This document shows positions 1 through 64,000 of a DNA stretch of 64,000 nucleotides, one piece after another. Every line of letters begins with the position of its first letter. The first letter of the stretch is position 1. Source of the stretch: an uncultured Pelagibacteraceae bacterium (GTDB lineage: Bacteria; Pseudomonadota; Alphaproteobacteria; Pelagibacterales; AG-422-B15); contig CACNXQ010000003.1 in assembly GCA_902624455.1 (NCBI GenBank), positions 39,029 to 103,028 of the forward strand, given 5' to 3'. The notes under the pieces were generated by a model. It was not told the DNA's origin. It made no database searches and saw only the letters and a list, made by a program, of their open reading frames with translations. The position numbers were made by a program, and so were the translations under genes.

Positions 1-411
1 AGGCATCCTATTTTCAAAACCCGTAAGTGACACCATCTTAAGAGTTTTATTTATCCGTTCTTCAATTTCATCTTTATCAATCTTTCTGACTTTTAAAGGA
101 AATGCTAAATTCTCATAAACTGATAAATGTGGAAACAGTGCGTAATTTTGAAAGACCATACCAATCCCTCTTTTGTGTGGAGGAATATTATTGATTGGGT
201 TGCCATCAAAATAAATTTCTCCATTAGTAGGAGTCTCAAACCCAGCCAGCATCATTAATGTTGTAGTTTTTCCTGAACCAGATGGACCCAGAAGTGTTAG
301 GAATTCGCCCTCAGCAATATCAAGATCAAGCCCCTTAACAACCAATTCTTTACCATCATAGCTTTTATCTACTTGTTCAAATTTTACAAAATCTGTCTTC
401 CTATTTGTCAT
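1..411 (-). CDS. ABC transporter ATP-binding protein, N-terminal part (gene continues past left edge); PotA/importer-type ATPase
   Basis: Truncated, so absent from ORF track. My minus-strand translation from ATG at 411: MTNRKTDFVKFEQVDKSYDGKELVVKGLDLDIAEGEFLTLLGPSGSGKTTTLMMLAGFETPTNGEIYFDG...GMVFQNYALFPHLSVYENLAFPLK. Walker A GPSGSGKT and Q-loop region present. Confidence 0.85.
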   Translation of the reverse strand, partial: MTNRKTDFVKFEQVDKSYDGKELVVKGLDLDIAEGEFLTLLGPSGSGKTTTLMMLAGFETPTNGEIYFDGNPINNIPPHKRGIGMVFQNYALFPHLSVYENLAFPLKVRKIDKDEIEERINKTLKMVSLTGFENRMP

Positions 412-467
412 GCAGCAACACTAAGATAAAAACAGTTGGGAATCTAGGCTTTTCTTGAATTAATTTC

Positions 468-1106
468 TTAATCATTATCTACAAGTCCTGCACCTGCAGC
501 ATTACTTTTTAATCTTTCGTTTTCTTCAACAAATGTATTCGTTGAAAGCTCGTGGAGCTCTTCCCAAACTTTATTTGAGAATGAGTCTTCATTTTCCAAT
601 ACTTCAATTGTTACAGCTTCTGCAGACTTTATTATTTTTCTTTTTAAATCCTGATTTATTGAAAGAGTATTGGTTAAATGAAGTTCAATCTGAACATCAT
701 CGAAATTTAAGCGAATATTTTTTCCAATATTATAGGATATACGTTGCATAAAAGGCAGAAAAATCAATGGATAAGCCAACCTACTGAATTTAATCTTTTT
801 TAAATTTAAAACTTTGTTCGAATTATCTAGTAAGTAGATCCCCAAAAAAATCGGACAACAAACTGATGAGTTGCTTGAACTCAAATTTGCGATGTTAAAT
901 TTACTTTCTAAATTGAGTGAGTCCTTTTCTTTTAAGTATTGATTGAAATTTTCAACTCCTGATAAATTGAACATCTCAAGTAAGTTAATATTTTTGCCAA
1001 TTTCTTCTGAAACTCCCCAGGAAAAACCTGATGCCTTTGCAGCCCTTTTGCTTACTGTAATAATTTCACTGGAAGTCCTCATTTCAAGAGTACATCCAGT
1101 TATCAT
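468..1106 (-). CDS. Hypothetical protein (about 200 aa; possibly DUF3726-like); alternative start at 1082 (MRTSSE...)
   Basis: 212-aa ORF co-oriented with neighbours; overlaps upstream gene by 23 nt (or 1-nt gap with the M9 start). Motif FSWGVSEEIG. No catalytic motif recognised. Confidence 0.5.
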   Translation of the reverse strand: MITGCTLEMRTSSEIITVSKRAAKASGFSWGVSEEIGKNINLLEMFNLSGVENFNQYLKEKDSLNLESKFNIANLSSSNSSVCCPIFLGIYLLDNSNKVLNLKKIKFSRLAYPLIFLPFMQRISYNIGKNIRLNFDDVQIELHLTNTLSINQDLKRKIIKSAEAVTIEVLENEDSFSNKVWEELHELSTNTFVEENERLKSNAAGAGLVDND

Positions 1107-2742
1107 GTGAGTTATGAATTTCTTCCATTAGAGGAGCACCCTGGTACATGCAAATTCTAAGCCACTTGTCTGATCTTGGATCAAATTTCTGGGCTCCAAA
1201 ATAAGACAGTTTTAGTCGCAACATGTCAATGGGAACTAAGTTTGATCCGATGGAGTTATCTTGAATTTCAGAATAAGGAAGCTTCTCGATGATAAAGCAT
1301 CTTCTTACTATGTGTCTCAAATCATTATTATTAGATAGAAATTCAGCAACAGTTTGTTGCGCCTCTAAATTATCCAACCTTACATGTAAATCTTTTATAT
1401 CTCTTGCAATAGCTAGTGGTTGCTCAAGGTCAGAACCTTCCTCTTCAAAACGATTGGCAATACGAGGCTCTTCTTTATTCTTTGAAATGAACCAAAAATT
1501 TTCATTTTCTAAATCTTTTGAAAAATCTATTTCAATTATATTGCTGTAAGAATTTTCAATAATTTCTTTTAAATCAGTAGTAAGTCTTTCGCCAGGAATT
1601 TCAAAGTAGCTTTCTTCATTAGAACTCATTTGCCTAACTAATGGATTAATGATTTCATCATAAGGCTCCATCATTAGAGAAACGACTAACTCTATGCCTT
1701 CATCGCTTAAGTTGCTCTCTACCCAATTATAAAGTTTGTTCCATATAAACTCATCTTCTAAATTGATATTTGCAAGGTAATTGTCCTTTAAGTTTGTTAT
1801 GTCCGATTTCAATTTCGCTATTTTTTGTAATTGATATTCACTTTCTGTGTTCCAATCTTTCAAATTAATTTCTGATTGATTTAGACATTTGATAAACAAT
1901 TGTAATTGTTCTTTGTTAACACTTTCTATTTCTCTAATTTGTTTTAACGCCTCTTCCTTTGCAAAGATCCATTGATGAAGAAGTGAGGGGTGATTAATAA
2001 TAAATGGTGCCATTCCCAGACCTGTTGAGTTACCAATTCCAAGACTTCTTGCAATTTCTTTATCTAACTTAACTGCGCTTTCTGGATTTTTTTCTTTCGC
2101 AACATGATTAACCTGATCAAAGGTAAATTGCCTAACAAGATAAACCAACATCATTTCCAGTCTAAACGGTCCATTGATTTCACTTCTATTTTTGATCCGG
2201 TAGCGATCAGCCAACCCAAATTTACCTGACCCATAGACTGCAGTCGTTCGGTATAAATAACCCACTTCTTTTATAAGTTTTAGATCAGGTTGCTTTCCCT
2301 GAGATAAGCTATCAATTACATGATTAAATAAACGAACAGATCTATTTGCACGAGATAATGTTAGTTCTTTATAAGAACATCTACCCACTTCTTGTTTGGG
2401 TACGTTATTACGAAGTCTTTCAATATCATCTTTTGTAGGCTTACCATCATGAAGAACAAATGCTGCATCCCACTTAGTTGCTATTACACGATCTGATCTT
2501 TCAGAGTCATCGAGTTCATTTGCAAAACACACTAGAGAATATGTCCGATTGTGTTTACTTACACTATAAACGATTGTTCCATAGCCATTAGAATCAAGAT
2601 CACAAATCTCTCTTTTAAAATGCCAATCATTAAACTCTCTAATAAAACTTCTTAAAAAAGATAGTTTCGATTGATGAAATGACCCAAGCTTTGATAATTT
2701 CATGATCTCTTTAGGATCTCTATGCGAAATATTTTGACTCAT
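1084..2742 (-). CDS. Conserved hypothetical protein, 552 aa, function unknown
   Basis: Long uninterrupted ORF. Its start codon shares 1 nt with the stop of the upstream dipeptidase gene (TAATG). I recognise no family. Confidence 0.6.
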   Translation of the reverse strand: MSQNISHRDPKEIMKLSKLGSFHQSKLSFLRSFIREFNDWHFKREICDLDSNGYGTIVYSVSKHNRTYSLVCFANELDDSERSDRVIATKWDAAFVLHDGKPTKDDIERLRNNVPKQEVGRCSYKELTLSRANRSVRLFNHVIDSLSQGKQPDLKLIKEVGYLYRTTAVYGSGKFGLADRYRIKNRSEINGPFRLEMMLVYLVRQFTFDQVNHVAKEKNPESAVKLDKEIARSLGIGNSTGLGMAPFIINHPSLLHQWIFAKEEALKQIREIESVNKEQLQLFIKCLNQSEINLKDWNTESEYQLQKIAKLKSDITNLKDNYLANINLEDEFIWNKLYNWVESNLSDEGIELVVSLMMEPYDEIINPLVRQMSSNEESYFEIPGERLTTDLKEIIENSYSNIIEIDFSKDLENENFWFISKNKEEPRIANRFEEEGSDLEQPLAIARDIKDLHVRLDNLEAQQTVAEFLSNNNDLRHIVRRCFIIEKLPYSEIQDNSIGSNLVPIDMLRLKLSYFGAQKFDPRSDKWLRICMYQGAPLMEEIHNSHDNWMYS

Positions 2743-3722
2743 TATGTGATGTATTTTTTATAAAAATTATACCAGTTGTTCCCAAGGATCCCATTTATTT
2801 CAGTCTCATTAAAACCAATCTTTTTAAGACCATTTTCAATATTACTAAAACCACGAGCATCCTCAAACCAGTCCGGTTGTTTAGGAAATGCAGCATTGTC
2901 TTTTGTTCCTTCCCCATAATCTTTGGATTTTGTCCAAGTTCCGTTTCTCATCCAATCAACAACACTATCTGGCTGACCTAAACACAAATCGGATCCTATC
3001 CCAATCTGATTAACATTTATCAGTTCAGCAGTCTGAGCAACCATTTTGCAAAAACTTTCAATAGTACAATTCGTTCCATCTTTTAAATGATGAGGATACA
3101 TTGACAGTCCAATCATTCCTCCTGAATTATTTAATGCTTTTAAAACTTGATCTGATTTGTTTCTTCTGGACTCATGCCATGAGAAGGGATTAGCATGTGT
3201 AATGGCTATTGGATATTCAGAAATATCTATAGCATCAAGAGTAGACTGCTCTGCAGAATGAGACATATCAACGACGATACCAACTCGATTCATTTCTTTT
3301 ATAACTTCCCTGCCCATTCGGGTAACACCGCTGTCAACATTTTCATAACATCCTGTTGCAAGTAACGATTGGTTATTATAGGTAAGCTGCATAAACACAG
3401 CACCTATATCTCTTACCGACTGAACTAAATGAATATCATCTTCAATAGGCGAGCAATTTTGAAATCCAAAAAATATAGCTGTTTTATTTTCTTTATGAGC
3501 CTTCTTTATGTCTTTGTAAGAGTTTCCATGACTAATTAAATTACTGAAGCTATTGAAATACTCTTTCCATGTCTCAACATTTTTTTGAACCTCATCATAA
3601 TCTTCGTGATAAGCAATAGTAACATGCACTGCATCTAACTTAGCTTCATTATTAATTTTAAATATCTCTTCATTCCAATTACAATATTGGAGGTTATCGA
3701 TTCTATAGTTTACTTCTTCCAT
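2742..3722 (-). CDS. Membrane (renal-type) dipeptidase, peptidase family M19
   Basis: 326 aa with M19-like segments HVTIAYHEDYD, VVDMSHSAEQSTLDAI, ITHANP, IGIGSDL. Confidence 0.85.
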   Translation of the reverse strand: MEEVNYRIDNLQYCNWNEEIFKINNEAKLDAVHVTIAYHEDYDEVQKNVETWKEYFNSFSNLISHGNSYKDIKKAHKENKTAIFFGFQNCSPIEDDIHLVQSVRDIGAVFMQLTYNNQSLLATGCYENVDSGVTRMGREVIKEMNRVGIVVDMSHSAEQSTLDAIDISEYPIAITHANPFSWHESRRNKSDQVLKALNNSGGMIGLSMYPHHLKDGTNCTIESFCKMVAQTAELINVNQIGIGSDLCLGQPDSVVDWMRNGTWTKSKDYGEGTKDNAAFPKQPDWFEDARGFSNIENGLKKIGFNETEINGILGNNWYNFYKKYIT

Positions 3723-3916
3723 TGTGGAAATTGTTTACCACGGTACCTCAAAATATTCTATGAGCTTGTAAAAGTTTTAAGTTCGGAAATAACTGAGATT
3801 AACCAACAAAAATTGAGGTCAGATGCGACAATTTAAACCCTTATGAGAGCTCTTAATTGCTTCATTATTACGAGAAATAATTGTATTTTGAGCACAGATA
3901 CTAACAGATTACATAA

Positions 3917-4516
3917 ATGTACACACCTATCAACCAATACATCGAAAGATTAGAAAATATTTCTTTTGATGTAACTGAACTTAACGAAGCGGTTAGCCGT
4001 CTAACTGAAATTAGACCATTTGAAGACGTAAGTCACAAGCCGGGTATGCTTAAATCAAACGCTATTTGTCTTAATTATGATGAAAAAGAACTTGATGAAT
4101 GGTTTGGAGGAAACGTAAGAGGTAAGTATTGGACTAAACCAGACTCCTCTTTTGAAGAAATGGAGAGAGAACCTTACATCGATGAAAGTCGATATACACT
4201 TTTTAACCCAAAATTAAACAACACATACTTTAAATATGTGTATGAAAAACTTAATGAATATTTTGATATCGGTAGATGCAGAGTTATCAAAATGCCACCA
4301 AGAACTACACTTAGCTGGCATCGTGATCCTGAGCGACGATTACACATAGCAATCAAAACAAATTTTGGCGCTAGAATGTTTATAGAACACACTGGTTATC
4401 ATATTCCTGCGGATGGAAATATCTACTTAACTGATAACACTAAGTATCATACAGCAATCAATGGTGGTGAAGAGGACCGCATTCATCTTGTTGCTACTGT
4501 TCTAAACACTAAATAG
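3917..4516 (+). CDS. Aspartyl/asparaginyl beta-hydroxylase-like (cupin / 2OG-Fe(II) oxygenase fold) protein
   Basis: 199 aa. IKMPPRTTLSWHRDPERRLHIAIKTN...YHTAINGGEEDRIHLV matches the HxD...H / R.HL pattern of the Asp/Asn beta-hydroxylase family. Confidence 0.55.
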   Translation: MYTPINQYIERLENISFDVTELNEAVSRLTEIRPFEDVSHKPGMLKSNAICLNYDEKELDEWFGGNVRGKYWTKPDSSFEEMEREPYIDESRYTLFNPKLNNTYFKYVYEKLNEYFDIGRCRVIKMPPRTTLSWHRDPERRLHIAIKTNFGARMFIEHTGYHIPADGNIYLTDNTKYHTAINGGEEDRIHLVATVLNTK

Positions 4517-4517
4517 T

Positions 4518-5837
4518 TTAACAATCAATCACATTCTGTCTTGCCCAGTCGGCTCTACTGGCATAGTTGGATTTTTGATATTCTGAAATCTCTCTCTTTT
4601 TAAGTTTCTCGTATGAGTTTATAATTTTCTCACCAAAAACTTTTTTTGGCAGCTTTCCATCTGTTAGCAATCGTAAAGAGGACTCAAGACTGTTTGGCAA
4701 TTTTTTAATATCCTCTAAATTTTTACCTTCAGTATACATGTTGACATCAATCCTTTTGCCAGGCCAAATATTTTTTTCCATACCATTAATTCCCATTGCC
4801 GCAAGAGAAGCCTGCAGAAGGTATGGATTTACAGCTCCATCTGCAACTCTAAATTCGAAACGTCCTTTATCAGGTATTCTAATCATGTGAGTTCTATTAT
4901 TACCTGAGTAGGTAATTGCTGTAGGAGAGTAGGTTGATCCTGAGTCAGTCATTCTGGCATTAAGTCTCTCAAAACTATTTACTGTTGGGGTAAGCCATGC
5001 TGAGAATTCATCAACTGACTTCATGATACCACCAATGAAGTTATAACCTTGACGTGAGAGTCCTAACTCATCTTTATGATTTAAAAATATATTTCTCTTC
5101 TTGTTTTTTGTCCAAACAGAGACATGTGCATGGCAGCCATTCCCTGTAAGGTTTTCAAAAGGTTTGGGCATAAATGTTGCTCTCAGACCATGATTTTCTG
5201 CAATGGATTTTACCATGAATTTAAAAAAAACATGCCGATCAGCTGTTGTTAAACAATCTGAATAATCCCAATTCATTTCGAACTGTCCATTTGCATCCTC
5301 ATGGTCACTTTGATAGGGAGCCCATCCGAGATGTATCATTGCTTCACTTATTTCTTTTAAAACATCGTAGCGTCTCATAAGAGCTGATACATCATAACAA
5401 GGTTTAGATGCTGTATCTCTTGAGTCATAGATCTCTTTTCCATCTTCAGTAATAAGAAAGAATTCACACTCAACACCTGTGTACATATAATAACCTGACT
5501 CTTTTAATTTACTGATTTGTTGCTTTAACATGACCCTTGGACATTGATCCATCGGTTTATCGTTAATCACAAGATCAGCTGCAAGCCATCCAACTTCTTG
5601 CTGCCAAGGTAATTGAGTCAAACTGTCTGGGTCAGGCACAGCAAACATATCAGGGGCGTCATAGTCAAGATCGAGATAGGTTGCAAAACCTCCAAAACCT
5701 GCTCCAGTTTTTTGCATTTCAGAAATTGCTCGCGCGGGAACTAATTTAGCTCTTTGAATACCAAATAAATCAACAAAACTGACCAAAAAGTATTTGATCT
5801 TTTTTTGACGTGCAATCTTTGAGAGGTCTTTTTTCAT
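4518..5837 (-). CDS. Glutamine synthetase family protein (GlnA/PuuA/GmaS-like gamma-glutamyl ligase)
   Basis: GS beta-grasp and catalytic segments (KYFLVSFVDLFGIQRAKLVP, GVECEFFL, HEDANGQFE, NGCHAHVS, NRTHMIRIP). I moved the start to the internal ATG at 5837 (MKKDLSKIARQKKIKYFLV); the 31 upstream codons of the track ORF look like hydrophobic read-through. Confidence 0.85.
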   Translation of the reverse strand: MKKDLSKIARQKKIKYFLVSFVDLFGIQRAKLVPARAISEMQKTGAGFGGFATYLDLDYDAPDMFAVPDPDSLTQLPWQQEVGWLAADLVINDKPMDQCPRVMLKQQISKLKESGYYMYTGVECEFFLITEDGKEIYDSRDTASKPCYDVSALMRRYDVLKEISEAMIHLGWAPYQSDHEDANGQFEMNWDYSDCLTTADRHVFFKFMVKSIAENHGLRATFMPKPFENLTGNGCHAHVSVWTKNKKRNIFLNHKDELGLSRQGYNFIGGIMKSVDEFSAWLTPTVNSFERLNARMTDSGSTYSPTAITYSGNNRTHMIRIPDKGRFEFRVADGAVNPYLLQASLAAMGINGMEKNIWPGKRIDVNMYTEGKNLEDIKKLPNSLESSLRLLTDGKLPKKVFGEKIINSYEKLKKREISEYQKSNYASRADWARQNVIDC

Positions 5838-5921
5838 ATAAATAATTATCAGAATTAAATATTGAATCAGACTCAAACTCAATAGTTTTGCAAAAAACCC
5901 ATTTTGGGTACATAATAAGTT

Positions 5922-6986
5922 ATGGATCAAGGGCTTTTAAAGACTAGAAATGTCTTCATCGATAAAATTTTAGAATTAGAGGACAGTTCAATTGCAATTT
6001 TGCTGTTAATACATTTTTCAAGACACCAAAATTTATTTCTACACAACCAAAAAGACTGGGAAGACAGTCCAACCGATTGGTTGACTGAAGATAAAAGAAT
6101 TCAAGATGAAATTATTGGCATACTCTCATTTGTGATTCTTTACTCTCTTACAAATGCTCATACAGATAATACAATATTTCCTGAGTCAAGAGATTTGATA
6201 GCTAGCATGGGATTAGAAGATTTTCTAAATCAAAAAGAATATTTTTCATCTTTTGATAGTTTTATAGGAAAAAAAATTTCTATAAAGTCCATCTCAGATT
6301 TTTTTAGCATACCAAAAGAAAATACTAGAAGGTATATGAAGCTTATTCTTGAAGCAGGCTTTATTAGTAAGGATAAAAAATATGGATATATGTTAAACAT
6401 TGAAGCCTATAAACAATATATATTCACGGACTCTTTGAATAATATCTGCAAATCACTAATGAGGACATTAGCCGATTTTATATCTAATATCGAAGATGAA
6501 TATCAAGTTGAGTTCAATATAAAACCACTCAAGAATTTTAATTTAAAAAAAGCAAATTTAAAAACATGGTGCCGTGTAAGATTACATTTATACCATTTCT
6601 GGGTTAGAGTTCTAACTCTCGAAGGCAATGATAAAAATTTGAGTCCTAATGATCGGGCGGTTTTATCAGCATCTGTATATTTTAAAAATAGACAAGGGAT
6701 ATTACAATTTAAAAATATTACTGAACTATATGAAAATAACTATTTGCTGCCCACTAATATTTCATCAATTTCAGAGGCTGCTCAAATGCCAAGAGAAACA
6801 GTTAGAAGATCAGTGATGAAACTTATTAAATTAGAACATCTTGAAAAAAAAGGGCGCGATATTTATCGATATAATTATCCAAAAAAAGATGGAGAAATAG
6901 ATAACTTTCTTAAAGTAAAGCAAATATCAGTAAGAGATATGATGAATTTTTATTTTAATATTTATAACGATCTATCAAAAATTTAA
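5922..6986 (+). CDS. Putative transcriptional regulator with two winged-helix HTH-like segments
   Basis: 354 aa. Two HTH-like stretches: ISDFFSIPKENTRRYMKLILEAGFISKDKKYGY and ISEAAQMPRETVRRSVMKLIKLEHLEKKGRDIY. 3' end overlaps the convergent OMF gene by 4 nt. Confidence 0.45.
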   Translation: MDQGLLKTRNVFIDKILELEDSSIAILLLIHFSRHQNLFLHNQKDWEDSPTDWLTEDKRIQDEIIGILSFVILYSLTNAHTDNTIFPESRDLIASMGLEDFLNQKEYFSSFDSFIGKKISIKSISDFFSIPKENTRRYMKLILEAGFISKDKKYGYMLNIEAYKQYIFTDSLNNICKSLMRTLADFISNIEDEYQVEFNIKPLKNFNLKKANLKTWCRVRLHLYHFWVRVLTLEGNDKNLSPNDRAVLSASVYFKNRQGILQFKNITELYENNYLLPTNISSISEAAQMPRETVRRSVMKLIKLEHLEKKGRDIYRYNYPKKDGEIDNFLKVKQISVRDMMNFYFNIYNDLSKI

Positions 6987-9808
6987 ATTGAGCACATCAT
7001 AATGACTTCTTCATTACAGATTAACTCAGCCTCAACAATTGAGGTATTATCGGAGCTCAATTGAGTATCTAATGACTCAAGCATAGACACGGCGTCATTT
7101 TTTGGAACTGGACCAACAATCACTGAGTAATCGTTCTTAGCGATTTGGTCTACGTTAATGTCATATTTAAGAAATCTGCTATCAAAACCCATGACGTCAT
7201 ATAAATAATTCATAAAACTGAAGGCAGAGTTACCTCTCTTATAGGAGCCAATTTTTATATAAACATGTTCGGCATCAGTGTTTTCAATTAGTTGTCCAGT
7301 ATTCGTTTTTGATTCACTTGCCTGTGCCGAATAGCTACTTGAGATTGAAACATCATTAGGATCGATAATCTCATTTAAATCTTCAATAGCATTATTAGCT
7401 TCTAATAATAATTCCTCTTCTTTTTTAGAGGCAATCATTTGATCTAATTCATTTTTTGCATCATGTGCCTCAGCAACAATCTTTTCTAGTTCCTTCTTTG
7501 CTTCATTTGCCTCGGCAACAAATTTACTTACTTCAACATTATCAGATGGCAATTTTTCTGGAAGAATATTTATTAATTCTTCATTTGTTACAGAGTTAGA
7601 TACTACTTCCTCTTCTATGCTGCTCACAACAGATTGTTCAACGACTTCTTCTTCAACTAATTCATTTGTGATTTCAGTTTCAGCATTATTATTAACAATG
7701 TCTGAACTATTTAAAATATTCTCAGCCTCATTCATTGTTTGTTCAACTGAGTCAAGTAAGTTGCTTAAAAGATCAGTTGAATTGATGGCAATATCACTTG
7801 TTAGTGGGGCTTGGCTTGATGGCGCTTCAGAAGTTTCTACAAGTTCTTGTGACTCGTTATTGCCATCTTCAATGACTGCAACTTCCTCCTCAGTTATATT
7901 AAATTCTTCTTCAATGGTTTCATCTATATTTTGGGCTTGTTGGTATAATTCAATAAGCTCTCTTCTTGCTTTCTCACTCTCATCTGCAAGAAATTTTTCT
8001 TCATCAACAAAATTGAGAGTAAAATCATCATTGGTAGAAACGAGGGCATTAGATACAGAAATATTTAGTTTAATACCAGTTACATCTTCAGGAGGATTAC
8101 CTACAATAGATAAATCTGATGTTAGGAATGCTAACCATCTTGGAAGTTCTGTTCCATCTTGTTGAGTAACTTCATATCTTAATTTGCCTGGGCCAGTGAT
8201 ATTAAACGTTTCTTCAGAAATTTTGAATTTATTACTAGTTTGTTGAGTATTGATAGGATCACTAATGATAAGCAGTTTTGGATCTTGTTGATCTAATGGC
8301 AAGTTCACAACAGCTTGATAGTTTTCTCCCCATTCCATCAAACTCATTTCAATATTTTTGCTCAGATCATCCACTGACAAGTTTTCATGATCTGGTGGAA
8401 GAATATCTTTACCTACAGATGCATATATTTGACCAATACTATGCTGCATGTCAGAGAAGGCCAGGTCACGTCTTAGCTCGGCGACTAACAAACTTGCTTC
8501 TTCCCTTATGACTTCTAATTCACCAAATCTTGAGACTTTTTGGGCATTTTGAACCTGTTTACTAATTCTCTGTGCTACATCGAGATATCTTTGGGCAGTA
8601 TCATATTCTTCTATTGCAAGATCATAATTCATATTGGAGAGATGAACTTGTGATAACACTGTCATAGCTATTGCAAGATGTCTCTCGGCAATCAACTCTT
8701 TACTAGCTTTTGAGGATTTAGATACAGCACCGATAGAAAAGATATCAAAAAGATTGCCACCTATTGATGCTCCATATTCTGTGGTATCTTGATTTAATAG
8801 TAAATGGTTATCGCTGTAACCATAAGTTGCATTAAACTTGATTCCTGGAATTAAACCAATAATTGCAGCTCTTGCATCCTTGCTTGTAATCCTCTTTTGG
8901 TACCTACTTTCCATTAATTCTGGTCTCGAAACTAGAGCAATGTTTTCCATAGACTCAATATCCATATCAATATTAGTCAGATAGCTATTTTGATCTGATA
9001 AAGTGAATTTTTGATTTGGCAATAATCCCATAAGCGTAGCTAGTTCATTCTTAGAATTGATTAGTGCTCTTTGCTGAGTTTGAAGCGTTCTTTGAACATC
9101 CAATAATTCTTTTTGATATAACAGGGAGTCCATTGGAGATGATAAAAGAAGTTCTTCAATATACTGAGAGTCGGCCAGAGCTGCATCAACTCTTTCAAGG
9201 AGTGGATTCAATTTATTTAGTAAATTTTCTGAAGCCTTGGCTTTCCAATAAGATCGAATAATATCACGGGTTATGTTTTGTATAGCCTTACGTTCCAACT
9301 CTTTTGCAATGAGAAATCGGTCTGCTTGTTGGCCAGCTCGGATGTAGGATAATCCGAAATCTAGAGCATTCCACGTAAATTCAATATTTCTAGTTTCCAA
9401 TCTTTTATCACGAGAAATTGTATAAGACTCGGTTCCATCAAGTCGTTCAGCATCACCCATATCGTTTTCAACACTCAAACTAGTAGAAGGTTGTAGCTCA
9501 GTAAATTCAGAGTAACCTGCATTTAATGCAATATCAGGCAACATATCAAACCGCTGAAGTTCGTTTTGACGTTGCGCCAAAGCTGACTCCATAACGCTGA
9601 TACGAAGGTCACGATTGTTTTTTATTGCGATAGCAATTGCAGTGTGTAAATTGATATTTTTTAGAGACTCGTTTACACTTAATGCTTCACGATCTGCCGC
9701 AATTGACGAATTGATTTCATCTACATCAAGCACGACTGGCGTTCTTGTACAACCCAACAAAATTAAAAATAGACAAAGAGAGAATATCTTTGTTACTTTA
9801 TCTAACAT
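6983..9808 (-). CDS. TolC-family outer-membrane factor lipoprotein with long C-terminal extension (cadherin-like module, acidic coiled-coil, SPOR-like domain)
   Basis: 941 aa. Lipobox LFLILLGC near the N-terminus. First ~480 aa have the two-repeat OEP/TolC heptad pattern (AIAIAIKNNRDLR..., ALVSRPELMESRYQ...). Then ELPRWLAFLTSDLSIVGNPPEDVTG, an E/D-rich low-complexity and coiled-coil stretch, and a terminal YIKIGSYKRGNSAFSFMNYL...YSVIVGPVPKNDAVSMLESL (SPOR-like). Confidence 0.8.
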   Translation of the reverse strand: MLDKVTKIFSLCLFLILLGCTRTPVVLDVDEINSSIAADREALSVNESLKNINLHTAIAIAIKNNRDLRISVMESALAQRQNELQRFDMLPDIALNAGYSEFTELQPSTSLSVENDMGDAERLDGTESYTISRDKRLETRNIEFTWNALDFGLSYIRAGQQADRFLIAKELERKAIQNITRDIIRSYWKAKASENLLNKLNPLLERVDAALADSQYIEELLLSSPMDSLLYQKELLDVQRTLQTQQRALINSKNELATLMGLLPNQKFTLSDQNSYLTNIDMDIESMENIALVSRPELMESRYQKRITSKDARAAIIGLIPGIKFNATYGYSDNHLLLNQDTTEYGASIGGNLFDIFSIGAVSKSSKASKELIAERHLAIAMTVLSQVHLSNMNYDLAIEEYDTAQRYLDVAQRISKQVQNAQKVSRFGELEVIREEASLLVAELRRDLAFSDMQHSIGQIYASVGKDILPPDHENLSVDDLSKNIEMSLMEWGENYQAVVNLPLDQQDPKLLIISDPINTQQTSNKFKISEETFNITGPGKLRYEVTQQDGTELPRWLAFLTSDLSIVGNPPEDVTGIKLNISVSNALVSTNDDFTLNFVDEEKFLADESEKARRELIELYQQAQNIDETIEEEFNITEEEVAVIEDGNNESQELVETSEAPSSQAPLTSDIAINSTDLLSNLLDSVEQTMNEAENILNSSDIVNNNAETEITNELVEEEVVEQSVVSSIEEEVVSNSVTNEELINILPEKLPSDNVEVSKFVAEANEAKKELEKIVAEAHDAKNELDQMIASKKEEELLLEANNAIEDLNEIIDPNDVSISSSYSAQASESKTNTGQLIENTDAEHVYIKIGSYKRGNSAFSFMNYLYDVMGFDSRFLKYDINVDQIAKNDYSVIVGPVPKNDAVSMLESLDTQLSSDNTSIVEAELICNEEVIMMCSI

Positions 9809-9993
9809 CTATAAGTCTTTTCAATTATTCACTTTTTTCGTTATTGTAATAGTACTAGTAAAATAAAAAACACATATAAAATATCCCCAAAATGGGTCAT
9901 TTTTGTGAATCTAAGTACACCTTAGAAAGTTTGTAGGATATAACTAAATCCATAAATATCAATGAATTAGGTATAGATTCTAATTAAATATAA

Positions 9994-12900
9994 ATGAGTA
10001 AAAAACTGATCCAAGCATTAGAACCACGAGTTATGCTCGATGGTGCCGCTGTAGCCACGGCATTGGATACAATCGATGAGCTCACTCAATCCAACAAAAT
10101 CGATGAGGGATCAGAAAATAAGAGTACTAAATTTAAAGCAGCTAGCGATACCAAACTTCCATTTGTGAATGGAATTGATGCAAGTCAAAATGCGAAGTCA
10201 CGACAAATTATTTTCATCGATAGTGCCGTTGAAGATATCGATACTCTTATAAACAGTTTTGATGCTCATGCAGAAGTTCATGTCATCCAAAGTGATCAAG
10301 ATGGATTTGTTGAAATTCAAAAAATTCTTTCAGATGAAACAAATGTAGATGCATTGCATATCATCGGTCACGGTAGTGTTGGACAAATCGCATTTGGAAC
10401 AGCTGTTTTAAATAGTGATACGTTAGATGCTTACGAAGATACACTCAAAACCATTGGTTTAAGTTTAAGCGAACAAGGGGACATTTTATTTTATGGTTGT
10501 AATGTTGCTGCCGATCAAAATGGTGAAATCTTAATTAATCAAATTGCGGATATTACGCAAGCAGATATTGCAGCATCAGATGATGTCACAGGTAAAGGTG
10601 GCGACTGGGATCTTGAAAAGCATACAGGTATTATTGAGGCCAATAATATTGATGTTGTAAATTATGAACACTCACTTGCAAATGGAGTAGCTTCAACTGA
10701 TTCATCAGTGGTTGAAATTCACGGTGCTACAAACTATGAGGCACGTTGGACTGACCCCACTAACCGTGACGGACAAATGGATCCAAGCTCCGATCGATTT
10801 ATTATTTCTCAAGAGAGAGCTGATGTAACAGGTGGAGCAGGGACTTTAAGTTTTGACGTTTCTGGTGCGAAAAGTTCGCATACACCAAGTACGAGTGAAC
10901 CAGTTCACGTGTATTTACTTTTCTCAAACGATAATACCGATAGCAACTCTCGTCGATCTGGCTCAAGAACAGGTGTCGTGACTTTTGAAAACGATATTTT
11001 GGGTGTCTTCACTAGCCCCTATAAAACCATTGCAATGACTGGGATTTCAAAACCAAACGCTTCATATCCAACGGCAACTTCGGATAAGATTGGAATGAGG
11101 GATTTAGAATATAAAAACGATAATGCTCCAGGACAGCAGGGGAATAAAGACTGGTTTAGAATTTACAATTCAAACAGGTCGATTGAAATTGGTACAAAAA
11201 ACGGACTTAAAGGTGACTTCATTCGTGTCATTACTAGAGCTCCGACTACAGTTGTGGTTGAAGGTAATAATGATGCGGGTTATATCAATGAAGACTCAGC
11301 ATTAAGTGTCACAAATGGTGCTAGTGCAAATGATAGCACGCCTGATACATCAGGAGAACATACAGGTGATGTATTGCTTAATGATACCGGGGGTAACGGA
11401 TCTGATTTATTTGTGAGTGCAATACAAGGAGGATCCGTTGGATCGCTAGTTGATGGTACGTATGGTCAACTAAGGCTCTTTTCGAATGGTTCATACACTT
11501 ACACGGCTAATAAAGATGCTGCTGACACACTTGATGACGGTGATACAGTAACTGACTCATTTACTTATACTGTTAGTGATGATGCAAATAATACCGATAC
11601 TGCAACCATTACAATTACTGTTAGAGGTATCAATGATCCGATTACCGCAGTTAATGACACAGATGCAGTATTTGAAGATCAAAGTATCAGCCGAGGGATT
11701 TCAAGTTCTAAGGAGTTAGATCATGACGATACCGATCCGGATGGTAGTGACTCATCTGGTAGTTTTACAATTACTGCAATCAGAACAGGAAGAGAGTCCT
11801 CAAGTAGCGGAAATGTAACTGGAACTGTTAACTCAGCTCTAAATGGTACTTATGGTGTTCTAACCGTAGGTTCAAACGGATCTTATTCTTATGCAGCCAA
11901 TAGAAGTGGAGCAGACGCGTTAGAAGCAGGTGCATCAGCTATTGATTACTTTACATATACCGTACAAGATCACAGCGGGGGTGACACGGATACAGCTGAG
12001 CTTGCAATTACTGTTACAGGTGTTGGACCAGGCGCTGTGAATGATACTGATACTGTTGCTGAAAATGGTTCCCTCAATCGTAATGCAGCCGCTGGAGTAT
12101 TGGACAATGATGATGATAGTGCTTCATTTGACCAAGAAAATTTAATTGTCACCAACATCACTTCAGATAGCACTGGTAATAGTGGGAATGCTACACAAGG
12201 TGTACTCGGAACCTACGGAACCTTAACAGTTGCAGAGGATGGTAGTTATACATATGTAGCAAATACTGCTGCTGCAGAAGCTTTAGCCGCTGGTGATAAC
12301 AGTCAAACCGATGTATTCACCTATACAGTAAAAGATGATAATGGCGTTAACGCAGATACTGCAACTCTAACCATTACGATACAAGGTCAAGACGATGATC
12401 CTGTCGCATCAGCAGACACAGGAACAGCTACTGAGGATGGTCCACAAGTTTCAGTGAGTGCTGCTAGCGGTGTTTTAGCCAATGATACTGATGTGGATGC
12501 TGGAGAAACGTTAGAGGTTTCAGCTGTTGGGGGTAATGGATCAGCCGTTGGCCAAAATGTTACAGGGTCTCTAGGAACTTTAAATTTAGATGCAGATGGA
12601 TCTTACACATATATTGCTGATCAAGCTGGTGCCGATGCAATTACCGCAGGACAAACTGCGACAGATACATTTAGTTACACCTTAACTGACGGTGAAGGGG
12701 AAACAAGCACGGTAAACCTAGTCATTACGGTTACAGGTAAAGGGCCAGAGGGTGTTGCGGACACAGCAACGGTAAATGAAAACTCAACAGTAGAGAAAAA
12801 CAACGCGGCTACTAATGGTGTATTAGCAAATGATGACGATAACGCATCATTTGATCAAGAAAGCCTTGCAGTAACTGCTATCACGGGAGCATCAGCCGGA

Positions 12901-15900
12901 ACAGTTGGTGGAACAACAGCTGGTACTCATGGTACTCTCACGATGAACCAAGATGGTACTTATTCTTATGCAGCAACTAACGATGCACTTGATGATGGAG
13001 AAACTGTTAATGATGTATTCACGTATACGGTTAAAGACGACGATGATAAAAACTCAAGCACCGCAACATTAACCATTGCAGTAACTGGAGTAAATGACCC
13101 AATTACCGCAGCTGACGATACAGATGGTGTTACGGCTGGGTCAACCATAACAAGAGATGAGGCATCAACCTTTGAGTTAGACCATGACGATACTGACCCT
13201 GATGGTGATGATGTGTCAGGTAACTTTACTATTACTGCTGTAACTCACGCTTCAGGAGATCTTACAGTTGGTCAACAATATACAACATCTAAAGGTAGAA
13301 TTACGATCAATTCAAACGGTTCATATACATATATAGCTGATCAAAGCGGTTCAACAGGCTTATCAAACGGTGCTCAAACAAATGACGTCTTTACATATAC
13401 AGTGAGAGATCACAGTGGAGGTGATACAGACACTGCAACACTTACAATTACAATTACAGGTTCAACTAATAATGCCCCTGTTGCTGATGACCCGGAAGTA
13501 GATGGCAATGCTGGAACGGGATACATCTTAGAAGATCAAACATTGACAGTTACGAATGGTTCTACTGGTGTAACTGGATCTGACAGCAATAATAATAACG
13601 AAACTGGAGACAATACAGGAGACGTTTTAAATAATGATACCGATGCAGATGGTGATCCACTTACTGTTTCTGCAATATCAGGTGGTTCTGTTGGTGCTGG
13701 AGGTGCCACAGGAACATATGGAACATTAACCATTCAAAGTGATGGTAGTTATACCTACAATGCAAATAATGCAAACTCGATAGCAAAAGATACTGAAGCA
13801 ACTGACGTTTTCACTTACACAGTCAGCGATGGCAATGGTGGTACAGATACTGCTACCATAACTATTACTATTTTAGGAGTAAATGATGCTCCAAGTGCAA
13901 GCAATGATACGAATGCTGTTGATGAAGATGCTACAGCATCCAAAAATGCCGGAGCGGGAGTACTGTCCAACGATAGTGATGCTGATACGGGTTCAAGTAT
14001 GACGGTGACTGCAATTACTGGAGTATCAGCGGGTTCGGTTAATGGAACAACAGATGGAACTTATGGTACTCTGACTCTTAATGATGACGGCAGTTATTCT
14101 TATACCGCCAATAAAGCTGCTGCAGACCAATTGGCACACAACGCTACGGCAAATGATGTCTTCACTTATACGGTCAAAGATAACGAGAACGCTACTGCTA
14201 CTGCAACTTTGACTATTGTGGTTACCGGTAAGGGACCTGTTGGTTCAGCTGACACTGCTTCAGTGAATGAAAATGTTTTACTTGAAAAGAATGAAGCAAG
14301 TGGTGTGCTAGCAAATGATAACGGTGGAGATACTGAGAATTTAATTGTTACTAACATTGAATCGAATGATACCAGTAATACCGGCACTGCAGGTCAAGGT
14401 GTTTTAGGAACCTATGGTACTCTCAATATTGCCTCTAATGGAAGCTATACGTATACACCAAATACGGCTGCTGCAGAAGCACTGGATCAAGGTGATGTCG
14501 TTTCAGAAGCCTTTACCTATACCGTAAAAGATGACAATGGTGTCAACTCAAGTACTGCTACCCTTACTATTACGGTAACCGGTGTGAACGATCCGATTGT
14601 AGCAGTTGACGATACCGACAGTGTTGATGAAGGTCAGAGAATAACAAGATTAATCAGTGATGATCAGGAACTTGATCACGATGACACGGATGTAGATACC
14701 GATGATGTGAGTGGAAGTCTTACGATTACAGATATCAGAACAGGTCCTAAGGATGGGACTGGCACCGATGGTTCTGTTAATGTGGCATTACAAGGTGAAT
14801 ATGGAACACTTACTGTACGCCCTAATGGGGGTTATACATACATTGCTGATCAAACAAAATCAGATGACTTGGTTACAGGTCAAACAGGAACAGATATATT
14901 CACTTACACAGTAAGTGACGGCACTGAAACATCGACAGCTCAACTTACTTTCACAGTAACTGGCGTCAACGATAATGACCCTGTTGCAGTGGATGATACA
15001 GATACGGTTAAACGTGATGCTTCAATAACTCGTGCTTCTGGATCTGCATTTGATATAGACTCAGATGATACAGATGCTGATGGAGAAACCCTAACCATCT
15101 CTGCAGTACGAACAGGTCAAGATGAAGGTGGAGGTAAAGGGGGCCCTGCTAGAGTTGGTAAAACACTTGTAGGCACATACGGTACTCTAACCTTGAATTC
15201 TGATGGTAGCTATACTTACGCAGCTGATCAGGATGCAGCGGATAGTCTGAAAAGGGGCGATAGTGCTATTGATTATTTCAACTATACAGTGACCGATGGA
15301 GAAAGAACAGACACAGGAGTAATTGCATTTACAGTTGAAGGTATCAGTGATCCACCTGAACCAGAAGATGATACCCTAGAGGTTGATGCAGGCGCAACGG
15401 CTACAAAGGATGCAACACAAGGCGTATTAAACAATGATAGTGACCCGGATGGAGATACCCTAATTGTTGATAGCATTAGAACGGGTCGAGAAAATAAAAC
15501 AGGTACATCTGGAACAGTTGGCACACCAGGAACAGATGGTACGCCTCTTACTGGCAGATATGGTGACTTAATAATGTATTCTGATGGTAGTTACGAATAC
15601 TCAGCAAATAATGCAAAATCATTAAATCCTGGTGAAACAGCAACAGAATATTTCACTTATACAGCATTTGACACTGATACTTCAGTTCCTGCCGAAATTG
15701 CAATTACGGTTACTGGTCAAAATGATCCACCTGAAGTCGTATTTCCTGTAAATGACCCGATAGTAGTAACAGGACAACAAATCAACATAAGACACAAACA
15801 AATTTTTGACGATCCTGACAGAGGCGCATTTGACATTACTGAATATAAAATTATCGATCCAGAAACAGAAGCAGAAACCAGTCTTCCAGAAGGACTTAGA

Positions 15901-17109
15901 TTAAAGCAAAATAAGTTACATGGAAGTATATCTACTCCTGGTATATATACGATTACTATAAGAGCAATTGATGGAGCTGGTTTATATGCTGATCATACCT
16001 TTACAATTACGGTTCGACCTGCGCCAGGTTTTTTCGCTGAAAATGAACCTATTTTTGAAGAATCATCAGTCAATATTGAACCATTGGTCATAAAGCCTAA
16101 GAAAGATTTCCTAGCAGCAGTCAAAGAGGCATTTAATGAAGGAACATCTAATATCTCTGATGATGGATTTAACTTGGATACCATTTCAATTGCTGACACT
16201 GCATCTCTATCTAAACCATTAAAATTTAATGGTGGCTTGAGATTGATGGACGCAGTCGCTAGTGATGTATCTGATATTGAAGGGGCAGACTTAAAAGTCG
16301 GTGTTAAATTAAATGATGACAACCAAAAAAATGTAGAGTCTTATTCAGGACAACTTTCTGATGGAAAAGCATTACCTGAGTGGATAAGTATCAATCCTGA
16401 AACAGGAGAGACAACTGCAGATATGCCAGATGGTGTTGACCAGGTAGAGGTTCAACTTGTCGCTCTAGATAAAGATGGAAATACAAGAGATATTAATATT
16501 GTTTTAGACAAAGCGAAAATTAAAAATGACCAAGACTTTACTCGAGGTACCGTTGGTCAAACACGAGTTGTTGTTGATAATGACTCTAATGTAAATCTTA
16601 TTCGAGAAAATAATGGTAACGTGAATAACACTGCTTCAAATAATTTGAATGCCGATGCAGACTTTGTTGGCAATATGAAATTAAGCTCACTTCAAATGGA
16701 CTCAGGTAAATTTACAATAGATATTATTGATGATAATCAGTCCAATGTGAAAGCTTATAAAGCTCAACTCAAAGATGGTAGCGCCTTACCTGATTGGGTT
16801 ACGATTGATCCTGAAACAGGAGCTATTTCTGCTGATCCATCTCTAAGTAAAACTGATGTTTCAGTACCTTCATTCATTGCAGATACTCCTACTATTCTAG
16901 AATTAAAGATAATAGCAGAAGATGAGGATGGAAATGAGAGAACAATTGAAGTTGAAATAAACCTTGATGAATTACCAGTTTCAGAAGATGATAGTGCTGA
17001 AAGCCCTGAAAATAATGAACTTTCTTTTATTCCATTAAACGAGCAATTGAAGAACCAAGCTCAACAATCAGATAGCTATGGCGAAAAAATTATGAGTCTT
17101 GTAAGCTAG
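9994..17109 (+). CDS. Giant repetitive surface/secreted adhesin-like protein (N-terminal DUF4347, 12 VCBS-type repeats, cadherin-like C-terminal modules)
   Basis: 2371 aa. N-terminus [14 protein letters not shown] followed by DUF4347-like [14 protein letters not shown]...[16 protein letters not shown]...[10 protein letters not shown]...GGDWDLE. 12 repeats of GTYGTLT..DGSYTY.AN..AADAL..G....DVFTYTV.D..G..[16 protein letters not shown]. C-terminal LPEG/LPEW/LPDW modules. Confidence 0.9.
11260..15735 (+). repeat. In-frame array of 12 diverged ~95-110-aa VCBS-type repeats inside the adhesin gene, with a higher-order pattern of alternating linker types
   Basis: I counted 12 FTYTV/FSYTL/FNYTV/FTYTA cores. 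Linker types recur: ELDHDDTD(P/V)D...FTIT (repeats 2, 6, 10), ANDDDxASFDQE(N/S)L.VT.IT (3, 5) and a related [17 protein letters not shown] linker (9). DNA copies are clearly diverged by eye, not recent duplicates. Confidence 0.85.
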
Positions 17110-17121
17110 TCTCATAAGGTC

Positions 17122-17844
17122 ATGAAAAAATTATATATTTTTTTGACAACGGTTTGTTGTTTTTTACTCATTTTTAAAAGTACTTTTGCCAATGAGTCCT
17201 CAACTCGTATTTTAGTTACGTCAACTGAAGAAGCAACTCTATCCAGCGAAATTGCAGCAAAAGTATTATCCATTCCGGTAAAGACGGGAAATTTATTCAA
17301 AGAGTCAGATCCACTGATTAAATTTGATTGTTCTTTTTTTGAAGCTCAAAAGGATGTGGTCGAGTCAGAATTAGAGAGTGCCAGGGTAACTCTTAAAAGC
17401 AATCAAGATCTTGTCTTGATGAGAGCAATTGGTGATTATGAAGTACAATTATCACAAATTGCAGTAGAGCAAGCTGAAGCTGAGTTAAAGATAGCTCAAC
17501 TTAATACAGATCGATGTATTATTCGAGCACCTTATGATGGTCGTATGTCTGATATCTTTGTGAATGAGTTTGAAAGCATTGAAAGACAACAGCCTCTCTT
17601 GAAAATCATTGGATCGGGTTCGCTAGAGGCTAAGTTAATGGTCTCGAGTAAATGGTTGTCATGGATAACCGTTGGGTATCCTATGCAAATTGTAATTGAT
17701 GAAAATGGTTTAATGTATCAAGCCAAAGTAAGTTCAATTGGTGCAAATATAGATCCAGTAAGCCAGACAATAGATATTACTGCAAAATTTGACGAAAATT
17801 ATGATACATTACTATCTGGAATGAGTGGGACGGCAACATTTTGA
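17122..17844 (+). CDS. Periplasmic adaptor (membrane fusion protein, HlyD/RND-adaptor-like), short form with signal peptide
   Basis: 240 aa. Signal-like MKKLYIFLTTVCCFLLIFKSTFA; lipoyl-like SSEIAAKVLSIPVKTGNLFKESDPLIKFD; coiled-coil; IIRAPYDGRMSDIFV hairpin-return motif. Starts 12 nt after the adhesin stop. Confidence 0.7.
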   Translation: MKKLYIFLTTVCCFLLIFKSTFANESSTRILVTSTEEATLSSEIAAKVLSIPVKTGNLFKESDPLIKFDCSFFEAQKDVVESELESARVTLKSNQDLVLMRAIGDYEVQLSQIAVEQAEAELKIAQLNTDRCIIRAPYDGRMSDIFVNEFESIERQQPLLKIIGSGSLEAKLMVSSKWLSWITVGYPMQIVIDENGLMYQAKVSSIGANIDPVSQTIDITAKFDENYDTLLSGMSGTATF

Positions 17845-19175
17845 GTGAAAACTCTTCTATAAAAATAGCAAGACTAATCACCCTTGAAAAAAAGTTCCGT
17901 ATGTCAGAGACTGAAACGGAGCTTGAATTTACATGTGTTAATGAATTACGAAGTATAATCGATTATAATTTTTTATTTCTTTTAACTAAATCAAATCTTA
18001 ACAAGTTAAAGGTCAAAGCTATCTCAGATATTTCTGTAGTAGATAGAACCGCTCCAGCAGTCACTTTTATCGAAACTCTAATAAAAAAAGACCTTATTCA
18101 AAGTGATGAAATATCAGAATTAAGTCTGAAAGATTTAGAGAATGAAACTGATATTGTATTACCAGAAAATTTTCCAAATGAATTTATCACCGTACCCCTG
18201 ACATCACCTACGAGGGGTAACATAGGTTATTGGGTTATGGTTCGATCTGAGCGTGCAACCAATACTGAACAAGAATTATTGTTACACATTTCAGAAACAT
18301 TTAGCCATGCACTAGGTTCGTTTACTTCAAAAAATTCAATAATGTCTTTCTTTCAAAAAGTATTTACTGGTTGGGTCAAATGGTTATTAATTACCGCTAT
18401 TGCTGCTGCAATGTTTATACCAATAAATATGTCTGCCTTAGCCCCTGTTGAAGTAATTGCAAAAGATCCATCGATCATTACATCCCCTGTTAACGGTGTT
18501 ATTGAAAAAGTATTAGTTAATACTAACGATCCAGTAAGTGTAGGAGATGATTTAGTTAAACTTGATGACTTAAATTTTAAAAACAATTATGAAATTTCTC
18601 TTCAAGAGCTTGAAGTCGCAGAAGCTGAATTGTTAAGAGTTAAGCAATCTTCTTTTACTAATCCTGACGATAAAGCTAAACTTGTGGAACTGTCAACTGA
18701 AGTAGGTTTGAAAAAGAAAGAAGCTGCGTATGCCAAAGAACAGTTAAATTATTCAGTCATTAGTGCTGAAACTAGAGGTGTTGCAGTAGTAGAAGACTCT
18801 ATCGATTGGCAGGGAAGGCCAGTCAGAATTGGTGAAAAGATTTTAACCATTGCTGATCCAACTCAAGTCGAGTTTCTGATTTTCTTACCGACTAAAGATT
18901 CTTTGTTAATTCAAGAGTCTGCAGAAGTTAAAGTATTCTTAGACAGTGATCCTCTTAATTCTTTAGATGCAGAAGTTATTAGAACTTCATACAAACCAGA
19001 ATTAACACCTGAAAATATTCTTGCTTACAGAATATATGCAAGTATTGAGGATGTGGCTCAAAATCCAAGAATAGGATTGAGAGGTACAGCCAAAATTTAT
19101 GGCGAAAAGACCAGTCTATTTTATTATCTTTTCAGGGTTCCTATCAATCTTACCCGACAATTTGTAGGTTTTTAA
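17841..19175 (+). CDS. HlyD-family membrane fusion protein with N-terminal cytoplasmic GAF-like domain
   Basis: 444 aa. TTG start overlaps the upstream stop (TTGA); alternative ATG at 17901. GAF-like ending ITVPLTSPTRGNIGYWVMVRSERATNTEQELLLHISETFSHAL; one TM (WVKWLLITAIAAAMFIPINM); then IITSPVNGVIEKVLVNTNDPVSVGDDLVKLDD plus a coiled-coil and beta-barrel region. Confidence 0.7.
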   Translation: MSENSSIKIARLITLEKKFRMSETETELEFTCVNELRSIIDYNFLFLLTKSNLNKLKVKAISDISVVDRTAPAVTFIETLIKKDLIQSDEISELSLKDLENETDIVLPENFPNEFITVPLTSPTRGNIGYWVMVRSERATNTEQELLLHISETFSHALGSFTSKNSIMSFFQKVFTGWVKWLLITAIAAAMFIPINMSALAPVEVIAKDPSIITSPVNGVIEKVLVNTNDPVSVGDDLVKLDDLNFKNNYEISLQELEVAEAELLRVKQSSFTNPDDKAKLVELSTEVGLKKKEAAYAKEQLNYSVISAETRGVAVVEDSIDWQGRPVRIGEKILTIADPTQVEFLIFLPTKDSLLIQESAEVKVFLDSDPLNSLDAEVIRTSYKPELTPENILAYRIYASIEDVAQNPRIGLRGTAKIYGEKTSLFYYLFRVPINLTRQFVGF

Positions 19176-21281
19176 ATGTTAACACCATTTATCAGACAAG
19201 ATCTTAAACTAAGCAAAGGACCAAAAAAAGAAGATGGTTCTTCAACATGGCTCCTCTACGATGCATTAAGAAACAAATATTTCTCCATCAATAAAAAGGC
19301 TTTTGATTTATTAAGCAACTGGACTGGTGGACAAAAGATGGATGAGTTTATTGTGAAGATGCAATCAATTAATGCATCAATACGTGACGATGAAATAAAA
19401 GACTTTGCTAACTTCTTAAATATTAATAATTTGACTACCAAGAAAACTCAAGACGAAGTCAAATCTCTAGTAGTACAAAAAAATAAATTAAATAAGCATT
19501 GGCTACTTAAACTTGTGCATAATTATCTTTTCTTCAAAATCCCTTTTTTTAGACCAGGCAGTTGGCTAGAAACAACCTTGCCGTATGTATCTGTATTAGG
19601 ATCCAGACTGGTTAGAAACATTATTTACATCTTAGGACTGATTGGTATTTATTTAACAATCTCAAATTATGAAACATTTTTAAATACGTTTTCATATTTC
19701 TTTAATTTAAATGGTTTAATATTTTATATTCTCACCATTATTGTGATTAAAGCATTGCATGAATTAGGGCATGCTTACGTAGCTACATACTATAAATGTA
19801 ACGTATCCTCCATCGGTCTTGCAATGCTGGTATTCTTTCCATTTTTATACACAGATACATCTGATGCTTGGAAACTAACAGATCACCGAAAACGATTACT
19901 GATTAATTTTGCAGGCATGCTGACAGAATTACACATCGCACTGATTGCAACGTTTGCTTGGGCCATCATACCAGAAGGTATTTTAAAAAGCGCAGCTTTC
20001 TTTATAGCAACTTCAAGTTGGATATCCTCTCTCCTTATAAACATAAGTCCGTTCATGAGATTTGATGGCTACTATGTATTATCTGATTATTTAAAAGCCG
20101 ATAACTTACAACCAAGATCCTTTGAATTAGGGCGATGGCAGTTAAGAGAATGGATTTTTGGTTTTAAATTTCAACCCCCTGAGCAGCTGATGAGCAATAG
20201 AAGATGGACGTTTATTATTTATGCATGGTCTACGTGGCTCTATCGGTTCTTTATCTTCATTGGTATTGCATTATTGGTCTATTACTTAACATTTAAAGTG
20301 CTAGGGATAATCTTATTCATTATTGAAATTGTTTGGTTCATCCTTCTTCCAATTTACAGGGAAGTGAAGCGGTGGTGGGGATTGCGTAAATCTATGACAG
20401 TCAATAGAACCTCAATGAGGTCTTTAAGTCTATTTTGTATTTTATTAGTGGCTCTCTTTATACCTTGGAGAACTTCTCTTAGTTTACCAGCAGTTATTGA
20501 GAAAGAAGCTGTGATTGATATTTTTCCACCTGAGGACTCGATGATTAAAAACATTTTTATTGATAATAATCAGATCGTAAAGAAAGGAGATTTATTAATT
20601 AGATTTACTAATCCTTACTTAGCAACTCAAGTTGAACAGGCAATTGATCGTGTAAAACTGATACAAAAGAAACTGGATCGAAGAATAGGATCTGAGTTGG
20701 ATATGAGTAATTTAATGGTTCTAGAAAACCAACTAAAAAAAGAACTGGAAGTACTCAATAATTTAAAAGAACAAAGTAAGGAATTAACAATTTATGCTAA
20801 CCAGGACTCAACTGTTGTAGATTTAAAATATCTTGAGAACAATCAATGGGTCAGTCAGAATGATAAGTTGTTCTCACTAATAGAATCTGGAAATTCTCAA
20901 GTTATTGCATATGTCAATGAGACAGACCTAAATAAAATTAAAAGTAAGAGCACAGGGGTCTTTTTTTCAAAAAATAATGAATATTCAAATATTGAAGTTC
21001 AATTAAGAGATCTTAATGAAACATCTACTGAAGAACTGCCTTACTTATCACTCACATCTTCTTATGGCGGTCCTATTGCAACAAGAGAAGTTGAAGGCAA
21101 AAAAACTTCGCAACGCCCTGAAAAAGCACTTTACCAAGTAAATTTTCAAACTCTCTCACAACACAGCGATCTTCAATGGGAAACGCCTGGAGTCGTTAAA
21201 TTAAAAAGTGAGAATTACAATGTATTTCAAAACCTCTTCAATTTAGTAACATCAACCCTAATTCAAGAAAGTGGTTTTTAA
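19176..21281 (+). CDS. Site-2 protease (peptidase M50) / membrane-fusion-protein chimera with PqqD-like N-terminal domain
   Basis: 701 aa. ATG directly abuts the upstream TAA. N-terminus WLLYDALRNKYFSINKKAFDLLSNWTGGQKMDEF (PqqD-like). HELGH at nt 19758-19772 and NISPFMRFDG at nt 20040-20069 lie within multi-TM segments. C-terminal MIKNIFIDNNQIVKKGDLLIRF plus long coiled-coil and TVVDL (HlyD-like). Confidence 0.8.
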   Translation: MLTPFIRQDLKLSKGPKKEDGSSTWLLYDALRNKYFSINKKAFDLLSNWTGGQKMDEFIVKMQSINASIRDDEIKDFANFLNINNLTTKKTQDEVKSLVVQKNKLNKHWLLKLVHNYLFFKIPFFRPGSWLETTLPYVSVLGSRLVRNIIYILGLIGIYLTISNYETFLNTFSYFFNLNGLIFYILTIIVIKALHELGHAYVATYYKCNVSSIGLAMLVFFPFLYTDTSDAWKLTDHRKRLLINFAGMLTELHIALIATFAWAIIPEGILKSAAFFIATSSWISSLLINISPFMRFDGYYVLSDYLKADNLQPRSFELGRWQLREWIFGFKFQPPEQLMSNRRWTFIIYAWSTWLYRFFIFIGIALLVYYLTFKVLGIILFIIEIVWFILLPIYREVKRWWGLRKSMTVNRTSMRSLSLFCILLVALFIPWRTSLSLPAVIEKEAVIDIFPPEDSMIKNIFIDNNQIVKKGDLLIRFTNPYLATQVEQAIDRVKLIQKKLDRRIGSELDMSNLMVLENQLKKELEVLNNLKEQSKELTIYANQDSTVVDLKYLENNQWVSQNDKLFSLIESGNSQVIAYVNETDLNKIKSKSTGVFFSKNNEYSNIEVQLRDLNETSTEELPYLSLTSSYGGPIATREVEGKKTSQRPEKALYQVNFQTLSQHSDLQWETPGVVKLKSENYNVFQNLFNLVTSTLIQESGF

Positions 21282-21287
21282 AAATAA

Positions 21288-23324
21288 TTAATGCTTAGAA
21301 ACTAGATTTACGAGAAAAGCATTATCCAAAGCACTTTCTTCTAACGCATTTAACCGTCCACTTTTACCAGCATGCCCGCCAACCAGATTCATTTTCATGA
21401 GTATCGGATTATCTGACGTTGAATTTTCTCTTAGTTTTGGAACATATTTTGCAGGTTCATAGTACTGAACTTGTGAGTCATAAAGGCTCGATGTGACAAG
21501 AACTGCTGGATAATTAGACGGTTTGATATTGTCATACGGTGAATAGCTTTTGATGTAGTCATATTCTTCTTTATTGGCTGGATTGCCCCATTCTTTGTAC
21601 TCAAATGTTGTTAAAGGTATCGATTCGTCAGACATGGTGGTTAAAACATCTACAAATGGAACAGCAGAAATAATTCCCGTATACAGTTCTGGTTCCATGT
21701 TGATCACTGCTCCCATTAAAAGACCTCCTGCACTGCCGCCCATTGCGAATACACATTTGCTGTCACCGTATCCCCTCTCAATCAATGATTTGGTGGCATC
21801 AATAAAATCATGAAAGGTATTTTTTTTATTTAAAATTTTACCATCGTCATACCATTGACGTCCCATCTCAGATCCACCTCTAATGTTTGCAACAGCAAAA
21901 ATAAAACCTCTGTTCAATAAAGGAAGAATTGAAGTTCTAAATGCAGCATCTATGATAATGCCATAAGATCCATAACCATAAACAAGAATAGGAGCATTTT
22001 TTAAATCGACACCTTTCTTATAAACTAAAGATACAGGTACTTTTGTATCATCCCGAGCATGAATTTTCAGTCTTTCCACATCGTATAAGCTTTCGTCATA
22101 ATTACTCACCAATTGTTGCCATGCCAAATCACTTTTACCAGTTTGAATATTCTCTTTGAAAATTGAACTAGGCTTTTTTGGACTTGAATAGCCATAGTAA
22201 AATTCTGTGTCAAGATAATCGTTATTGGTAGCTAGATAACAAGAAAACGCAGGCTCACTAAACTCAATGTATTGTCTATCAAGCGACTTTCTATGTATTT
22301 TTAAAATTTTGGGTAAGCCATCTTCTCTAATCTCTAAATATAAATATTCAGGAAAAGCAATAAAGTCTTCGATTAAAATCTTACTATCGTGTTCAATCAC
22401 CGTTTCCCAGCTATCGTAGTTATTAATTTGGTCGAGATTAAATTTTAGGATTTCAAAGTTTTTTTTGTCATTTTTATTACTGCTTGCATAAAAACATTCA
22501 GGTGTATCTTCGATAGAATAAAGATGTTTTTCCGATCTTTCTAAAACGCAGAAAGGCTTACTATTTTCATCGTCTAAATCAAGCAACCATGTTTCGGATG
22601 CTTCAGTCTTGCTACTATAGATGTTAAGATATTTTTTTGTTCTAGACTCAAAAATATGTAAATGAAATTCTGTGTCCTTTTCTTCGTATATTAGAATGTC
22701 TTCTTTTGTATCAGTGCCTACTTTGTGTTTAAACACTTTATTTTCAATTAAGGTAACAGGATCTTTGAGAGCGTAATAAATCGTGTCATTGTTTTTGTTC
22801 CACACCACACTGCCCGATGATCTTTGAATACTTTCGTCAATTATTTGACCTGTTTCTAAATTCTTTATCTTTATATTGTACTCTCTCCGTCCTGATAAAT
22901 CTTCGGCATAAGCTATATAATGATTATTTGGTGAAGGTGTAATGGAGGCCACATTAAAATAATCTAAATCTTTTGCTAACTCATTTACATCAAGGACTAA
23001 TTCTTTGTTTCTATTTATTTCACGATAATATGTTTTGTATTGTTGATCTGAACTGATCTCTGAAAAATAATAATAATCACCATACTTAACCTTCATTGAA
23101 ACTTCATGTGGTGGAATAAAGCTAACTAATTCATCGTAGATCTCTTTTCTACAATCGTTCTTACTTTCAAACCAAGACTCCAGGTATTTATTTTCAGCTT
23201 CTAAATAGGAGATAACCTCAGGATTTTTGCGAGTATCGTCTCTCAGCCAATAGTAATCATCAATACGTTCATCACCGTGAGCGGTATGGATCTTTGGAAT
23301 TTTTTTTGGCTGAGGAGGTTTCAT
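21288..23324 (-). CDS. ptrB: Oligopeptidase B / prolyl oligopeptidase family S9A serine protease
   Basis: 678 aa. N-terminus HGDERIDDYYWLRD; catalytic-domain GGSAGGLLMG nucleophile elbow; C-terminal GGHAG. Confidence 0.85.
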   Translation of the reverse strand: MKPPQPKKIPKIHTAHGDERIDDYYWLRDDTRKNPEVISYLEAENKYLESWFESKNDCRKEIYDELVSFIPPHEVSMKVKYGDYYYFSEISSDQQYKTYYREINRNKELVLDVNELAKDLDYFNVASITPSPNNHYIAYAEDLSGRREYNIKIKNLETGQIIDESIQRSSGSVVWNKNNDTIYYALKDPVTLIENKVFKHKVGTDTKEDILIYEEKDTEFHLHIFESRTKKYLNIYSSKTEASETWLLDLDDENSKPFCVLERSEKHLYSIEDTPECFYASSNKNDKKNFEILKFNLDQINNYDSWETVIEHDSKILIEDFIAFPEYLYLEIREDGLPKILKIHRKSLDRQYIEFSEPAFSCYLATNNDYLDTEFYYGYSSPKKPSSIFKENIQTGKSDLAWQQLVSNYDESLYDVERLKIHARDDTKVPVSLVYKKGVDLKNAPILVYGYGSYGIIIDAAFRTSILPLLNRGFIFAVANIRGGSEMGRQWYDDGKILNKKNTFHDFIDATKSLIERGYGDSKCVFAMGGSAGGLLMGAVINMEPELYTGIISAVPFVDVLTTMSDESIPLTTFEYKEWGNPANKEEYDYIKSYSPYDNIKPSNYPAVLVTSSLYDSQVQYYEPAKYVPKLRENSTSDNPILMKMNLVGGHAGKSGRLNALEESALDNAFLVNLVSKH

Positions 23325-23365
23325 TTATGTCTAATATATTACTGATATGTGTTTCTTCAATCTAG

Positions 23366-23439
23366 TGGTGCCCCTAGCTGGTTACGCTCCAGCGGCTGAT
23401 CATTACCAATGACCTGCTTTACTATTAAGCGATAGGGGC
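23366..23439 (-). tRNA. Atypical tRNA-like gene; cloverleaf with Thr (GGU) anticodon but non-canonical D- and T-loops
   Basis: Minus-strand 74 nt: GCCCCTA TC GCTT AATAGTA AAGC A GGTCA TTGGTAA TGATC AGCC GCTGG AGCGTAA CCAGC TAGGGGC A CCA. All four stems pair perfectly (one G:U). The T-loop is AGCGTAA instead of TTCRANN, and the 7-nt D-loop has no GG. Confidence 0.5.
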
Positions 23440-23455
23440 GAGATGTCTCTAAGTA

Positions 23456-23857
23456 TCAAGAACACCAGTCTTTTTTATTGCCTCGTTCATATACTACACC
23501 CAGATTATTGCTTCTAATTTTAGCTGATGCATCATCACCATCAATAATTAAATATCCTAACGTTCTTCCAAAATAATCTTTTTCATAATCAGTTTTAATT
23601 TCAACTGATGAGGCATTAGCGATAAGATTGTTAAGATAATCTCTAGCCTCTAAGCCAAGCTCAAGCTCTGCTTCACATTTGGGTTTAGATATTTCAGGAG
23701 TATCAAGCTCTAATAATCTAATCTTGGCTTTAGTGCCATCAATCATGACATAGCATGTGTCACCATCATAGCAGTATTGCCCGTTGTATTGACGCAATGC
23801 TATTTCAGCTTCGGCTAAAGTCACCATGCTAAAAAATAGTAAGATTAGATGTTTCAT
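23456..23857 (-). CDS. Secreted thermonuclease (staphylococcal nuclease, SNase-like) family protein
   Basis: 133 aa. Signal peptide MKHLILLFFSMVTLAEA; SNase-like KIRLLELDTPE ... DYFGRTLGYLIIDG. Confidence 0.7.
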   Translation of the reverse strand: MKHLILLFFSMVTLAEAEIALRQYNGQYCYDGDTCYVMIDGTKAKIRLLELDTPEISKPKCEAELELGLEARDYLNNLIANASSVEIKTDYEKDYFGRTLGYLIIDGDDASAKIRSNNLGVVYERGNKKDWCS

Positions 23858-23932
23858 TTTAATAAACTATAAATCTTGTTTTTATATGACAAACCCATTA
23901 GAAGACAATCAATATTATTTTATCACTCATCA

Positions 23933-25756
23933 ATGACATCAAAACTAAGGAACATTGCAATTATTGCCCACGTGGATCACGGCAAAACCACCTTGATTGA
24001 CTCTTTAATGAAACAAACAGGTATGTTTCGAGAAAATCAAAATGTAGACGAACGACTTATGGACTCTGGTGATCTTGAAAAGGAAAGAGGTATTACTATT
24101 TTAGCAAAACCAACCTCAATTGTTTGGAAAGATGTTCGAATAAATATTATTGATACCCCTGGACATGCTGATTTTGGTGGCGAAGTTGAGAGAGTTCTTG
24201 GTATGGCCGATGGTGTGATCATACTAGCGGATGCTGCTGAAGGTCCGATGCCGCAAACAAAGTTTGTACTAGGAAAAGCTCTTGCCCAAGATCTAAAACC
24301 CATTGTAGTTATTAATAAAGTTGATCGCCATGATGCTCGCTCAGAAGAAGTGGTTAATGAGGTATTCGATCTTTTCGTAGCATTGGATGCAAGTGAAGAG
24401 CAATTAGATTTCCCAATATTGTATGCAGCAGGCAGAGAAGGTTGGTGTGTCAAAGATTTAAACGATTCACGAGAAAATTTGCATCCTTTACTTGATTTAA
24501 TCTTGGCCCATGTTCAAGAACCTAATGTTGATTTAAATAAGCCGTTTGCCATGCTTGCTACACTTCTTGACTCAGATCCGTATCTTGGAAGATGTTTAAT
24601 TGGACGAGTGATCAATGGATCTGCAAAGGTAAACGATCAGGTCAAGTCTATTAATCTAAGGGGTGAGCAAATTGAAAATGGAAGATTAACTAAGTTATTT
24701 ACTTTTAGGGGTACGGATAGGGTTCCTGTGGAGCAGGTCACAGCAGGAGATATTATTTGTATCGCCGGTTTAGCAGTGACTTCTGTGGCAGATACCGTAT
24801 GTGACCCAACAGTTACTGATCCTCTCAATTCCACTCCGATCGATCCACCGACAATGTCAGTTACTATAACAGTAAATGACTCACCCTTTGCGGGCATAGA
24901 TGGGAAAAAAGTAACTTCTACATTAATTCGTGAGAGGCTTTTGCAAGAAGCGGAAACCAATGTTGCGATTACATTTGAAGAAAATGATCAAAAGGATGCT
25001 TTTGAAATTGGTGGAAGAGGAGAATTACAGATTGGAGTTTTAATAGAACAAATGAGACGTGAAGGATTTGAATTATCAGTATCCCGACCGAAAGTATTAT
25101 TTAAAGTAGATGAGAATGGAGCCAAAACTGAACCCATAGAAGAAGTTATAATTGATGTCGACGATGAATTCACAAGCACAGTAGTCGATGGCATGAACCA
25201 AAGAAAAGCAGATATGCAAGATATGCGAGCTTCAGGAGCCGGCAAAACTAGACTTACATTTTTAGCACCGTCTCGTGGTTTAATTGGATATCAAAATAAA
25301 TTTCTAACAGATACAAAAGGTACAGGAGTTCTAAATAGACTGTTCAACAAATATGACGCTTATAAAGGCAACATCATTGGTCGTAAGTACGGTGCACTGA
25401 TTTCAACTGATACAGGATCTGCTGCAGCATACGCAATTTTTAATTTACAGGACCGTGGTGTGATGTTCATAGGCCATCAAACAAAAGTATATACCGGCAT
25501 GGTAGTAGGGGAGCATAGTCGAGATAATGATCTTGAAATAAATGTTATTAAAGGAAAACAACTTACCAATGTAAGAGCTTCTGGAACAGATGAGGCCGTT
25601 AGATTGACGCCACCTAGAAATATGTCATTAGAGGAAATGATGGCCTATATTAATGAGGATGAGCTCTTAGAAGTGACACCAAATAATTTAAGACTTAGAA
25701 AACGATATCTCTCTGCTGTAGAGCGTAAACGTGATAAAAAATCAAAATCTTTATAA
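23933..25756 (+). CDS. typA: Translational GTPase TypA/BipA
   Basis: LRNIAIIAHVDHGKTTL, DTPGHADFGGEVER, NKVDR. Full-length BipA-like C-terminus. Start moved from the track TTG (23876) to ATG 23933 (MTSKLRNIAII). Confidence 0.95.
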   Translation: MTSKLRNIAIIAHVDHGKTTLIDSLMKQTGMFRENQNVDERLMDSGDLEKERGITILAKPTSIVWKDVRINIIDTPGHADFGGEVERVLGMADGVIILADAAEGPMPQTKFVLGKALAQDLKPIVVINKVDRHDARSEEVVNEVFDLFVALDASEEQLDFPILYAAGREGWCVKDLNDSRENLHPLLDLILAHVQEPNVDLNKPFAMLATLLDSDPYLGRCLIGRVINGSAKVNDQVKSINLRGEQIENGRLTKLFTFRGTDRVPVEQVTAGDIICIAGLAVTSVADTVCDPTVTDPLNSTPIDPPTMSVTITVNDSPFAGIDGKKVTSTLIRERLLQEAETNVAITFEENDQKDAFEIGGRGELQIGVLIEQMRREGFELSVSRPKVLFKVDENGAKTEPIEEVIIDVDDEFTSTVVDGMNQRKADMQDMRASGAGKTRLTFLAPSRGLIGYQNKFLTDTKGTGVLNRLFNKYDAYKGNIIGRKYGALISTDTGSAAAYAIFNLQDRGVMFIGHQTKVYTGMVVGEHSRDNDLEINVIKGKQLTNVRASGTDEAVRLTPPRNMSLEEMMAYINEDELLEVTPNNLRLRKRYLSAVERKRDKKSKSL

Positions 25757-25759
25757 AAA

Positions 25760-26326
25760 TTAATTTATAAATTCTACTTCTTTCACATGTAGTTCAGCCT
25801 GGTGATCTCTTCCAAAAGCGACTAATCCGATAGAAGTGATATTTTTTGGATTGACTTTACCTGTCATCAAAAGACCAGATTTTTTAAACTCATTAATAGG
25901 TAAAATAAATTCATCAAAGGTCTCAGTAACTTTAAATTCTGCTGAATAATATTGCCAAGGAAGAACCGTTCCAGTTGTCCTGAGAAAGACAAAATATTCT
26001 TGATCATTGCCTTTTGCGATGATTTTTACTGATTTTGCATCCTTAAGATCAATATCTCTAAGCGCTCTTCTGATTTGAATAAAACCACCGTTGTTCTCAG
26101 TAGAAACATTACCTTGCAGTAAAGCAATATTGCCACCTTCAATACTTTGAAACTTCACATTTCCCTTTGAAACGCCTCCCATGACATCATCAGCAATGTA
26201 CTCCCACAAATTAAGTTTTTCAAAATTGTCCTTTAACACAGTATCTGACCAGCTTTTATTTGAAATGCTCAGAAATATAACAACAAAACATCCAATAATA
26301 AAAGTATTTACTTTTGTTGTTCTCAT
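25760..26326 (-). CDS. CIA30 (complex I intermediate-associated protein 30-like) domain protein, secreted
   Basis: WEYIADDVMGGVSKG motif typical of the CIA30 domain. Start set at ATG 26326 (MRTTKVNTFIIGCFVVIFL, signal-like) to avoid overlap with the upstream permease. Confidence 0.6.
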   Translation of the reverse strand: MRTTKVNTFIIGCFVVIFLSISNKSWSDTVLKDNFEKLNLWEYIADDVMGGVSKGNVKFQSIEGGNIALLQGNVSTENNGGFIQIRRALRDIDLKDAKSVKIIAKGNDQEYFVFLRTTGTVLPWQYYSAEFKVTETFDEFILPINEFKKSGLLMTGKVNPKNITSIGLVAFGRDHQAELHVKEVEFIN

Positions 26327-26330
26327 TATT

Positions 26331-27092
26331 TTAGCTTTTGATGTTGTAACCTTTTGTAATGACAATCGCTACTCCAAAAATACAAATCACTAAAAAGCTT
26401 ACTAATGAAATCACACTTATCCAAATGTTAATGTCTGAAACACCATAGAATGAATACCGCATCCCGTTAATTAAATATACAACTGGATTAAAGTAACTGA
26501 CTTTTTGCCAAAAATCAGGAAGCATTTCAATTGTATACAAGCTACCTCCAAGAAATACTAAAGGAGTAATAATGATGAGAGGAACAACCTGAAGTTGTTC
26601 AAAATTATTGCTTAAAAGACCTATCAGAAATCCAAATAAACTAAAGGTGAGACATGTTAGAACAAGTAAAAATATCATTAGCAATGGATATTGAATACTC
26701 AGCTCAACAAAAAAACTTGCCGTTACAAGAATGATTACGCCAACTATTAGAGATTTTGTTGCACTTGCACCGACGAAACCAACAATTATCTCAAAAGATG
26801 AAATAGGAGCGGCAAGTACCTCATAAATTGATCCAGAATATTTTGGGAAAAATATACCAAATGCCGAGTTTGAAACACTTTGAGTTAAAAGAGTTAACAT
26901 TAAAAGACCAGGAACGATGAATGAGCCATAACTTACACCGTCAACTTGCGGGATCATGGCCCCAATAACGGAACCAAATACAATAAAATATAAAGAGGTA
27001 GAAATCACCGGTGACATAATGCTTTGAAAAATGGTCCTCCACATCCTGTGCATCTCATGTAAATAAATTGCTCTTACTGCGTAATAGTTCAT
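26331..27092 (-). CDS. ABC-2 type exporter permease (YadH-like)
   Basis: 253 aa, six hydrophobic segments. 4-nt overlap with the upstream ATPase gene. Confidence 0.8.
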   Translation of the reverse strand: MNYYAVRAIYLHEMHRMWRTIFQSIMSPVISTSLYFIVFGSVIGAMIPQVDGVSYGSFIVPGLLMLTLLTQSVSNSAFGIFFPKYSGSIYEVLAAPISSFEIIVGFVGASATKSLIVGVIILVTASFFVELSIQYPLLMIFLLVLTCLTFSLFGFLIGLLSNNFEQLQVVPLIIITPLVFLGGSLYTIEMLPDFWQKVSYFNPVVYLINGMRYSFYGVSDINIWISVISLVSFLVICIFGVAIVITKGYNIKS

Positions 27093-28024
27093 GAATTATC
27101 CTTAGATACTAATTCAACAAAAATGTTTTCAAGTGAACTCTGTTCAGTTTTGAGATCTTTTAATTTTAGTCCAGCTTCTCTAATACTTTGAAGCAGTGAA
27201 GTAATCCCAGTGTGTTTGCTTTTTCTATCATATGAATAATTAAGTGATTTCCCATTATTTATAATTTTAAGATCAAGGTTTGATAAGTTTGTAGGCAATT
27301 CAGTTATTGGATCATGCAATTCTATCGTTAAGGTTTTTTTACCCATAGAATTAATTAAGCTTTCTTTTTCATCAACTACTATCATTTCACCATTGTTGAT
27401 TACTCCAACTCGATCAGCAATTGCCTCTGCCTCCTCGATGTAGTGGGTTGTAAGAATAATTGTAACACCTGTATCTCTGAGATTTTCAATCACTTGCCAC
27501 ATCTCTTTTCTCAGTTCAACATCTACTCCTGCACTTGGTTCGTCCAAAAATAAAATGGATGGCTCATGAGATAGAGCTTTCGCAATTAGGACTCTTCTTT
27601 TCATCCCACCTGAGAGATCATTGATTTTTGAATCTTTTTTATCCCACAGACTCAGTTCTTTCAGTGTCTTTTCAATATGTTTTGGATTAGGAGCTTTCCC
27701 GTAAAGACCTCTAGTATATGACACATTATTAAAAACGTTTTCAAATGTTTCAAGTGATAGCTCTTGAGGAACAAGACCTATTTTGGACCTGGCTTCTCTG
27801 TAATTTTTTATAATGTCATAACCCTCTACATGAACATTGCCTTCAGATAAATTTACTAAACCACAAATAATACTAATTAGAGTTGTTTTTCCTGCACCGT
27901 TTGGACCAAGAAGCGCAAATATTTCATCCTTGTGAATGTCTAGATCAACATTCTTAAGTGCTCGAAAATCATTCTTATAGACTTTTGATAAATTATTTAT
28001 TGAAACAACACTTCTCATTTTCAT
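27089..28024 (-). CDS. ABC-2 type exporter ATP-binding protein (YadG-like)
   Basis: Walker A GPNGAGKTT, signature LSGGMKRR, Walker B ILFLDEPSAGVD, plus a C-terminal extension typical of YadG-like proteins. Confidence 0.9.
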   Translation of the reverse strand: MKMRSVVSINNLSKVYKNDFRALKNVDLDIHKDEIFALLGPNGAGKTTLISIICGLVNLSEGNVHVEGYDIIKNYREARSKIGLVPQELSLETFENVFNNVSYTRGLYGKAPNPKHIEKTLKELSLWDKKDSKINDLSGGMKRRVLIAKALSHEPSILFLDEPSAGVDVELRKEMWQVIENLRDTGVTIILTTHYIEEAEAIADRVGVINNGEMIVVDEKESLINSMGKKTLTIELHDPITELPTNLSNLDLKIINNGKSLNYSYDRKSKHTGITSLLQSIREAGLKLKDLKTEQSSLENIFVELVSKDNS

Positions 28025-28030
28025 AAACTA

Positions 28031-28630
28031 TTATTGGTACTTATAGTAATTTTCAAGAGATATATCTCCGCTCCACCTCCAACAAGCAATTAAATGCTCA
28101 TCGGTTGTTCTATTTGCATGCATAGCCATCGATGGATGAAAGACATATTCCCCAATTATTTTCTCTCTTTCTTCATTATCTTCGAGTTGCCAAAAGCTTT
28201 TTCCTGATAAAGTATAAAAAGTTTCCTCAGCAGGATGTCTCCTTTTAGGGTAATTAACATTTGGTAATTGAAGAAATACGCCTAATTCAAACTCTTCTGT
28301 ATAAAGGAGTGAGTGAGGACCCACTAACTCAGTCATGATCATTTGGCTCTTTAGATCATCATCAATTCTTCCACCCATATCTGTTTGATACCATGGCAAA
28401 AGATGTGAAATTTTTCTTACTTCCTTTACAAGAGGGTGCTCATTTTCAACTTCAAATGAATTAAAAATCCGTGACAGTGACTTTGAGTTTTCTTGCTCAT
28501 TTAGTTTTATAGACTGACAATTGGCACTGTATAAGAATTTAGCAGTTTCTTTCGCATCTTTATTGTCTTCATGGCTATATATTTCAGCAAGATGCTGTAT
28601 ACAATTCTCAAATATCTCTAATTCATTCAT
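28031..28630 (-). CDS. Cupin-domain protein (possibly DddQ-like DMSP-lyase family; tentative)
   Basis: 199 aa. Cupin motifs YPKRRHPAEETFYTLSGKSFWQ and VFHPSMAMHANRT. Family assignment is from motif memory only. Confidence 0.45.
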   Translation of the reverse strand: MNELEIFENCIQHLAEIYSHEDNKDAKETAKFLYSANCQSIKLNEQENSKSLSRIFNSFEVENEHPLVKEVRKISHLLPWYQTDMGGRIDDDLKSQMIMTELVGPHSLLYTEEFELGVFLQLPNVNYPKRRHPAEETFYTLSGKSFWQLEDNEEREKIIGEYVFHPSMAMHANRTTDEHLIACWRWSGDISLENYYKYQ

Positions 28631-28637
28631 AAAATAA

Positions 28638-28760
28638 TTACTGAAAAGGAAAAATTAAGAAGTCTTTTGTATCAAATACAATTGAGAAAATCCCACTTAT
28701 TATAAAAATAATTCCAATAAAGATTACAATTTTTTTAACTAATTTTTTTAAATCGAACAT
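28638..28760 (-). CDS. Possible 40-aa single-TM small protein
   Basis: Hand translation: MFDLKKLVKKIVIFIGIIFIISGIFSIVFDTKDFLIFPFQ*. Fills the gap between the DUF3299 gene and the cupin gene. Below the ORF-track length cutoff. Confidence 0.25.
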   Translation of the reverse strand: MFDLKKLVKKIVIFIGIIFIISGIFSIVFDTKDFLIFPFQ

Positions 28761-28775
28761 TCCAATAAATTATTA

Positions 28776-29246
28776 TTACCAATCAAAGAAGCCATGAGTT
28801 CCGGTTTCTCCTCTATAGAACTCAATATCATTTGCATATAAAGCATAACCAACAACAGCGAGTTCATCAAAATCTTGGTTTTCTATCTTTAATGTTCCTG
28901 TTACATACACGGGTTCCCACCATTCAATAGCATCCCATGGTTTTTTGGAGTCAACATATACTATCTGATTAGGAGGTGGTGGGGGAACATGAATACAAGC
29001 TCCAATATAAGGAACAAGAAGAAACGTATTTATTTCTCTTCCGTAATATTCTAAAGGAATCACGTAACCAGGCAATTTCACTTCTTTATCTTCTAAACTT
29101 TTATTAAATTTTACTTCATCTGGAGAAAAAACAGTTGTCCAAGGAATCAAGTCATCCCAGTCAATGACCTTAGGGGAACCGAAAGACATAGTGATAAAAA
29201 GAAATAAGAAAAGAGCAGTAAGAATTTTAAGTTTAAATATTTTCAT
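28776..29246 (-). CDS. zrgD: DUF3299-family periplasmic protein (ZrgD-like)
   Basis: Start set at ATG 29246 (MKIFKLKILTALFLFLFITMSFG signal), sharing 1 nt with the permease stop. CIHVPPPPPNQ motif. Sits downstream of the FtsX-type ABC pair, as in Zrg loci. Confidence 0.65.
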   Translation of the reverse strand: MKIFKLKILTALFLFLFITMSFGSPKVIDWDDLIPWTTVFSPDEVKFNKSLEDKEVKLPGYVIPLEYYGREINTFLLVPYIGACIHVPPPPPNQIVYVDSKKPWDAIEWWEPVYVTGTLKIENQDFDELAVVGYALYANDIEFYRGETGTHGFFDW

Positions 29247-30496
29247 TAAATTTTTATAGTCATTCCATCGTTTATTGAGAACCAATAGGCTCTTGCTGCA
29301 GGCAATAAACTCACTACCATTGCTGCAATGATAAACATTATAAAGACATACATATCCTTTATAGATAACATTTCAACGCTAACTAAAATACCGTAGTTGT
29401 TGTCAATCCAAGGTTGTAAGATAGCTAATGAGAAAAAAAGTAAAACCGTACTTATTATAACACTTAACATGGAGATAAAGAATGCTTCTAACATCAGTAA
29501 ACCTATGATTGTTCTCGGTGTCGCACCCATAGCTCTCCAAATAGCCATCTCTCGTCTTCGCTCATTAAGACTGGAAAATATGATTGCGGTCATCCCAATT
29601 AATGTTGTGAATATCACAACTACAGATATCCCAAGTAATAAATTTTCAACAACACCAACAACTCTCCATAATTCTTGAAGTGCGGCACCTGGAAGAATGG
29701 CAGTCAGAGCTTCTTCTGGATAGTCATTTATCCAACGCTGAAGATAAAAAATAGATAATTTTGATTTTACTCCAACTAGTGCTGCAGTAATATTTTTTGG
29801 AGTAAGATCCATCTGTCTTATTTCTTCAATTGGAGTTTGTTGGCCTGGTATTTTTGCTCCTGTTGACCAATCCACGTGTATAGCTTCAATTGCCGCTAAA
29901 CTTACTATGACGGTATTATCTACTGGTGTCCCTGTTTTTTGTAGTATACCTGACACTCTGAACGGTTGATCGTCGTGTTTGGTAAAAGATTCCAGTCCAT
30001 GTGATACTATAAGTGGAGTACTTATATCGTATCCTAATTTCTCCGCGACTCCTGAACCTAGAACAACATCATAGAGATCCTCAAATAAAAATCCTTTTTC
30101 AATTTCTATTGGCTGACCGCCTCTAAATTTGTAACGATTAAAGAATTCTTTATTCGTTCCCATCACTCTAAATCCTTTATGACTATCTCCTAGAGAAATA
30201 GGCACTGCCCAATCAACTTCATCTCTATCAATAATATCTAAATAGCTTTCCCAAGTTATATTATTTGTTGCGTTACCGATTCTAAATACTGAATACAGTA
30301 ATAATTGAACAGAACTAGCCCTTGATCCAACAATTAAATCGGTTTGAGATATTGTATCAGTAAAACTTGTATAGGCAGAAGTACGAAGTTTTTCTACACT
30401 CATATAAAGCATTAACGAGAGTGAAATAGCAAATACTGTCATACATACTGTTAAGAAACGTGCATACAAGGAATTTAGTGTTAGCTTTAATAACAT
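29246..30496 (-). CDS. zrgC: FtsX/MacB-type ABC permease (ZrgC-like)
   Basis: 416 aa. N-terminal TM, large periplasmic domain, C-terminal FtsX-like 3-TM bundle (ERRREMAIWRAMGA). Confidence 0.8.
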   Translation of the reverse strand: MLLKLTLNSLYARFLTVCMTVFAISLSLMLYMSVEKLRTSAYTSFTDTISQTDLIVGSRASSVQLLLYSVFRIGNATNNITWESYLDIIDRDEVDWAVPISLGDSHKGFRVMGTNKEFFNRYKFRGGQPIEIEKGFLFEDLYDVVLGSGVAEKLGYDISTPLIVSHGLESFTKHDDQPFRVSGILQKTGTPVDNTVIVSLAAIEAIHVDWSTGAKIPGQQTPIEEIRQMDLTPKNITAALVGVKSKLSIFYLQRWINDYPEEALTAILPGAALQELWRVVGVVENLLLGISVVVIFTTLIGMTAIIFSSLNERRREMAIWRAMGATPRTIIGLLMLEAFFISMLSVIISTVLLFFSLAILQPWIDNNYGILVSVEMLSIKDMYVFIMFIIAAMVVSLLPAARAYWFSINDGMTIKI

Positions 30497-30498
30497 GA

Positions 30499-31185
30499 TT
30501 AATTTTCTCGAACTAAAATTTCATTTATATCAATTACCTGATCAAAATAGTTTGTCAGAGACTTGTCGTGAGATACCATTAGTAATGTTGATGAATTTTT
30601 AAATATTTGATCAAACATTAAATCTAAAAATAATTCTTGAGCTTCAGTGTCCAAAGAAGAAGTGGGTTCATCTGCAACAATTATGGAGGGACTGCCAATT
30701 AGTGCTCTGGCTACTGCCACTCTTTGTTGTTGTCCTACACTTAAATTCGATGCTTTTTGGTTTAAGATAGACTCAGGCAACCTTAACTGATCACAAAGAT
30801 TCATTGCTGCATTGATTTTGTTTTCAACTTTTTTTGATCTTTGTTTTGAAAAGTAAAGAGGCAAGATAATGTTATCAATCACATTGGCATAAGGAAGCAA
30901 ATTAAATTGTTGAAATATAATTCCAATGTTATCGGATCTATACGCATCCTTATTTGTGGACGTTAGATCACTTATTATTTTGTCATTAATTGAGATTGAG
31001 CCTGATAATGGTTCAAGAAAGCCGCAAATCAGAGATAAAAGAGTAGTTTTGCCAGAGCCACTTTCTCCAAGAAATAAAACCTTTTTCCCTCTACCTACTT
31101 CAAGTTTAGGGACAAATATTTTAAAATTATTATTTTTCGACCATTGAAACCTTAGTGATTCAATTTTGACAATACTATCATCCAA
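30499..31185 (-). CDS. zrgB: ABC transporter ATP-binding protein (ZrgB-like, MacB/LolD class)
   Basis: Walker A GESGSGKTT, signature LSVGQQQRVAVARAL, Walker B IIVADEPTSSLD. TTG start directly abuts the zrgA-like stop. Confidence 0.85.
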   Translation of the reverse strand: MDDSIVKIESLRFQWSKNNNFKIFVPKLEVGRGKKVLFLGESGSGKTTLLSLICGFLEPLSGSISINDKIISDLTSTNKDAYRSDNIGIIFQQFNLLPYANVIDNIILPLYFSKQRSKKVENKINAAMNLCDQLRLPESILNQKASNLSVGQQQRVAVARALIGSPSIIVADEPTSSLDTEAQELFLDLMFDQIFKNSSTLLMVSHDKSLTNYFDQVIDINEILVREN

Positions 31186-31821
31186 CTAGATCTTACCCTT
31201 TAAGTTTATGAAAGGCTCATCACCTTCCACTTCAAAACTCGTAGAGCCCATTTCAGATACAAACTGAATTTCTAGCTCTCCAGAGTTTGGAAAAGTAGTA
31301 AAATATGTAAAGTTAATTCTGTCAATTTCTTTTACATTTCCGCATGTAAATGAGTAGTGAGCAACAAACTCATTATGAGTTTCCTCTCCATGTTCCTCAT
31401 GTTCATGCTCATCATGCTCATCGTGCTCATCATGTTCGTCATGCTCATCGTGTTCCTCATGCTCCTCATGCTCTTCATGATCATGCTCATCGTCATGATC
31501 ATCACCTTGATTAATTGCTATTTCAGCTTCAACCAAATTACAATTCGCTGCATTTGGTATTGTAAAAATATTACTAAAATCATCAAATTTTGTGAGAGCT
31601 GTATTTACTAATGAAATATCTTCATCACTTTTTGCTTTATATTCAAATCCAACAATGTCCGCTCCAGGTATCATAAACTCTAAATTTATTGAACTACCTT
31701 CGATAGCAATATTAAGCTCACCAACGCCATGTTCATGTTTGTCAACTTGCCTAGTTTCTTCTGCTGCAGCAACAGATATCATTGCAGATAAGATCAGTGA
31801 ATAATAAATACTTTTTCTCAT
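31186..31821 (-). CDS. zrgA: DUF2796-family periplasmic His-rich metal-binding protein (ZrgA-like)
   Basis: 211 aa. Signal peptide; HEHGVGELNIAIEG start typical of DUF2796; central DDHDDEHDHEEHEEHEEHDEHDEHDEHDEHDEHEHEEH tract. Confidence 0.7.
   Translation of the reverse strand: MRKSIYYSLILSAMISVAAAEETRQVDKHEHGVGELNIAIEGSSINLEFMIPGADIVGFEYKAKSDEDISLVNTALTKFDDFSNIFTIPNAANCNLVEAEIAINQGDDHDDEHDHEEHEEHEEHDEHDEHDEHDEHDEHEHEEHGEETHNEFVAHYSFTCGNVKEIDRINFTYFTTFPNSGELEIQFVSEMGSTSFEVEGDEPFINLKGKI
31375..31503 (-). repeat. In-frame His/Asp/Glu-coding short tandem repeat tract in the zrgA-like gene
   Basis: Plus-strand run of catgctcatcgtgctcatcatgttcgtcatgctcatcgtgttcctcatgctcctcatgctcttcatga... with 6-nt periodicity (HE/HD dipeptide units). 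Confidence 0.8.
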
Positions 31822-31882
31822 TTGAACTCCCTTAAAATGTTTTGAAAATTTTATTAAAAAAAATTTTAGGTGTCTAGAAAAA

Positions 31883-31897
31883 ATGTTACTTTATAAC
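31883..31897. promoter_or_regulatory. Candidate Zur box upstream of the zrgA-like operon
   Basis: TGTTACTTTATAACA matches the perfect palindrome at 33892-33906 at 13 of 15 positions. Lies 62 nt upstream of the zrgA-like start codon (31821), in the gap before the zur stop. Confidence 0.55.
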
Positions 31898-31904
31898 ATT
31901 ATGA

Positions 31905-32327
31905 TTAATGTTGAGTACTCTCAGGCTGTTTATTTTTGCAAGCTTTACAAGTTCCAAAAAATTCCAAATTATAACCATCAAACTTAATTCCATCATTATC
32001 ACTGAAATCTTTTAATTGCTTAAAAAGTTTTGGATCTTTTATTTCTGACACAATTTCACAAGAATTACAGATTGAAAAAATTGTTTTATGTGGGGTATCG
32101 CAGTCTGAAACTTTACATGCTACAAAAGAATTTTGACTTTCAACTCTATGTATTTTTCCAATCTCAATTAATTTATCTAATGCACGATAAACTTGTGGTG
32201 GAGCGTTAATACCTTTCCTTTTCACGTTTGATAAAATTGAATAAGCTTTTACAGGTTTTTTATTTTTTTGGATAAAATCTAAAACAATTTTTTGATTTTT
32301 TGATAATGGCTTATTTTTTTTATCCAT
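31905..32327 (-). CDS. zur: Zinc uptake regulator, Fur family
   Basis: Winged-helix N-domain (KAYSILSNVKRKGINAPPQVYRALDKLIEIGKIHRV) and CxxC pairs (CNSC, CKAC). Start set at ATG 32327 (MDKKNKPL). Overlaps the znuB stop by 8 nt. Confidence 0.8.
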   Translation of the reverse strand: MDKKNKPLSKNQKIVLDFIQKNKKPVKAYSILSNVKRKGINAPPQVYRALDKLIEIGKIHRVESQNSFVACKVSDCDTPHKTIFSICNSCEIVSEIKDPKLFKQLKDFSDNDGIKFDGYNLEFFGTCKACKNKQPESTQH

Positions 32328-33117
32328 AATTTTTCTTTCTGATTCCAACTAATGATAAGATAAATAAAATTAATGCAACTACAACAATTGTTGGTCCTGA
32401 AGATGTATTAATTTCAAAGGATGTATATAACCCTATAAATACCGATAATAGACCTCCAATAATTGACAAAATTACCATTTTTTTTGGGTTATTTGATAGA
32501 TTGCGGGCCATTGTTGTTGGAATAATAAGCATCCCAGTAATGAGTAATAATCCTACCATTTTTATGGATATTGCAATTAAAGCAGCTAGTAAGATCGTGA
32601 AAATAGCATTAACTCTTTCAGGGTTCATGCCTTCAGCTTCAGCAAGCTCGTAATTTACAGTAGATGCAAACAAAGGTTTCCAAATATACCACAAGACTAA
32701 CAAAATAAATGCTCCGCCAATCCATATTGCTAGTAAATCGTAAACATTTACAGATAATATGTCGCCAAATAATAACCCCATTATATCAAATCGAATAAAA
32801 GATAAAAATCCTAATACGACCATTCCAACAGCTAGTGCAGAATGAGATAGTAGACCTAACAGTGCATCATTTGGAAGATTAGTCGTTTTTTGTAACCTCA
32901 ATAATATAAGTGCAATTAAAGATGATACTGCAAATATAGTAAGGGAAATATTTAAATTGAACGCAACTGACAATAAAACACCCAATAATGCCGAATGAGA
33001 TAATGTATCTCCAAAGAATGACATTCGTCGCCAAACTACAAAACAGCCAAGTGGTCCGGTTACTAACGCAATACCAATGCCTGCCAATAAAGCTCTAAAT
33101 AAAAAATCATCAAACAT
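32320..33117 (-). CDS. znuB: Zinc ABC transporter permease ZnuB
   Basis: 265 aa ABC-3 family permease (FLFRALLAGIGIAL..GPLGCFVVWRRMSFFGDTLSHSAL). Confidence 0.9.
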   Translation of the reverse strand: MFDDFLFRALLAGIGIALVTGPLGCFVVWRRMSFFGDTLSHSALLGVLLSVAFNLNISLTIFAVSSLIALILLRLQKTTNLPNDALLGLLSHSALAVGMVVLGFLSFIRFDIMGLLFGDILSVNVYDLLAIWIGGAFILLVLWYIWKPLFASTVNYELAEAEGMNPERVNAIFTILLAALIAISIKMVGLLLITGMLIIPTTMARNLSNNPKKMVILSIIGGLLSVFIGLYTSFEINTSSGPTIVVVALILFILSLVGIRKKNYG

Positions 33118-33869
33118 TAATTTTCACTCTTTTCTATATTTCCGTCAGCAGTGTGAACATGGTCATGATCGTGTTCGTAAATAGATAATAATTGTGATGA
33201 CCTCTCACCAAATAGCTCTTTATAGTTTTTATCTTTAGCTACATCTACAGGTGATCCTGAACAGCATACATGACCATTTAAGCAAACAACATAATCAGTA
33301 GCTGACATAACAACATGTAAATCATGTGAAATAAGAAGAATTCCACAATTTAAAGTCTCTGAAATTTTTTTAATAAGCGCATATAATGCTACTTCCCCAG
33401 CAAAATCAACTCCTTGAACAGGTTCATCTAGCACTAAAAGTTCTGGTTTTTTTGCAATAGCTCTAGCAAGTAAAACTCTCTGAAACTCGCCACCAGACAA
33501 TTCTCGAATATTTCTGGACATTAAATGTTCAACGCCAGTTAAGTTTAAAGAGTATTTTATCTCATCTGACTCTAAATCTTGTGTCAGTGTCATAAAATCA
33601 ATTACTCTTAAAGGCAAGGTCCAGTCAATCAGGACTTTTTGAGGAACATATGAAATTTTATTTGTATATCTATCAACATGTCCATTTATTTTTTCGAATA
33701 GACCAAGTGCAATTTTCGCTGTAGTAGACTTACCTGACCCATTAGGACCTATAATTGTTACAATTTCTCCTTTGTGAATTTCCAAACTAACATCTTTCAC
33801 AAGCCATTTATCATTCATAAGAATGCCGGCGTTAGACATTTTCACTAAGATATTTTCATTATTACCCAT
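33117..33869 (-). CDS. znuC: Zinc ABC transporter ATP-binding protein ZnuC
   Basis: Walker A GPNGSGKST, signature LSGGEFQRVLLARA, Walker B LLVLDEPVQGVD. His-rich C-terminal tail YEHDHDHVH. Confidence 0.9.
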   Translation of the reverse strand: MGNNENILVKMSNAGILMNDKWLVKDVSLEIHKGEIVTIIGPNGSGKSTTAKIALGLFEKINGHVDRYTNKISYVPQKVLIDWTLPLRVIDFMTLTQDLESDEIKYSLNLTGVEHLMSRNIRELSGGEFQRVLLARAIAKKPELLVLDEPVQGVDFAGEVALYALIKKISETLNCGILLISHDLHVVMSATDYVVCLNGHVCCSGSPVDVAKDKNYKELFGERSSQLLSIYEHDHDHVHTADGNIEKSEN

Positions 33870-33891
33870 TTAATACTTGTCATTCAAATTA

Positions 33892-33906
33892 TGTTATATT
33901 ATAACA
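33892..33906. promoter_or_regulatory. Candidate Zur box in the divergent znuC / znuA promoter region
   Basis: Perfect 7-1-7 palindrome TGTTATA T TATAACA in the 70-bp gap between the znuC start (33869) and the znuA start (33940). Confidence 0.7.
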
Positions 33907-33939
33907 CTACACTCAATTATTTATGAAAGCAATAATACT

Positions 33940-34974
33940 ATGAAATTACAACAAAAATTAGGCATCTTATTATCATCTATATCTCTATTTTCTTTTATTT
34001 CATACGCTGAAGCAGAGCCGAAAGTTGTAACTTCTATAAAGCCTTTACATTCACTAATAAGCTATGTGATGGATGGAGTAGGTAGCCCTAATTTGCTTGT
34101 TGATGGAAGTTCCTCTCCTCATACGTTTCAACTAAAGCCCTCACATGCAACAATGCTGCAAGAAGCTGATGTGGTTTTTTGGATCGGCGAGGACTTAGAG
34201 TCTTTCTTAGAGACACCCCTTGACTCGATTGCTGTAAATGCAAGGAAAATAACATTAATGGACTCAGATCAGATTGAATTATTAAAATTTAGGGAAAAGA
34301 ATGTATTTGAAGATCATCATGACGAACACGAGGGACACGATGATCATGACGAACACGAAGGACACGATGATCATGATGAACACGAAGGACACGATGATCA
34401 TGACGAACACGAAGAACATGCTGACGGACATGACGAACACGAAGGACACGATGATCATGGCCATCATCATGGTGAATTCGACATCCACTTTTGGTTAGAT
34501 CCTGAAATCGCAAAGAGTATTGTGAAAATTGCTTCTTTAGAATTATCTAAAGTCGATCCCGCTAATCAAGCTACATATCAAACAAATGCTTCAAACGCAG
34601 TTAGTGAGCTCGATAAGTTAATCAATGACACTAGAACAAAAATAAATAGTGATGCCAAGTACATTGTTTTTCATGATGCTTATCAGTATTTTGAACAAAG
34701 ATTTGGTATCGAAGTTATTGGAGCATTAACAGTCAATCCTGAAGTGTTACCTGGCGCCAAGCAGCTTGCTGAGATCCGAGAAGTTATTGAACATGAAAAA
34801 GTTAATTGCTTATTTTCAGAGCCTCAGTTTAATCCAAGTATTGCCAATACAATTGCACAAGATACAGGTATCAAAGCAGCAGTATTAGATCCTCTTGGAG
34901 CCGAATTAGAGCCTGGAAAAGAATTATATTTCCAGCTTATAAATGATATGGTGAGTTCATTCGAAAGTTGTTAG
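33940..34974 (+). CDS. znuA: Periplasmic zinc-binding protein ZnuA with extended His-rich loop
   Basis: Start moved to ATG 33940 (MKLQQKLGILLSSISLFSFISYAEA signal). Cluster-9 SBP motifs (VVTSIKPLHSL, SPHTFQLKPS, DIHFWLDP, FHDAYQYF). His/Asp/Glu loop of about 50 aa. Confidence 0.9.
   Translation: MKLQQKLGILLSSISLFSFISYAEAEPKVVTSIKPLHSLISYVMDGVGSPNLLVDGSSSPHTFQLKPSHATMLQEADVVFWIGEDLESFLETPLDSIAVNARKITLMDSDQIELLKFREKNVFEDHHDEHEGHDDHDEHEGHDDHDEHEGHDDHDEHEEHADGHDEHEGHDDHGHHHGEFDIHFWLDPEIAKSIVKIASLELSKVDPANQATYQTNASNAVSELDKLINDTRTKINSDAKYIVFHDAYQYFEQRFGIEVIGALTVNPEVLPGAKQLAEIREVIEHEKVNCLFSEPQFNPSIANTIAQDTGIKAAVLDPLGAELEPGKELYFQLINDMVSSFESC
34315..34473 (+). repeat. In-frame 27-nt tandem repeat (HDEHEGHDD units; 3 near-perfect, 2 degenerate or displaced copies) encoding the ZnuA His-rich loop
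   Basis: catgacgaacacgaRggacacgatgat repeated at 34318, 34345 and 34372. A 30-nt variant lies at 34399 and another copy at 34429, followed by catggccatcatcat. Confidence 0.85.
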
Positions 34975-34982
34975 TATCTAAA

Positions 34983-35606
34983 TTATAAGCTTTCAAACAT
35001 TTTCTTATCATGACAGTAAGATTCTAAAGATCCTGTCCCTATATCATTCCAAATGCCATAAAGACTAATGGACTGTGTTTCCAATTCTTTTTTTATGAAT
35101 GGATAGTCACTTAAATTTTCGAGAGATGTTACAATGCTTAATTTTTCAAGTTCACCGATATTCTCTTTTTCACTTTTTTCAGATAGTTTCATATAAGCAG
35201 GTTTTAATAATTGTAACCAATTAGAAATTGAGGAATTTTCCATAAATTTATTCTCTTTGCACGCAAGGTAACCGTTCTTAATGCCGCCACAACCTGAATG
35301 GCCCATAACAACAATATTTTTGATATTCAATGCTGTAACGCCGAATTCAATAGCTGCAATTGTTCCGCTATGTTCCGTTAAATAATCATAGGGCGGAACT
35401 AAATTAGCAATATTTCTGTGTACAAAAAAATCTCCTGCTTCAGTTTTAAACATTGAGTTAGGATCAACTCTCGAGTCTACACATGAAATGATCATGTACT
35501 TAGGAAACTGACCTTCTTTTGCTAACTTTTCAAAATGAGATTTCTTTATTGAAAAAGTATCATTTTTCCATTCATAAAATTTGTCTTTTAAGTTCTGTGG
35601 AAACAT
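34983..35606 (-). CDS. Beta-class carbonic anhydrase
   Basis: 207 aa. Zinc ligand motifs SCVDSRV and GHSGCGG. Confidence 0.9.
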   Translation of the reverse strand: MFPQNLKDKFYEWKNDTFSIKKSHFEKLAKEGQFPKYMIISCVDSRVDPNSMFKTEAGDFFVHRNIANLVPPYDYLTEHSGTIAAIEFGVTALNIKNIVVMGHSGCGGIKNGYLACKENKFMENSSISNWLQLLKPAYMKLSEKSEKENIGELEKLSIVTSLENLSDYPFIKKELETQSISLYGIWNDIGTGSLESYCHDKKMFESL

Positions 35607-35610
35607 ATAA

Positions 35611-37548
35611 TTAATTATCCTTTATCCATATAGGGGAAGACCACGCCATTTCCTTTATTGTTGCCGGATAATCTTTTCGAGGCTTTTCTCCTAACCTCAA
35701 GCTATCATAAGTTGACCATCTGCACGTAGGATTTTGAATTACTCTAACATAATAAAATGAATTTTCATCTGATTTGTAATTTTCATCGGTCCATAATGTA
35801 TTAAGTGTTTGAGCTCCTCTAGATTCATCAAAGCTACAGTCCGTTAGGTTTACTTCAACATCAATTTCTTTACATTTTTTTGTAATTGGATCAATAGGTC
35901 TATTTTCACTACACAGCACATCGATTACCTGTTCTTTACTTTCATTCCCCGATAAATATCCTTTGATTATCTGAATTTTATCAAGTGGAGCACTTAAATT
36001 ATCCTCCTTAGCCATAATCAGAAATTTAGGTTTTTTATTCGTTTCAGAACTAATAGTACTTCCCATCGGATGACCATTTTCGTATGCAAATTCGATTGCT
36101 TTATCTGAATTTAATATATCTTCACTGAAATTAAAACTTCCAAAAAATCTCAATTCTATTCGAGTACCACTAGTTGCATAAACTTCTTTTCTCTGCATTG
36201 AGTTAAAGAGAGAGTCCCTTGTATTTTCTTCTGACCATATAACTGCTAACCCTCCAGGATTACTCAAAAGAGCTCTTTGGGGAAAAGGACCTCGATTACT
36301 TATTCTTCTCTGGGCCGATCCCTCAAAAAGACCTGCACTTCCTCTCCAGTCCCATTCTTCTGTATCGCCAGGATTAGAATGATGAGTATCAGTACTTCCA
36401 ATCATACCAAAATCGAGAGGGTTAAATCCCAATTCCCTCTCTAATTCTAATCCTTTTTTTAATCCACTACGTGCCATTGAAGTATTTGAAATACATCCAA
36501 AATCAAGATCTTCTTCACATGGTGGAAAAAACTGCTCAAATGCACATTCTTCATCGGTTGTTCCAAACCCGACGCTGCATTCAGAGTTACCTTTTACCTG
36601 AAACATTTCGATAAGTGGTTCAAACTTATCACGCTGCTTCCAATCATCAATAGTATATGAGTCACCGTCAATTGTTTGACTTGCAAATGCAAGCCCCCAG
36701 CTTCGATTAGCATTGTGTGGTATTGATAAGAACTCACACTCATCATCGCAATTTTGACTCAACATTTTCCATAATTCAATTTCACTTGCAGCATCAAATG
36801 CTGAAACTGTTCTATCTGGTACTGTTGTATTTTTAAATATTATATTTCTATGATGTTTGCCAAACTCAGGCAGCACAGGTGAGTATTCATATGCAATAAA
36901 TGTTGTAAAAAATCCTGGCTCATAATGTTTATTGGCTGCTTCAATTGTTTTTTGCCATGTAGACTTATGAAAAAGTTCCGCTCGACTTGTACCTTCATCT
37001 CTTTCCAAAGGATTTATGATTGGACGTTGTTCTCCAAAATTTCTAAGCTCATTGAAAAATTCTATATTTGGATTGTTAAAACGTTCACAGGTTACTAAAG
37101 TCATCATAGAAGATATTGGATCATCACATGCTTCAAACATTCCATAACTTTCAGCATGATCAGTAACAGCAATAAAATCTAATGGTCTACTTAGCCTCAT
37201 AGACTCGCCCGACATACTCTTCATAACTTCACCTTTAGCAAAGTGATAAGACTCATCAAGACTTAAACGGTTACCAAAGAGATATGAGTCAAAAGATAGT
37301 GCAGAGTGAACATGTAAATCACCATAATAGGCATTTTTTAAAATATTTTTTTTTGGATATTTGGGCGGTTGATAGAGGGGTTGAAAAAAGGCATCTTCAT
37401 TTTGCTCTTCAACAATAATTTTAATTTTAGCAATCCTTTCTGGATTAAAAATAGGAGTTTTTGTGAAATTTTGAAAGACAATGTAACCACTAATTAATAT
37501 TATAGTGATGATTACTATTGAGATTATGGCCCAATTCTTTTTTGTCAT
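35611..37548 (-). CDS. DUF3604-family protein (PHP-like metal-dependent hydrolase fold), membrane-anchored or secreted
   Basis: 645 aa. N-terminal TM WAIISIVIITIILISGYIVF; YYGDLHVHSALSFDSY and AVTDHAE motifs typical of DUF3604. Confidence 0.7.
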   Translation of the reverse strand: MTKKNWAIISIVIITIILISGYIVFQNFTKTPIFNPERIAKIKIIVEEQNEDAFFQPLYQPPKYPKKNILKNAYYGDLHVHSALSFDSYLFGNRLSLDESYHFAKGEVMKSMSGESMRLSRPLDFIAVTDHAESYGMFEACDDPISSMMTLVTCERFNNPNIEFFNELRNFGEQRPIINPLERDEGTSRAELFHKSTWQKTIEAANKHYEPGFFTTFIAYEYSPVLPEFGKHHRNIIFKNTTVPDRTVSAFDAASEIELWKMLSQNCDDECEFLSIPHNANRSWGLAFASQTIDGDSYTIDDWKQRDKFEPLIEMFQVKGNSECSVGFGTTDEECAFEQFFPPCEEDLDFGCISNTSMARSGLKKGLELERELGFNPLDFGMIGSTDTHHSNPGDTEEWDWRGSAGLFEGSAQRRISNRGPFPQRALLSNPGGLAVIWSEENTRDSLFNSMQRKEVYATSGTRIELRFFGSFNFSEDILNSDKAIEFAYENGHPMGSTISSETNKKPKFLIMAKEDNLSAPLDKIQIIKGYLSGNESKEQVIDVLCSENRPIDPITKKCKEIDVEVNLTDCSFDESRGAQTLNTLWTDENYKSDENSFYYVRVIQNPTCRWSTYDSLRLGEKPRKDYPATIKEMAWSSPIWIKDN

Positions 37549-37595
37549 ATTTTTATAGTAAATGACAATATTAGGGATTATGGTTTTTTACAAGT

Positions 37596-38738
37596 ATGTC
37601 AGAAGGTTATATTTTAAAACAAGCTGAAAAGTCTTTACCTTTAAAGTGGTATTATGATCAGAGTCAATTTGATTTAGAAGTTTCAAAAATATGGGCTAAT
37701 GATTGGTTTTATGTAACTCACGAAAGTGCATTAAACGAGCCGTTGAGTTTCGTTACAGTAGAAGTCAGCAAGTATAACATTTTATTACTTAAAGACAGAG
37801 ATGGTAATATAAATTCATATTACAATACATGCAGTCATCGTGGTTCAGTTCTTCAAAAGGATAGTTCAGGCAAACTTAAGTCAAATTTATTAGTATGTCC
37901 TTATCATCAATGGTCTTACAATGCTAGTAATGGTGATCTCGTTAGAACAACTTCAATCAATGATCCAAAAGATTTTGATAAAGAGAGTAATTGTCTCACT
38001 AAAGTAAATTTAAAAATATGGAATGGACTTATTTTTGTAAACTTAAATAAGAAGGCTGTGTGGGATGCTGAAAGTGTATTTGTAGACTACAGCGCAGCAT
38101 TTTTAAAACTTAATGTTAGTGATTATAAATTAGGTCATACATGGAAAAAAAATATTCAATGCAATTGGAAAATATTCTGGGAAAATTATAGTGAGTGCCT
38201 TCACTGTCCCAATCTGCACCCTGAATTATCAGATTTAGTACCAATTTATGGCAGACGACTAGTTGATATCAAAGATGATCCAGATTGGGAGAAATTAATT
38301 GAAAATCCTGATCCAAAATTTCAAGGAGGAATGCGAGAAGGTGTGCAAACATGGTCGATGGACGGTAGTGCTCAAGGCCACAAAGATCAGTACCTAGAGT
38401 CAATGAATGATTTTCCAGGATATATTTATATGACTTCATGGCCTTCAGTTTTTATTGCTATTTTTACAGATCATATTCGTATGGTAAGAATACTTCCAAT
38501 ATCAAATGATGAAACAGAAATAACTGCAGAATGGTTATTTCGTGAAGCCACACTAAATGATCCAAATTATGATAAGAATAATGTAATAGATTTTGCAGTT
38601 ATGGTCATGAAGCAAGATGGAGATGCATGTGAACTTAATCAAAAAGGTGTTTATAATCCAGCACGAGAAACAGGCACGCTAATGCCAGAGGAATATGAGA
38701 TAAAAAGATTTCACGATTGGTTGAAATCTAAAATATAA
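37596..38738 (+). CDS. Rieske [2Fe-2S] non-heme iron oxygenase, alpha-subunit type (possibly of the quaternary-amine CntA/GbcA-like group)
   Basis: Rieske CSHRGS...CPYHQW. Mononuclear iron site NWKIFWENYSECLHCPNLHP (HxxxxH with a Glu-containing bridge motif). Confidence 0.8.
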   Translation: MSEGYILKQAEKSLPLKWYYDQSQFDLEVSKIWANDWFYVTHESALNEPLSFVTVEVSKYNILLLKDRDGNINSYYNTCSHRGSVLQKDSSGKLKSNLLVCPYHQWSYNASNGDLVRTTSINDPKDFDKESNCLTKVNLKIWNGLIFVNLNKKAVWDAESVFVDYSAAFLKLNVSDYKLGHTWKKNIQCNWKIFWENYSECLHCPNLHPELSDLVPIYGRRLVDIKDDPDWEKLIENPDPKFQGGMREGVQTWSMDGSAQGHKDQYLESMNDFPGYIYMTSWPSVFIAIFTDHIRMVRILPISNDETEITAEWLFREATLNDPNYDKNNVIDFAVMVMKQDGDACELNQKGVYNPARETGTLMPEEYEIKRFHDWLKSKI

Positions 38739-38752
38739 TTAAGGAGAGACCT

Positions 38753-40195
38753 ATGTACGAGAAATTTGGACAATTTATTAATGGAGAATGGAAACCAGCT
38801 GACTCTGGGGAAACCTATGAAGTTATTAATCCAGCAACTGAGGAAATAATTGGAAATGCATCTAAAGCTTCAAGTAGTGATGTTCAAAAAGCCCTTAAAG
38901 CAGCAGATCAGGGTTTTAAAGCATGGAGAGAAATTCCTGCATGGGAAAGAGCAAAGCTTTTAAGACGTATCTCTGAATTAGTTAGAGAAAATTCAGAAAG
39001 CTTGGTTGAATGGATGACCCTTGAAGGCGGCAAATCATATAATGACGGCGTTGCTGAAGTTGGGGCAACTGCCGATGTATTTGAATGGAATGCGGAAGAA
39101 ACAAAAAGAATATACGGTCAAACTATTGAAAGTCGATTTCCTGATACAAGAATACAAATCAATTACCAACCAGTTGGTGTTGTAGCAGCACTTTCTCCAT
39201 GGAATTTTCCTCTTGTTTTAACTGCGAGAAAAATAGCTACGGCTATGGCAGCAGGATGTTCAGTAATATGTAAACCTGATGTAATAACTCCAGGGTCTGT
39301 TATGGCTCTCGTAGATATAGTCAATCAGGCAGGCACACCACCCGGTGTTGTTAATTTATTATCGGGAGACCCAGCGGAGATTGCGTCTGAATTAATAGCA
39401 TCAGATATTACAAAAAAAGTTTCTATAACAGGATCAACACGAGTAGGTAAGATAATTCTCAAACAGGCAGCAGAAAAAGTACAACGAGTTACTATGGAGC
39501 TTGGAGGTCACGCTCCTTTTATTGTATTTAAAGACGCCGATATTAATAAAGCGACTGATATGGCCTTGGCTTGCAAATATCGTAATAATGGACAGGTCTG
39601 TATATCACCAAGTAGATTTTATATTCATGAAGATCATAAAGAAAAATTCATAAATCTTTTCGTTGAAAAAACTAAAACTTTAAAAATTGGAAATGGATTA
39701 GATAAGGACACAGATCTTGGACCATTAACAACGAAAAAGAGATTAGATGAAGTTGAAAATTTAGTTGAAAAGACAAAAAGTGAAGGAGCAAAAGTTTTAT
39801 GTGGTGGACAAAGACCAGCTGGTTTCAACAAAGGATACTTTTATGAGCCAACAGTCTTTGATAACGTAAAAGATGATTACACGATCATGCACGAGGAGCC
39901 ATTTGGTCCTTTAGCGCCAATTTTGAGTTTTAAGGAGTTCGATGAGGTGATTGAGAGGGCGAATAATCATGAAGTAGGTTTAGCAAGTTATGTGTGCACG
40001 TCATCAATGGAGACAGCCCAAAAGTCCTCTGAGTCTCTTGAGACCGGGATGGTTGCTGTCAATACTCCGGCACTTTCTTCTGCTGAAACACCTTTTGGTG
40101 GAATTAAACAAAGTGGTTATGGAAGAGAAGGTGGATCGCTTGGTATTAAAGATTACTTAAATGTTAAGTATACTCATACAGGTTTAGTAGGATAA
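38753..40195 (+). CDS. NAD(P)-dependent aldehyde dehydrogenase (succinate-semialdehyde dehydrogenase-like)
   Basis: 480 aa. SPWNFP, catalytic MELGGHAP and NNGQVCISPSRF motifs, EEPFGP. Confidence 0.9.
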   Translation: MYEKFGQFINGEWKPADSGETYEVINPATEEIIGNASKASSSDVQKALKAADQGFKAWREIPAWERAKLLRRISELVRENSESLVEWMTLEGGKSYNDGVAEVGATADVFEWNAEETKRIYGQTIESRFPDTRIQINYQPVGVVAALSPWNFPLVLTARKIATAMAAGCSVICKPDVITPGSVMALVDIVNQAGTPPGVVNLLSGDPAEIASELIASDITKKVSITGSTRVGKIILKQAAEKVQRVTMELGGHAPFIVFKDADINKATDMALACKYRNNGQVCISPSRFYIHEDHKEKFINLFVEKTKTLKIGNGLDKDTDLGPLTTKKRLDEVENLVEKTKSEGAKVLCGGQRPAGFNKGYFYEPTVFDNVKDDYTIMHEEPFGPLAPILSFKEFDEVIERANNHEVGLASYVCTSSMETAQKSSESLETGMVAVNTPALSSAETPFGGIKQSGYGREGGSLGIKDYLNVKYTHTGLVG

Positions 40196-40199
40196 TTTC

Positions 40200-41354
40200 A
40201 TGCTAACACAATCTTTAGACACGCAGATGCGCGAATGGAGACATGACTTCCATCAACATCCTGAACTGAACTTTGATCTTAAATACACGTCTCCTAAAGT
40301 TGCTGAATTATTGAAAAACTTAGGATTAGAAACTCATGAAGGTATTGGACATTCAGGTGTGGTAGGCATTTTGAAGAATGGAACAGGGAAAAAAAGCATT
40401 GGAATTAGAGCTGATATGGACGCATTACCAGTTCAAGAAACAAATGATCTTACCTACAAGTCAAAAAATGAGGGAAAGATGCATGCCTGTGGACATGACG
40501 GTCATATGTCAATGGCTCTTGGTGCTGCAAAGTTTTTGTCTGAAAATAAAAATTTTGATGGAACAATTTATTTTATATTTCAGCCCGATGAGGAAAAAAC
40601 CCAGGGTGCCCAAGCTATGATTGATGATGGATTATTCAGTAAATTTTCCATTGATGAAGTCTATGCTTTTCATAACATGCCAGGAATGGATTTAGGGACC
40701 TTTGCCACAAGGCCTGGGACAATAACAGCTAGTGAAAGTATTTTTAAAATTGAACTTTGGGGACAAGGCGGTCATTCAGCCTTACCTCATATGGGAGTTG
40801 ATACTATTACGGTAGGTACGCAAATAATTACTTCACTTCAATCCATTGTTTCAAGAAAACTTAATCCAGCTATGAACGGTGTAGTTTCAGTTACTGATTT
40901 TAAATCAAATGGAAATGAAAATGTCTTACCAGGTCATTCAGTAATAACAGGCGATACTCGCGCATTATCACCTGAAGCAAACAAAATAATTGAAGCCAGC
41001 ATGAAAGATATTGTTCAAGGAGTTGCTGCAGCTCATGGAATTAAAGTTGATTTTTCTTATGAAACAAGAACAAACATGACAATCAATACTCAAGAGCAGA
41101 CTTTAGTAGCAGCTGAGGTAGCAAGTAAAATGGTAGGTGCCAAAAATGTAGACGCAAACTGTGAGCCAAAATTATTTTCTGAGGATTTTTCGCAGATGTT
41201 AATGGTAAAGCCAGGTTGCTTTATATTAATTGGTAACGGTTTAGATGGTTCGCACGCTCAATCGCTTCATTCTTCAAATTATAATTTTAATGACGAACTA
41301 CTTGTAATTGGTTCTACATTTTGGACTGAACTCGTAAAAAAAAGATTGTCATAA
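40200..41354 (+). CDS. M20-family amidohydrolase (hippurate hydrolase / N-acyl-amino acid amidohydrolase type)
   Basis: 384 aa. WRHDFHQHPEL, RADMDALP, MHACGHDGH, FQPDEE motifs. Confidence 0.85.
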   Translation: MLTQSLDTQMREWRHDFHQHPELNFDLKYTSPKVAELLKNLGLETHEGIGHSGVVGILKNGTGKKSIGIRADMDALPVQETNDLTYKSKNEGKMHACGHDGHMSMALGAAKFLSENKNFDGTIYFIFQPDEEKTQGAQAMIDDGLFSKFSIDEVYAFHNMPGMDLGTFATRPGTITASESIFKIELWGQGGHSALPHMGVDTITVGTQIITSLQSIVSRKLNPAMNGVVSVTDFKSNGNENVLPGHSVITGDTRALSPEANKIIEASMKDIVQGVAAAHGIKVDFSYETRTNMTINTQEQTLVAAEVASKMVGAKNVDANCEPKLFSEDFSQMLMVKPGCFILIGNGLDGSHAQSLHSSNYNFNDELLVIGSTFWTELVKKRLS

Positions 41355-41358
41355 CAAG

Positions 41359-42528
41359 ATGAATTTTTCAAAAACAGAGTATGGCAACAGACTTTCTAAT
41401 ATTAAGCGTTCAATGCAAGAAAAAGGCATTGATCTTCTTATTTCTCAAGACACATCTAATATTAATTACACTACTGGCTATGATGCATGGTCATTTTATT
41501 ATGCTCAGTGTGCACTAATTCATATTGATCTAGACGAGCCTTTATTATTTGTCAGGGAACAAGATGCAGGTGGTGCATTTCTTCAAAATGTTTGGTCCCA
41601 AGAAAATATTTTGGTTTATAATGAAAAATATATACATACGTGGCCAACTCATCCTTATGACCGATTGATTGAGATAATCAAAGAGAGGGGATGGGATAAG
41701 TTGAGTATTGGACTTGAAATGGATAGTCATTATTTCACGGCTTATAGTTACAAGAAACTTGTAGACGGCTTACCAGAGGCAACACTAAAAGACGCAGAAA
41801 GATGCGTTAATTGGGTAAGGTATATTAAATCAGATGCAGAAATTGATTTGATGAAAGCAGCATCACTTATTTCTGTAGAAGCTATGAACACTGCAATTGA
41901 AACTATTAATCCCGGTATTCGCCAATGTGATGCAGTAGGCGAGATACAAAAAGCAATGTTTTACGGTACAAGTGATTTTGGAGGTGAGTATTCAAGTATC
42001 GCCACACTGCTTCCTACAGGGAAAGGCACATCTGCATCTCATCTTACTGCAACTCAAGAAAGATTTGTTAAAGGTGAAGCAACAATTATAGAGTTAGCTG
42101 GAGTTTATAAAAGATACCATGCACCTATTGCGAGAACGGTCTTACTTGGTAAGGCTGAGCAAAAAAAGATCGATGCAATGAAGGCAACTAACGAAGCACT
42201 GAATGAAGGACTTGATGCCATCAAACCAGGCAATACTGCAAACGATGTAGCTCAGAAATTTTGGTCAGTTCTTGATAAATATGAAATTAAAAAAGAATCA
42301 AGAACTGGCTATTCGATTGGTATTGGTTATCCGCCTGATTGGGGAGAACATACACTTAATATATACAAAGGTGATATGACAGAGTTACAACCAAATGTGA
42401 CGTTCCACATGATAGCAGTCATGCAGTTCGGAAGTTGGGGTGTTGAGGCAAGTCATTCTGTTCGTGTGACTGATAAAGGATTTGAAAAGTTTATAGACTT
42501 TCCAAGCGATCTATTCATCAAAGACTAG
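41359..42528 (+). CDS. M24-family hydrolase (creatinase / Xaa-Pro peptidase / ectoine-hydrolase-like)
   Basis: 389 aa. Creatinase-N-like N-domain and pita-bread C-domain (IIELAGVYKRYHAPIARTV, GYSIGIGYPPDWGE). Confidence 0.75.
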   Translation: MNFSKTEYGNRLSNIKRSMQEKGIDLLISQDTSNINYTTGYDAWSFYYAQCALIHIDLDEPLLFVREQDAGGAFLQNVWSQENILVYNEKYIHTWPTHPYDRLIEIIKERGWDKLSIGLEMDSHYFTAYSYKKLVDGLPEATLKDAERCVNWVRYIKSDAEIDLMKAASLISVEAMNTAIETINPGIRQCDAVGEIQKAMFYGTSDFGGEYSSIATLLPTGKGTSASHLTATQERFVKGEATIIELAGVYKRYHAPIARTVLLGKAEQKKIDAMKATNEALNEGLDAIKPGNTANDVAQKFWSVLDKYEIKKESRTGYSIGIGYPPDWGEHTLNIYKGDMTELQPNVTFHMIAVMQFGSWGVEASHSVRVTDKGFEKFIDFPSDLFIKD

Positions 42529-42544
42529 TTTTTACCTATGATCT

Positions 42545-42573
42545 CTTAGGAAATAACTAAGATTTTATTTTTT
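42545..42573 (+). terminator. Weak candidate intrinsic terminator after the M24 gene
   Basis: CTTAG-gaaataa-CTAAG 5-bp hairpin followed by attttatttttt. Confidence 0.35.
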
Positions 42574-42625
42574 ATAGAGAATCCTATATAATTTGTATAA
42601 AGTAGCCGCTAATCAGGAGTTAACT

Positions 42626-42814
42626 ATGGGTATTCATCACGATTATAAGTCAAAACGTGGCGAAAGAGCTATGGCCAAACAACAGAAGCGTGAGGCTAAA
42701 TTTAACGATAATTCAGACAAAAAAGAAGAAGAAAAACTCATAAAAGAGTTAAAAAAAGCAGGTTTAAATAAAGATGAAATCAAACAATTCCTCGAAGGAC
42801 GAGCAAAAGGATAA
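42626..42814 (+). CDS. Small Lys/Glu-rich hypothetical protein (62 aa)
   Basis: ATG at 42626 preceded by AGGAG at -11..-7 (rare strong SD in this window): MGIHHDYKSKRGERAMAKQQKREAKFNDNSDKKEEEKLIKELKKAGLNKDEIKQFLEGRAKG. Confidence 0.4.
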   Translation: MGIHHDYKSKRGERAMAKQQKREAKFNDNSDKKEEEKLIKELKKAGLNKDEIKQFLEGRAKG

Positions 42815-42917
42815 TAAGAATAAAAGTGACGATAAAATACAGAGAATGTCTGAAGCATTACGTCAAAACTTGAAAAAAAGAAAAGTATTTCAAAGGAAGC
42901 AGAAGGCAGAAAACTAA

Positions 42918-43472
42918 ATGACCATAATGTCAGACAACTGGATTAAAAAAAAGGCCCTTGAAGAAGGAATGATTGAACCTTTTATTGATGGGCAAAAAAA
43001 AGATGGAACAATTTCTTTCGGACTTTCTTCTTATGGATATGATGCGCGAGTTTCTGAAGAATTTAAAGTCTTTACAAATGTAAACTCTGCAATCGTTGAC
43101 CCAAAAAACTTTAGTGATAAAGGTTTTGTTGATCGACCTGGAAATGAGTGTGTAATACCACCAAATTCATTCGCTTTAGCAAGAACTGTTGAGTACTTCA
43201 GAATACCCAGAGATGTACTAGTTATTTGTTTGGGGAAATCTACTTACGCTCGATGTGGGATAATCGTTAATGTAACGCCTTTGGAGCCTGAATGGGAAGG
43301 ACATGTCACGCTAGAGTTTTCAAACACAACACCATTGCCTGCAAAAATTTATGCCAATGAAGGTGCATGTCAGTTTCTTTTTTATAAAGGCGAGGCGCCA
43401 CCAGAAGTTTCCTACAAAGATCGACAAGGAAAATATATGAAGCAGACAGGCGTCACACTTCCAAAGTTATAA
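42918..43472 (+). CDS. dcd: dCTP deaminase
   Basis: 184 aa. [39 protein letters not shown] motifs. Confidence 0.9.
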
Positions 43473-43478
43473 CCATAT

Positions 43479-44738
43479 ATGGATAGAATTATTATAAATG
43501 GGGGCCAGCCTCTATCTGGAACTATATCTATTAGTGGTTCAAAAAATGCGTGTTTACCAATTATGGCTGCTTCAATTTTAACAGACCAAAATATCAATCT
43601 TTCAAATGTACCTAACCTTGAAGATATTAAAACAATGTCAAAAGTTTTGACATCACTCGATGTAGAGGTTGATACAAGCAAAGCTAACGAAAACAAAATA
43701 ACTTTAAAATACTTAAATACTGGTAAGTCAATTGCAGAATACGATCTTGTTAGAAAAATGAGAGCGAGCATTCTTGTTCTTGGACCACTTCTTGCGAGAA
43801 AAAGACATGCATCAGTATCTCTCCCAGGTGGATGTGCAATAGGAGCAAGACCAGTTGATCTGCATCTAAATGCACTTGCCAAGCTTGGTGCTGAATTCAA
43901 ATTAGATCGAGGATATATAGAATGTAGTGCTCCAAAGGGATTAAAAGGAGAAGAAATAACCTTTCCTACCATATCAGTTGGAGCAACAGAAAGCTTGTTA
44001 ATGGCTGCAACTTTAGCTGAGGGGAGGACTAAGCTAAATAATATTGCGATTGAGCCTGAAGTGATTGATTTAATCCATTGTCTTCAATCAATGGGTGCAA
44101 AGATCGAGATTACTGATCAAAGAACTGTTATTATTGAGGGAGTTAAGGAATTATTTGGAACTTCTCATAATATAATTTCAGACAGAATTGAGACACTAAC
44201 ATATGTAATTGCCGGAGCTTTAACTGGTGAGAATTTAAAAATCGAAAACATTCAATTAGAGCATGTTAGTAATGTTCTTGAGATATTCAAATCTCTTAAT
44301 ATCGATTTTTCATTTAATAATAGTTCACTCAATATAAATAAAACAAAAATCTTTCAGGGTATCGAATTAGAAACAAGAGAATATCCTGGTTTCCCAACTG
44401 ATATGCAAGCTCAACTTATGGTCCTATTATCTAAAGCTAACTCTGAGTCAGTTATCACTGAAAATATATTTGAAAATAGATATATGCATGTTCCTGAGCT
44501 AAATAGGATGGGGGCCAATATCTCGGTAGAAGGAAAAAAAGCAATTATTAAACCTAGTGAAAAATTGATTGGAGCGGAGGTAATGGCTACTGATTTAAGA
44601 GCCTCTGTAAGTTTGATTTTGGCTGGACTTATTGCTGAAGGCGAAACTGTTGTAAATAGAGTTTATCATTTAGATCGAGGTTACGAACAAGTTGAAAGCA
44701 AATTAAAGAATGTTGGAGCTGTAATCAAAAGAGTCTGA
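43479..44738 (+). CDS. murA: UDP-N-acetylglucosamine 1-carboxyvinyltransferase
   Basis: 419 aa. SGSKNACLPIMAASIL, LPGGCAIGARPVDLHL (active-site Cys), FPTDMQAQ. Confidence 0.95.
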   Translation: MDRIIINGGQPLSGTISISGSKNACLPIMAASILTDQNINLSNVPNLEDIKTMSKVLTSLDVEVDTSKANENKITLKYLNTGKSIAEYDLVRKMRASILVLGPLLARKRHASVSLPGGCAIGARPVDLHLNALAKLGAEFKLDRGYIECSAPKGLKGEEITFPTISVGATESLLMAATLAEGRTKLNNIAIEPEVIDLIHCLQSMGAKIEITDQRTVIIEGVKELFGTSHNIISDRIETLTYVIAGALTGENLKIENIQLEHVSNVLEIFKSLNIDFSFNNSSLNINKTKIFQGIELETREYPGFPTDMQAQLMVLLSKANSESVITENIFENRYMHVPELNRMGANISVEGKKAIIKPSEKLIGAEVMATDLRASVSLILAGLIAEGETVVNRVYHLDRGYEQVESKLKNVGAVIKRV

Positions 44739-44745
44739 AAAAAAT

Positions 44746-45153
44746 ATGAATTTAAATGCAATTGATACTGACGAATTAAAAATTATTGCAACAATTCTCC
44801 AAGATGGACTCGTTGAAGTGAGTGAGGTTAAGTATCTTCCGTCAATTAGATCATTTATAATTATGATTACTCGTTTCATGTGGGAAGAAAAAATTATAAA
44901 TAAAGAAAATAAGCGAGTAAAAGCAGTCTTAGTGTTCGAAGATGTTTTGTCTGTATTCTCTAAAAATATCGATCAAATGAATAAAAGTAATACTTTAGAA
45001 TTAATGACATTTAACTATTTTCCGACTAAAACAAAAAATATTGAAATTCAATTGCTTTTCAAAAATGATGCAATTATAAAGCTCGAAACTGAAATTATTA
45101 AATGTAAGCTTCAAGATCAAGGTAAGCCATGGTCTGTTAAAATTGTAGAATAA
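44746..45153 (+). CDS. DUF2948-family protein
   Basis: 135 aa. Position between murA and hisD is typical for alphaproteobacteria. Confidence 0.55.
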   Translation: MNLNAIDTDELKIIATILQDGLVEVSEVKYLPSIRSFIIMITRFMWEEKIINKENKRVKAVLVFEDVLSVFSKNIDQMNKSNTLELMTFNYFPTKTKNIEIQLLFKNDAIIKLETEIIKCKLQDQGKPWSVKIVE

Positions 45154-45157
45154 TAAT

Positions 45158-46447
45158 ATGAACAAAATTTTGAAATCAAGTGATGGTGATTTTTTGAAAA
45201 AGTTTCATGAAGTCGTTAATTACGATAGAAGTGAAATTTTAGATGTATCATCAGTAGTTTCTGAGATAATCAAAAATGTAAGAGAAAGAGGTGATGCTGC
45301 AGTTATTGAGTATACAAGTAAGCTTGATAGAAATAATGAAGTACAATTAGAGGTTTCTAATGATAGTATTGAAGAATATATCAAAGATGTCCCAGAAGAT
45401 ATTAAAGATGCATTAGATTTAGCTGCAGAAAGAATAAAGAATTATCATCAAAAACAATTGCCAGCTGATCAATCATATCAAGATGAAAACGAAACAACGC
45501 TTGGATACTTTTGGAGAGCAGTTGAGTCTGTTGGGATTTATGTTCCTGGAGGAACTGCAAGTTATCCAAGCTCAGTCTTAATGAATGCAATTCCTGCTAA
45601 AATTGCAGGTGTGAAGGACGTAACAATGGTCACGCCTTTTACAGATGGTAAAATAAATCCATCAATCATGTATGCCGCTAAAGTTGCTGGAATAACCAAT
45701 ATACATCCAATTGGTGGGGCACAAGCTATTGCAGCACTTACATTTGGAACTGAAACAATTAAACCCGTTAACAAAATTGTAGGACCAGGCAATATATATG
45801 TAGCTGAAGCTAAGAGACAAGTCTCTGGAACTGTAGGTATAGACATGTTTGCAGGACCCTCAGAAGTTGTAATAATTGCTGATACAAATAATGAGCCAAA
45901 GATTATTGCTGCAGATTTAATTGCACAGTCTGAACATGATCCAAGTGCTCAGAGCATTCTTATTTGTAATGATGAGAGTTTAGCTAATAATGTAATTAAA
46001 GAAGTTGATGATCAAATAAGTAATTTGCCAAGAGGAGAAATTGCCAGATCAAGTTGGGATAAAAATGGATATATCATAATCGCTAATGATATTGATGAGT
46101 CTTTTAATTTATCTAACCAACTCGCACCTGAACATTTAGAACTTTTAATAGATAATGCCGAGAGTTATTTAAGTAAAATATCAAATGCAGGAGCAGTATT
46201 TTTAGGTAAAAATACACCAGAGGCACTGGGGGATTATATTGCAGGACCAAGTCATGTTCTGCCCACATCGAGAAGTGCAAAATTTTCATCTGGATTATCA
46301 GTTTATGATTTCCTAAAAAAGATATCATTGATTGGTTGTACCGATAAAAGTCTTGCGAACCTGGGTGAAGCTGCTATTAAGATTGCAACTAATGAAGGAC
46401 TTGACGGGCACGCGAGATCAATAGAATATAGACTTTCAAAAAAATAA
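45158..46447 (+). CDS. hisD: Histidinol dehydrogenase
   Basis: 429 aa. GIYVPGGTASYPSSVLM, GPGNIYV, QSEHD, APEHLEL, GDYIAGPSHVLPT motifs. Confidence 0.95.
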   Translation: MNKILKSSDGDFLKKFHEVVNYDRSEILDVSSVVSEIIKNVRERGDAAVIEYTSKLDRNNEVQLEVSNDSIEEYIKDVPEDIKDALDLAAERIKNYHQKQLPADQSYQDENETTLGYFWRAVESVGIYVPGGTASYPSSVLMNAIPAKIAGVKDVTMVTPFTDGKINPSIMYAAKVAGITNIHPIGGAQAIAALTFGTETIKPVNKIVGPGNIYVAEAKRQVSGTVGIDMFAGPSEVVIIADTNNEPKIIAADLIAQSEHDPSAQSILICNDESLANNVIKEVDDQISNLPRGEIARSSWDKNGYIIIANDIDESFNLSNQLAPEHLELLIDNAESYLSKISNAGAVFLGKNTPEALGDYIAGPSHVLPTSRSAKFSSGLSVYDFLKKISLIGCTDKSLANLGEAAIKIATNEGLDGHARSIEYRLSKK

Positions 46448-46450
46448 TAT

Positions 46451-46669
46451 ATGTCAAAAGAAGAGATACTAGAATTCAAAGGTAAAGTTACAGATATATT
46501 ACCCAATGCTATGTTTAAAGTTGAATTAGAAAATGGACATGAAGTCTTAGCCCATACTGCAGGCCGTATGAGAAAAAATAGAATAAGAGTTTTGGCAGGT
46601 GACGAAGTGTTGGTCCAAGTTACGCCATATGATCTTACAAAAGGTAGAATAATTTTTAGATATAAATAA
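46451..46669 (+). CDS. infA: Translation initiation factor IF-1
   Basis: 72 aa. [65 protein letters not shown]. Confidence 0.95.
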
Positions 46670-46680
46670 AAGGATTTTCT

Positions 46681-47250
46681 CTGAAATTAGTTTTAGGAAG
46701 TTCATCTCCAAGAAGATTAGAATTGCTATCTACTATAGGCATTAAACCGGTAAAAATTCTCTCACCAGATATTAACGAAACACCTCATAGTAAAGAAAAG
46801 CCTTCAGATTATTCGAAGAGAATTGCTAGAGAGAAAATTAAATCGCTCCTTAAAGACAACAATGATCAAATTCTTTTAACTGCAGATACCGTTGTTTATT
46901 GTGGAAGCCGTATAATAGATAAGACAGCAAAAACTGATAAAGCAAAACAAAATCTAAGCATCCTATCAGGTAGGCGGCATAAAATTATGACGAGTATTTG
47001 TGTCAGAGGAGTAGATAAAAAAATAAGAACAAAATCAGTAATAACCACTGTTCACTTTAAAAGAATGTCTAGCAAAGACATTGACAACTATCTTGAATTG
47101 AATGAATGGCAAGATGCAGCAGGATCCTATAAAATACAAGGTTTTGCTGAAGCGTTTATTAAATCAATTAATGGTTCATATTCTAATGTTGTAGGACTCC
47201 CTTTATATGAAACAAGAAATTTACTTCAGTCATCGGGCTTAGAAATATGA
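46681..47250 (+). CDS. maf: Maf-like nucleoside triphosphate pyrophosphatase (start extended upstream to a non-ATG codon)
   Basis: The track ORF begins at TTG 46723, but the in-frame upstream codons encode LKLVLGSSSPRRLELL, the conserved Maf N-terminal SxSPRR motif. The frame is open only from 46666. CTG 46681 is the most plausible initiator. Confidence 0.75.
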   Translation: MKLVLGSSSPRRLELLSTIGIKPVKILSPDINETPHSKEKPSDYSKRIAREKIKSLLKDNNDQILLTADTVVYCGSRIIDKTAKTDKAKQNLSILSGRRHKIMTSICVRGVDKKIRTKSVITTVHFKRMSSKDIDNYLELNEWQDAAGSYKIQGFAEAFIKSINGSYSNVVGLPLYETRNLLQSSGLEI

Positions 47251-47606
47251 ATGAATTGATATTTATATACAATGCTAAAAGTGGTGTTCTTAATGCTTTC
47301 TTGGACTGGTCTCATAAGATGTTTTCACCAAATACTTATGAGTGCAACCTTTGTGGAATTACATATAATTCTTTTGGAAAAGTCTCAAAATGGAAAACAT
47401 TTTTAGATAGCAAGAAACTAAAAAAGACTTTTTACTATACTGATCATATAAGCTCATTAGATTTTATGACTGAAGATATTAAGCCACCGTGCATCTTCCT
47501 TAAGAATGCTACGACTACCGAGCTGATAATGAACTCTAGTGAACTAAATAAATTAATTTCAGTAGATGAATTGATAGATAGGCTTAATAATCTAATAGAT
47601 GACTGA
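47247..47606 (+). CDS. Hypothetical protein with CxxC motif (119 aa)
   Basis: 4-nt overlap with maf. YECNLCGITY. Family not recognised. Confidence 0.5.
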   Translation: MNELIFIYNAKSGVLNAFLDWSHKMFSPNTYECNLCGITYNSFGKVSKWKTFLDSKKLKKTFYYTDHISSLDFMTEDIKPPCIFLKNATTTELIMNSSELNKLISVDELIDRLNNLIDD

Positions 47607-47672
47607 ACATAGATAATATTTTCTTTGCACGAATAAATTATTTAGAATAAAACATAATCTTACTGAATAAAT

Positions 47673-47748
47673 GGCTCGATAGCTCAGTTGGTAGAGCAAA
47701 GGACTGAAAATCCTTGTGTCGGTGGTTCAATTCCACCTCGAGCCACCA
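47673..47748 (+). tRNA. tRNA-Phe (GAA)
   Basis: GGCTCGATAGCTCAGTTGGTAGAGCAAAGGACTGAAAATCCTTGTGTCGGTGGTTCAATTCCACCTCGAGCCACCA. Canonical cloverleaf, anticodon loop CTGAAAA, encoded CCA. Confidence 0.95.
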
Positions 47749-47753
47749 CGTAT

Positions 47754-47830
47754 GCAGCTGTAGCTCAGTTGGTTAGAGCGCCTGGTTGTGGTTCAGGAGG
47801 TCGGTAGTTCGAATCTACCCAGCTGTACCA
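47754..47830 (+). tRNA. tRNA-His (GUG) without encoded G-1; G1:U72, A73
   Basis: GCAGCTGTAGCTCAGTTGGTTAGAGCGCCTGGTTGTGGTTCAGGAGGTCGGTAGTTCGAATCTACCCAGCTGTACCA. Anticodon loop TTGTGGT. The base before G1 is T. 5 nt downstream of tRNA-Phe. Confidence 0.9.
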
Positions 47831-49041
47831 CTTTTTACTTGTTGAGATGGAAGTGATAGGACAATGATAAAAAGAGCGATCATAACAAATCCAAAGATCA
47901 TATAGAGATATTCAAAGTCACCAGAAATTTCAAAGCTGTGTGAAATCATTAGTAATGCAATCGGACCTATTGAGAATGATACGATAAATTTAATGCCATA
48001 TACTAAACTTTGATATTTTTCAGGAGAGTACTTTGCTAACAATAAGTTTTCTGCCGGTAAGATACTTGAATTAAAAGCAACTATCATAAGACTGAAAACT
48101 ATCAGCCATACATTTGAAAGACTTATGATAAATAAAAGCAGACATCCTTGGCCAATAATACCAGCTATATAAACAGATTTCTCTGAATAACGGTCAGCTA
48201 GCACTCCACCAATATAATTCATTAGACCGCTTACAATATATATTGCAGCTACAATAAATCCTATTTCTGAGGTGGTTAGGTTTAAATTATTTGCCAGCCT
48301 TATATCAATAACTTTTGGCAAACTGGTCTGTAAAATTTGATATACAAAACTCAAGCAAGCAATACTTATTAGCATTATAATTGCAATTTTAAGCATCTGA
48401 TCTTTACTAGGACTTTTACTAAATTTTTCAGAAGTAATATTTACAATAGAGATTTGTCCAGACCTTATGTGATTTATTAGAAATACGCCTGTAATTAAGG
48501 ATATAATGCCCGGAATAATAAATGCGCTTTGCCAATTAATTAATTGGATTAAAGCACCAGCAAAAAATGCACCTAAACCAATACCAACACCACCAAAAAT
48601 ATTATTCACACCTAGCGCCTTACCAGTTTCTTTTGATGTATTTACAACCCAAGATATACCTGCGGGATGATAAATTGCACAAAACAATCCGAGAAGAGAA
48701 AGACTGAAGAAGAGCATTAATTTATTTGAACTAAACCCACACAAAATCGAGCTTATACCTAGACCTACAAACATCACTGCGATCATTCCAGATCGGCTCC
48801 ATCGATCACTTAACCAACCTGCTGGCAATGCGCCTAAACCTACTAATAGTGAACCAAGAAACCATAAATTTAATAATTCGTTATATGAGTAGCCCCATGC
48901 ATCTTCTATAGCTAAGACAATTACAAAATAGAATGCAGCGAACATGTGCATTAGTAGATGGCCAATTGCTGCATATACCGCTGTCAATTTTGTATTATTA
49001 GTTGTGTTATCCATATTAGAAAAGATAAGCAGTTTTACCAA
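47815..49041 (-). CDS. Major facilitator superfamily transporter
   Basis: 408 aa, about 12 hydrophobic segments, MFS loop motif GWLSDRWSRSG. Alternative start ATG 49014 (MDNTTNN). Stop codon and last 5 codons lie inside the tRNA-His gene on the opposite strand. Confidence 0.8.
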   Translation of the reverse strand: MVKLLIFSNMDNTTNNTKLTAVYAAIGHLLMHMFAAFYFVIVLAIEDAWGYSYNELLNLWFLGSLLVGLGALPAGWLSDRWSRSGMIAVMFVGLGISSILCGFSSNKLMLFFSLSLLGLFCAIYHPAGISWVVNTSKETGKALGVNNIFGGVGIGLGAFFAGALIQLINWQSAFIIPGIISLITGVFLINHIRSGQISIVNITSEKFSKSPSKDQMLKIAIIMLISIACLSFVYQILQTSLPKVIDIRLANNLNLTTSEIGFIVAAIYIVSGLMNYIGGVLADRYSEKSVYIAGIIGQGCLLLFIISLSNVWLIVFSLMIVAFNSSILPAENLLLAKYSPEKYQSLVYGIKFIVSFSIGPIALLMISHSFEISGDFEYLYMIFGFVMIALFIIVLSLPSQQVKSGTAG

Positions 49042-49123
49042 ATATTGGGAGTGATCATTATATGAAAGCCATAAAATTACAAATAAATTGACATTTTCTT
49101 ATAAATAGGGCAATTCACCAACT

Positions 49124-49159
49124 ATGTTGATAATTAAACATCATCATTCACATATCTGA
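49124..49159 (+). promoter_or_regulatory. Candidate His-rich leader peptide ORF upstream of hisS-hisZ-hisG
   Basis: ATG TTG ATA ATT AAA CAT CAT CAT TCA CAT ATC TGA = MLIIKHHHSHI*. Followed immediately by a perfect 9-bp hairpin (GTTTGTTAG 49160-49168 / CTAACAAAC 49178-49186), with a T7 run at 49199-49205. Confidence 0.4.
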
Positions 49160-49250
49160 GTTTGTTAGTAAAAAAAGCTAACAAACCACAACCCCCTATT
49201 TTTTTAAATTGTAAACAACGTTATAGTACTTTTAGTACTAAGGAAGACTA

Positions 49251-50645
49251 ATGAAAAATAAGAAAGATAAATTAAAAGCTAAATTACCGAGAGGTTTTAA
49301 GGATAACCAAGAAGACGTTATTAGTCTGAGGAATGCTGTATCTGATGTTATAAAAAATGAATGTCAAAAATATGCATTTTCAGAAATTGATACCTCTACT
49401 ATTGAATATTCTGAGTCACTTGGAAAATTTTTACCTGATAGTGATAGGCCAGAAGGTGGAGTATTCTCATTTCAAGATGAAGACGGACAATGGCTTTCCT
49501 TAAGATATGACTTAACTGCTCCATTGGCTAGATATGTTGCAGAAAATTATCAGTATCTTAATAAACCATTTAAGAGGTATCAGACTGGATTAGTATTTAG
49601 AAATGAAAAGCCAGGGCCTGGTAGGTTTAGAGAGTTTCTTCAATTTGATGCAGATGTTATTGGAATTCAATCGTCATTTATTGATGCCGAGCTTTGCATA
49701 ATGGTTTCTAATATTTTTTTAAAACTTGGACTAGGTTTTGATAAATTTTGTATCAAATATTCTAATAGACAAATTTGGGATAAGCTTTTTACAGATAATA
49801 AAATAAATGGTGAATTACAAACTTTAGTTTTACGTGCGATTGATAAAAAAGATCGTGTAGGAGAAGACGGAGTTAAACAGCTGCTTACGAAAGGTCGTAA
49901 GGATAAATCTGGTGACTTTATGAAAGGTGTTGGTTTAAGTGACTCTCAGGCTTCAAATATCATTGAGTTCCTTAATTCTAAAACACAAACTAACGAACAA
50001 TTAGAAGAGTTTAATAATTACCTTTCAAATTATAAGGATTATCCGATTGTATTCGATCCATCCATTGTAAGGGGACTAGACTATTATACTGGAATGGTAT
50101 TTGAAGCCGAGTTACTCATAAAAGTTAAAAATGACAAAAATCAAAATGTTATTTTTGGCTCAGTAGCTGGAGGTGGAAGATACGATAAACTTGTTTCTAG
50201 ATTTGGAGGAGAAGATATACCAGCTACGGGTATATCAATAGGAGTTGATAGGCTCATAGTTGCACTAAAACAAGAAAACCTTCTTCAAAGCAATAAACAA
50301 CCGCTTGTAGTTGTGGCAAATATGGATGAAAACTTGCTTTCTAATTACTTGGAGATTGCTGATGAAATTAGAGCCAATAACATAGCTTGTGAGATTTCAT
50401 TCGGCAATAAGAACTTGGCCAAACAGTTAAAGTATTGTGATAAAAAAAATGCAGATGTTGTGATTATTGCTGGTCAAGATGAATTTGATAAAAAAGAATT
50501 ATCTATAAAAAATTTAGCTCTAGGTAAAAAAATCTCAGAAAATATAACTGAAAGAAGTGAATGGAAAGAACAACGAGCAGGTCAACTAAATATTCCGAGA
50601 GATGACCTTATAAACCAATTAAAGAAAATCTTAACAATAGAGTAA
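49251..50645 (+). CDS. hisS: Histidine--tRNA ligase (atypical alphaproteobacterial type)
   Basis: 464 aa. Class II motifs (LRYDLTAPLARY; motif 2 FRNEKPGPGRFREFLQFDADVIG; motif 3 GGGRYD). SD-like AAGGAAG upstream. Confidence 0.95.
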   Translation: MKNKKDKLKAKLPRGFKDNQEDVISLRNAVSDVIKNECQKYAFSEIDTSTIEYSESLGKFLPDSDRPEGGVFSFQDEDGQWLSLRYDLTAPLARYVAENYQYLNKPFKRYQTGLVFRNEKPGPGRFREFLQFDADVIGIQSSFIDAELCIMVSNIFLKLGLGFDKFCIKYSNRQIWDKLFTDNKINGELQTLVLRAIDKKDRVGEDGVKQLLTKGRKDKSGDFMKGVGLSDSQASNIIEFLNSKTQTNEQLEEFNNYLSNYKDYPIVFDPSIVRGLDYYTGMVFEAELLIKVKNDKNQNVIFGSVAGGGRYDKLVSRFGGEDIPATGISIGVDRLIVALKQENLLQSNKQPLVVVANMDENLLSNYLEIADEIRANNIACEISFGNKNLAKQLKYCDKKNADVVIIAGQDEFDKKELSIKNLALGKKISENITERSEWKEQRAGQLNIPRDDLINQLKKILTIE

Positions 50646-50649
50646 TTTA

Positions 50650-51795
50650 ATGTCTATTCAAGAATTGAACTTGCAATTGAAAAATTATTTTGAGTCAAAT
50701 GATTTCACCTATGTTGATTTACCGCTCGTTTTTGACTCTGATGTTTTTTACGAAATGTCTGGAGAAATTTTAAGAAAACAAATGTATTCCTTTTATGATA
50801 ATTCTGGCAAAGAAAAATGTTTAAGACCAGATTTAACTATTCCAGTATGTCATAACTACATTACAAATAGCCAAAAATTTAAATCAGGTAAGCTCTGTTA
50901 CAGCGGACCAGTGTTTAGGTCCTCTATTGAAAGTGAAGGCTCAGTTGAACTAAATCAATCGGGAGTAGAAATTATCTATCAGGATAATAGAAACGAATCT
51001 CAGCTCATCAAAGATATTGAGATCATTCAATGCGCTTTAGAAACATTGAAAAATATTGGCATTGAGAAGATAAACTTAAGATTAGGTAATTTAAAATATT
51101 TTATGAACTTCATAAATGTACTTAATTTACCTCAGAGATGGAAGGAACGTCTATCGAGACATTATTTTCGAAAAGATTATTTTGAAACTTTGCTTGTAAG
51201 ATTATCTAGAGGCGTTGGCTATAATAGTCAACAGAGAGATAAAATAATTAAAGAAATATTAGGAACTGAAACAACAAATTCTAAACATTTAAGAAAAATT
51301 ATTGAAGAGAAAAATATTTTTAAATCTTCACGAACAACCACTGAAATCATCGATAGGTTTAATCAAAAAGCAGATATGATTATTCAAAAAGAAGATGGTT
51401 TGAAGATAGTAGAATTAATTAGAGAATATCAAAAAATAAATGGGAACATTGATGACTATAATCAAAATCTTAACAAATTTATTAAGGATTATGATTTAAA
51501 TAATTTTGAAGATAATACTGAAACACTAAATAAATTCAATGAATTATGTTTAAGCAGTAAGAGCGTAAATGAAGCAATATTTTTGAATAATTTTCGTAAT
51601 ACAATTGAATTTTATGATGGATTGATATTTGAGATTTTTGATACAAGTGGAACCTATCGATTGATAAGTGGTGGAAGATACGACAAGTTGCTCAAGAGCT
51701 TGGGTTCAGATGAAAAATTATGTGCTGTAGGTTTCGCTACATATAATAACGAAATAAATAAGTACTTGGAAAGTAAATCAAATGGACAAAATTAA
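50650..51795 (+). CDS. hisZ: ATP phosphoribosyltransferase regulatory subunit (HisRS paralog)
   Basis: 381 aa HisRS-like catalytic-domain paralog without an anticodon-binding domain (CLRPDLTIPVCHNY, SGGRYDKLL), immediately upstream of short-form hisG. Confidence 0.85.
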   Translation: MSIQELNLQLKNYFESNDFTYVDLPLVFDSDVFYEMSGEILRKQMYSFYDNSGKEKCLRPDLTIPVCHNYITNSQKFKSGKLCYSGPVFRSSIESEGSVELNQSGVEIIYQDNRNESQLIKDIEIIQCALETLKNIGIEKINLRLGNLKYFMNFINVLNLPQRWKERLSRHYFRKDYFETLLVRLSRGVGYNSQQRDKIIKEILGTETTNSKHLRKIIEEKNIFKSSRTTTEIIDRFNQKADMIIQKEDGLKIVELIREYQKINGNIDDYNQNLNKFIKDYDLNNFEDNTETLNKFNELCLSSKSVNEAIFLNNFRNTIEFYDGLIFEIFDTSGTYRLISGGRYDKLLKSLGSDEKLCAVGFATYNNEINKYLESKSNGQN

Positions 51796-52474
51796 AATTG
51801 CTCTTCCAAGTAAGGGTCGTTTAAGGCGTGACATGGAAACTTTGTTTAAAGCAAAACAAATTTCCTTTGCTAACTTATCAAATGATAGAGATTATATCGG
51901 CTCGATTGAGGGACATGATAACATATTAATATATTTTTTGAGTGCTAAAGAAATAACAAACAGACTAGAGGAAGGATCAATTCATCTTGGGTTAACAGGC
52001 GATGATTTGATTCAGGAAAAGGTTGAGAACTTTGAAAGTAAAGTGTCTAAACTTATTAAACTAGATTTTGGTAAAGCTAATTTAGTTGTTGCTGTGCCAA
52101 ACTTTTGGATAGATGTATATTCAATGGCGGATTTAGAAGAAATATGTAATTTACACCGATTAAAAACAACGAGGAGACTCCGAGTTGCTACAAAATATAC
52201 AAATCTTACTAACAATTTTTTTTCAAAATGTGGAGTTCTTGATTACAGGACAGTAATGAGTCACGGTTCAACTGAAAGCGCTCCATTTAATGGATTTTCA
52301 GAAATCATTACTGACATTACTTCTTCGGGTGAGACCTTAAGGGCTAATAATCTTAGAGTATTAGATGATGGTGTAATTTTACAATCATCGGCAAACATTT
52401 TTAAATCGAATATTGCCGAATGGAATAGTAGTTCTGAAAAAATTTGTAATGAATTTATTGATATTTTGACATAA
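51782..52474 (+). CDS. hisG: ATP phosphoribosyltransferase, short form
   Basis: 230 aa. KIALPSKGRL, VATKYTNLT, ITDITSSGETLRAN motifs. 14-nt overlap with hisZ. Confidence 0.9.
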   Translation: MDKIKIALPSKGRLRRDMETLFKAKQISFANLSNDRDYIGSIEGHDNILIYFLSAKEITNRLEEGSIHLGLTGDDLIQEKVENFESKVSKLIKLDFGKANLVVAVPNFWIDVYSMADLEEICNLHRLKTTRRLRVATKYTNLTNNFFSKCGVLDYRTVMSHGSTESAPFNGFSEIITDITSSGETLRANNLRVLDDGVILQSSANIFKSNIAEWNSSSEKICNEFIDILT

Positions 52475-52502
52475 AAAAACCCGGCTTAGCCGGGTTTTTT
52501 TA
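52473..52502. terminator. Bidirectional intrinsic terminator between hisG and groEL
   Basis: aaaaaaa CCCGGC tta GCCGGG ttttttt. GC-rich 6-bp stem flanked by an A-run and a T-run, between convergent genes. Confidence 0.85.
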
Positions 52503-52516
52503 ATTAAATTTCTAAA

Positions 52517-54187
<1,671 letters not shown>

Positions 54188-54502
54188 TTATTTTTTCTTT
54201 TTTGATTTAGATTTTGTGTTTATGACACCCATGATGTCTGACTCTTTCATAATACAGAGTTCTTCACCATCGATCTTTACTTCAGTTCCAGACCATTTGC
54301 CAAATAAAACAATATCACCCACTTTAAGATCTAAAGGAGTTACTTTTCCGTCTTCACTTTTGGTTCCATTGCCTACGGCAACTATTTGTCCCTCTTGAGG
54401 TTTTTCTTGTGCTGTATCAGGTATGATGATACCTCCAGCTGTTTTTTCTTCAGTATCTAGTCTTCTAACTAGAACACGATCATGTAAAGGTCGAAAATCC
54501 AT
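54188..54502 (-). CDS. groS: Co-chaperonin GroES
   Basis: 104 aa. [36 protein letters not shown]. Confidence 0.95.
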
Positions 54503-54550
54503 GTGTAACTTCTCCTAATAAATATTTGCTATATTGCTAAAGTTAATAGG

Positions 54551-54579
54551 CATATAGTGATCTGTGACATCTGTGTCAA
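54551..54579 (-). promoter_or_regulatory. Candidate sigma70-type promoter of groES-groEL
   Basis: Minus strand reads TTGACA (54579-54574), 17-nt spacer, TATATG (54556-54551), about 50 nt upstream of the groES ATG. Confidence 0.45.
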
Positions 54580-54639
54580 GGGGCAGTTCAATTAAAGGGA
54601 AAATCTATAGTTTAGAAAAAAATGATTAATTTCAAATAG

Positions 54640-55419
54640 TTATGATTGTTCTGATTCACCACCATCAATTACTATATTCTGCCCAGTCATAAATGAGCCC
54701 GCTTCGGAAGCTAAAAACACTGCTGCGCCAGCAATTTCGTCAGGCATACCAATTCTTTTAAGGGCGGTTCTATTTGTAGAGGCCTTTAAAATACTCTCAT
54801 TTTCCCAAAGCGCTCTTGCAAAGTCAGTTTTAATTAATCCAGGTGATATACAATTGGCTCTTATATTATTGCGACCATACTCAACTGAAATATTTCTAGC
54901 TAGTTGTGAGTCTGCAGCTTTTGAAATGGCATAAGTTCCTAAAAAACTGCTTCCGTGTAATCCAGCAATAGATGATATTATAATAATTGAACCATTTTTA
55001 TCTTTTATCATGTCAGGAATAACTTCATTGCATAACCAAAAATTACTTTGAACATTTGATTTCATAATCTTCTCGAAAGCTTCGTCAGATATATTCATTG
55101 ATGGTCCAAAGTAAGGATTTATCGCCGCATTGCAAACTAAGGTGGAGATATTGCCACAGAACTCTAATGATTGAGTGTATAGGTTTTTCAATTGATCTTT
55201 ATAGGAAATGTTGCAAGCTATTGCTAGCGCCCTATCTTTTCCAAATTTTGAATTAATCTCATCTGCAACAACTTGACAGGCATCTATTTTTCTACTGGTT
55301 ATAATTACTTTCGCTCCATGCTCAGCCATCCTCAAAGCAATGGCCTTGCCAATTCCCCTTGACGAGCCAGTAATAATCGCATTTTTTCCTGTAAGATCAA
55401 ATAGAGTAGTCATTATCAA
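54640..55419 (-). CDS. Short-chain dehydrogenase/reductase (SDR) family oxidoreductase
   Basis: TGSSRGIGKAIA cofactor motif; YAISKAA catalytic YxxxK. Alternative start 55413. Confidence 0.85.
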   Translation of the reverse strand: MIMTTLFDLTGKNAIITGSSRGIGKAIALRMAEHGAKVIITSRKIDACQVVADEINSKFGKDRALAIACNISYKDQLKNLYTQSLEFCGNISTLVCNAAINPYFGPSMNISDEAFEKIMKSNVQSNFWLCNEVIPDMIKDKNGSIIIISSIAGLHGSSFLGTYAISKAADSQLARNISVEYGRNNIRANCISPGLIKTDFARALWENESILKASTNRTALKRIGMPDEIAGAAVFLASEAGSFMTGQNIVIDGGESEQS

Positions 55420-55464
55420 ATATAGTGTATAAATATAATTTAAATTAATCTTAACATTATATTT

Positions 55465-56319
55465 ATGAAAATAACAAACGTAAATAATGTAACTGAATTC
55501 ATAGAAGACTATAAAGTTATCTTATGTGATTTATGGGGTGTCATTCATAATGGTATGAGCGTATATGAAAATGCTAAAAAATTCTTAGGTTATGCTCACC
55601 AAAAAAATATACCAGTTTTCTTTATATCGAACGCTCCTAGACCTGAGTCGGTGGTAAGAAAAGGCCTAACTAATAAACTTCACCTTAATGAAAAATATTA
55701 TGAATCTATTTTCACTTCAGGTGACACCGGTGCAAAACACATAAATGAATTAAATCATGGAGAAAGTTATTTCCATTTAGGTCCTAATAAAGATGAAGAT
55801 TTACTTGATACTATTAATATTAAAAAACACTTAGATTATGAAATTGCAGATTTTATTTTATGTACAGGTCTAATGGACGACAGTTTCGAGAAACCTTATC
55901 ATTATTCTGGTATGTTTGAGGAATTCATTTCTCACAATAAAGAAATGGTGTGTGTTAATCCTGATGAGATAGTTTATCGAGGAGAACAACTAATTTCATG
56001 TGCAGGTGGCCTTGCTAAACTATATAAAGAAATGGGTGGTAAAGTGAAACTATATGGAAAACCACATAATGAAATCTATGATTATGCTTATCAATATCTG
56101 ATGGAGAATGGGTTGGTCGAAAATAAATCTGAAATCTTGGCTATTGGTGATAGTTTTAAAACTGATATCTTAGGAGCTGAATTGTTTAATATTGATTACT
56201 TATTTATTCAAAATGGTATTCATAAAAATGAAATTAAACACCAGAGTGATTTGTCAAAACTTTTTAGAATGCATGTTGGTAAAGAAATTAGAGAACTTAG
56301 GACGTTAAAAACACTTTAA
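55465..56319 (+). CDS. HAD-superfamily hydrolase, subfamily IIA-like
   Basis: ILCDLWGVIHNG (DxxGV), FISNAPR, IGDSFKTDILGA motifs. Position upstream of ribF is common in alphaproteobacteria. Confidence 0.7.
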   Translation: MKITNVNNVTEFIEDYKVILCDLWGVIHNGMSVYENAKKFLGYAHQKNIPVFFISNAPRPESVVRKGLTNKLHLNEKYYESIFTSGDTGAKHINELNHGESYFHLGPNKDEDLLDTINIKKHLDYEIADFILCTGLMDDSFEKPYHYSGMFEEFISHNKEMVCVNPDEIVYRGEQLISCAGGLAKLYKEMGGKVKLYGKPHNEIYDYAYQYLMENGLVENKSEILAIGDSFKTDILGAELFNIDYLFIQNGIHKNEIKHQSDLSKLFRMHVGKEIRELRTLKTL

Positions 56320-56324
56320 AACCT

Positions 56325-57287
56325 ATGAAAATAATTCGTAGCTTACAAACCTCAAAAAAATTTACAAAAGACTCAGTATTAATTATTGGAAATTTAGATG
56401 GCGTTCATAAAGGCCATCAAACTATTATTAAATCAGCCAAAAAAATTGCTGTAAAAAATAATACCTATTTGGGTGTATTAATATTTCATCCACATCCAAG
56501 AGCATATTTTACTAAAAAAAATAATTTCTTAATCACTCAGCTGGATCAAAAAATAGAAATATTAAAAGAGCAAGATGTCGATTATGTAATAGTAATGAAA
56601 TTTGACAAAAAAATATCATCAATGAGCCCTAAAAACTTTTGTGATAAAATTCTAAAAAATGGTATTCAAATGAACCATATCTTTGTTGGATCTAATTTTA
56701 AGTTTGGCAAAGCAAGATCTGGAGATTATAAATACCTTAATTCTTACGGTAAAAAAAATAATTTTAAGTTAACGCCAATTAAATTAATTAAAACTTCTGT
56801 AAATTTAGCCAAGAAAACAAACTGTAAAATATACTCGTCTACAAATGTAAGAAAGTTAATCAGTGCAGGAAAGCCCAAACATGCAAAAAATTTGTTGGGA
56901 AGAAGTTTTGTTGTTGAGTCAAAAGTTGATAAGGGAGATCAGAGAGGAAGAACCATTAAAGTACCTACAGCAAATCTTAATATAGATAATTATGTAAAAC
57001 CAAAAAAAGGAGTTTACGCTGTTGAAGTTGAAATAAATAGGACAAATATTAAAAAAAAGAAATACCTAGGAATTGCGAACTTTGGAATAAGGCCAACTTT
57101 TAATAAAAAGAAAGCCGTCCTCGAAGTTCATATATTTAATTTTAATTTGAATATTTATAATTCTAAAGTAAAAGTAACTTTTGTAGATTTCCTGAGAGAT
57201 GAAAAGAAGTTTTCTGGCATTGAGATGCTGAAAAGGCAGGTAAAATCTGATATTTTAAAAGCTAAAAAAATTTTAAGTAAATTATGA
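56325..57287 (+). CDS. ribF: Bifunctional riboflavin kinase / FMN adenylyltransferase
   Basis: 320 aa. IGNLDGVHKGHQ, GDQRGRTIKVPTANL, GIANFGIRPTF motifs. Confidence 0.9.
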   Translation: MKIIRSLQTSKKFTKDSVLIIGNLDGVHKGHQTIIKSAKKIAVKNNTYLGVLIFHPHPRAYFTKKNNFLITQLDQKIEILKEQDVDYVIVMKFDKKISSMSPKNFCDKILKNGIQMNHIFVGSNFKFGKARSGDYKYLNSYGKKNNFKLTPIKLIKTSVNLAKKTNCKIYSSTNVRKLISAGKPKHAKNLLGRSFVVESKVDKGDQRGRTIKVPTANLNIDNYVKPKKGVYAVEVEINRTNIKKKKYLGIANFGIRPTFNKKKAVLEVHIFNFNLNIYNSKVKVTFVDFLRDEKKFSGIEMLKRQVKSDILKAKKILSKL

Positions 57288-60094
57288 GTGAGAAGCAACA
57301 ACACAAAGATATAAGCGAAACACTTTTTTTGCCTAAGACTAGTTTTGCAATGAGAGCTGGGCTACCCGAACAAGAGCCTAAAATACTAGAGGAATGGTCT
57401 AAAAAAGATATCTACAAGGCTCTACGCACAGCATCAAAAGACAAAAAAAAATTTACACTTCATGATGGACCTCCTTATGCTAACGGAAATTTACATATGG
57501 GCCATGCTCTCAATAAAATATTAAAAGACTTTGTAGTCCGTTCACAACAAATGTTGAATCAAGACAGTTCATATATACCTGGATGGGATTGTCATGGACT
57601 ACCAATTGAATGGAAGATTGAAGAACAGTATAGATCAAAAGGCAAAAATAAGGATGAAATAGATATTTTACAATTTAGAAAAGAGTGTAGAGAATTTGCC
57701 GAAAAGTGGATTGATATACAAAGAGAAGAGTTTATCAGATTAGGTGTTACAGGCGATTGGTATAACCCTTATACGACAATGTCTTTTAATGCTGAAGCAA
57801 CTATTGTTAATGAATTTTTCAAGTTCGTTGAAAATGGAAGTTTATACCGTGGTTCAAAACCAGTCATGTGGTCAACAGTAGAAAAGACAGCCCTTGCTGA
57901 AGCCGAAATTGAGTACAAAGAACATAAATCCACTACTATTGTTGTAAAATTTCCTATTAAGGAAAGTTCAATTAAAGAATTATCGAATGCAGCTGTACTT
58001 ATTTGGACGACAACCCCTTGGACAATTCCTGGTAACAGAGCAATAGCATTCAGTAAGAATATTAAATACTCACTGTATGAAGTATCTGAAACTTTAGAAA
58101 AGTGCTTATTAGATAAAAATGAAAAAATAGTTATAGCAGATGATCTCATAGAAAATTTTTTGACTCAATGTAAGGTCTCAAAAATTAATAAAATCTGTAG
58201 TGTACAAAATTTAGATGAAATTGTTTGTCACCATCCCTTTGTAGGTTCTGGTTATGAGTTTGATGTTAGACTGTATAACGCTGATTTTGTAACATTAGAA
58301 CAAGGAACTGGATTTGTTCATATTGCACCAGGTCATGGAGCTGATGACTATGTTTTGGGAATTGAAAATAATGTAGAAGTACCAGAAACAGTAAATGAAA
58401 ATGGTGAGTATTTTCAACATATTCCAATATTCAAGGGCATAAAGATATTTAATGACGATGGATCCGATGCTGAAGCAAATATTGCCGTCATTAAATCTTT
58501 AGCTGCCCGTAAAAATTTAGCAGGTAAGGGATCATTGAGACACAGCTACCCTCACTCATGGAGGTCTAAAGCCCCAGTTATATTTAGAAATACTCCACAG
58601 TGGTTTATAAGCATGGAAAGTAATAATTTAAGAACTACGGCACTTAAAGAAATTGAAAAAGTAAACTGGTTTCCAAAACAGGGTAAAAATAGGATTTATT
58701 CGATGATAGAAGAGAGACCAGACTGGGTTGTATCAAGACAAAGAGCTTGGGGAGTGCCATTATCAATTTTTTATAAAATTGAGACTGGCGAGGTATTAGT
58801 AGATAAAGAATTAAACCAAAAAATAGTTAATTTATATGAAAATGAAGGATCTGATGCTTGGTTTAAATATACAAAAGAAGAATTATTAGGATCAAAATAC
58901 AATCCCGATGAATACGCTAAAGTAAATGATATTTTAGATGTGTGGTTTGACTCGGGTTGCACTCATGCATTTGTTCTTGATGGTAAAGAAAATCAAATAT
59001 GGCCAGCATCTATTTATTTAGAAGGAACTGACCAACACAGAGGATGGTTTCATTCATCATTACTAGAATCTTGCGGCACTAGAGGTATCGCTCCTTATGA
59101 GTCTGTTTTAACGCATGGTTTTGTTTTGCATGAAGATGGCTTAAAAATGAGCAAGTCATCATCAAATATTGTCTCACCGACAGAAATTGTTGATAAATCT
59201 GGAGCAGATATACTAAGACTATGGGTCGCAAGTAGTGATTATTCTGAAGATTTAAAAATTGGTCCCGATATAATTAAAAGTAACATTGATAGCTATAGGC
59301 GTCTGAGAAATACATTACGTTTTATTTTGGGGAATCTTTCGGATTTTTCAAAAGATGAAGTTGTACCATTTGATAATTTAAATGAACTCGATCAATACAT
59401 CTTATCAGAACTGTCAAAACTAGAAATTAAGGTAATAGAAAACTACAAAATATTTGAATATCAAAAAGTTTTTTCCATGATTTTTAATTTTTGTACTAAC
59501 GATCTTTCTTCATTTTATTTTGATATAAGAAAAGATTCTCTTTATTGTGATGCAAAAAATAATTTAACTAGAAGATCTACAAGAACTGTCTTAGATATTT
59601 TATTCCATCATTTGCTCAAGCTTTTAGCCCCATTACTCTGTTTTACTACGGAAGAAGCGTGGCAAAGTAGGTATGGCAACGATGGCTCCATTCATATGCA
59701 ATTATTTCCAAATGTAAATGAAACCTGGATAAACAATGATTTGGATGAACGATGGAGTAAATATAAGCAAATAAGAAAGTTTATTTATTCAGCCATTGAA
59801 GAAAAGAGAAAAGACAAAATTATTGGCTCAAGTCTTGAGGCAGATGTAATATTGTTTTTACCTCAAAATGAATATCAAGATTTAGATCAAAAAATTATAG
59901 AGGATATTGCAATAGTTAGTAAGTTAAGAATAGATAGTTCCAATCCTCCCAAAGACAGTAAGATTGATGAAAATAACGGTAGTTTAGGCGTTCAAGTTAC
60001 AAAAGTTTCTGGAGAAAAATGTGAAAGATGTTGGAAGTACTTTGATGTTTTGGATAGTAATTTATGTAACAGATGTATGCAGAATGTAAAATAA
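57284..60094 (+). CDS. ileS: Isoleucine--tRNA ligase
   Basis: 936 aa. PPYANGNLHMGHA (HIGH), KMSKS, C-terminal zinc-finger CERCWKY...CNRC. Confidence 0.97.
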   Translation: MSEKQQHKDISETLFLPKTSFAMRAGLPEQEPKILEEWSKKDIYKALRTASKDKKKFTLHDGPPYANGNLHMGHALNKILKDFVVRSQQMLNQDSSYIPGWDCHGLPIEWKIEEQYRSKGKNKDEIDILQFRKECREFAEKWIDIQREEFIRLGVTGDWYNPYTTMSFNAEATIVNEFFKFVENGSLYRGSKPVMWSTVEKTALAEAEIEYKEHKSTTIVVKFPIKESSIKELSNAAVLIWTTTPWTIPGNRAIAFSKNIKYSLYEVSETLEKCLLDKNEKIVIADDLIENFLTQCKVSKINKICSVQNLDEIVCHHPFVGSGYEFDVRLYNADFVTLEQGTGFVHIAPGHGADDYVLGIENNVEVPETVNENGEYFQHIPIFKGIKIFNDDGSDAEANIAVIKSLAARKNLAGKGSLRHSYPHSWRSKAPVIFRNTPQWFISMESNNLRTTALKEIEKVNWFPKQGKNRIYSMIEERPDWVVSRQRAWGVPLSIFYKIETGEVLVDKELNQKIVNLYENEGSDAWFKYTKEELLGSKYNPDEYAKVNDILDVWFDSGCTHAFVLDGKENQIWPASIYLEGTDQHRGWFHSSLLESCGTRGIAPYESVLTHGFVLHEDGLKMSKSSSNIVSPTEIVDKSGADILRLWVASSDYSEDLKIGPDIIKSNIDSYRRLRNTLRFILGNLSDFSKDEVVPFDNLNELDQYILSELSKLEIKVIENYKIFEYQKVFSMIFNFCTNDLSSFYFDIRKDSLYCDAKNNLTRRSTRTVLDILFHHLLKLLAPLLCFTTEEAWQSRYGNDGSIHMQLFPNVNETWINNDLDERWSKYKQIRKFIYSAIEEKRKDKIIGSSLEADVILFLPQNEYQDLDQKIIEDIAIVSKLRIDSSNPPKDSKIDENNGSLGVQVTKVSGEKCERCWKYFDVLDSNLCNRCMQNVK

Positions 60095-60604
60095 ATGAAT
60101 GCAACTACTTTTCGTTTTATAGTTTATATATTTATTATTGCTCTTGTTGATCAGATAAGTAAATATTTAATAATTTTTAAGTATCAGATCGACACCACAT
60201 CATTAAATTCTCAATATTTGCACACTGTAAACGATTATCTCAATTTTTACATAATATGGAACAAAGGTTTTGCTTTTGGATTATTTCAGAATGATATTGT
60301 CACTATTAATACAATTTATATTTTAATAATGATTGTAATAGCTGTAGGAATTTTTATTTATGCCTTAATGATTAATAAAAGAGCATATTACTTTTCTTTT
60401 GGTTTATTAATAGGAGGAGCAATTGGAAATCTTATTGACCGCATTCAATATTCAGCAGTTCTTGATTTCATTGATGTTCACTATGGCAATTATCATTGGT
60501 ATGTATTTAATATTGCTGATATAAGTATCAGTTGTGGCTGTATTGCAGTTATTTTTTTAGAAATATTTACGAAAAATAAAACCAAAAATGAAATTAATAG
60601 CTAA
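60095..60604 (+). CDS. lspA: Lipoprotein signal peptidase (signal peptidase II)
   Basis: 169 aa, four TM segments. NKGFAFG and VLDFIDV...FNIAD motifs. ATG abuts the ileS TAA. Confidence 0.9.
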   Translation: MNATTFRFIVYIFIIALVDQISKYLIIFKYQIDTTSLNSQYLHTVNDYLNFYIIWNKGFAFGLFQNDIVTINTIYILIMIVIAVGIFIYALMINKRAYYFSFGLLIGGAIGNLIDRIQYSAVLDFIDVHYGNYHWYVFNIADISISCGCIAVIFLEIFTKNKTKNEINS

Positions 60605-61229
60605 AGTTTTCTTTTTATTTTTAATCTCAATAATCTTTATTTACGGTTGTTCAAATAATAATACTGTACGTGATTATACAACCTTAAAACAAAAAGCACT
60701 TGAAATACCTCCAGAATTTGATCTTACTCCACCCGTTGAAGGTAAAGAAAATATTGATGAAGAAGATGTTGTCTCTTCAACTTCAGAAGACTTAGAAGAC
60801 ATTTTGGGACAGACCGTGAGTGAAGAAACATCATCAGACGGTAATCAAAATCAGTCATTAGATGAATTCATTGATCAAAACTTCGTAAGTGAACAAATAA
60901 ATGACAATAATACTGAAATTTCTCAAGACATTCAAATTGAAGAGCCTGTCGTGGCTGAAGAATTGACAGAAGTTGAAGATCAAAATTTATCTACAGTTGA
61001 TGAAGACTCAACATCTGTAGAAGACAACATTGAGTCATTTTCTGAAGAGCAGTTCATTGAAAACTTATCAAATACTGACGAAATAACTTCATTGCCTGAG
61101 GAAGAACAACTTAAGCCTGAAATTCTTGATGATAGTATTTATGAGGATACACCAACATTTTCTAGTGACGATGAACTAAATGATTTGCTTAATAGAGTAG
61201 ATGATTTACTAAATACTTATTCAAACTAA
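60588..61229 (+). CDS. Lipoprotein (DUF3035-like N-terminus) with acidic low-complexity C-terminal region
   Basis: Lipobox FIYGC. LEIPPEFDLTPP resembles DUF3035, which commonly follows lspA in alphaproteobacteria. Rest is E/D/S-rich. Confidence 0.6.
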   Translation: MKLIAKVFFLFLISIIFIYGCSNNNTVRDYTTLKQKALEIPPEFDLTPPVEGKENIDEEDVVSSTSEDLEDILGQTVSEETSSDGNQNQSLDEFIDQNFVSEQINDNNTEISQDIQIEEPVVAEELTEVEDQNLSTVDEDSTSVEDNIESFSEEQFIENLSNTDEITSLPEEEQLKPEILDDSIYEDTPTFSSDDELNDLLNRVDDLLNTYSN

Positions 61230-61245
61230 CTAATTGTTCTTGTGA

Positions 61246-62241
61246 ATGTTTAAGTTTTTTAAAGATCCAAAATGGTTTATCTGGGCTTATATAGGGTCTG
61301 CAATTATTTTATCGTCCATTTGGGTACAAGTTCAAATTGACGTCAAAATAAATGAATGGTTTGGTGACTTTTATGACATGATCCAAGAAGCCTTGTCTGC
61401 ACCAAATGCAATTACTATCGAAGAATACTGGGCAAGCTTATTATCATTTATTACATTAGCAGGGATGTACGTCGCAGTTGCAGTTCTTGTGAGCTATTTC
61501 ACCAATCACTTTTTGTTTAGATGGAGAACCTCTATGGTTGAATGGTACCATTCCGTTTATGATAAGGCTCGCAAAATAGAGGGAGCTTCTCAGCGAGTTC
61601 AGGAAGATACGATTAAGTTTTCAAGAATAATGGAGTCACTTGGAACTAGTTTAATTGAAGCTCTTATGATTTTAGTAGAATTCATGCCCATCTTATTTGG
61701 TCTTAGTATTGGTATTCCAATCTTCTTTTTTGGTGAATGGGAGTATGGACTCGTAGTTGGAGCTTTATTGTGGTCTATTGGTGGCACACTATTTCTTGTG
61801 GGTTTAGGATTAATTTTAAGATTGGTGGGTATTGAGTATGATCTTCAAAAGCAAGAGGCAGCTTATAGAAAGTTACTTGTAATTGCCGAAGACGATGAAA
61901 CAGTAAGACCAAAAACTCTTGAGGAGTTGTTCAATGACGTCAGGCAAATACATTTTTTAAGTTATATAAGATATCTTTACTTTGACATTGGAAGAATTGC
62001 TTTTTTACAAGCTAATGTATTGTCAGCTTATGTTTTTTTAGCCCCTGCTATTGTTGCTGGCGTAGTCACACTTGGCGTAATGCAACAAATTATTAGAGCA
62101 TTTGGCAGAGTCGAAGGGTCAATGCAGTATCTTTTAAAGGCATGGCCAACCATAATTGAACTTGCAAGTGTCTATAAACGATTAAGAGAATTTGAGTCTA
62201 AAATTGAACAAGTAGGCATGGAAGAAACATCAAAAATTTAA
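61246..62241 (+). CDS. SbmA/BacA-like inner-membrane transporter family protein
   Basis: 331 aa. FFKDPKWFIWAYIGSAIIL...INEWFGDFYDMIQ and ASQRVQEDTIKF resemble the SbmA_BacA family. Multiple TM segments, no NBD. Confidence 0.6.
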   Translation: MFKFFKDPKWFIWAYIGSAIILSSIWVQVQIDVKINEWFGDFYDMIQEALSAPNAITIEEYWASLLSFITLAGMYVAVAVLVSYFTNHFLFRWRTSMVEWYHSVYDKARKIEGASQRVQEDTIKFSRIMESLGTSLIEALMILVEFMPILFGLSIGIPIFFFGEWEYGLVVGALLWSIGGTLFLVGLGLILRLVGIEYDLQKQEAAYRKLLVIAEDDETVRPKTLEELFNDVRQIHFLSYIRYLYFDIGRIAFLQANVLSAYVFLAPAIVAGVVTLGVMQQIIRAFGRVEGSMQYLLKAWPTIIELASVYKRLREFESKIEQVGMEETSKI

Positions 62242-62244
62242 GTC

Positions 62245-63282
62245 ATGAAAAAACTGAACCTTGAGAAACCTTTTTTGAATTTTGATAAATTGGAGAAAAA
62301 TTATCAAATAAACAAAAACTTCATCAAAACCAATTTTACAAATATTATTGTAATTGGAGTAGGTGGATCTTCTCAGGGATCTAAAGCTATTTCAAGCTTC
62401 TTAAATGAAGAAAGAATAGTTTATTTTGATCATTTATCTTCTCCATTGATAATGAATGCTCTAGAAAATTTTAATCTAAAAAGTACTGCTTTTCTTTTTA
62501 TTTCAAAATCGGGCAAAACATCTGAAGTACTTACTATTTTTGATTTCCTGTGCGAGTACTGCGACAGTAAATTATCGATAAGAGATAATTTTTTCGTAAT
62601 AACAGACAAAAATGAGTCTTCGCTTGAGGATCTTGCAAATCATAAAAATATTTCCATTTTACACTGTGACAGTGAAATCGGAGGAAGGTTTTCAATTTTT
62701 GGATTAAATTCTTTAATACCTTCATTTTATTTTGAAACTAACAGAGTACACAAATTTTTTGAAGGGGCTCGGTCAACGCTCACCTATATTGACAAGTTAA
62801 TCATAAAAGCAGAAAGAATGAACGAATTGGTAAGTTCAGGAAAAGCTATAAACCTTAACCTCGTTTATGGAAATCATCTCATAGAAACAGTGAATTGGAA
62901 AAAACAATTATTTGCTGAGTCACTTGGAAAAAATGGAAATGGTTTTATGCCAATTACAGCAGAAATGCCAAAGGAACAGCATAGTTTGCTACAACTCATG
63001 ATGGATGGGCCAAAGAATATTTTTTATGATTTGTTTTCAAGTAATCCTACCAAGCCAAATCTTATAAATATTACTCTTCAAAATCATAAGTCTGCAACAC
63101 ATGAGGCTCTACTTGGTAAAAAATTTGAAGTTGAAGAAACTATCATTGATGAAGAAGATCTCCCTCATCTTGGACAATTTTTTGTCGAACAGATGATCAT
63201 TGTCATGCAAATGGCAAACATGAATGATATTGACCCCTTCTCTCAAAATGAGGTTGAAATACAAAAAAATTTTTTAAAATAA
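62245..63282 (+). CDS. Short glucose-6-phosphate isomerase-like (SIS/PGI family) protein
   Basis: 345 aa. IIVIGVGGSSQGSKAI, FLFISKSGKTSEVL, GGRFSIFG, ESLGK motifs of PGI. Clearly shorter than canonical bacterial PGI. Confidence 0.6.
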   Translation: MKKLNLEKPFLNFDKLEKNYQINKNFIKTNFTNIIVIGVGGSSQGSKAISSFLNEERIVYFDHLSSPLIMNALENFNLKSTAFLFISKSGKTSEVLTIFDFLCEYCDSKLSIRDNFFVITDKNESSLEDLANHKNISILHCDSEIGGRFSIFGLNSLIPSFYFETNRVHKFFEGARSTLTYIDKLIIKAERMNELVSSGKAINLNLVYGNHLIETVNWKKQLFAESLGKNGNGFMPITAEMPKEQHSLLQLMMDGPKNIFYDLFSSNPTKPNLINITLQNHKSATHEALLGKKFEVEETIIDEEDLPHLGQFFVEQMIIVMQMANMNDIDPFSQNEVEIQKNFLK

Positions 63283-63840
63283 TTTATAAAAAGAAAAATT
63301 AGATATTCCTATTTGCTTCTCTCTAATTAATTCTAATTCTTCGAAATTAGATTTTTCAGTCTTTATTTCCTCTTCAAGAACAATAATTGCATTATCGCTC
63401 AGCATTCCTTTTTTTAAGAGATTTCTTATAGATCTTTTTGCTAGGTTTTTACCATAGGGTGGATCTATATATGCTAAATCAAATTTGTAATTATCATCAT
63501 TATCAAAAGAACAGGCATTTTGGTTTTTCACTTCTATTTTATCTAAAAAGTCTAACTTTTTTCCATTTTTATATATGACATCAACCATTTCATTGTTGTT
63601 TTCAATCATAAGTGCTTTATGCGATCCTCTTGAGAGAGCCTCAAATGAAAACGAACCTGTTCCAGCAAATAAATCAATCAAATTACATCCTTCTAATGTA
63701 AATTCAGAATTGATTATCTCCTTACCATGAACAAGTATATTAAAGATAGTCTCCCTGTTTTTGTCTGATATTGGTCTAACCTCACTATTTTTGATGCTCG
63801 TGATTGAGTGACCTTTTTTGGTTCCACTAATAATTCTCAT
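63274..63840 (-). CDS. rsmD: 16S rRNA (guanine966-N2)-methyltransferase RsmD
   Basis: 188 aa. MRIISG..KG, DLFAGTGSFSFEALSRG, IDPPY motifs. 9-nt convergent overlap with the PGI-like gene. Confidence 0.85.
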   Translation of the reverse strand: MRIISGTKKGHSITSIKNSEVRPISDKNRETIFNILVHGKEIINSEFTLEGCNLIDLFAGTGSFSFEALSRGSHKALMIENNNEMVDVIYKNGKKLDFLDKIEVKNQNACSFDNDDNYKFDLAYIDPPYGKNLAKRSIRNLLKKGMLSDNAIIVLEEEIKTEKSNFEELELIREKQIGISNFSFYKLF

Positions 63841-63846
63841 AAATCC

Positions 63847-64000
63847 TTAACCATAATGTTTTACTTTTATTAGGCCGCCTTTTTGCAACTTACCGAGTCG
63901 ATATTTTCCATAAGATATCCTTATTAATCTAGTAACTGTCATATTTAACGAGTCAAAAATTTTTCTTATCTCCCTGTTTTTACCTTCGGTTAAAATCATA
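63847..64000 (-). CDS. Pseudouridine synthase (RsuA/RluB family), C-terminal fragment (5' end beyond right edge)
   Basis: My minus-strand translation: ...ILTEGKNREIRKIFDSLNMTVTRLIRISYGKYRLGKLQKGGLIKVKHYG*. The EG+NREIR+ motif is characteristic of this family. Confidence 0.7.
   Translation of the reverse strand, partial: MILTEGKNREIRKIFDSLNMTVTRLIRISYGKYRLGKLQKGGLIKVKHYG

Follow-up and report, generated by a model that had tools for sequence, protein, structure and literature searches.

Organization of the locus

The window, i.e. the whole stretch of 64,000 nucleotides that was analysed, comes from an uncultured Pelagibacteraceae bacterium. It contains a gene for a giant repeat protein that is followed by genes for three adaptors of the membrane fusion protein (MFP) type and preceded by a divergently transcribed gene for an outer-membrane factor (OMF). 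The features of the locus are:

5922..6986, plus strand: 354-aa protein with weak winged-helix-like matches (sub-threshold HTH matches only)
6983..9808, minus strand: TolC/NodT-family OMF lipoprotein, 941 aa, OEP barrel at residues ~54-470
9809..9993 (185 bp), no strand: AT-rich divergent intergenic region between the OMF and giant-protein genes, read from the sequence
9994..17109, plus strand: giant repeat protein, 2371 aa, presumed cargo (DUF4347, Cadherin_4, VCBS and LEPR-XLL matches)
10015..10059, plus strand: N-terminal signal motif, residues 8-22 of the giant protein, shared with related giants
10207..10644, plus strand: DUF4347 domain, residues 72-217 of the giant protein (Pfam match and alignment)
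17023..17106, plus strand: conserved C-terminal element, residues 2344-2371 of the giant protein; a related element ends many LExR giants
17122..17844, plus strand: small periplasmic MFP (adaptor), 240 aa (RND_mfp, HlyD_3; N-terminal signal peptide or anchor)
17841..19175, plus strand: GAF-like-TM-MFP, 444 aa, TTG start (HlyD_3, TM helix, AF2 model)
19176..21281, plus strand: PqqD/RRE-like-M50-MFP fusion, 701 aa (Peptidase_M50, daptide_HExxH, HlyD_3, Foldseek)

The open reading frames lie exactly where the earlier note on this DNA had placed them, and a base-by-base check of all junctions and of the 185-bp divergent region agreed with its description to the nucleotide. The giant gene ends with TAG at 17107-17109, and the ATG of the small MFP follows 12 nt further at 17122. 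In the TTGA at 17841-17844 the stop of the small MFP overlaps the start of the GAF-TM-MFP by 4 nt, and TAAATG at 19173-19178 joins the end of the latter to the start of the M50-MFP. Residues encoded upstream of an internal ATG in the GAF-TM-MFP gene are invariant among orthologues, thus supporting the TTG start. The intergenic region at 9809..9993 presumably carries the promoters for both divergent genes. The 354-aa protein had been described as a two-wHTH protein, an identity that was not confirmed: all its HTH matches are sub-threshold (E = 0.005 to 1e-4). Homologues were confined to its nearest metagenomic relative (locus L086) and one weak match elsewhere, and the gene probably does not belong to the system.

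Identity of the gene products

HMM and fold searches upheld the adaptor, protease and OMF identities that had been read from the sequence. The divergently encoded TolC-family lipoprotein matches Pfam OEP (1.6e-32) and He_PIG (9.7e-6) and has the lipobox LILLGC. Its C-terminal extension, which comprises an Ig-like He_PIG domain, an acidic low-complexity region and a terminal domain of ~80 aa, is SAR11-specific and kept in SAR11-type loci; Pfam finds no SPOR domain in this tail, where one had been proposed.

The 240-aa protein is a secreted adaptor as predicted, scoring 102.3 bits (2.5e-29) with TIGR01730 RND_mfp, above the cutoff of 94.9, and 1.2e-15 with HlyD_3; its hydrophobic N-terminus is a signal peptide or an anchor. 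For the 444-aa protein, the TM helix (residues 175-193) and the adaptor part (HlyD_3, 1.3e-12; periplasmic residues 194-444) of the predicted architecture stood. The cytoplasmic GAF-like domain (residues 1-172) has no Pfam match of its own at this locus and is supported through orthologues, 7/20 of whose N-domains match GAF (best 2.2e-5), and through an orthologue from a sister branch described below, which lies above the GAF cutoff (4e-10). The AF2 model (pLDDT 81.5) shows the MFP hairpin and barrel, and its N-domain has an order of helices and strands that we take to be like that of a GAF domain.

The 701-aa protein consists of a PqqD/RRE-like domain (residues 1-130), an M50 core with ~7 TM helices (131-430) and a periplasmic MFP part (431-701), and is the sole polytopic inner-membrane protein of the gene set. 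It matches Peptidase_M50 (1.5e-9), HlyD_3 (2.2e-7) and, over residues 23-399, daptide_HExxH (4.7e-39). Both protease motifs are intact (HELGH, nt 19758-19772; NISPFMRFDG, nt 20040-20069), and HExxH and NxxPxxxxDG are kept in 82/82 full-length orthologues. The C-terminal domain matches the MacA/MexA fold (Foldseek E = 4.9e-12 for MacA); the top Foldseek matches for the adaptor fold were MacA, MexA, ZneB and EmrA. While the M50 core and adaptor of the proposed chimera were thereby verified, its PqqD-like N-domain is sub-threshold when searched alone (2/24 orthologues match, best 0.005) and was recovered by profile alignment to the sister protein (hhalign probability 95%, E = 2.3e-8), whose own N-domain is above the Pfam PqqD cutoff. 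The AF2 model is of moderate confidence (pLDDT 66) and does not resolve the fold of the N-domain; its helix count implies an N-in/C-out topology.

The giant protein and its N-terminal motif

Profile searches with the giant protein revealed DUF4347 (7.8e-48), Cadherin_4 (1.6e-120), VCBS (2.8e-115) and LEPR-XLL at the N-terminus, with ~12 cadherin-like/VCBS/Big_9 repeats and He_PIG domains. No Sec signal was found, the N-terminus being without a hydrophobic stretch, and there are no tandem RTX copies, only a single isolated GGxGxD match at residue 466. The motif at residues 8-22, which the earlier note had missed, sits behind the short basic stretch MSKKLIQ. It occurs in 32/33 DUF4347 proteins adjoining M50-MFP operons, in organisms ranging from SAR11 through Nitrospira to E. 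coli. In the consensus, A-L-E-x-R-φ-φ-[FL]-D-[GA]-A comes after a short basic segment, and the L, E, R, D and A positions do not vary among these giants. Conserved stretches of the DUF4347 domain in the alignment include IHIIGHG and ILFYGC, and PDB 9qpe_G is a distant solved relative. Many LExR giants, among them the ones in Colwellia-type loci and on the E. coli plasmid, terminate in a related element, φ-x-[PSG]-L-x-[EQ]-Q-[LVI]...YG..L. Chlorochromatium LEPRxLL giants are exported and are stated to be without known transport signals (2026 preprint).

The gene set is conserved across phyla and lacks a linked ABC exporter

The M50-MFP family comprises 2,749 clusters at 50% identity (E <= 1e-30) with the full-length architecture of ~700 aa and is present in at least 596 GTDB species; the gene set was found in SAR11, Nitrospira, rhizobia and gammaproteobacteria. 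Synteny was examined within +/-10 kb of the 80 top-ranking matches out of at least 596, the loci coming from Alpha-, Gamma- and Zetaproteobacteria, Nitrospirota and Desulfobacterota. The GAF-MFP gene lies directly upstream of the M50-MFP gene in 69/69 loci; 60/65 have the small MFP and 46/59 an OMF. A DUF4347/VCBS or giant ORF adjoins 36 of the 38 fully flanked loci, so the three adaptor genes do not occur independently of giant proteins. Independent occurrence of the three genes and wrong adaptor assignments had both been named in the earlier note as evidence against its reading, and neither was observed. Gene order takes four forms, all with the same five families, and no further recurrent family emerged when the ORFs in the flanks were clustered. 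An independent RefSeq annotation shows the same gene set in Azospirillum. On E. coli IncF plasmids a five-gene cassette, made up of only the giant gene and four system genes, lies between IS5/IS1 (RefSeq annotation); pABWA45_1 is an example, and the giant protein has 4457 aa; the IS-flanked cassette is found on both E. coli and Citrobacter plasmids and in 24/5,426 complete E. coli genomes. In distant phyla and on mobile cassettes alike, the OMF, small MFP, GAF-TM-MFP, PqqD-like-M50-MFP and LExR giant stay together.

The reported lack of a fused TMD-NBD ABC exporter in the 64-kb window was reproduced: four ORFs contain an NBD (ABC-2, LolD/FtsX-type, ZnuC-type and one that is incomplete at the edge of the window), and nothing matches an exporter TMD. 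There was likewise none in the flanks of the 80 synteny loci and none inside a cluster among ~160 loci, and no ABC, RND or MFS partner travels with the five families. Fused exporters near any examined locus were confined to L122, where one lies 5 kb upstream of the LExR protein with unrelated genes between, and L147, where one stands beside a motif-less giant.

The system follows the N-terminal motif

In a reverse test, the search was started from DUF4347 proteins, and motif and system presence were scored within the available flanks. Among proteins with the motif, 27 had the system and 7 did not; among those without it, the system was present in 0 and absent in 12 (Fisher p = 1.3e-6). The system follows the N-terminal LExR motif, not DUF4347 itself. 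RTX repeats number about zero in LExR giants and 7-22 in motif-less DUF4347 giants, one of which (L147) is followed by an ABC_membrane+ABC_tran exporter. The view that DUF4347/VCBS giants are normally type I secretion system (T1SS) cargo is wrong for the LExR class; only the motif-less, RTX-bearing giants resemble T1SS cargo.

A sister branch encodes a SecA-like ATPase

A sister branch at 25-28% identity, which is itself undescribed and had been missed in the earlier note, contains a LEPR-XLL giant, GAF-MFP, PqqD-M50, small MFP and, in 6/6 loci, a SecA-like ATPase of ~660 aa with motor and PPXD domains (SecA_DEAD 1e-96 to 1e-103); TolC was seen in Methylosinus. Examples lie on plasmids of Methylosinus, Ensifer, Pseudosulfitobacter and Pontibrevibacter, with or without SapC and DUF3467. 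Both branches share homologous adaptor and protease families, a signal at the giant N-terminus (xEPRφφφ[DS][GA] in the sister branch) and the lack of an ABC transporter. The sister giants are larger (8.8-12.9 thousand aa) and without DUF4347, and a dedicated SecA paralogue is present there and absent from the examined +/-10 kb flanks in the branch of the window, whose clusters encode no energy source. The SecA-like ATPase points to these systems being polypeptide translocation machines. RefSeq names its gene 'prepilin peptidase' or 'DEAD/DEAH box helicase'.

A proposed export apparatus and its alternatives

A recurrent gene set without an ATP-driven pump beside it suggests that giant proteins are exported by a route not yet described; no description of the system was found in the searchable literature. 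The earlier note had suggested a distinct envelope-spanning machine in which the protease-adaptor chimera may replace or supplement the ABC component, which is supported by the lack of a linked ABC gene, by the upheld protein identities and by the bond of the three adaptors to giants, while its function is what we infer. The reading we favour, with fair though far from full confidence, is a dedicated, ABC-independent, envelope-spanning OMF/MFP apparatus for LEPR-XLL giants that recognises and probably cleaves their leader. The three paralogous adaptors would form a hetero-oligomeric periplasmic tube docked on the trimeric OMF. Two of them, anchored in the inner membrane, would display the PqqD/RRE-like and GAF-like domains in the cytoplasm as receptors capturing the N-terminal leader of the unfolded giant. 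By analogy with the C39 peptidase in exporters of bacteriocins and with YydH and MpaP, the M50 active site might clip the leader during or after engagement, and the polypeptide would leave in one step through the adaptor/OMF conduit, with the GAF-like domain possibly gating export on a ligand. Candidate motors in the SecA-less branch are the housekeeping SecA, the proton-motive force and an extracellular Ca2+-dependent folding ratchet on the cadherin/VCBS repeats. We know of no M50 protease that acts as a protein conduit.

The adaptors and OMF could instead serve a canonical T1SS whose ABC transporter is encoded elsewhere, with the M50 fusion as an accessory maturation factor. MFP and OMF components are indeed T1SS-like, the search covered +/-10 kb flanks rather than whole genomes, and LExR giants have a conserved C-terminal element. 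Known T1SS have adjacent ABC and MFP genes, however, and among the ~160 loci here no cluster has a linked fused exporter. What moves between plasmids of E. coli and of Citrobacter is an IS-flanked unit of five genes, the RTX repeats and the one adjacent ABC gene belong to motif-less giants, and the sister branch carries a SecA-like protein, not an ABC transporter. We therefore regard an unlinked T1SS as unlikely. C-terminal export of a T1SS-like kind may nevertheless apply to some LEPR proteins, since one LEPR-XLL giant reported from a Vibrio carries RTX/serralysin domains at its C-terminus (PMC10868602).

A role in anchoring and regulated release, analogous to LapD/LapG, is about equally improbable. 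The LExR/DUF4347 region would plug the OMF/adaptor tube and the M50 protease would shed the adhesin on GAF signals, translocation occurring otherwise. An N-terminal module keeps LapA-type adhesins in their OMF until a cut at an Ala-Ala site frees them; the invariant D-[GA]-A-A of the motif, the folded DUF4347 domain behind it and the cytoplasmic sensor-type GAF domain fit this picture. However, an M50 active site should sit within the inner membrane, close to its cytoplasmic side, as in RseP-type site-2 proteases, whereas the modelled N-in topology would place only the N-domain in the cytoplasm; the site of action of LapG is the periplasm. Moreover, no other export route is apparent for the giant because it lacks a Sec signal, and the SecA-like motor of the sister branch argues for translocation. 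That the operon handles a RiPP-like small peptide or another substrate and merely tends to adjoin giant genes would agree with the PqqD/RRE-like N-domain and with RiPP leader peptidases as the closest M50 relatives (daptide MpaP model), but seems very improbable: the flanks contain no recurrent gene for a precursor peptide or a modification enzyme, giants adjoin the operon across phyla and in all four gene orders, adjacency depends specifically on the N-terminal motif, and the E. coli cassette holds nothing else.

Comparison with known systems

The proposed apparatus shares with T1SS (HlyBD-TolC, LapBCE-LapA, MpIBP) the one-step architecture of OMF and HlyD-family adaptor, giant repeat-rich cargo of the Ca-binding surface type without a Sec signal, and an inner-membrane-anchored adaptor with a cytoplasmic N-terminal extension. 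It differs in having no ABC transporter, three adaptors instead of one, an adaptor fused to an M50 protease, and an N-terminal LExR signal without RTX repeats in place of an uncleaved C-terminal signal; neither LapD nor LapG was found. The concept of a leader-cleaving protease within an inner-membrane platform coupled to MFP and OMF is that of peptidase ABC transporters of the CvaAB-TolC type (colicin V), whose leaders also end in small residues (Gly-Gly there, D-G/A-A here). There, however, a cytoplasmic C39 cysteine peptidase is part of the ABC transporter and the cargo is a peptide, whereas here an intramembrane zinc protease is fused to an adaptor and the cargo has thousands of residues.

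The best-scoring characterised relatives over residues 23-399 are the RiPP M50 leader peptidases YydH of B. subtilis (K16922) and MpaP (NF041824). The HExxH/NxxPxxxxDG core and a PqqD-like domain at the N-terminus are common to them and the 701-aa protein, but they act on peptides, lack a C-terminal MFP and work with neither an OMF nor adaptors; separate ABC transporters carry out the export there. Tripartite efflux pumps (MacAB-TolC, AcrAB-TolC, EmrAB-TolC) have the adaptor fold and OMF partner in common, but here no ABC, RND or MFS transporter is present and the substrate is likely a protein. The sister branch alone resembles the accessory SecA2 of Gram-positive bacteria, a SecA paralogue that specialises in repetitive surface proteins of very large size and works with SecY2/Asp at a single membrane, whereas MFPs, an M50 protease and an OMF span a diderm envelope here.

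The locus encodes a giant protein, a TolC-family lipoprotein and three adaptor proteins

All six open reading frames (ORFs) that the earlier note had assigned to the locus were recovered at exactly the same coordinates. A base-by-base check likewise reproduced the junctions described there, namely a 12-nt gap 3' of the giant gene, a TTGA overlap, a TAAATG junction and a divergent spacer of 185 bp towards the gene for the TolC-family lipoprotein (OMF). The genes encoding the OMF, the giant and the three membrane-fusion (adaptor) proteins (MFPs), together with their parts, are:

Genes of the locus and their parts (window coordinates)
6983..9808, minus strand: OMF, 941 aa, TolC/NodT type (Pfam OEP 1.6e-32 in two stretches), lipobox LILLGC
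6983-8400: C-terminal tail of the OMF (~470 aa), with a He_PIG Ig-like domain, a highly acidic low-complexity region and an ~80-aa terminal domain
9994..17109, plus strand: giant protein, 2371 aa
10207-10644: DUF4347 domain of the giant, residues 72-217 (HMM, 7.8e-48)
17023-17106: conserved C-terminal element of the giant, residues 2344-2371
17122..17844, plus strand: small MFP, 240 aa
17841..19175, plus strand: GAF-MFP, 444 aa
19176..21281, plus strand: S2P-MFP, the protease-adaptor fusion, 701 aa

The three downstream proteins all match MFP families (RND_mfp 2.5e-29, HlyD_3 1.3e-12 and HlyD_3 2.2e-7), as had been claimed from their adaptor modules. Two components of a type I secretion system (T1SS) are present at the locus, HlyD-family MFPs (as three paralogues) and a TolC-family OMF. 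The C-terminal extension of the OMF, in which the Ig-like domain was detected by HMM search, is long; metagenomic loci of the SAR11 type retain it (OMFs of 700-980 aa), but it is missing in other taxa (~510-620 aa). Its ~80-aa terminal domain has, judged by eye, a beta-alpha-beta-like look. A search with the isolated sub-domain gave no Pfam match to SPOR, so that a SPOR domain in this tail is not supported. The protein described as containing two wHTH domains gave only sub-threshold HMM matches. Its gene was not counted as a member of the system, being conserved only in the nearest relative.

The fusion protein combines a site-2 protease core with an adaptor domain

The M50 core of S2P-MFP is intact, as the earlier note had stated, with HELGH at residues 195-199, NISPFMRFDG at residues 289-298 and a Peptidase_M50 match above the cutoff (1.5e-9). 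The protein thus carries both site-2 protease motifs, HExxH and NxxPxxxxDG, in a polytopic core. In HMM searches, the best characterised match of residues 23-399 was the model of a daptide RiPP leader protease (4.7e-39), and Foldseek groups the C-terminal domain with MacA, MexA, ZneB and EmrA (MacA E = 4.9e-12). The AF2 model (pLDDT 66, N-domain as low-confidence helices) was used for counting TM helices and for the MFP fold only. It contains about seven TM helices, which would place the N-domain in the cytoplasm and the adaptor domain in the periplasm. Both catalytic motifs are invariant in an alignment of 24 sequences (32-48% identity) and are kept in 82/82 full-length orthologues of the comparison loci, which suggests selection on catalysis, beyond a mere scaffold.

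The labels PqqD-like and GAF-like, given earlier to the N-domains of S2P-MFP and GAF-MFP, were not detectable in the window proteins alone; orthologues and a sister branch lend them support at the level of the family. The isolated N-domain of the window S2P-MFP had no Pfam match, and a PDB sequence profile search yielded no PqqD match. PqqD was the sole recurrent Pfam family among the orthologous N-domains, with weak matches in 2/24. The N-domain profile matched the N-domain of the corresponding protein from a sister branch, relatives with a SecA-like ATPase that are described below, with 95% probability (E = 2.3e-8, 125 columns), and this sister-branch domain scores 24.1 bits against a Pfam PqqD cutoff of 23.4. 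The isolated N-domain of the window GAF-MFP was also below the Pfam threshold; among orthologous N-domains, 7/20 match Pfam GAF (best 2.2e-5) and 6/20 match GAF_2. Top matches in a PDB profile search were GAF domains, at marginal values (E = 0.05-0.09), and the sister-branch orthologue passes Pfam GAF with 4.1e-10. The AF2 model of GAF-MFP (pLDDT 81.5, N-domain ~80-88) shows one TM helix followed by an adaptor hairpin and barrel. The order of helices and strands in its N-domain presumably resembles that of a GAF domain. Profile matches to GAF are thus available by way of the orthologues and the sister branch, and both labels probably apply at the level of the families.

The gene set is widespread and conserved in content

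An exhaustive search of 1.84 billion representatives returned fusion relatives in 2,749 clusters at E <= 1e-30, with the same full-length architecture of ~700 aa and 33-43% identity, and when GTDB was scanned with each species represented by a single genome, at least 596 relatives were confirmed. The closest among the matches listed are from Pelagibacteraceae single-cell genomes. Hosts include Pelagibacterales, Colwellia, Marinomonas, Halomonas, Hyphomicrobium, Rhizobiaceae, Azospirillum and Methylobacterium as well as Zetaproteobacteria, Desulfobacterota and many Nitrospira, including Ca. N. defluvii.

To determine synteny, the ORFs of 80 loci (the best 80 of the at least 596 relatives) were searched with the window proteins. 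The GAF-MFP gene lies directly upstream of the fusion gene in 69/69 loci with sufficient flank. The small MFP was found in 60/65 loci and the OMF in 46/59, 38 of these in operon position; 36 of the 38 loci with full flanks contain a DUF4347/VCBS ORF or one of at least 1200 aa. When all flanking ORFs were clustered against each other, only three families recurred across taxa: MFP/S2P, giant and OMF. The five families occur in four orders (M, MFP): OMF-M-M-S2P-giant, giant-OMF-M-M-S2P, OMF-M-giant-M-S2P and the SAR11 order with a divergent OMF. Gene content that is kept despite shuffled order is a classical signature of functional coupling. On plasmid p2 of Azospirillum argentinense Az39, RefSeq annotates in sequence a DUF4347 protein, an Ig-like protein, TolC, an RND adaptor, HlyD and HlyD. 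A Marinomonas-/Colwellia-type arrangement without OMF and small MFP was considered and rejected: metagenomic relatives show OMF, small MFP, giant, GAF-MFP and S2P-MFP, and the two genes seem to be missing because they lie beyond the fetched flank.

The same set is found on the E. coli IncF plasmid pABWA45_1 as a block of five genes between IS5 and IS1 (NZ_CP022155.1 117154-139277; comparison loci L084 1-16070 and L085 21155-26501). It encodes a 4457-aa Ig-like giant with DUF4347 and the N-terminal motif LExR (see below), a TolC-family protein, an adaptor, a GAF-MFP-like HlyD protein and the HlyD/S2P fusion. The N-terminus of this giant reads MTTIKNRRLRPRAHRFALESRQLFDGAA and is followed by DUF4347. 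Among 5,426 complete E. coli genomes, 24 carry the four system genes at >=99% identity, for the most part on plasmids, and the cassette also occurs on Citrobacter plasmids. Natural E. coli carriers of the IS-bounded block, which spans ~20 kb, include ABWA45, TOK-001, KL53 and G5.

An N-terminal motif distinguishes two classes of DUF4347 giants

The window giant carries about twelve cadherin-like/VCBS/Big_9 repeats according to HMM searches. No hydrophobic N-terminus or signal peptide and no RTX nonapeptide arrays were detected in it, GGxGxD being matched once, in isolation. The LEPR-XLL model (NCBIfam NF012209) matches residues 6-25 with 17.0 bits at a cutoff of 17. In 32/33 operon-adjacent DUF4347 proteins, A-L-E-[PSQ]-R-[ILM]-[MAV]-[FL]-D-[GA]-A-[AG]-x-A-T comes directly after a few basic residues. 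The L, E, R, D and first A of this motif, here called LExR (residues 8-22 of the window giant), are invariant from SAR11 to Nitrospira.

The association of motif and gene set was analyzed in metagenomes, which were scanned with the DUF4347 profile; 80 loci were re-annotated and counted if they had at least 3 kb of informative flank.

LExR motif and system components in DUF4347 loci
Motif present, system component seen: 27 loci
Motif present, no system component seen: 7 loci
Motif absent, system component seen: 0 loci
Motif absent, no system component seen: 12 loci

The association is significant (Fisher's exact test, p = 1.3e-6). GGxGxD repeats number about 0 in 60 LExR giants, whereas motif-less DUF4347 giants often have 7-22; four of the latter (L147, also L131, L135 and L142) combine 7-22 RTX repeats with T1SS-like C-termini. 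In locus L147 the motif-less giant (497-9418) is directly followed by an ABC_membrane+ABC_tran exporter (9688-11225). The association with the system, the contrast in RTX repeats and the exporter of L147 together indicate two export classes of DUF4347 giants, of which the LExR class goes with the protease-adaptor system. The earlier assumption that T1SS normally export DUF4347/VCBS giants hence applies to the motif-less RTX class but not to the LExR class.

A related C-terminal element, φ-x-[PSG]-L-x-[EQ]-Q-[LVI]-x7-9-YG-x-x-L, is shared by LExR giants of SAR11, Colwellia-type gammaproteobacteria, Methylobacterium and the E. coli plasmid; it could be a second signal or an anchor. The DUF4347 alignment shows a conserved core of strand-His-Gly (IHIIGHG) and strand-Cys (ILFYGC). 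This arrangement resembles that of clan-CD (CHAT/caspase-like) peptidases, and self-processing beside the leader is a possibility. Chain G of PDB entry 9qpe is a solved DUF4347 structure; we guess that it is perhaps PA0256. This Pseudomonas effector, which is Hcp-bound, is a DUF4347 protein (PMC8262886).

No ABC exporter is linked to the gene set in the loci examined

The reported lack of an ABC exporter was confirmed: no ORF resembling an exporter TMD is present within the 64 kb, and of the four NBD ORFs three are of the ABC-2, LolD/FtsX and ZnuC types, the fourth being an N-terminal NBD fragment that lies at the edge of the window. A linked fused TMD-NBD exporter was found in none of the clusters of 80 genome and 80 metagenome loci. 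The flanks of the 80 genome loci likewise contain no fused exporter; all 21 ABC ATPase ORFs there are shorter than 470 aa and have no more than one TM helix. Two ABC proteins near LExR genes, one of the ABC-F type (L106) and one at a distance (L122), were judged to be unlinked. The only fused exporters nearby in the 80 + 80 loci are unlinked (L122) or stand beside the motif-less giant (L147). Because the ABC exporter that defines a T1SS is missing among the linked genes, the system cannot be classified as a T1SS on this basis.

An ABC exporter encoded elsewhere in the genome might serve the adaptors and the OMF, which we regard as improbable; mobility of the cassette as the five genes on pABWA45_1 speaks against the need for another dedicated component. 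Just as doubtful is a Lap-like role, in which the system would anchor and release the giant. The six locus proteins contain neither a LapG-type periplasmic cysteine protease nor LapD c-di-GMP receptor domains, and clustering of the flanking ORFs gave no further conserved family. Efflux of small molecules or peptides is unlikely, and no linked ABC, RND or MFS partner occurs with the gene set.

A sister branch carries a SecA-like ATPase

Plasmids of Pontibrevibacter, Pseudosulfitobacter, Methylosinus, Ensifer, Pseudohalocynthiibacter and Rhizobium encode more distant relatives of the fusion (25-28% identical), whose genes adjoin those of LEPR-XLL giants 8.8-12.9 thousand residues long. The genes of this sister branch run from the giant through DUF3467 (some loci), a GAF-MFP (~630 aa), a PqqD-M50 protein (~715 aa), SapC (some loci) and a protein of ~660 aa to the small MFP; TolC, observed at a single locus (Methylosinus), comes last. 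By its Pfam matches (SecA_DEAD 1e-96 to 1e-103, preprotein cross-linking domain, SecA P-loop domain), the ~660-aa protein is a SecA paralogue; it shares ~40% identity with E. coli SecA. Its gene is present in 6/6 sister loci, and RefSeq names it 'prepilin peptidase', 'DEAD/DEAH box helicase' or 'hypothetical protein'.

SecA-like ORFs of sister loci
L166: 11088-13073
L167: 12990-15014
L168: 12117-14033
L169: 12006-13994
L170: 11027-13102

A polypeptide-pushing ATPase within an operon of adaptors, protease and OMF would mark these systems as protein translocation machines, and it fits N-to-C threading from an N-terminal signal. The Pontibrevibacter giant begins ...RLMLDPMEPRVLLSADP and has no DUF4347, which makes xEPRφφφ[DS][GA] the common denominator of both branches. 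No SecA-like ORF was found in the window or in any examined flank of the window's own branch (branch I), and the window giant bears no hydrophobic signal peptide that would point to Sec-dependent export.

A candidate secretion machine for LEPR-XLL giants

The earlier note had proposed an envelope-spanning machine with a protease-adaptor and without ABC component. Comparative evidence supports this proposal, and the N-terminal signal as well as the sister branch with its SecA make it more precise. The system is best regarded as a variant among the OMF/MFP envelope-spanning systems, with a good chance of being a new secretion class. A more specific version, which we put forward tentatively and at slightly less than even odds, is an unrecognised diderm secretion class for LEPR-XLL giants: the leader would be bound by RRE-/GAF-like domains and cut by the adaptor-fused M50 protease, with N-to-C threading through a three-adaptor/TolC conduit without ABC, driven by the SecA paralogue in one branch and by another source in the branch of SAR11, Nitrospira, rhizobia and the E. 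coli plasmids.

In such a machine, the three adaptors would assemble a mixed tube upon the OMF trimer, the N-terminal leader of the giant would be caught by the PqqD/RRE-like and GAF-like domains in the cytoplasm and clipped by the M50 site, and the giant would leave in one step. Candidates for the energy source of branch I, which are pure conjecture, are the housekeeping SecA, the proton-motive force and a ratchet in which the cadherin/VCBS repeats fold with Ca2+. The closest analogies are with bacteriocin exporters, whose export platform incorporates a leader peptidase, and with YydH and MpaP, M50 enzymes that act as RiPP leader peptidases.

Full-text searches of the openly accessible literature yielded no description of the fusion, the triad of adaptors or their link to giants. 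The Chlorochromatium symbiosis proteins of 36,806 and 20,647 aa carry an N-terminal LEPRxLL and are exported, with no transport signal or route known for them (March 2026 preprint); this account agrees with the components found here.

LEPR-XLL giants of 2,000 to >30,000 aa occur in many phyla, and the locus supplies a widely conserved candidate machine together with a candidate targeting signal. If the proposal is true, this secretion route breaks the 'ABC + MFP + OMF' rule, and site-2 proteases gain a function not previously theirs, within an export platform. The proposal bears on the display of the largest surface proteins in SAR11, the most abundant marine bacteria, and in nitrifiers such as Nitrospira, and the natural cassette on E. 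coli IncF plasmids makes the hypothesis directly testable with standard genetics. A specific context could be assigned to thousands of proteins annotated as 'HlyD family efflux transporter periplasmic adaptor subunit', and likewise to the SecA paralogues labelled 'prepilin peptidase' or 'DEAD/DEAH box helicase'.

Further observations

SapC-family and DUF3467 proteins occur sporadically inside or beside both branches (L076 12086-12844; L018 6806-7777; L031 5538-5969; L167 12176-12997), and SapC flanks the Chlorochromatium LEPRxLL giants (2026 preprint). The G+C content of the giant gene is 40-42% (window 10001-16000) compared to 31-35% in its flanks, which may reflect the Gly/Ala/Thr/Asp-rich repeats or a horizontal origin. 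Two further ORFs of the window were annotated:

7617-8165, plus strand: 182-aa Ser/Thr-rich ORF, antisense to the OMF gene and most likely a spurious frame across its acidic low-complexity region
35611-37548, minus strand: DUF3604 protein of 645 aa (Pfam 1.4e-189), unrelated to the system

Follow-up and report, generated by a model that had tools for sequence, protein, structure and literature searches.

In the usual account, TolC-family channels are bare ducts whose tails are short. In the stretch of DNA analysed here (hereafter the window; 64,000 nucleotides of contig CACNXQ010000003.1, assembly GCA_902624455.1), whose source lineage is Pelagibacterales, a giant protein of a SAR11-type marine bacterium adjoins an outer-membrane factor (OMF) of this family that belongs to a clade with folded, putatively periplasmic tails (He_PIG, SPOR, SH3b, LysM), and within its tail one domain appears to duplicate the terminal module of the cargo itself. 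Why should a duct carry a domain of the protein that it presumably exports? The initial annotation of the window had proposed that such shared, homophilic-type modules tether the adhesin to its own secretion pore. The locus thus offers a handle on two questions: how a secretion duct is placed with respect to the cell wall, and how giant surface proteins are exported, and possibly retained, by an uncharacterised and apparently ATPase-less system. SAR11 bacteria are extremely streamlined and yet keep this locus of about 14 kb, and it should therefore matter ecologically, possibly in attachment, in interactions with phages or grazers, or in cell-surface properties.

The secretion operon and its giant cargo

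The operon, which is conserved among related loci and ATPase-less, consists of a lipoprotein TolC-like OMF, a LEPR-XLL/DUF4347 giant protein, two HlyD-family adaptors and a fusion of an M50 protease to an HlyD adaptor, the last of which is always the last gene in the related loci (Table 1). The second adaptor has a cytoplasmic N-domain of about 170 residues and one transmembrane segment; the M50::HlyD fusion has about six transmembrane segments in a transmembrane scan and NCBIfam similarity to an intramembrane metalloprotease. MFP-type and OMF genes are thus present, and an ABC exporter was found neither in this operon nor in those of the related loci that were examined. An ABC-2 transporter pair at 26331-28024, which of all ABC genes in the window lies closest to the operon, was considered as the missing exporter and rejected because three unrelated genes and a distance of 5 kb separate it from the operon and because the related operons lack it. 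The neighbouring genes (glutamine-synthetase-like, HTH-like, prolyl oligopeptidase and others) include none with LapG- or LapD-type domains. Tandem cargo genes were seen in the context of a distant match (P0141, locus L004), a 2x-coverage long-read contig with many frameshifts that was used for this observation only.

Table 1 Features of the OMF, the cargo and the adaptor genes (positions in the window)
Feature	Position	Strand	Basis
OMF gene, lipoprotein TolC/NodT-like, 941 aa	6983..9808	-	Pfam OEP E 1.6e-32 + He_PIG
SPOR-like C-terminal domain of OMF, aa 846-941	6986..7273	-	Homologue alignment, hhalign, AF2 topology
OMF linker, hypervariable, acidic, partly helical, aa 601-845	7274..8008	-	Identity to L002, charge, AF2
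O1, He_PIG Ig-like domain of OMF, aa 505-600	8009..8296	-	Pfam, AF2, Foldseek, hhalign
O1, peptide cited in the initial annotation	8048-8170	-	OMF aa 547-587
OMF channel core, aa 21-495, two OEP repeats	8324..9748	-	Pfam OEP E 1.6e-32, 2 stretches
Cargo gene, LEPR-XLL/DUF4347 giant cadherin-like protein, 2371 aa	9994..17109	+	Pfam + NCBIfam
LEPR-XLL motif, N-terminal	10009..10068	+	NF012209 17.0 bits, equal to cut-off 17
DUF4347 domain	10207..10644	+	Pfam E 7.8e-48
A1, canonical He_PIG domain, aa 1906-2012	15709..16029	+	Pfam 31.0 bits; AF2
A1, peptide cited in the initial annotation	15874-15981	+	Cargo aa 1961-1996
A2, cargo-terminal-type He_PIG-like module, aa 2091-2181	16264..16536	+	Pfam 18.0 bits; O1-family HMM
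A2, peptide cited in the initial annotation	16345-16509	+	Cargo aa 2118-2172
A3, cargo-terminal-type He_PIG-like module, aa 2223-2332	16660..16989	+	Pfam 21.3 bits; O1-family HMM
A3, peptides cited in the initial annotation	16759-16968	+	Cargo aa 2256-2283 plus 2302-2325
Conserved C-terminal tail of cargo (…SFIPLNEQL…), candidate secretion signal	16990..17106	+	Conservation; AF2 two short helices
HlyD-family adaptor 1, 240 aa, signal peptide	17122..17844	+	Pfam HlyD_3; N-terminal hydrophobic segment aa 4-22
HlyD-family adaptor 2, 444 aa	17841..19175	+	Pfam HlyD_3; transmembrane segment aa 174-192
M50 (site-2-type) metalloprotease::HlyD adaptor, 701 aa	19176..21281	+	Pfam Peptidase_M50 + HlyD_3

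The cargo matched DUF4347, 12 Cadherin_4/Big_9 repeats and He_PIG in Pfam, and LEPR-XLL, VCBS and 'BapA/Bap/LapF family large adhesin' models in NCBIfam. No RTX repeats were found with Pfam HemolysinCabind at E up to 0.1, and neither a hydrophobic segment nor a Sec signal was detected in the protein. Its N-terminal LEPR-XLL motif (ALEPRxxxDGAA) recurs in gammaproteobacterial and metagenome cargos, and its C-terminal tail is conserved across alpha- and gammaproteobacterial ones. In many LEPR-XLL/DUF4347 giants the C-terminus is reached 30-80 residues after a terminal module, behind which comes a short, conserved helical tail with the consensus S-F-x-P-L-x-x-Q-L … Y-G-x-x-I; LEPR cargos without the He_PIG module, too, have a related S/G-F-x-x-Q-L tail.

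RTX adhesins consist of a folded alpha/beta N-domain, extender repeats, special domains and a short conserved C-terminal tail, and they exit C-terminus first. The cargo resembles adhesins of this and the BapA-LapF type in its folded N-terminal domain, its cadherin/VCBS extender array, its special C-terminal domains and its short tail, but it lacks the RTX nonapeptide repeats, begins with LEPR-XLL and DUF4347, and is encoded in an operon where an M50 protease::HlyD fusion, not an ABC transporter, makes up the inner-membrane part. Compared with classical type I secretion, the dedicated ABC exporter and the RTX (GGxGxD) repeats are thus missing, whereas a candidate C-terminal signal tail is present. 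The Pseudomonas fluorescens Lap system is similar in that a giant repeat adhesin is encoded beside HlyD-type adaptors and a TolC-like OMF dedicated to it, in the idea of a fibre retained on the cell by a folded terminal module, and in having a protease as part of the system (LapG there, the M50 domain here). However, LapA combines a C-terminal RTX/T1SS signal with an N-terminal retention module, has an ABC exporter and is under the control of LapG/LapD, with LapG releasing it from the cell, and RTX repeats, ABC exporter and LapG/LapD were not found here in the operon and its neighbours in the window. Furthermore, its pore LapE is without an Ig-like or SPOR tail; LapA is held in this TolC-like pore by its retention module, and no cargo-like domain on the pore is needed (bioRxiv 10.1101/198937).

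He_PIG segments in the cargo and in the channel

A single cadherin-like LP-[EDR]-[GW] module had been noted three times near the end of the adhesin and once in the OMF, and all of the peptides cited for it are present in the translations. The motif occurs three times in the cargo (0.07 expected), always within the last 410 residues, and once in the OMF (0.02 expected). The limits of the whole domains, A1, A2 and A3 in the cargo and O1 in the OMF, were set from HMMs and AF2 models. When each segment was scanned alone, He_PIG (PF05345, gathering cut-off 24 bits) was the top Pfam match for all four, above the cut-off for O1 (31.8 bits) and A1 (31.0) and below it for A3 (21.3) and A2 (18.0). He_PIG was also found in 32 of 32 aligned OMF-tail sequences, namely that of the window and those of 31 homologues. 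AF2 returned β-sandwiches for the four segments of the window, with pLDDT of about 85 (O1), 86 (A1), 72 (A2) and 70 (A3), and Foldseek matched these to Ig, cadherin, protocadherin and dystroglycan folds; the matches of O1 to dystroglycan chains (9c3c_A, 8yt8_A, 4wiq) had E-values of 3e-3 to 1e-2. The He_PIG fold and family assignment was supported by Pfam, structure models and Foldseek, the Foldseek matches to dystroglycan suggesting a putative dystroglycan-type, cadherin-like (CADG) domain, and the OMF segment came out as He_PIG and not as an unrelated fold.

The idea of one module in four copies holds for three of the segments. In pairwise comparison (BLASTP, Smith-Waterman) A2 and A3 were clearly similar (38% identity, Smith-Waterman z 20.7), O1 was marginally similar to both (20-23% identity, z 3-4), and A1 had no significant similarity to any of the other three. 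Since pairwise scores were this weak, profiles had to be compared. An hhalign comparison of 27 O1 sequences with 31 cargo modules gave a probability of 97.5% and an E-value of 4.9e-12, against 0.74 for the reversed control, and no link of either family to the VCBS repeats or to A1 approached this value; A1 was related to the others only at the level of the Pfam family (E 0.008 and 0.49). The O1-family HMM matched A3 (7.9e-5) and A2 (2.3e-4), and these reciprocal matches between O1 and cargo-module HMMs were the only cross-matches in the whole window. Furthermore, the O1 of the window matched the module at the A3 position in other loci (L068, L059, L073), and the O1 HMM also recognised the terminal module of cargos from metagenome loci that are unrelated. 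Judged by these profiles, A2 and A3 are tandem paralogues that together with O1 form one specific He_PIG subtype, whereas A1 is a different, canonical He_PIG domain. All share the core motif D-G-x-x-L-P-x-W … G-x-P and the β-sandwich fold of PF05345, but A2, A3 and O1 are distinct from it as a subtype and O1 sits on a TolC-family channel. Cargo and duct thus share a module at subtype level, which goes beyond what had been claimed.

The folded tail of the channel

The segment first described as the OMF tail does contain the module, but the tail is in fact a C-terminal extension of 440 residues in which O1, following the C-terminus of the channel proper, precedes first an acidic linker and then a SPOR-like domain. 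The channel itself bears a lipobox (LILLGC at aa 15-20, with LLGC at aa 17-20) whose cysteine is nearly invariant across the clade, and NCBIfam NodT/TolC subfamily models match it only below their cut-offs. An assembly or fusion artefact was ruled out, because more than 100 homologues (59-91% identity) keep the same fused reading frame. Identity to the orthologue of locus L002 was 0.88 in the core, 0.77 in O1, 0.2-0.38 in the linker and 0.82 in the SPOR-like domain. The linker contains 26% Asp+Glu, has a net charge of -49 and is modelled by AF2 as long helices and disorder.

The C-terminal domain is labelled only as SPOR-like, because the last 119 residues of the OMF gave no direct match to Pfam SPOR (PF05036) even at E 10. 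However, the domain aligned position for position with that of a homologue (P0120) in which Pfam SPOR was detected (E 4e-6), hhalign related it to SPOR tails with 64% probability (E 6.5e-5), and AF2 modelled it, at low pLDDT, with β-α-β-β-α-β topology. Like the SPOR tethers FtsN, DamX and RlpA, it has the SPOR-like pattern in about 90 C-terminal residues and the corresponding predicted topology, and homologous OMF tails bear bona fide Pfam SPOR domains; unlike them, it is divergent and fused to a secretion channel instead of belonging to a division protein or lipoprotein. From this relationship it probably binds peptidoglycan, although the missing Pfam match and the low AF2 confidence count against wall anchoring.

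OMFs of the OprM/AatA type are likewise lipoproteins with two OEP repeats and a C-terminal end at the periplasmic equatorial belt, where such tails influence adaptor pairing (PMC8277102). Tails known so far measure about 20-40 residues, compared with 440 residues and folded He_PIG and SPOR-like domains here. A literature search found no paper describing He_PIG attached to a TolC-family channel and only incidental mentions of such systems. The OMF with a He_PIG and SPOR-like tail is a real variant, apparently undescribed so far.

Occurrence of O1 and its possible role

The OMF clade is universal in the SAR11 genomes sampled, and its tails vary. Tails were absent from 42 of 142 clade representatives, and among the 100 tailed ones He_PIG occurred in 15, SH3_3 in 13, SPOR in 12 and OmpA and LysM in one each. 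Because the C-terminus of an OMF lies in the periplasmic equatorial domain, where C-terminal tails have been implicated in adaptor contacts (PMC8277102), because this tail ends in a SPOR-like domain and because sister tails carry SPOR, SH3b, LysM or OmpA domains, we infer that O1 is located in the periplasm, within a wall-anchoring tail, and not at the surface. A role of O1 as a surface tether for the adhesin is therefore unlikely. At least 27 operons pair a cargo bearing the terminal module with a tail-less OMF, which indicates that the cargo module does not need O1. For example, the OMFs of Halopseudomonas salegens (525 aa) and Marinobacterium maritimum (524 aa) are tail-less, and at the end of both cargos stand an A1-like He_PIG, a single A2/A3-like module and then the tail. 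In a mirror-tree comparison of 45 loci, raw correlations were all about 0.95, reflecting phylogeny; after phylogeny was removed, the partial correlation of O1 with the last cargo module (0.34) did not exceed that of the control pairs (0.28 and 0.31). Tethering of the adhesin to its pore, as the initial annotation had it, is not supported, and the mechanism is speculative. On the other hand, O1 was present only where the cargo carries the module (8/8 loci, against 27/49 for O1-less OMFs with a visible upstream reading frame; Fisher p 0.018, uncorrected for phylogeny), so that a docking role in the periplasm, with either the adaptors or the C-terminus of the cargo as partner, is possible.

With moderate confidence, we regard O1 as a module of the cargo-terminal subtype within a lineage-variable periplasmic tail that chiefly struts the channel and anchors it to peptidoglycan. 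The cargo-terminal module is present as the tandem duplicates A2 and A3, and the giants would be exported by the conserved ATPase-less, T1SS-like operon of lipoprotein OMF, two HlyD adaptors and M50 protease::HlyD fusion. O1 belongs to this module subtype, most probably as a copy that reached the OMF through domain shuffling inside the operon; grafted on the putatively periplasmic OMF C-terminus, it forms the first element of the tail, which in SAR11 goes on with the acidic linker of about 245 residues and a putative wall-binding SPOR-like domain. Strut and peptidoglycan anchor is the likeliest function of this tail, and O1 might add contacts, at the equatorial belt, with periplasmic adaptors. 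The cargo modules would belong to the cargo's own C-terminal export or distal-end cassette and would function without an OMF He_PIG in most relatives. Two observations count against this explanation: a functional O1-cargo link predicts the same subtype identity and 8/8 co-occurrence, and a pure spacer role leaves the conservation of O1 (77%) relative to the variable linker unexplained.

It is unlikely, though conceivable, that O1 mimics the cargo by binding the periplasmic HlyD-type adaptors at the surface that recognises the cargo module, stabilising or pre-assembling the duct-adaptor complex without an ATPase. C-terminal OMF tails do influence adaptor pairing, as in OprM and AatA (PMC8277102), three proteins of the operon are of the HlyD type, including a soluble one that has a signal peptide, and the common subtype of O1 and the cargo module would fit a shared ligand. 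However, many relatives work without O1, and the partial correlation of O1 with HlyD1 over the same 45 loci was not elevated (0.28). Moreover, a cargo lacking a Sec signal should not have its module meet periplasmic adaptor surfaces outside a sealed channel.

Rather doubtful as well is a plug of reverse polarity, the tether of the initial annotation with its topology corrected, in which the cargo is threaded N-terminus first and its folded A2 and A3 dock in the periplasm on the three O1 domains of the OMF trimer, holding the fibre. The common subtype and the 8/8 co-occurrence would agree with it, the strongly conserved LEPR-XLL motif could serve as an N-terminal signal, and a conserved folded module at the C-terminus is plug-like, comparable to the anchoring of LapA inside LapE (bioRxiv 10.1101/198937). 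Retention cannot, however, depend on O1 in general, given the operons with tail-less OMFs; the layout of the cargo mirrors that of RTX adhesins, with their opposite direction of exit; and the tail motif is kept where the module is absent, which suggests that the C-terminal tail is the signal. In addition, no excess of co-evolution between O1 and the cargo was apparent in the mirror-tree comparison, and homophily is not a default property of Ig-like domains. There is only a slim chance that the C-terminal He_PIG cassette is a retention module of reverse polarity, with A2 and A3 left in the periplasm and docking on the O1 domains of a wall-anchored OMF trimer after N-terminus-first export by the ATPase-less M50::HlyD machinery. 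If this were true, the most abundant marine bacterium would hold a 2371-residue fibre on its surface by an Ig-Ig handshake between cargo and duct.

A purely coincidental co-occurrence, with He_PIG common in bacterial surface proteins and LPxW a mere family signature, is highly improbable and already largely refuted: the marginal or absent pairwise similarity of O1 to the cargo segments and the scores of A2 and A3 under the Pfam cut-off would fit it, but the profile-profile match is far better than that of either family to A1 or the VCBS repeats, the reciprocal HMM matches are unique in the window, and the O1 HMM finds the terminal modules of cargos even in unrelated metagenome loci.

Gene content of the locus

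The studied genes form a divergent pair followed by three further genes in a window of about 33% G+C, and their closest relatives were found in Pelagibacteraceae single-cell genomes and MAGs. The cargo starts with a LEPR-XLL motif (NF012209, score at the cut-off), followed by DUF4347 and then by 12 VCBS/Cadherin_4/Big_9 repeats; no RTX repeats, hydrophobic segment or Sec signal were found in it. No ABC exporter was found in the operon of the window, and neither an ABC exporter nor any other ATPase in any operon locus seen (window 9994-21281; L085, L087, L089, L091, L093, L100, L127, L131). The five-gene set recurred, again with no ABC exporter, in all three groups of loci examined (Pelagibacterales, gammaproteobacteria and metagenomes). 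Conservation of the operon extends over SAR11, gammaproteobacteria and a variety of metagenome contigs; cargo, OMF, HlyD1, HlyD2, M50::HlyD was the commonest gene order in a metagenome scan. Taken together, the operon seems to be a T1SS-like system not yet described. Elsewhere in the window, an ABC-2 type exporter pair adjoins a DMSP-lyase-like cupin gene and appears to be unconnected with the secretion locus.

Features of the secretion locus and its surroundings
Feature	Length or residues	Window position (strand)	Remarks
Divergent pair and three further genes		6983-21281
Outer-membrane factor (OMF)	941 aa	(-)
Giant cargo protein	2371 aa	(+)
HlyD-type adaptor	240 aa		signal peptide
HlyD-type adaptor	444 aa		long cytoplasmic N-domain, one transmembrane segment
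M50 (site-2-type) metalloprotease fused to HlyD adaptor	701 aa
O1, He_PIG segment of OMF tail	OMF aa 505-600
Acidic hypervariable linker	OMF aa 601-845	7274-8008 (-)	net charge -49
Conserved last OMF domain	OMF aa 846-941		SPOR-like
Di-alanine in LEPR-XLL motif	cargo aa 17-20	10042-10053	G-A-A-V within LDGAAVA
A2-A3 linker of cargo		16537-16659
Cargo tail motif	last ~40 residues	16990-17106
ORF convergent with OMF gene	354 aa	5922-6986 (+)	4-nt overlap with OMF stop
ABC-2 permease and ATPase		26331-28630 (-)

Relationship of the four shared segments

In the initial annotation, the same cadherin-like module was proposed to occur three times near the C-terminus of the cargo (A1, A2 and A3) and once in the OMF tail (O1). 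All the peptides quoted for it were found, essentially at their assigned places, and He_PIG (PF05345) was the best Pfam match of each segment when scanned alone; A1 (31.0 bits) and O1 (31.8 bits) exceeded the 24-bit cut-off, and A2 (18.0 bits) and A3 (21.3 bits) fell below it. The LP[EDR][GW] motif was observed three times in the cargo against 0.07 expected, always within the last 410 residues. AF2 models built with an alignment gave a beta-sandwich for O1 (pLDDT ~85) and three for A1, A2 and A3 (pLDDT ~86, 72 and 70) with disordered linkers between them, and Foldseek matched the modelled sandwiches to cadherin, protocadherin, Ig and dystroglycan structures.

The four segments were not equally related. 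A2 and A3 share 38% identity (z 20.7) and are tandem paralogues. When 27 non-redundant O1 domains were compared with 31 cargo modules, the two profiles matched with 97.5% probability and an E-value of 4.9e-12 over 49 core columns (E 0.74 for the reversed-sequence control). When all six reading frames of the window were searched, the O1 HMM cross-matched no segment but A2 and A3, and that of A2/A3 none but O1; such cross-matches were also obtained between loci. By profile comparison, O1 is of the same subtype as A2/A3, while A1 (E 0.008 and 0.49 against the other module profiles) is related only at the family level. The claim that cargo and duct share a module was thus borne out more specifically than could be told at first, for one subtype comprising O1, A2 and A3.

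The OMF tail and the origin of the shared module

Two OEP repeats, preceded by a lipobox (LLGC), make up the OMF to about residue 495, and a 440-residue extension comes after them. The linker of this extension is hypervariable between SAR11 genomes while the flanking domains are conserved: identity to the orthologue in the related locus L002 was 20-38% in the linker, about 88% in the core and about 82% in the last domain. The linker seems to be constrained in length and free in sequence. The last domain aligned with the Pfam SPOR domain of the OMF homologue P0120, matched a profile of SPOR tails (E 6.5e-5) and has a predicted beta-alpha-beta-beta-alpha-beta order; because the window's own domain gave no direct Pfam SPOR match, it is named only SPOR-like. 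He_PIG was matched in 32/32 aligned tails (that of the window and 31 homologues). A library-wide search showed a broad OMF clade with variable tails, 42 of the 142 representatives being tail-less; the 100 tailed ones contained He_PIG (15), Cadherin_4 (8), SH3_3 (13), SPOR (12), OmpA (one) and LysM (one). The C-terminal tail of TolC-family proteins is part of the periplasmic equatorial domain and has been implicated in contacts with periplasmic adaptors (review PMC8277102). Since wall-binding modules also recur in the clade, O1 is inferred to be periplasmic, between the channel and the peptidoglycan.

The cargo ends in a cassette: an A1-like He_PIG domain and a linker come first, then an A2/A3-type module, single or double, and lastly a tail of about 40 residues. 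Every locus of Pelagibacterales or other marine alphaproteobacteria with the cargo end in reach has this cassette, and so do Halopseudomonas salegens and Marinobacterium maritimum, whose OMFs are tail-less (525 and 524 aa). In the metagenome scan, the module lay 32-82 residues ahead of the cargo stop in most module-bearing loci. Among 57 loci with a visible ORF upstream of the OMF or adaptor, the cargo module was present in 8/8 loci with an O1-bearing OMF; where the OMF had no O1, it was present in 27 and absent in 22 (Fisher p 0.018, uncorrected for phylogeny). Several of these 22 module-less ORFs were not cargo genes, and at least three were LEPR cargos without the module. O1 thus occurred only alongside the cargo module in this sample, and the cargo module is independent of O1 because 27 loci have it without O1.

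We lean towards intra-operon domain shuffling as the explanation of the shared module. On this view the widespread cargo-terminal module is ancestral. O1 would descend from it as a copy that some lineages, among them every SAR11 genome sampled, joined to the OMF at its periplasmic end; there it would start off a tail that anchors the channel to the wall, and it may touch the adaptors. That O1 is instead an adaptor-docking or cargo-mimic element is unlikely.

RTX adhesins run from a folded N-domain through extenders and special domains to a conserved C-terminal tail, and exit C-terminus first, held by an N-terminal module. LapA is retained in LapE (10.1101/198937). The cargo resembles RTX adhesins in layout but, unlike them, has no RTX repeats, and its operon no ABC exporter. 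It had been suggested that the shared module tethers the adhesin to its own pore; with O1 in the periplasm, such a handshake at the surface is implausible on topological grounds. If the cargo docked onto O1 by its C-terminus within the periplasm, this would fit the restriction of O1 to loci with the cargo module (8/8), but the C-terminus would have to stay there, which requires N-terminus-first export, against the resemblance to C-terminus-first RTX adhesins. Besides, in a mirror-tree test covering 45 loci, O1 and the last cargo module had a partial correlation of 0.34, no excess over control pairs (0.28 and 0.31), and the cargo module persists without O1 in 27 loci. Periplasmic docking is unlikely, slightly more so than an adaptor-docking or cargo-mimic role, and the tether mechanism is unsupported. 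Coincidence is very improbable in view of the O1/cargo-module profile match.

No account of a He_PIG or SPOR tail on an OMF, or of a LEPR-XLL/DUF4347 export operon, was found in the literature. The shared module extends what is known of TolC-family OMFs and giant adhesin operons and is no new principle; more remarkable is the surrounding system, which lacks an ATPase, includes an M50::HlyD fusion and is conserved in SAR11.

Cargo termini and neighbouring genes

The cargo tail has the motif S/G-F-x-(P)-L-x-x-Q-L … Y-G-x-x-I, also seen at the cargo C-termini of L158, L140, L134 and L156. A related motif, S/G-F-x-x-Q-L, ends all LEPR cargos inspected, with or without a He_PIG terminal module, and the conserved tail is a candidate secretion signal of the family. 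The A2-A3 linker is the most conserved cargo stretch (96% identity to L002); it is largely disordered by AF2 prediction and may be a linear binding motif. LapG cuts LapA at a (T/A/P)-A-A-(G/V) site, of which the conserved di-alanine of the LEPR-XLL motif is reminiscent. This resemblance may hint at processing or release, with an M50 protease in the operon instead of LapG.

In L004 (1672-12481), on a low-coverage long-read contig with many frameshifts, a cargo C-terminal cassette runs straight into another giant gene that begins with DUF4347, an indication that cargo genes stand in tandem in some genomes. In the Nanopore-derived complete SAR11 assemblies L001 and L003, frameshifts fragment the giant gene, and likewise the OMF, into numerous short ORFs, and gene calls for the locus are unreliable in such assemblies. 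The 354-aa ORF next to the OMF gene has no Pfam family and shows only faint winged-helix/HTH similarities; its synteny extends to other SAR11 genomes (L002 12733-13800), and it might regulate the locus.

Follow-up and report, generated by a model that had tools for sequence, protein, structure and literature searches.

What does a marine bacterium do with a protein that joins an apparent peptide-recognition domain, an intramembrane site-2 protease (S2P) and a periplasmic adaptor in a single polypeptide? Such a protein is encoded on a 64,000-nucleotide stretch of DNA (hereafter, the window) from an uncultured Pelagibacteraceae bacterium (GCA_902624455.1, CACNXQ010000003.1:39029-103028). An earlier note on this DNA described it as a chimera and proposed that it couples substrate cleavage to handover to an outer-membrane duct. 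We examined the domains of the protein, its relatives and its genomic context. The answer that we favor, at a probability of roughly 0.55, is that this fusion protein forms the core, at the inner membrane, of a dedicated apparatus, coupled to TolC, by which a giant adhesin encoded three genes upstream is both processed and exported.

Domain architecture of the fusion protein

Both signatures of S2P proteases are intact in the 701-residue frame and lie where the earlier note had placed them: HELGH at residues 195-199 (nucleotides 19758-19772) and NISPFMRFDG, which conforms to NxxPxxxxDG, at residues 289-298 (nucleotides 20040-20069). The Pfam family Peptidase_M50 (PF02163) matches above its gathering score (37.9 bits; cut-off 27.2). 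Among 146 family members, clustered at no more than 50% identity, residues H195, E196, H199, N289 and D297 are invariant, while P292 occurs in 145 of them and G298 in 144. The proposed M50/S2P core therefore holds, and homologs retain its catalytic residues; given this conservation, the reading frame is not a chance one. The hydrophobic helix at residues 172-199 carries HELGH at its inner end, and N289 closes the next-but-one hydrophobic helix, as judged from hydropathy and an AF2 model. Loops of the membrane region assigned to the inside contain 5, 8 and 5 lysine plus arginine residues, as compared to 0, 0 and 1 for those assigned to the outside. Hydropathy and the positive-inside rule thus agree on the topology that had been anticipated, with a cytoplasmic N-domain and a periplasmic C-domain, and the protein is predicted to be oriented N-in, C-out and to carry out intramembrane proteolysis. 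The full-length AF2 model, built from 24 close sequences, is only of moderate quality (pLDDT 67.9), and a whole-protein phmmer search of the PDB returned only SpoIVFB (E 0.4).

The N-terminal ~95 residues had been likened to PqqD; the string quoted for them (WLLYD...) begins at residue 25. This likeness is not apparent in the sequence of the fusion protein itself. Even with the threshold relaxed to E<=10, Pfam PqqD (PF05402) had no match in the fusion protein or in the 61 type-1 N-domains searched, for which Pfam returned only scattered weak winged-helix matches, and a PDB sequence profile search with the N-domains gave nothing relevant. The fold and the homologs, however, do support it. An AF2 model of residues 1-108 built from 61 sequences (pLDDT 90.1, pTM 0.76) shows the order β1β2β3α1α2α3, with a winged-helix-like β3α3, strands at residues 11-14, 25-29 and 34-38, and helices at residues 40-47, 55-65 and 71-83. 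It supersedes the N-domain of the full-length model (pLDDT 41-73), which drew β2 as a helix and was rejected as wrong. In a Foldseek search of the PDB with the N-domain, the nine best matches were all RiPP recognition elements (RREs), those of TbiB1 (5v1u/5v1v), CteB (5why/5wgg) and lasso B1 (6jx3), with probabilities of 0.92-1.00 but modest E-values (4e-3 to 5e-2) and TM scores of 0.5-0.68. A Methylosinus homolog with the same three-part architecture (24% identical), named 'PqqD family protein' by PGAP, scores 28.7 bits with Pfam PqqD (cut-off 23.4), and a distant Pseudosulfitobacter homolog scores 22.8 bits, below that cut-off. In the 146-member alignment, the conserved N-domain residues fall in the β2-β3 turn, in β3 and at the end of α3. 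Together, the model and the homologs support an RRE fold, which would imply a specific peptide ligand.

The C-terminal portion is a HlyD-type adaptor, as the earlier note had supposed. HlyD_3 matches above its cut-off (32 bits; cut-off 22.2), HlyD_D23 also matches, and Foldseek aligned the domain with MacA (3fpp/5nik, 2.3e-11), EmrA (8zal, 9e-11), ZneB (3lnn, 1.8e-10) and MexA (1vf7), within an E-value range of 2e-11 to 1e-7 and at TM scores of 0.4-0.58 relative to the target. A Biotin_lipoyl_2 match at residues 454-477 (E 7.9e-4, below its cut-off) overlaps IKNIFIDNNQIVKKGDLLIRF (residues 457-477), the segment previously quoted as a lipoyl-like hairpin. The supposed long coiled coil is instead a short α-hairpin of two helices of ~24 residues each (residues 480-503 and 510-533).

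Rather than being a one-off chimera, the protein belongs to a large conserved family comprising 10,686 clusters at the 50% identity level, of which the best 150 are nearly all ~700 residues long and match from end to end. A profile scan of genome contigs (alignment A1) gave 80 best loci that all belong to Pelagibacterales; the wider taxonomic breadth described below was taken from a plasmid collection and contig look-ups. Relatives do carry only generic names, such as 'putative peptide zinc metalloprotease' at JGI. A literature search found no description of the fusion protein or of its export system, and 'M50' matches in two efflux reviews proved to be false.

A five-gene cassette with a giant adhesin

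The fusion gene is the last of five genes that are found together, following those for a TolC-like lipoprotein, a giant adhesin, a 240-residue adaptor and a 444-residue adaptor (Table 1).

Table 1. Features of the fusion gene and its cassette, with positions counted from the first nucleotide of the window.
Feature	Position	Strand	Details and basis
TolC-family outer-membrane factor, 941 aa	6983..9808	-	Pfam OEP 1.6e-32, He_PIG 9.7e-6
Giant repeat adhesin, presumed substrate, 2371 aa	9994..17109	+	12x Cadherin_4/Big_9/VCBS repeats, DUF4347
N-terminal leader motif of giant (aa 8-19)	10015..10050	+	NCBIfam LEPR-XLL NF012209
DUF4347 domain of giant	10207..10644	+	Pfam 7.8e-48; HIxxHG, GDILxYGC conserved (alignment A4)
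C-terminal tail of giant (…MSLVS)	17023..17106	+	Alignment of giant C-termini
Short periplasmic adaptor, 240 aa	17122..17844	+	N-terminal signal peptide; RND_mfp, HlyD_3
444-aa adaptor	17841..19175	+	HlyD_3 1.3e-12; alignment A3
RRE–S2P–adaptor fusion gene	19176..21281	+	701 aa ORF
RRE/PqqD-like domain, predicted cytoplasmic	19176..19499	+	aa 1-108; AF2 + Foldseek
Seven-helix membrane region with S2P core	19605..20471	+	aa 144-432; hydropathy, Pfam M50
Periplasmic adaptor domain	20472..21278	+	aa 433-701; lipoyl-like strands, short α-hairpin (480-533), β-barrel

The TolC-like gene, which provides the cognate outer-membrane factor of the fusion protein, is divergent from the giant gene. In its product, a lipoprotein signal (…LILLGC) precedes OEP and He_PIG Ig-like domains and then an acidic linker; the C-terminal domain appears SPOR-like by eye. 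The 240-residue adaptor, which is common to all cassettes, matches TIGR01730 RND_mfp at 102.3 bits (cut-off 94.9) and HlyD_3 at 1.2e-15. The 444-residue adaptor consists of a conserved cytoplasmic N-domain of ~170 residues, one transmembrane helix (~residues 178-200) and a periplasmic part of HlyD type; searches of Pfam and the PDB gave no match for its N-domain, which also shows no likeness to the RRE profile. These genes are tightly packed, with 12 nt between the giant stop codon and the 240-residue adaptor gene, a 4-nt overlap between the two adaptor genes, and 0 nt between the latter of these and the fusion gene. A promoter and terminator scan gave fewer sites than in shuffled sequence.

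The cassette was present in every Pelagibacterales locus with sufficient flank (82 loci examined), always with the TolC-like gene upstream of the giant and transcribed divergently from it; in other taxa the TolC-family gene sits within the cassette. IncF plasmids of E. coli and plasmids of Citrobacter also carry the cassette, as do Azospirillum, Variovorax, Kosakonia, Eleftheria, Luteibacter and Enterobacter. Among 5,426 complete E. coli genomes, 24 carry it, mostly on plasmids; plasmid NZ_CP081687 and strain MS 115-1 (NZ_CP146666) are examples. The E. coli giant is an Ig-like protein of 4,459 residues whose leader contains LESRQLFDGAA, and IS elements flank the five genes of the E. coli copy. 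Forty of the 45 plasmid records listed as matching at least 90% of the fusion-protein query also rank among the 60 best records for the giant N-terminus. Gene order with the giant is strict across more than ten genera. This order argues against a signalling or housekeeping protease (e.g., for anti-sigma RIP or remnant-peptide clearance) that became fused to an efflux adaptor by chance and is untied to the adhesin. The S2P proteases RseP and SpoIVFB work in signalling, and the weak PDB match to SpoIVFB would fit such a role; sigma and anti-sigma genes are absent from the cassettes, though, and the RRE domain points to a specific peptide ligand, such that we consider this explanation very improbable.

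No ABC, RND or MFS transporter was found within the cassette in any taxon examined, including the IS-flanked plasmid copies. Nearby transporters were limited to a convergent T1SS pair in Phyllobacterium, taken up below, and an apparently unrelated MacB-type ABC pair located 8 kb away in the window. The latter was considered as a motor and set aside, as it is absent from cassettes elsewhere.

The giant protein begins with a leader in which a basic stretch precedes, and an Ala-rich patch follows, a match to the NCBIfam model LEPR-XLL (NF012209; 17.0 bits for the full protein and 21.9 bits for the first 80 residues, with a cut-off of 17). In nearly every cassette with a readable first gene, the substrate starts with LE[PASQ]Rx[ML][LF]D[GA]A which, judged by its sequence, is a divergent form of NCBI's LEPR-XLL motif. 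This leader stands at the start of the first cassette gene in eight genera, including those with a distant second cassette type. The pattern LE[PASQ]Rx[MLIV][LFM][DS][GA] gave 37 matches in 1.99 Mb of loci, as compared to 0-1 in reversed or shuffled sequence, and all 35 of the matches listed fall at the N-terminus of a giant. Giants of E. coli, Variovorax and Eleftheria are below detection with the LEPR-XLL model, and type-2 giants score 31-34 bits. In the cassettes of Magnetospirillum pMSR-1 and of a Phyllobacterium plasmid, the preceding proteins are without the leader. Overall, the cassette is tied to the leader motif across three proteobacterial classes. We found no paper that ties the LEPR-XLL motif to a processing or export system. 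The inferred coupling of cleavage to duct handover gains support from the TolC-family gene in each complete cassette and from the adjacent leader-bearing giant.

The DUF4347 domain of the giant, for which no PDB match was found, was ruled out as a cassette-linked feature: many plasmids encode DUF4347 proteins without a fusion-protein match (e.g., 40 Phaeobacter records), and it is not essential to the cassette, because the Eleftheria giant keeps the leader and lacks DUF4347. The C-terminal tail shares with giants of other genera the motif φ-F/L-x-x-Q-φ and a helix that comes after it, and is a candidate second recognition signal.

By analogy to type I secretion, the real secretion signal could be this shared C-terminal tail. 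Ordinary type I secretion would have the giant exit C-terminus first via a remote HlyB-like ABC exporter, with the fusion protein acting as adaptor and leader peptidase, much like the C39 peptidase domain in bacteriocin exporters. The conserved helical tail would suit this explanation, as would the 4-5 GGxGxD repeats near the C-terminus of type-2 giants, a Vibrio LEPR-XLL giant that bears C-terminal RTX and serralysin domains (PMC10868602), and an incomplete Phyllobacterium copy with a convergent T1SS ABC/HlyD pair ~3 kb away. However, type-1 giants lack RTX repeats (in the giant of the window, GGxGxD occurs once, outside the last 999 residues), and an ABC exporter is absent within ~10 kb of the cassette in SAR11, E. 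coli, Kosakonia, Azospirillum, Variovorax, Eleftheria, Luteibacter and Enterobacter. Moreover, the IS-bounded E. coli unit brings its own TolC and three adaptors. We therefore regard ordinary type I secretion as an unlikely account of the cassette.

A possible route for processing and export

These observations point to a probable role for the fusion protein as the core of a machine for export and processing that has yet to be described and that operates without an ATPase. Specifically, we infer that the cytoplasmic RRE (residues 1-108) binds the basic stretch and motif of the giant's N-terminal leader, in the manner of RiPP recognition elements that bind precursor leaders, and that the S2P active site, at the cytoplasmic end of helices 2 and 4, removes this leader, with the cut probably falling within the Ala-rich patch after the motif. 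The fused adaptor, the membrane-anchored 444-residue adaptor and the soluble 240-residue adaptor would bridge to the TolC-like lipoprotein. The unfolded adhesin would cross the inner membrane through the fusion complex and exit via a single envelope-spanning duct. With no ATPase in the cassette, the proton-motive force might supply the energy, or the cadherin/VCBS repeats might do so as they fold outside the cell. To our knowledge, no known protein translocon consists of an S2P protease and adaptors alone.

The same components could be arranged for anchoring and release, following the logic of LapA/LapG: at the inner membrane, the RRE would hold the leader of an adhesin threaded through TolC until a regulated S2P cut frees the adhesin from the cell surface. 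The fusion of a leader-binding domain and a protease to a TolC-docking adaptor accords with this possibility, and the conserved cytoplasmic domain of the 444-residue adaptor could sense a signal. In Enterobacter hormaechei, a CSS-motif EAL gene follows the cassette and GGDEF/EAL genes are nearby. Yet domain searches revealed no c-di-GMP-binding domain among the cassette proteins, regulators of the EAL/GGDEF type are absent near the SAR11 loci, and crossing of the inner membrane is left unexplained. We judge anchor-and-release to be improbable, to about the same degree as ordinary type I secretion.

A broader form of the export reading, which we advance only tentatively and at less than even odds, is that the cassette represents an unrecognised ATPase-independent secretion pathway of diderm bacteria. 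In such a pathway, the RRE would be the receptor for LEPR-type leaders, borne by proteins that range in length from 2,000 to more than 16,000 residues, S2P domains arranged in a ring would be both leader peptidase and inner-membrane gate, and the three adaptors would lead to TolC; it would be the main route of surface-protein export in SAR11 and would be mobile on enterobacterial plasmids. If the export model holds, the RRE, a domain thought specific to small-peptide natural-product biosynthesis, would also be a secretion-leader receptor for bacterial proteins that rank among the largest, and TolC-dependent export would proceed without an ABC, RND or MFS motor, raising the question of how translocation is powered. 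A function would also be provided for thousands of genes named 'HlyD family efflux transporter periplasmic adaptor subunit'. Pelagibacterales are the most abundant bacteria in the sea and, having streamlined genomes, retain few envelope systems. Because the cassette is conserved throughout this order, the giant and its exporter are probably important for SAR11 surface biology, with possible roles in, for example, particle contact or interactions with phages or grazers. The E. coli plasmid cassettes render the hypothesis testable in a tractable host.

Relationship to known systems

The closest characterised relative of the fusion protein is the daptide protease MpaP, described as a site-2 protease with an RRE fused to its N-terminus, on which its removal of the leader depends (Ren et al., doi 10.1101/2023.03.08.531785). 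The NCBIfam model daptide_HExxH (NF041824) aligns residues 23-399 of the fusion protein with model positions 17-371 of 379 (E 4.7e-39), at 134.6 bits, far under the 300-bit equivalog cut-off, and Streptomyces mpaP genes match residues 20-374 at 22% identity. Both proteins thus place an N-terminal RRE before an M50 core, whereas MpaP is without the adaptor domain, resides in Gram-positive hosts and acts on short peptides with an ELExMEAP leader rather than on a presumed giant adhesin. The aminotransferase, methyltransferase and decarboxylase neighbors of a daptide cluster are absent around the fusion gene. That MpaP acts on small peptides, together with the JGI family label, could suggest an exporter that matures a small unannotated RiPP or bacteriocin, with the giant as a mere neighbor. 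This appears to be the least probable of the explanations considered: modification enzymes are absent, the spacing of the genes leaves no space for a conserved small open reading frame, and the partner conserved across classes is the leader-bearing giant gene and not a small gene.

Type I systems (HlyBD-TolC, LapBCE, SiiCDF) resemble the cassette in that the gene for a giant repeat adhesin lies next to those for HlyD-type adaptors and a TolC-family channel. Bacteriocin exporters of the C39-peptidase ABC type carry a leader peptidase fused to an export component, as is predicted here. The cassette nevertheless falls outside type I secretion, taken as an ABC exporter that works with an adaptor and TolC on a substrate bearing an RTX-type signal at its C-terminus: it contains no ABC transporter and its type-1 giants no RTX repeats, it has three adaptors instead of one, its peptidase is an intramembrane metalloprotease, and its conserved signal is an N-terminal LEPR-type leader, not a double-glycine leader.

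With RseP, SpoIVFB and mjS2P, the fusion protein shares HExxH and NxxPxxxxDG motifs within membrane helices. In the canonical S2P orientation, the HExxH helix runs from outside to inside and is followed by a β-hairpin; hydropathy, the model and the loop charges suggest the same direction and a subsequent β-hairpin for the fusion protein. Those proteases carry PDZ or CBS accessory domains where the fusion protein has an RRE and an adaptor, and S2Ps cut membrane-anchored regulators, whereas the presumed substrate here is the leader of a soluble giant protein.

The adaptors MacA, EmrA, ZneB and MexA/AcrA share the fold of residues 433-701 and the HlyD_3 match. Pump adaptors have a lipid or one helix as their membrane anchor, whereas that of the fusion protein is covalently joined to a seven-helix protease domain and is without a cognate ABC, RND or MFS pump. 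Protease fusions are not mentioned in a review of adaptor proteins from 2026 (PMC13328181). Finally, the adjacent giant resembles LEPR-XLL proteins (NF012209) in bearing their motif at or just above the cut-off, but differs in that type-1 leaders form a divergent subclass, LE[PASQ]Rx[ML][FL]D[GA]A.

Domain architecture of the fusion protein

The 701-aa fusion protein was described in an earlier note as a chimera, but its architecture is that of a family. Searched exhaustively with HMMER, 1.84 billion representatives yielded 10,686 clusters at E<=1e-3, of which 2,749 reached E<=1e-30; the best 150 are, with few exceptions, ~700 aa long and align end to end. The two site-2 protease (S2P) motifs, HELGH and NISPFMRFDG, lie where they had been placed (residues 195-199 and 289-298). 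Pfam returned Peptidase_M50 (37.9 bits, cut-off 27.2) and HlyD_3 (32 bits, cut-off 22.2); matches to HlyD_D23 and to Biotin_lipoyl_2, the latter spanning lipoyl-like strands already pointed out, were under their cut-offs. The top NCBIfam match was the daptide intramembrane metalloprotease (NF041824), with residues 23-399 aligned to positions 17-371 of the 379-position model at E 4.7e-39 and 134.6 bits, under the 300-bit equivalog cut-off. H195, E196, H199, N289 and D297 were invariant in 146/146 relatives checked, and P292 and G298 nearly so. As had been supposed, every source's name for the protein is generic ('site-2 protease family protein', 'HlyD family efflux transporter periplasmic adaptor subunit', 'putative peptide zinc metalloprotease protein').

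The proposed likeness of the N-terminal domain to PqqD stood at the level of fold, but not as a sequence call for this protein. Neither it nor a single one of 61 diverse N-domains from homologs matched PqqD in Pfam, and a PDB sequence search with the N-domain found no match. The AF2 model of residues 1-108, computed from the 61-sequence alignment (pLDDT 90.1, pTM 0.76), has strands at 11-14, 25-29 and 34-38, helices at 40-47, 55-65 and 71-83, and an additional helix. Its top nine Foldseek matches in the PDB were all RiPP recognition elements (RREs), namely lasso-peptide TbiB1 with leader peptide (5v1u, 5v1v), sactisynthase CteB (5why, 5wgg) and lasso B1 (6jx3), with E 4e-3 to 6e-2, probability 0.92-1.00 and TM 0.59-0.68, the last relative to stand-alone lasso RRE targets. 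The daptide protease MpaP, of the family that the NCBIfam model stands for, is described as having an RRE joined N-terminally to a site-2 protease that cleaves off the leader (doi 10.1101/2023.03.08.531785). A Methylosinus homolog, 24 % identical and of the same three-part architecture, matches Pfam PqqD (28.7 bits, cut-off 23.4) and is named 'PqqD family protein' by PGAP. RREs hold the leader strand at the β2-β3 turn, β3 and the α3-end region; conserved positions of this family map to the β2-β3 turn and β3 (D29, P30, R32-N33-R/K-Y/F-F36) and to the α3 end (F80, L81, N84, L86). The predicted fold does support assignment of this domain as RRE/PqqD-like.

Hydropathy and the full-length model place seven helices within residues 144-432. 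Lys+Arg counts are 5, 8 and 5 in loops assigned to the cytoplasm and 0, 0 and 1 in those assigned to the periplasm; given these charges and an adaptor domain that is necessarily periplasmic, the topology is N-in, C-out, with a cytoplasmic RRE. Helices 2 and 4 are predicted to carry HELGH and N289, respectively, at their cytoplasmic ends, so that the predicted S2P orientation is canonical. Residues 433-701 match MacA, EmrA, ZneB and MexA in Foldseek (E 2e-11 to 1e-7), which bears out a HlyD-like adaptor; the 'long coiled coil' ascribed to it is, in the model, a short α-hairpin of two helices of ~24 residues each. The earlier note had named three observations that would speak against its reading; instead, both motifs are placed within the membrane region, AF2 and Foldseek show a winged-helix-like N-domain, and homologs keep the catalytic residues.

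Within helices 5-6, R357, K374 and E384 are charged and invariant in the family alignment. A salt bridge or proton-relay site formed by the three is conceivable, and they are, speculatively, candidate proton-coupling residues.

The cassette and its distribution

The window comes from a member of Pelagibacterales (SAR11). Of the four plus-strand genes of the cassette, the second starts after a gap of 12 nt, the third overlaps the second by 4 nt, and the fourth follows the third with 0 nt between them. No ABC, RND or MFS transporter was found in the gene cluster of the window. That the system exports small peptides seems barely credible, as the cassette contains neither small ORFs nor modification enzymes.

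Features of the cassette and its surroundings in the window
Feature	Position	Strand
TolC-family lipoprotein, additional Ig-like domain	6983-9808	-
Adhesin, 2371 aa, DUF4347 and 12 cadherin/VCBS repeats	9994-17109	+
DUF4347 (adhesin residues 72-217)	10207-10644	+
Tail motif (adhesin residues 2344-2371)	17023-17106	+
Secreted adaptor, 240 aa	17122-17844	+
444-aa adaptor, conserved ~170-aa cytoplasmic domain of unassigned fold	17841-19175	+
N-domain of 444-aa adaptor (residues 1-175)	17841-18365	+
Fusion protein, 701 aa	19176-21281	+
HELGH	19758-19772	+
NISPFMRFDG	20040-20069	+
MacB-type ABC system	28776-31185	-

The TolC-like protein is unusually long (941 aa), with a lipobox (LLGC), an OEP domain, a He_PIG Ig-like domain and a long acidic linker; by eye only, its C-terminal ~80 aa resemble a peptidoglycan-binding SPOR domain. 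The N-domain of the 444-aa adaptor shows a GAF-like pattern by eye in its alignment; neither Pfam nor the PDB gave a match to it, and it is unlike the RRE profile. The MacB-type system, 8 kb downstream of the cassette, comprises a 416-aa FtsX + MacB_PCD permease, a 228-aa ATPase and a 169-aa ORF; no such pair was found beside cassettes of other taxa, and it is not conserved with the cassette.

Gene set and order were identical in every Pelagibacterales locus with sufficient flank (82 loci examined). The same genes occur on E. coli IncF and Citrobacter plasmids, on the Luteibacter chromosome, and in Azospirillum, Kosakonia, Eleftheria, Enterobacter hormaechei and Variovorax, where the giant adhesin exceeds 16,000 aa; outside Pelagibacterales the TolC gene lies within the cassette in nearly every case. 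The E. coli copy, a five-gene unit flanked by IS elements, is present in 24 of 5,426 complete genomes. Among the 45 listed plasmid records with a near-full-length fusion-protein match (at least 90 % of the query), 40 also featured in the top 60 records for the N-terminus of the giant. It is very improbable, in our estimate, that the fusion protein is a signalling protease unrelated to the adhesin.

A second, distant cassette type, on Pseudosulfitobacter and Methylosinus plasmids, has the order LEPR-XLL giant, ~620-aa adaptor, PqqD-M50-HlyD protein, 'prepilin peptidase' and short adaptor. In Methylosinus the short adaptor is followed by a TolC gene, which closes the cassette; the Pseudosulfitobacter stretch has no annotated TolC gene. 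The giants are ~8,800-12,900 aa with RTX-like repeats, and the 'prepilin peptidase' is unusually long (640-675 aa), optionally preceded by SapC.

In Enterobacter hormaechei a CSS-motif EAL phosphodiesterase gene directly follows the cassette, with GGDEF/EAL genes nearby (12125-13696 and 18124-22121 on the fetched contig), which hints at c-di-GMP control of the adhesin system in enterobacteria. Small 'tail fiber protein' genes, which lack the leader motif described below, flank the cassette in two unrelated genera, Kosakonia (three in tandem, locus 22125-24232) and Azospirillum (one, locus 4374-4501).

The leader motif of the giant adhesins

The giants start with a basic stretch followed by a conserved leader motif, which occupies 12 residues in the window's giant and reads ALEARYMFDAAA in Variovorax, ALESRQLFDGAA in E. 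coli, ALEPRFMFDAAG in Azospirillum, SLEPRMLFDGAI in Kosakonia and ALEARLMFDAAA in Eleftheria. Across 1.99 Mb of retrieved loci a regular expression for it found 37 matches, where reversed or shuffled control sequence gave 0-1, and 35/35 of the matches listed lie at the N-terminus of a giant. The motif is a divergent form of NCBI's LEPR-XLL, scoring 17-22 bits in the window's giant (cut-off 17) and 31-34 bits in the second cassette type. DUF4347 was rejected as a cassette-linked feature, since the Eleftheria giant keeps the leader and lacks DUF4347; it is the leader that travels with the cassette. The motif is absent from the proteins preceding the Magnetospirillum pMSR-1 cassette (a 492-aa ELWxxDGT repeat protein, locus 14499-15977) and the Phyllobacterium cassette (a HrpK-domain protein, locus 13788-18026), the latter having no annotated TolC or short-adaptor gene; these cassettes may have degenerated, or the gene for their substrate may lie at another locus.

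A His (HIxxHG) and a Cys (GDILxYGC) are conserved in the DUF4347 alignment, and ADxAAS.D.TG..GGDW.LE comes after them. Together the His and Cys recall a caspase/CHAT-type catalytic dyad, an analogy by which the domain might process itself; DUF4347 had no match in the PDB by sequence.

A tail motif at the C-terminus, φ-F/L-x-x-Q-φ and then an amphipathic stretch (for example PVFSMQLQQL), is common to giants of different genera. It may serve as an additional recognition signal, read perhaps by the 444-aa adaptor through its cytoplasmic domain. This shared tail would also suit transport by a remote ABC exporter, with the fusion protein merely peptidase and adaptor; we regard that as unlikely, the plasmid cassettes being self-contained.

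A proposed route of export

Our preferred reading, to which we assign a probability of roughly 0.55, is that RRE, S2P site and adaptors act in succession on the adhesin. The cytoplasmic RRE would dock the leader; the S2P site would remove it at the inner leaflet, probably within the Ala-rich patch after the motif; and the unfolded adhesin would be passed to the TolC-like channel by the fused adaptor together with the two accessory ones. The analysis establishes the domain identities, the cassette, its association with the leader and the lack of a neighbouring transporter; leader binding, cleavage, translocation path and energy source are what we infer for this machine. A Lap-like anchor-and-release device is an improbable alternative.

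We found no description of the fusion protein or export system in the literature, and a 2026 review of adaptor proteins (PMC13328181) is likewise silent. The parts are of known kinds; their combination, without an ATPase and linked to a leader at the N-terminus of giant adhesins, is undescribed. That the cassette constitutes a distinct secretion pathway we suggest only tentatively. We class the system with TolC-dependent tripartite export, as a variant without an ATPase, and the logic of the proposed machine would be like that of signal peptide, receptor and signal peptidase, with parts drawn from RiPP and efflux systems.

Follow-up and report, generated by a model that had tools for sequence, protein, structure and literature searches.

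The 74-nt minus-strand element described here is likely to be a genuine tRNA-Thr(GGU) gene of a Pelagibacterales (SAR11-type) bacterium, kept under selection and working as a decoder, as judged from its sequence and that of its relatives. It probably encodes an essential bacterial elongator tRNA despite the loss of four near-universal bases. Bacterial elongator tRNAs are regarded as almost invariant at these four bases (G18, T54, Psi55 and A58), on which the folding of the elbow, two near-universal modifications, and recognition by both RNase P and the ribosome depend. If the element is indeed a sole working SAR11 decoder, it would provide a natural system for testing elbow requirements, and the 'universal' T-loop and D-loop bases, together with the TrmA/TruB modifications, would be dispensable for bacterial translation.

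The element was found in a 64,000-nt stretch of DNA (the window; ~33% GC). The original prediction had offered a divergent functional tRNA, a regulatory or processing element and a tRNA mimic as alternatives; the first fits best and the other two are unsupported.

Fold, anticodon and elbow of the element

Read on the minus strand, the element runs GCCCCUA-UC-GCUU-AAUAGUA-AAGC-A-GGUCA-UUGGUAA-UGAUC from the 5' acceptor strand to the anticodon arm, followed by AGCC-GCUGG-AGCGUAA-CCAGC-UAGGGGC-A-CCA. Every predicted detail of the cloverleaf was confirmed: 74 nt, stems of 7/4/5/5 bp, a single G:U pair (linear 27-41, standard 28-42) and an A73-CCA end. The variable region is 4 nt long. The minimum free energy (MFE) fold was the cloverleaf (-27.8 kcal/mol; z = -3.07 versus shuffles), and no ORF of at least 60 aa in the window ORF list overlapped the element (Table 1).

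Scoring with Infernal, which had been proposed as a check, gave a full-length match to Rfam RF00005 (23369-23439(-), model positions 1-71/71) at 50.9 bits, against a gathering score of 29 bits (E = 5.7e-8 for the window). ARAGORN, the other scoring tool proposed, made no call at 23366-23439 with default settings and called tRNA-Thr(ggt) when its threshold was lowered by 5% (-ps95). In the covariance-model alignment, the core bases U8, A14, A21, U33, purine 37, G53-C61, G19 and C56 were all present.

The same alignment was used to check whether the arms had been mis-parsed: the loops were still non-canonical, with G19 kept. The claim of a D-loop lacking G18G19 was therefore correct as to the GG dinucleotide, which is gone, and as to G18, which is replaced by A18, and wrong as to G19, which is retained. 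The T-loop AGCGUAA, with its A54/U58 swap and G55, was upheld. The element thus carries A18, A54, G55 and U58 in place of G18, U54, U55 and A58, and because the latter four are absent it was classed as a variant and was missed by ARAGORN at default settings. A literature search on SAR11 and the T-loop returned nothing relevant, and no published description of such an elbow was found in it.

The tRNA-Phe and tRNA-His of the window have canonical GG D-loops and UUCRAUU T-loops, therefore the loop anomaly is specific to this gene and not genome-wide. The tRNA-His gene begins 5 nt after tRNA-Phe and has G1.U72, A73 and no encoded G-1, which is the atypical alphaproteobacterial form. This Phe/His pair is a conserved Pelagibacter landmark, at the left boundary of a hypervariable region (bioRxiv 10.64898/2026.04.03.716430).

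Table 1. Positions of the element, its parts and the features around it, in window coordinates
Feature	Position	Strand	Remarks
tRNA-Thr(GGU) gene, allele A	23366..23439	-	74 nt including encoded A73-CCA; Rfam RF00005 50.9 bits, MFE cloverleaf, identical copies
D-loop AAUAGUA (A14 A15 U16 A18 G19 U20 A21)	23420..23426	-	7 nt; covariance-model alignment; invariant in six A-type alleles
Anticodon GGU in loop UUGGUAA (U33, A37)	23405..23407	-	sequence, covariance model, ARAGORN -ps95
T-loop AGCGUAA (A54 G55 C56 G57 U58 A59 A60)	23382..23388	-	invariant in A-type alleles except G57A in L109
Overlap of 5' (nt 1-38) and 3' (nt 30-74) halves, AUUGGUAAU	23402..23410	-	ends of half copies
SNase-family nuclease	23456..23857	-	Pfam PF00565, E = 1.7e-8; 16 nt upstream of the tRNA
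Promoter-like site TTGAAG-16-TATATT	23333..23360	-	tRNA-ptrB spacer
Oligopeptidase B (ptrB)	21288..23324	-	Pfam PF02897 and PF00326; ATG at 23324, 41 nt past the tRNA
tRNA-Phe and tRNA-His	47673-47830 (His 47754-47830)		
Type I secretion-like cluster	6983-21281		

From textbook tRNA structure, the loss of G18, U54, U55 and A58 should weaken the elbow, and the loss of U54 and U55 should remove the target sites of TrmA/TrmFO and TruB. Canonically, the elbow has G19-C56 as its outer Watson-Crick pair and U54-A58 as the closure of the T-loop, and G18 is intercalated between positions 57 and 58, in contact with the Psi55 carbonyl (PMC4810234). The G19-C56 pair could still form in the present element (allele A), and the purine at 57 is maintained. 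G18/U55 is replaced by A18/G55, for which a contact of the A18 amino group with G55 O6 and the intercalation of purine 18 may still be possible, and U54/A58 is replaced by A54/U58. Allele C, a more ordinary tRNA found at the same position in relatives (see below), has G/U at positions 18/55 (A/G in allele A) and G/G at 54/58 (A/U in allele A); both alleles share G/C at 19/56, a purine at 57 and A at 60.

Alleles at the locus and threonine decoding

Copies identical to the window element over all 74 nt were found upstream of ptrB in L001 and L020, and also in 45 metagenome contigs. Allele B (L005, L035) kept both odd loops and differed in the acceptor, anticodon and T stems. In ten relatives (L008, L009, L011, L013, L014, L016-L019, L046) the same slot, directly upstream of ptrB, was occupied by allele C (GCCCCCA..AAUGGUA..UUGGUAA..GUCAGUA..UGGGGGC-A-CCA), which ARAGORN called as Thr(ggt) at default settings and which scored 59.1 bits with Rfam in L008. 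A metagenome scan, for which the query was the 5' half with the A18 D-loop and the T-arm was left unconstrained, returned 88 stretches. Sixty complete copies among these represented five alleles (45, 11, 2, 1 and 1 copies), and the T-loop was AGCGUAA in all metagenomic alleles, save one with AGCAUAA. A sixth A-type allele, borne by a mobile element, is devoid of an encoded CCA (L148).

Across the six A-type alleles, 7 of the 21 pairs were changed on both sides, which represents few independent events, since the alleles are few and related; 100% of the cells were paired and no pair was broken. None of 500 shuffles reached this value, and slid controls were 17-47% paired. When allele C and its variant C′ (L013) were added, the changed pairs rose to 12 of 21, still with 100% pairing. 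Unpaired positions were invariant in the A-type alleles, except for G57A in L109 and the CCA tail of the L148 copy. The comparison of related genomes that had been proposed thus found the element conserved and its stem changes compensatory, in agreement with the view that the structure is selected and not decaying. Judged by sequence, stems that vary only in pairs around frozen loops are the signature of a working tRNA. The 60 complete copies are near-identical to each other, with wholly divergent flanks, and copying by mobile elements, as opposed to selection acting on the RNA, could account for part of this uniformity.

Genomes with A, B and C alleles were interspersed in a ptrB tree (L001-L020, L035, L046), which suggests replacement by recombination rather than vertical descent. 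In this tree, L020 (allele A) grouped with L017 (C) and L005 (B) with L014 (C). Alleles A' and L118 resemble stem-wise mosaics of A and B.

A search of 13 loci (96 kb) with Rfam at the gathering threshold and default filters recovered allele A' at 50.3 bits and allele C at 59.1 bits but not alleles B (L005), L109 and L148, which we read as filter loss and not as counter-evidence. Allele B was also missed by ARAGORN at default settings. Pipelines that depend on ARAGORN could under-count tRNAs in these genomes, and completeness estimates may be affected.

Rules for threonine tRNA identity were reportedly set out by Hasegawa in 1992. The predicted GGU anticodon was present, as were the threonine identity elements of ThrRS (PMC9976931), i.e. 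G1-C72, C2-G71, G35 and U36, which are invariant in all eight alleles. The CCA end is encoded, as it is in the tRNA-Phe and tRNA-His of the window. The element would be transcribed, trimmed to its encoded CCA end and charged by ThrRS through G1-C72, C2-G71, G35 and U36, and the charged tRNA would decode ACC/ACU codons on the ribosome.

A different use is conceivable, in which the element is charged with threonine, stays off the ribosome and donates the amino acid elsewhere, beside a canonical tRNA-Thr(GGU) in the same genome. Its G55 and the lost D-loop GG do resemble the non-proteinogenic tRNA-Gly, the closest bacterial precedent (PMC4574755), but that tRNA has U19, whereas G19-C56 is kept here. 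ACT and ACC make up 530 of the 1074 Thr codons (49%) in the long ORFs of the window, so a GGU decoder is required for half of them. No second Thr(GGU) copy was detected in the 64-kb window, within 4 kb in relatives or in the 10-kb loci, and when loci were compared, alleles A and B occupied the very slot of the ordinary-looking allele C, as a replacement and not an addition. Complete Pelagibacter genomes have only 30-36 tRNAs (bioRxiv 10.64898/2026.04.03.716430); their sets are therefore near non-redundant, with little room for spare isoacceptors. The neighbouring genes (SNase, ptrB, typA) include no tRNA-dependent transferase. A specialised off-ribosome role is thus unlikely.

The element would accordingly be expected to be the only GGU decoder of its genome. 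The stronger proposition, that in a free-living bacterium of worldwide abundance all ACC/ACU decoding is performed by a tRNA with a co-varied elbow lacking G18, T54, Psi55 and A58, which segregates among close relatives with another non-canonical allele (G54/G58), we regard as evenly balanced.

Partial copies, mobile elements and flanking genes

About 18 of the metagenomic copies were 5' halves, breaking at nt 38 or 39 and continuing into promoter-like sequence. In L086, L129 and L140, a 5' half was followed after 9.2-10.3 kb by a full tRNA gene, and L105 and L141 were the matching empty sites. Relative to these empty sites, the insertions leave an intact tRNA sequence restored, as would be predicted if disruption of the gene carried a cost. 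Conversely, 3' halves (nt 30-74, starting at nt 30 or 31) were located downstream of a full gene in L130, L124, L168, L119, L110 and L083. The locus thus has partial tRNA repeats that bound inserts, empty sites, and integrases beside partial copies. Nucleotides 30-38 (AUUGGUAAU, anticodon loop), where the two kinds of halves overlap, are the likely integrase crossover site.

The inserts flanked by a 5' half at their left end and by the full tRNA at their right end (L129 79-9524, L086 2-10424, L140 6-9288) appear to supply the 5' half of the tRNA together with its upstream region. An ATCAAT(G/A)CTTT motif, which could be a -10 box, lies just upstream of the tRNA in these inserts. L129 carries a CHAT-domain protein and a split helicase, and no integrase was found in its insert. 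Mirror-image inserts (full tRNA, island, 3' half) were seen in L083 (83-7401), L130 (220-4041), L124, L168, L119, L110 and L010 (2343-3927); the cargo was a type I restriction-modification system in L083 and an Mrr-helicase fusion in L130. In L010, which has allele C, an integrase 37.5% identical to that of L085 lies beside the 3' half. Both in L010 and in the elements with 5' halves, the integrase adjoins the partial copy and points into the island.

L085 (1-8039) contains a 5' half that is repeated with its flanks 7245 bp apart (terminal repeat, 159-232 / 7404-7477). From the assembly only, it was read as a circular contig and putative free form of an element. This 7.2-kb sequence comprises tRNA nt 1-38, promoter-like sequence, a P4-type tyrosine integrase (PF00589 and PF13356) directly after the half, and a DUF5906/VapE-like primase-helicase. 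Integrases 41-53% identical to that of L085 follow the 5' half, or the CCA-less copy of L148, in eight more contigs, and elements of the L085 type were also noted in L145, L123, L089, L151, L100, L152 and L102. The L085-type element looks like a small SAR11 satellite or a tycheposon-like element. IMG/VR scans with the 5' half and the 3' half gave no match, and blastn of alleles A and C against INPHARED revealed no attP, only generic similarity to the tRNA-Thr genes of jumbo phages. Phage relatives of the L085 integrase were distant only (≤30% identity).

Some elements seem to carry a whole tRNA gene. The full-length L148 copy (338-411) has the acceptor GCCUCAU/AUGAGGC, with a compensatory change at pair 4-69, ends in ACGT without an encoded CCA, and lies directly upstream of the start codon of an integrase (421-1590); a second full-length CCA-less copy lies in L150 (1499-1572). 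In L163, a diverged 5' half (GCUCC...CUCAAUAG) is found 1.5 kb upstream of an intact A' allele (573-646 and 2116-2189), and is probably a decaying remnant of an old insertion. The 64-kb window contains only the intact gene and no half copy. Another reading, in which an island separates the window element, as a displaced pseudo-copy, from the real gene at its other end, was rejected, as no other copy or half was detected in the 64-kb window.

Integration sublocations within tRNA genes are said to have been described by Williams in 2002. Pelagiphages integrate in SAR11 tRNA genes, and the phage-borne 5' part rebuilds the gene, with base changes in some cases (bioRxiv 10.1101/410191). SAR11 tRNA-Thr sequence is also present in HTVC106P-like viral contigs (10.1101/2019.12.14.876532), and in Prochlorococcus, tycheposons seed islands at tRNA-Thr(GGU), among other tRNAs (10.1101/2020.12.28.424599). 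The attachment-site role is thus ordinary in kind and fits known integration at tRNA genes. The anticodon-loop region is the attachment site of tyrosine-integrase elements that carry nt 1-38 or nt 30-74, and these rebuild the tRNA gene on insertion, giving rise to a hot spot of variable, largely defence-related islands. Integrative elements, for which the gene halves serve as attachment sites, may be the route by which alleles A and C are exchanged or maintained. In this way the locus illustrates how tRNA halves on mobile elements shape a defence-island hot spot of SAR11.

Such traffic raises the alternative of a non-functional pseudo-tRNA relic, maintained only because mobile elements use it as an attachment site and copy it anew. 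Half copies are numerous at this integration hot spot, tRNA halves travel with the elements and are left behind by them, SAR11 phages alter host tRNA sequence (bioRxiv 10.1101/410191), and the alleles do not track the ptrB tree. An attachment site, however, needs core and arm sites only and not 21 intact pairs, and here the stems changed only by double compensatory substitution around fixed loops. The acceptor stem, discriminator and CCA are intact although they lie outside the 9-nt core, no A/C chimaeras were found among the 60 complete copies, and genuine relics at this locus are exemplified by the displaced half copies. A relic is for these reasons very unlikely, and the tRNA is better read as a functional gene that doubles as an attachment site.

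The original prediction had also linked the element to its neighbours, from which it might be excised as part of a polycistronic transcript, or for which it might act as a processing signal, regulator or mimic. The spacing on which this was based was exact (16 nt from the nuclease stop and 41 nt to the ptrB start, all on one strand). In relatives the SNase gene is ~1.8-2.3 kb away from the tRNA or absent, the 60 complete copies have at least 31 types of upstream and at least 26 types of downstream flank, and L111 and L122 present contexts without ptrB, SNase or typA altogether. No tRNA was found within 4 kb of ptrB in L002-L004, where ptrB is 93% identical to that of the window and the end of another gene lies directly upstream of it. 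The tRNA-ptrB spacer contains a promoter-like site, and similar sequence was present in L001, L005, L020 and L009, which suggests that ptrB has its own promoter there, at a predicted site; the count of such sites was not above that of shuffles. Excision from a nuclease-ptrB transcript is not supported, given the flank diversity and the promoter-like site, and a polycistronic or regulatory link to ptrB was rejected on the flank diversity and the absence of the tRNA upstream of the closest ptrB genes. Because the flanks are diverse, the closest ptrB genes lack the tRNA and the spacer is promoter-like, a part in processing or regulation is not supported. A cis-acting tRNA-like element of the nuclease-ptrB transcript, e.g. 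a ThrRS-binding operator of the kind known from E. coli thrS (PMC9976931), is thus extremely unlikely, all the more as the element has a complete acceptor stem with CCA, unlike operators.

The closest ptrB loci (81-93% identity) were from single-cell and metagenome genomes of Pelagibacteraceae/Pelagibacterales. The next tier (L021-L045) consisted of SAR86 gammaproteobacteria at 51-71% identity, and no other alphaproteobacteria occurred among the 80 ptrB loci kept. The pattern suggests either that genes were exchanged between these two streamlined lineages, which co-occur in the sea, or that genomes were mislabelled. That the window itself comes from a mislabelled SAR86 genome was judged unlikely, because an alphaproteobacterial source is supported both by the form of its tRNA-His (G1.U72 and A73, no G-1) and by its Phe/His tRNA pair, which matches Pelagibacter. 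On the far side of ptrB, the type I secretion-like cluster (Table 1) encodes a fusion of an outer-membrane efflux protein with Ig-like repeats (941 aa), a cadherin/Big_9 repeat protein of 2371 aa, a pair of HlyD-like proteins, and a peptidase M50-HlyD fusion of 701 aa. In L111 and L122, the tRNA is immediately adjacent to M50-HlyD genes.

Comparison with known tRNAs and integrative elements

The canonical tRNA-Thr(GGU) of E. coli (thrT/thrV) shares with the element the class I cloverleaf, GGU, G1-C72, C2-G71 and A73-CCA, as well as U8, A14, U33, A37, G53-C61, G19 and C56; the element differs from it in A18, A54, G55, U58, the 7-nt D-loop and the 4-nt variable region. Allele C is alike in its slot upstream of ptrB, the anticodon loop, the GCCCC top of the acceptor, A73-CCA and the length of 74 nt, but it keeps G18 G19 and U55 C56, has G54/G58, and differs in all four stems by compensatory changes.

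A precedent for ribosomal use without G18G19 and T54-Psi55-C56 is tRNA-Pyl (pylT; PMC1851642). As tRNA-Pyl works on the ribosome, translation can proceed without the canonical elbow bases. It differs in being a dedicated suppressor and in its dimensions (6-bp anticodon stem, 5-nt D-loop, 3-nt variable loop); the present element has standard stems, a sense anticodon and the retained G19-C56. For the T-loop, eukaryotic initiator tRNA and AGC-tRNA-Ala are similar in having A54 with a purine at 60, but they keep A58 (m1A58), Psi55 and G18, whereas the element has U58. The A54/A58 combination has been recorded only in these two and was stated not to be observed in bacteria or archaea (PMC7566577).

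Among bacterial tRNAs, the staphylococcal non-proteinogenic tRNA-Gly has likewise lost U55 and the D-loop GG. These tRNAs are extra isoacceptors that feed cell-wall synthesis, and G19 is also lost (U19). Their T-loop reads UGC. They have a low affinity for EF-Tu and do not possess the G18/G19 and U55/C56 set (PMC4574755). The element, by contrast, gives no sign of being a surplus copy or of serving a non-ribosomal client.

As an integration locus, the gene resembles pelagiphage, tycheposon and PICI-like systems, in which a tyrosine integrase adjoins a partial tRNA and islands are found at tRNA-Thr(GGU), among others, and it resembles the SAR11 phages in that a mobile 5' part rebuilds the host tRNA. 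Unlike the pelagiphages, the elements at this locus are 7-10 kb integrase and primase circles or integrase-less cargo islands, and not podoviruses.
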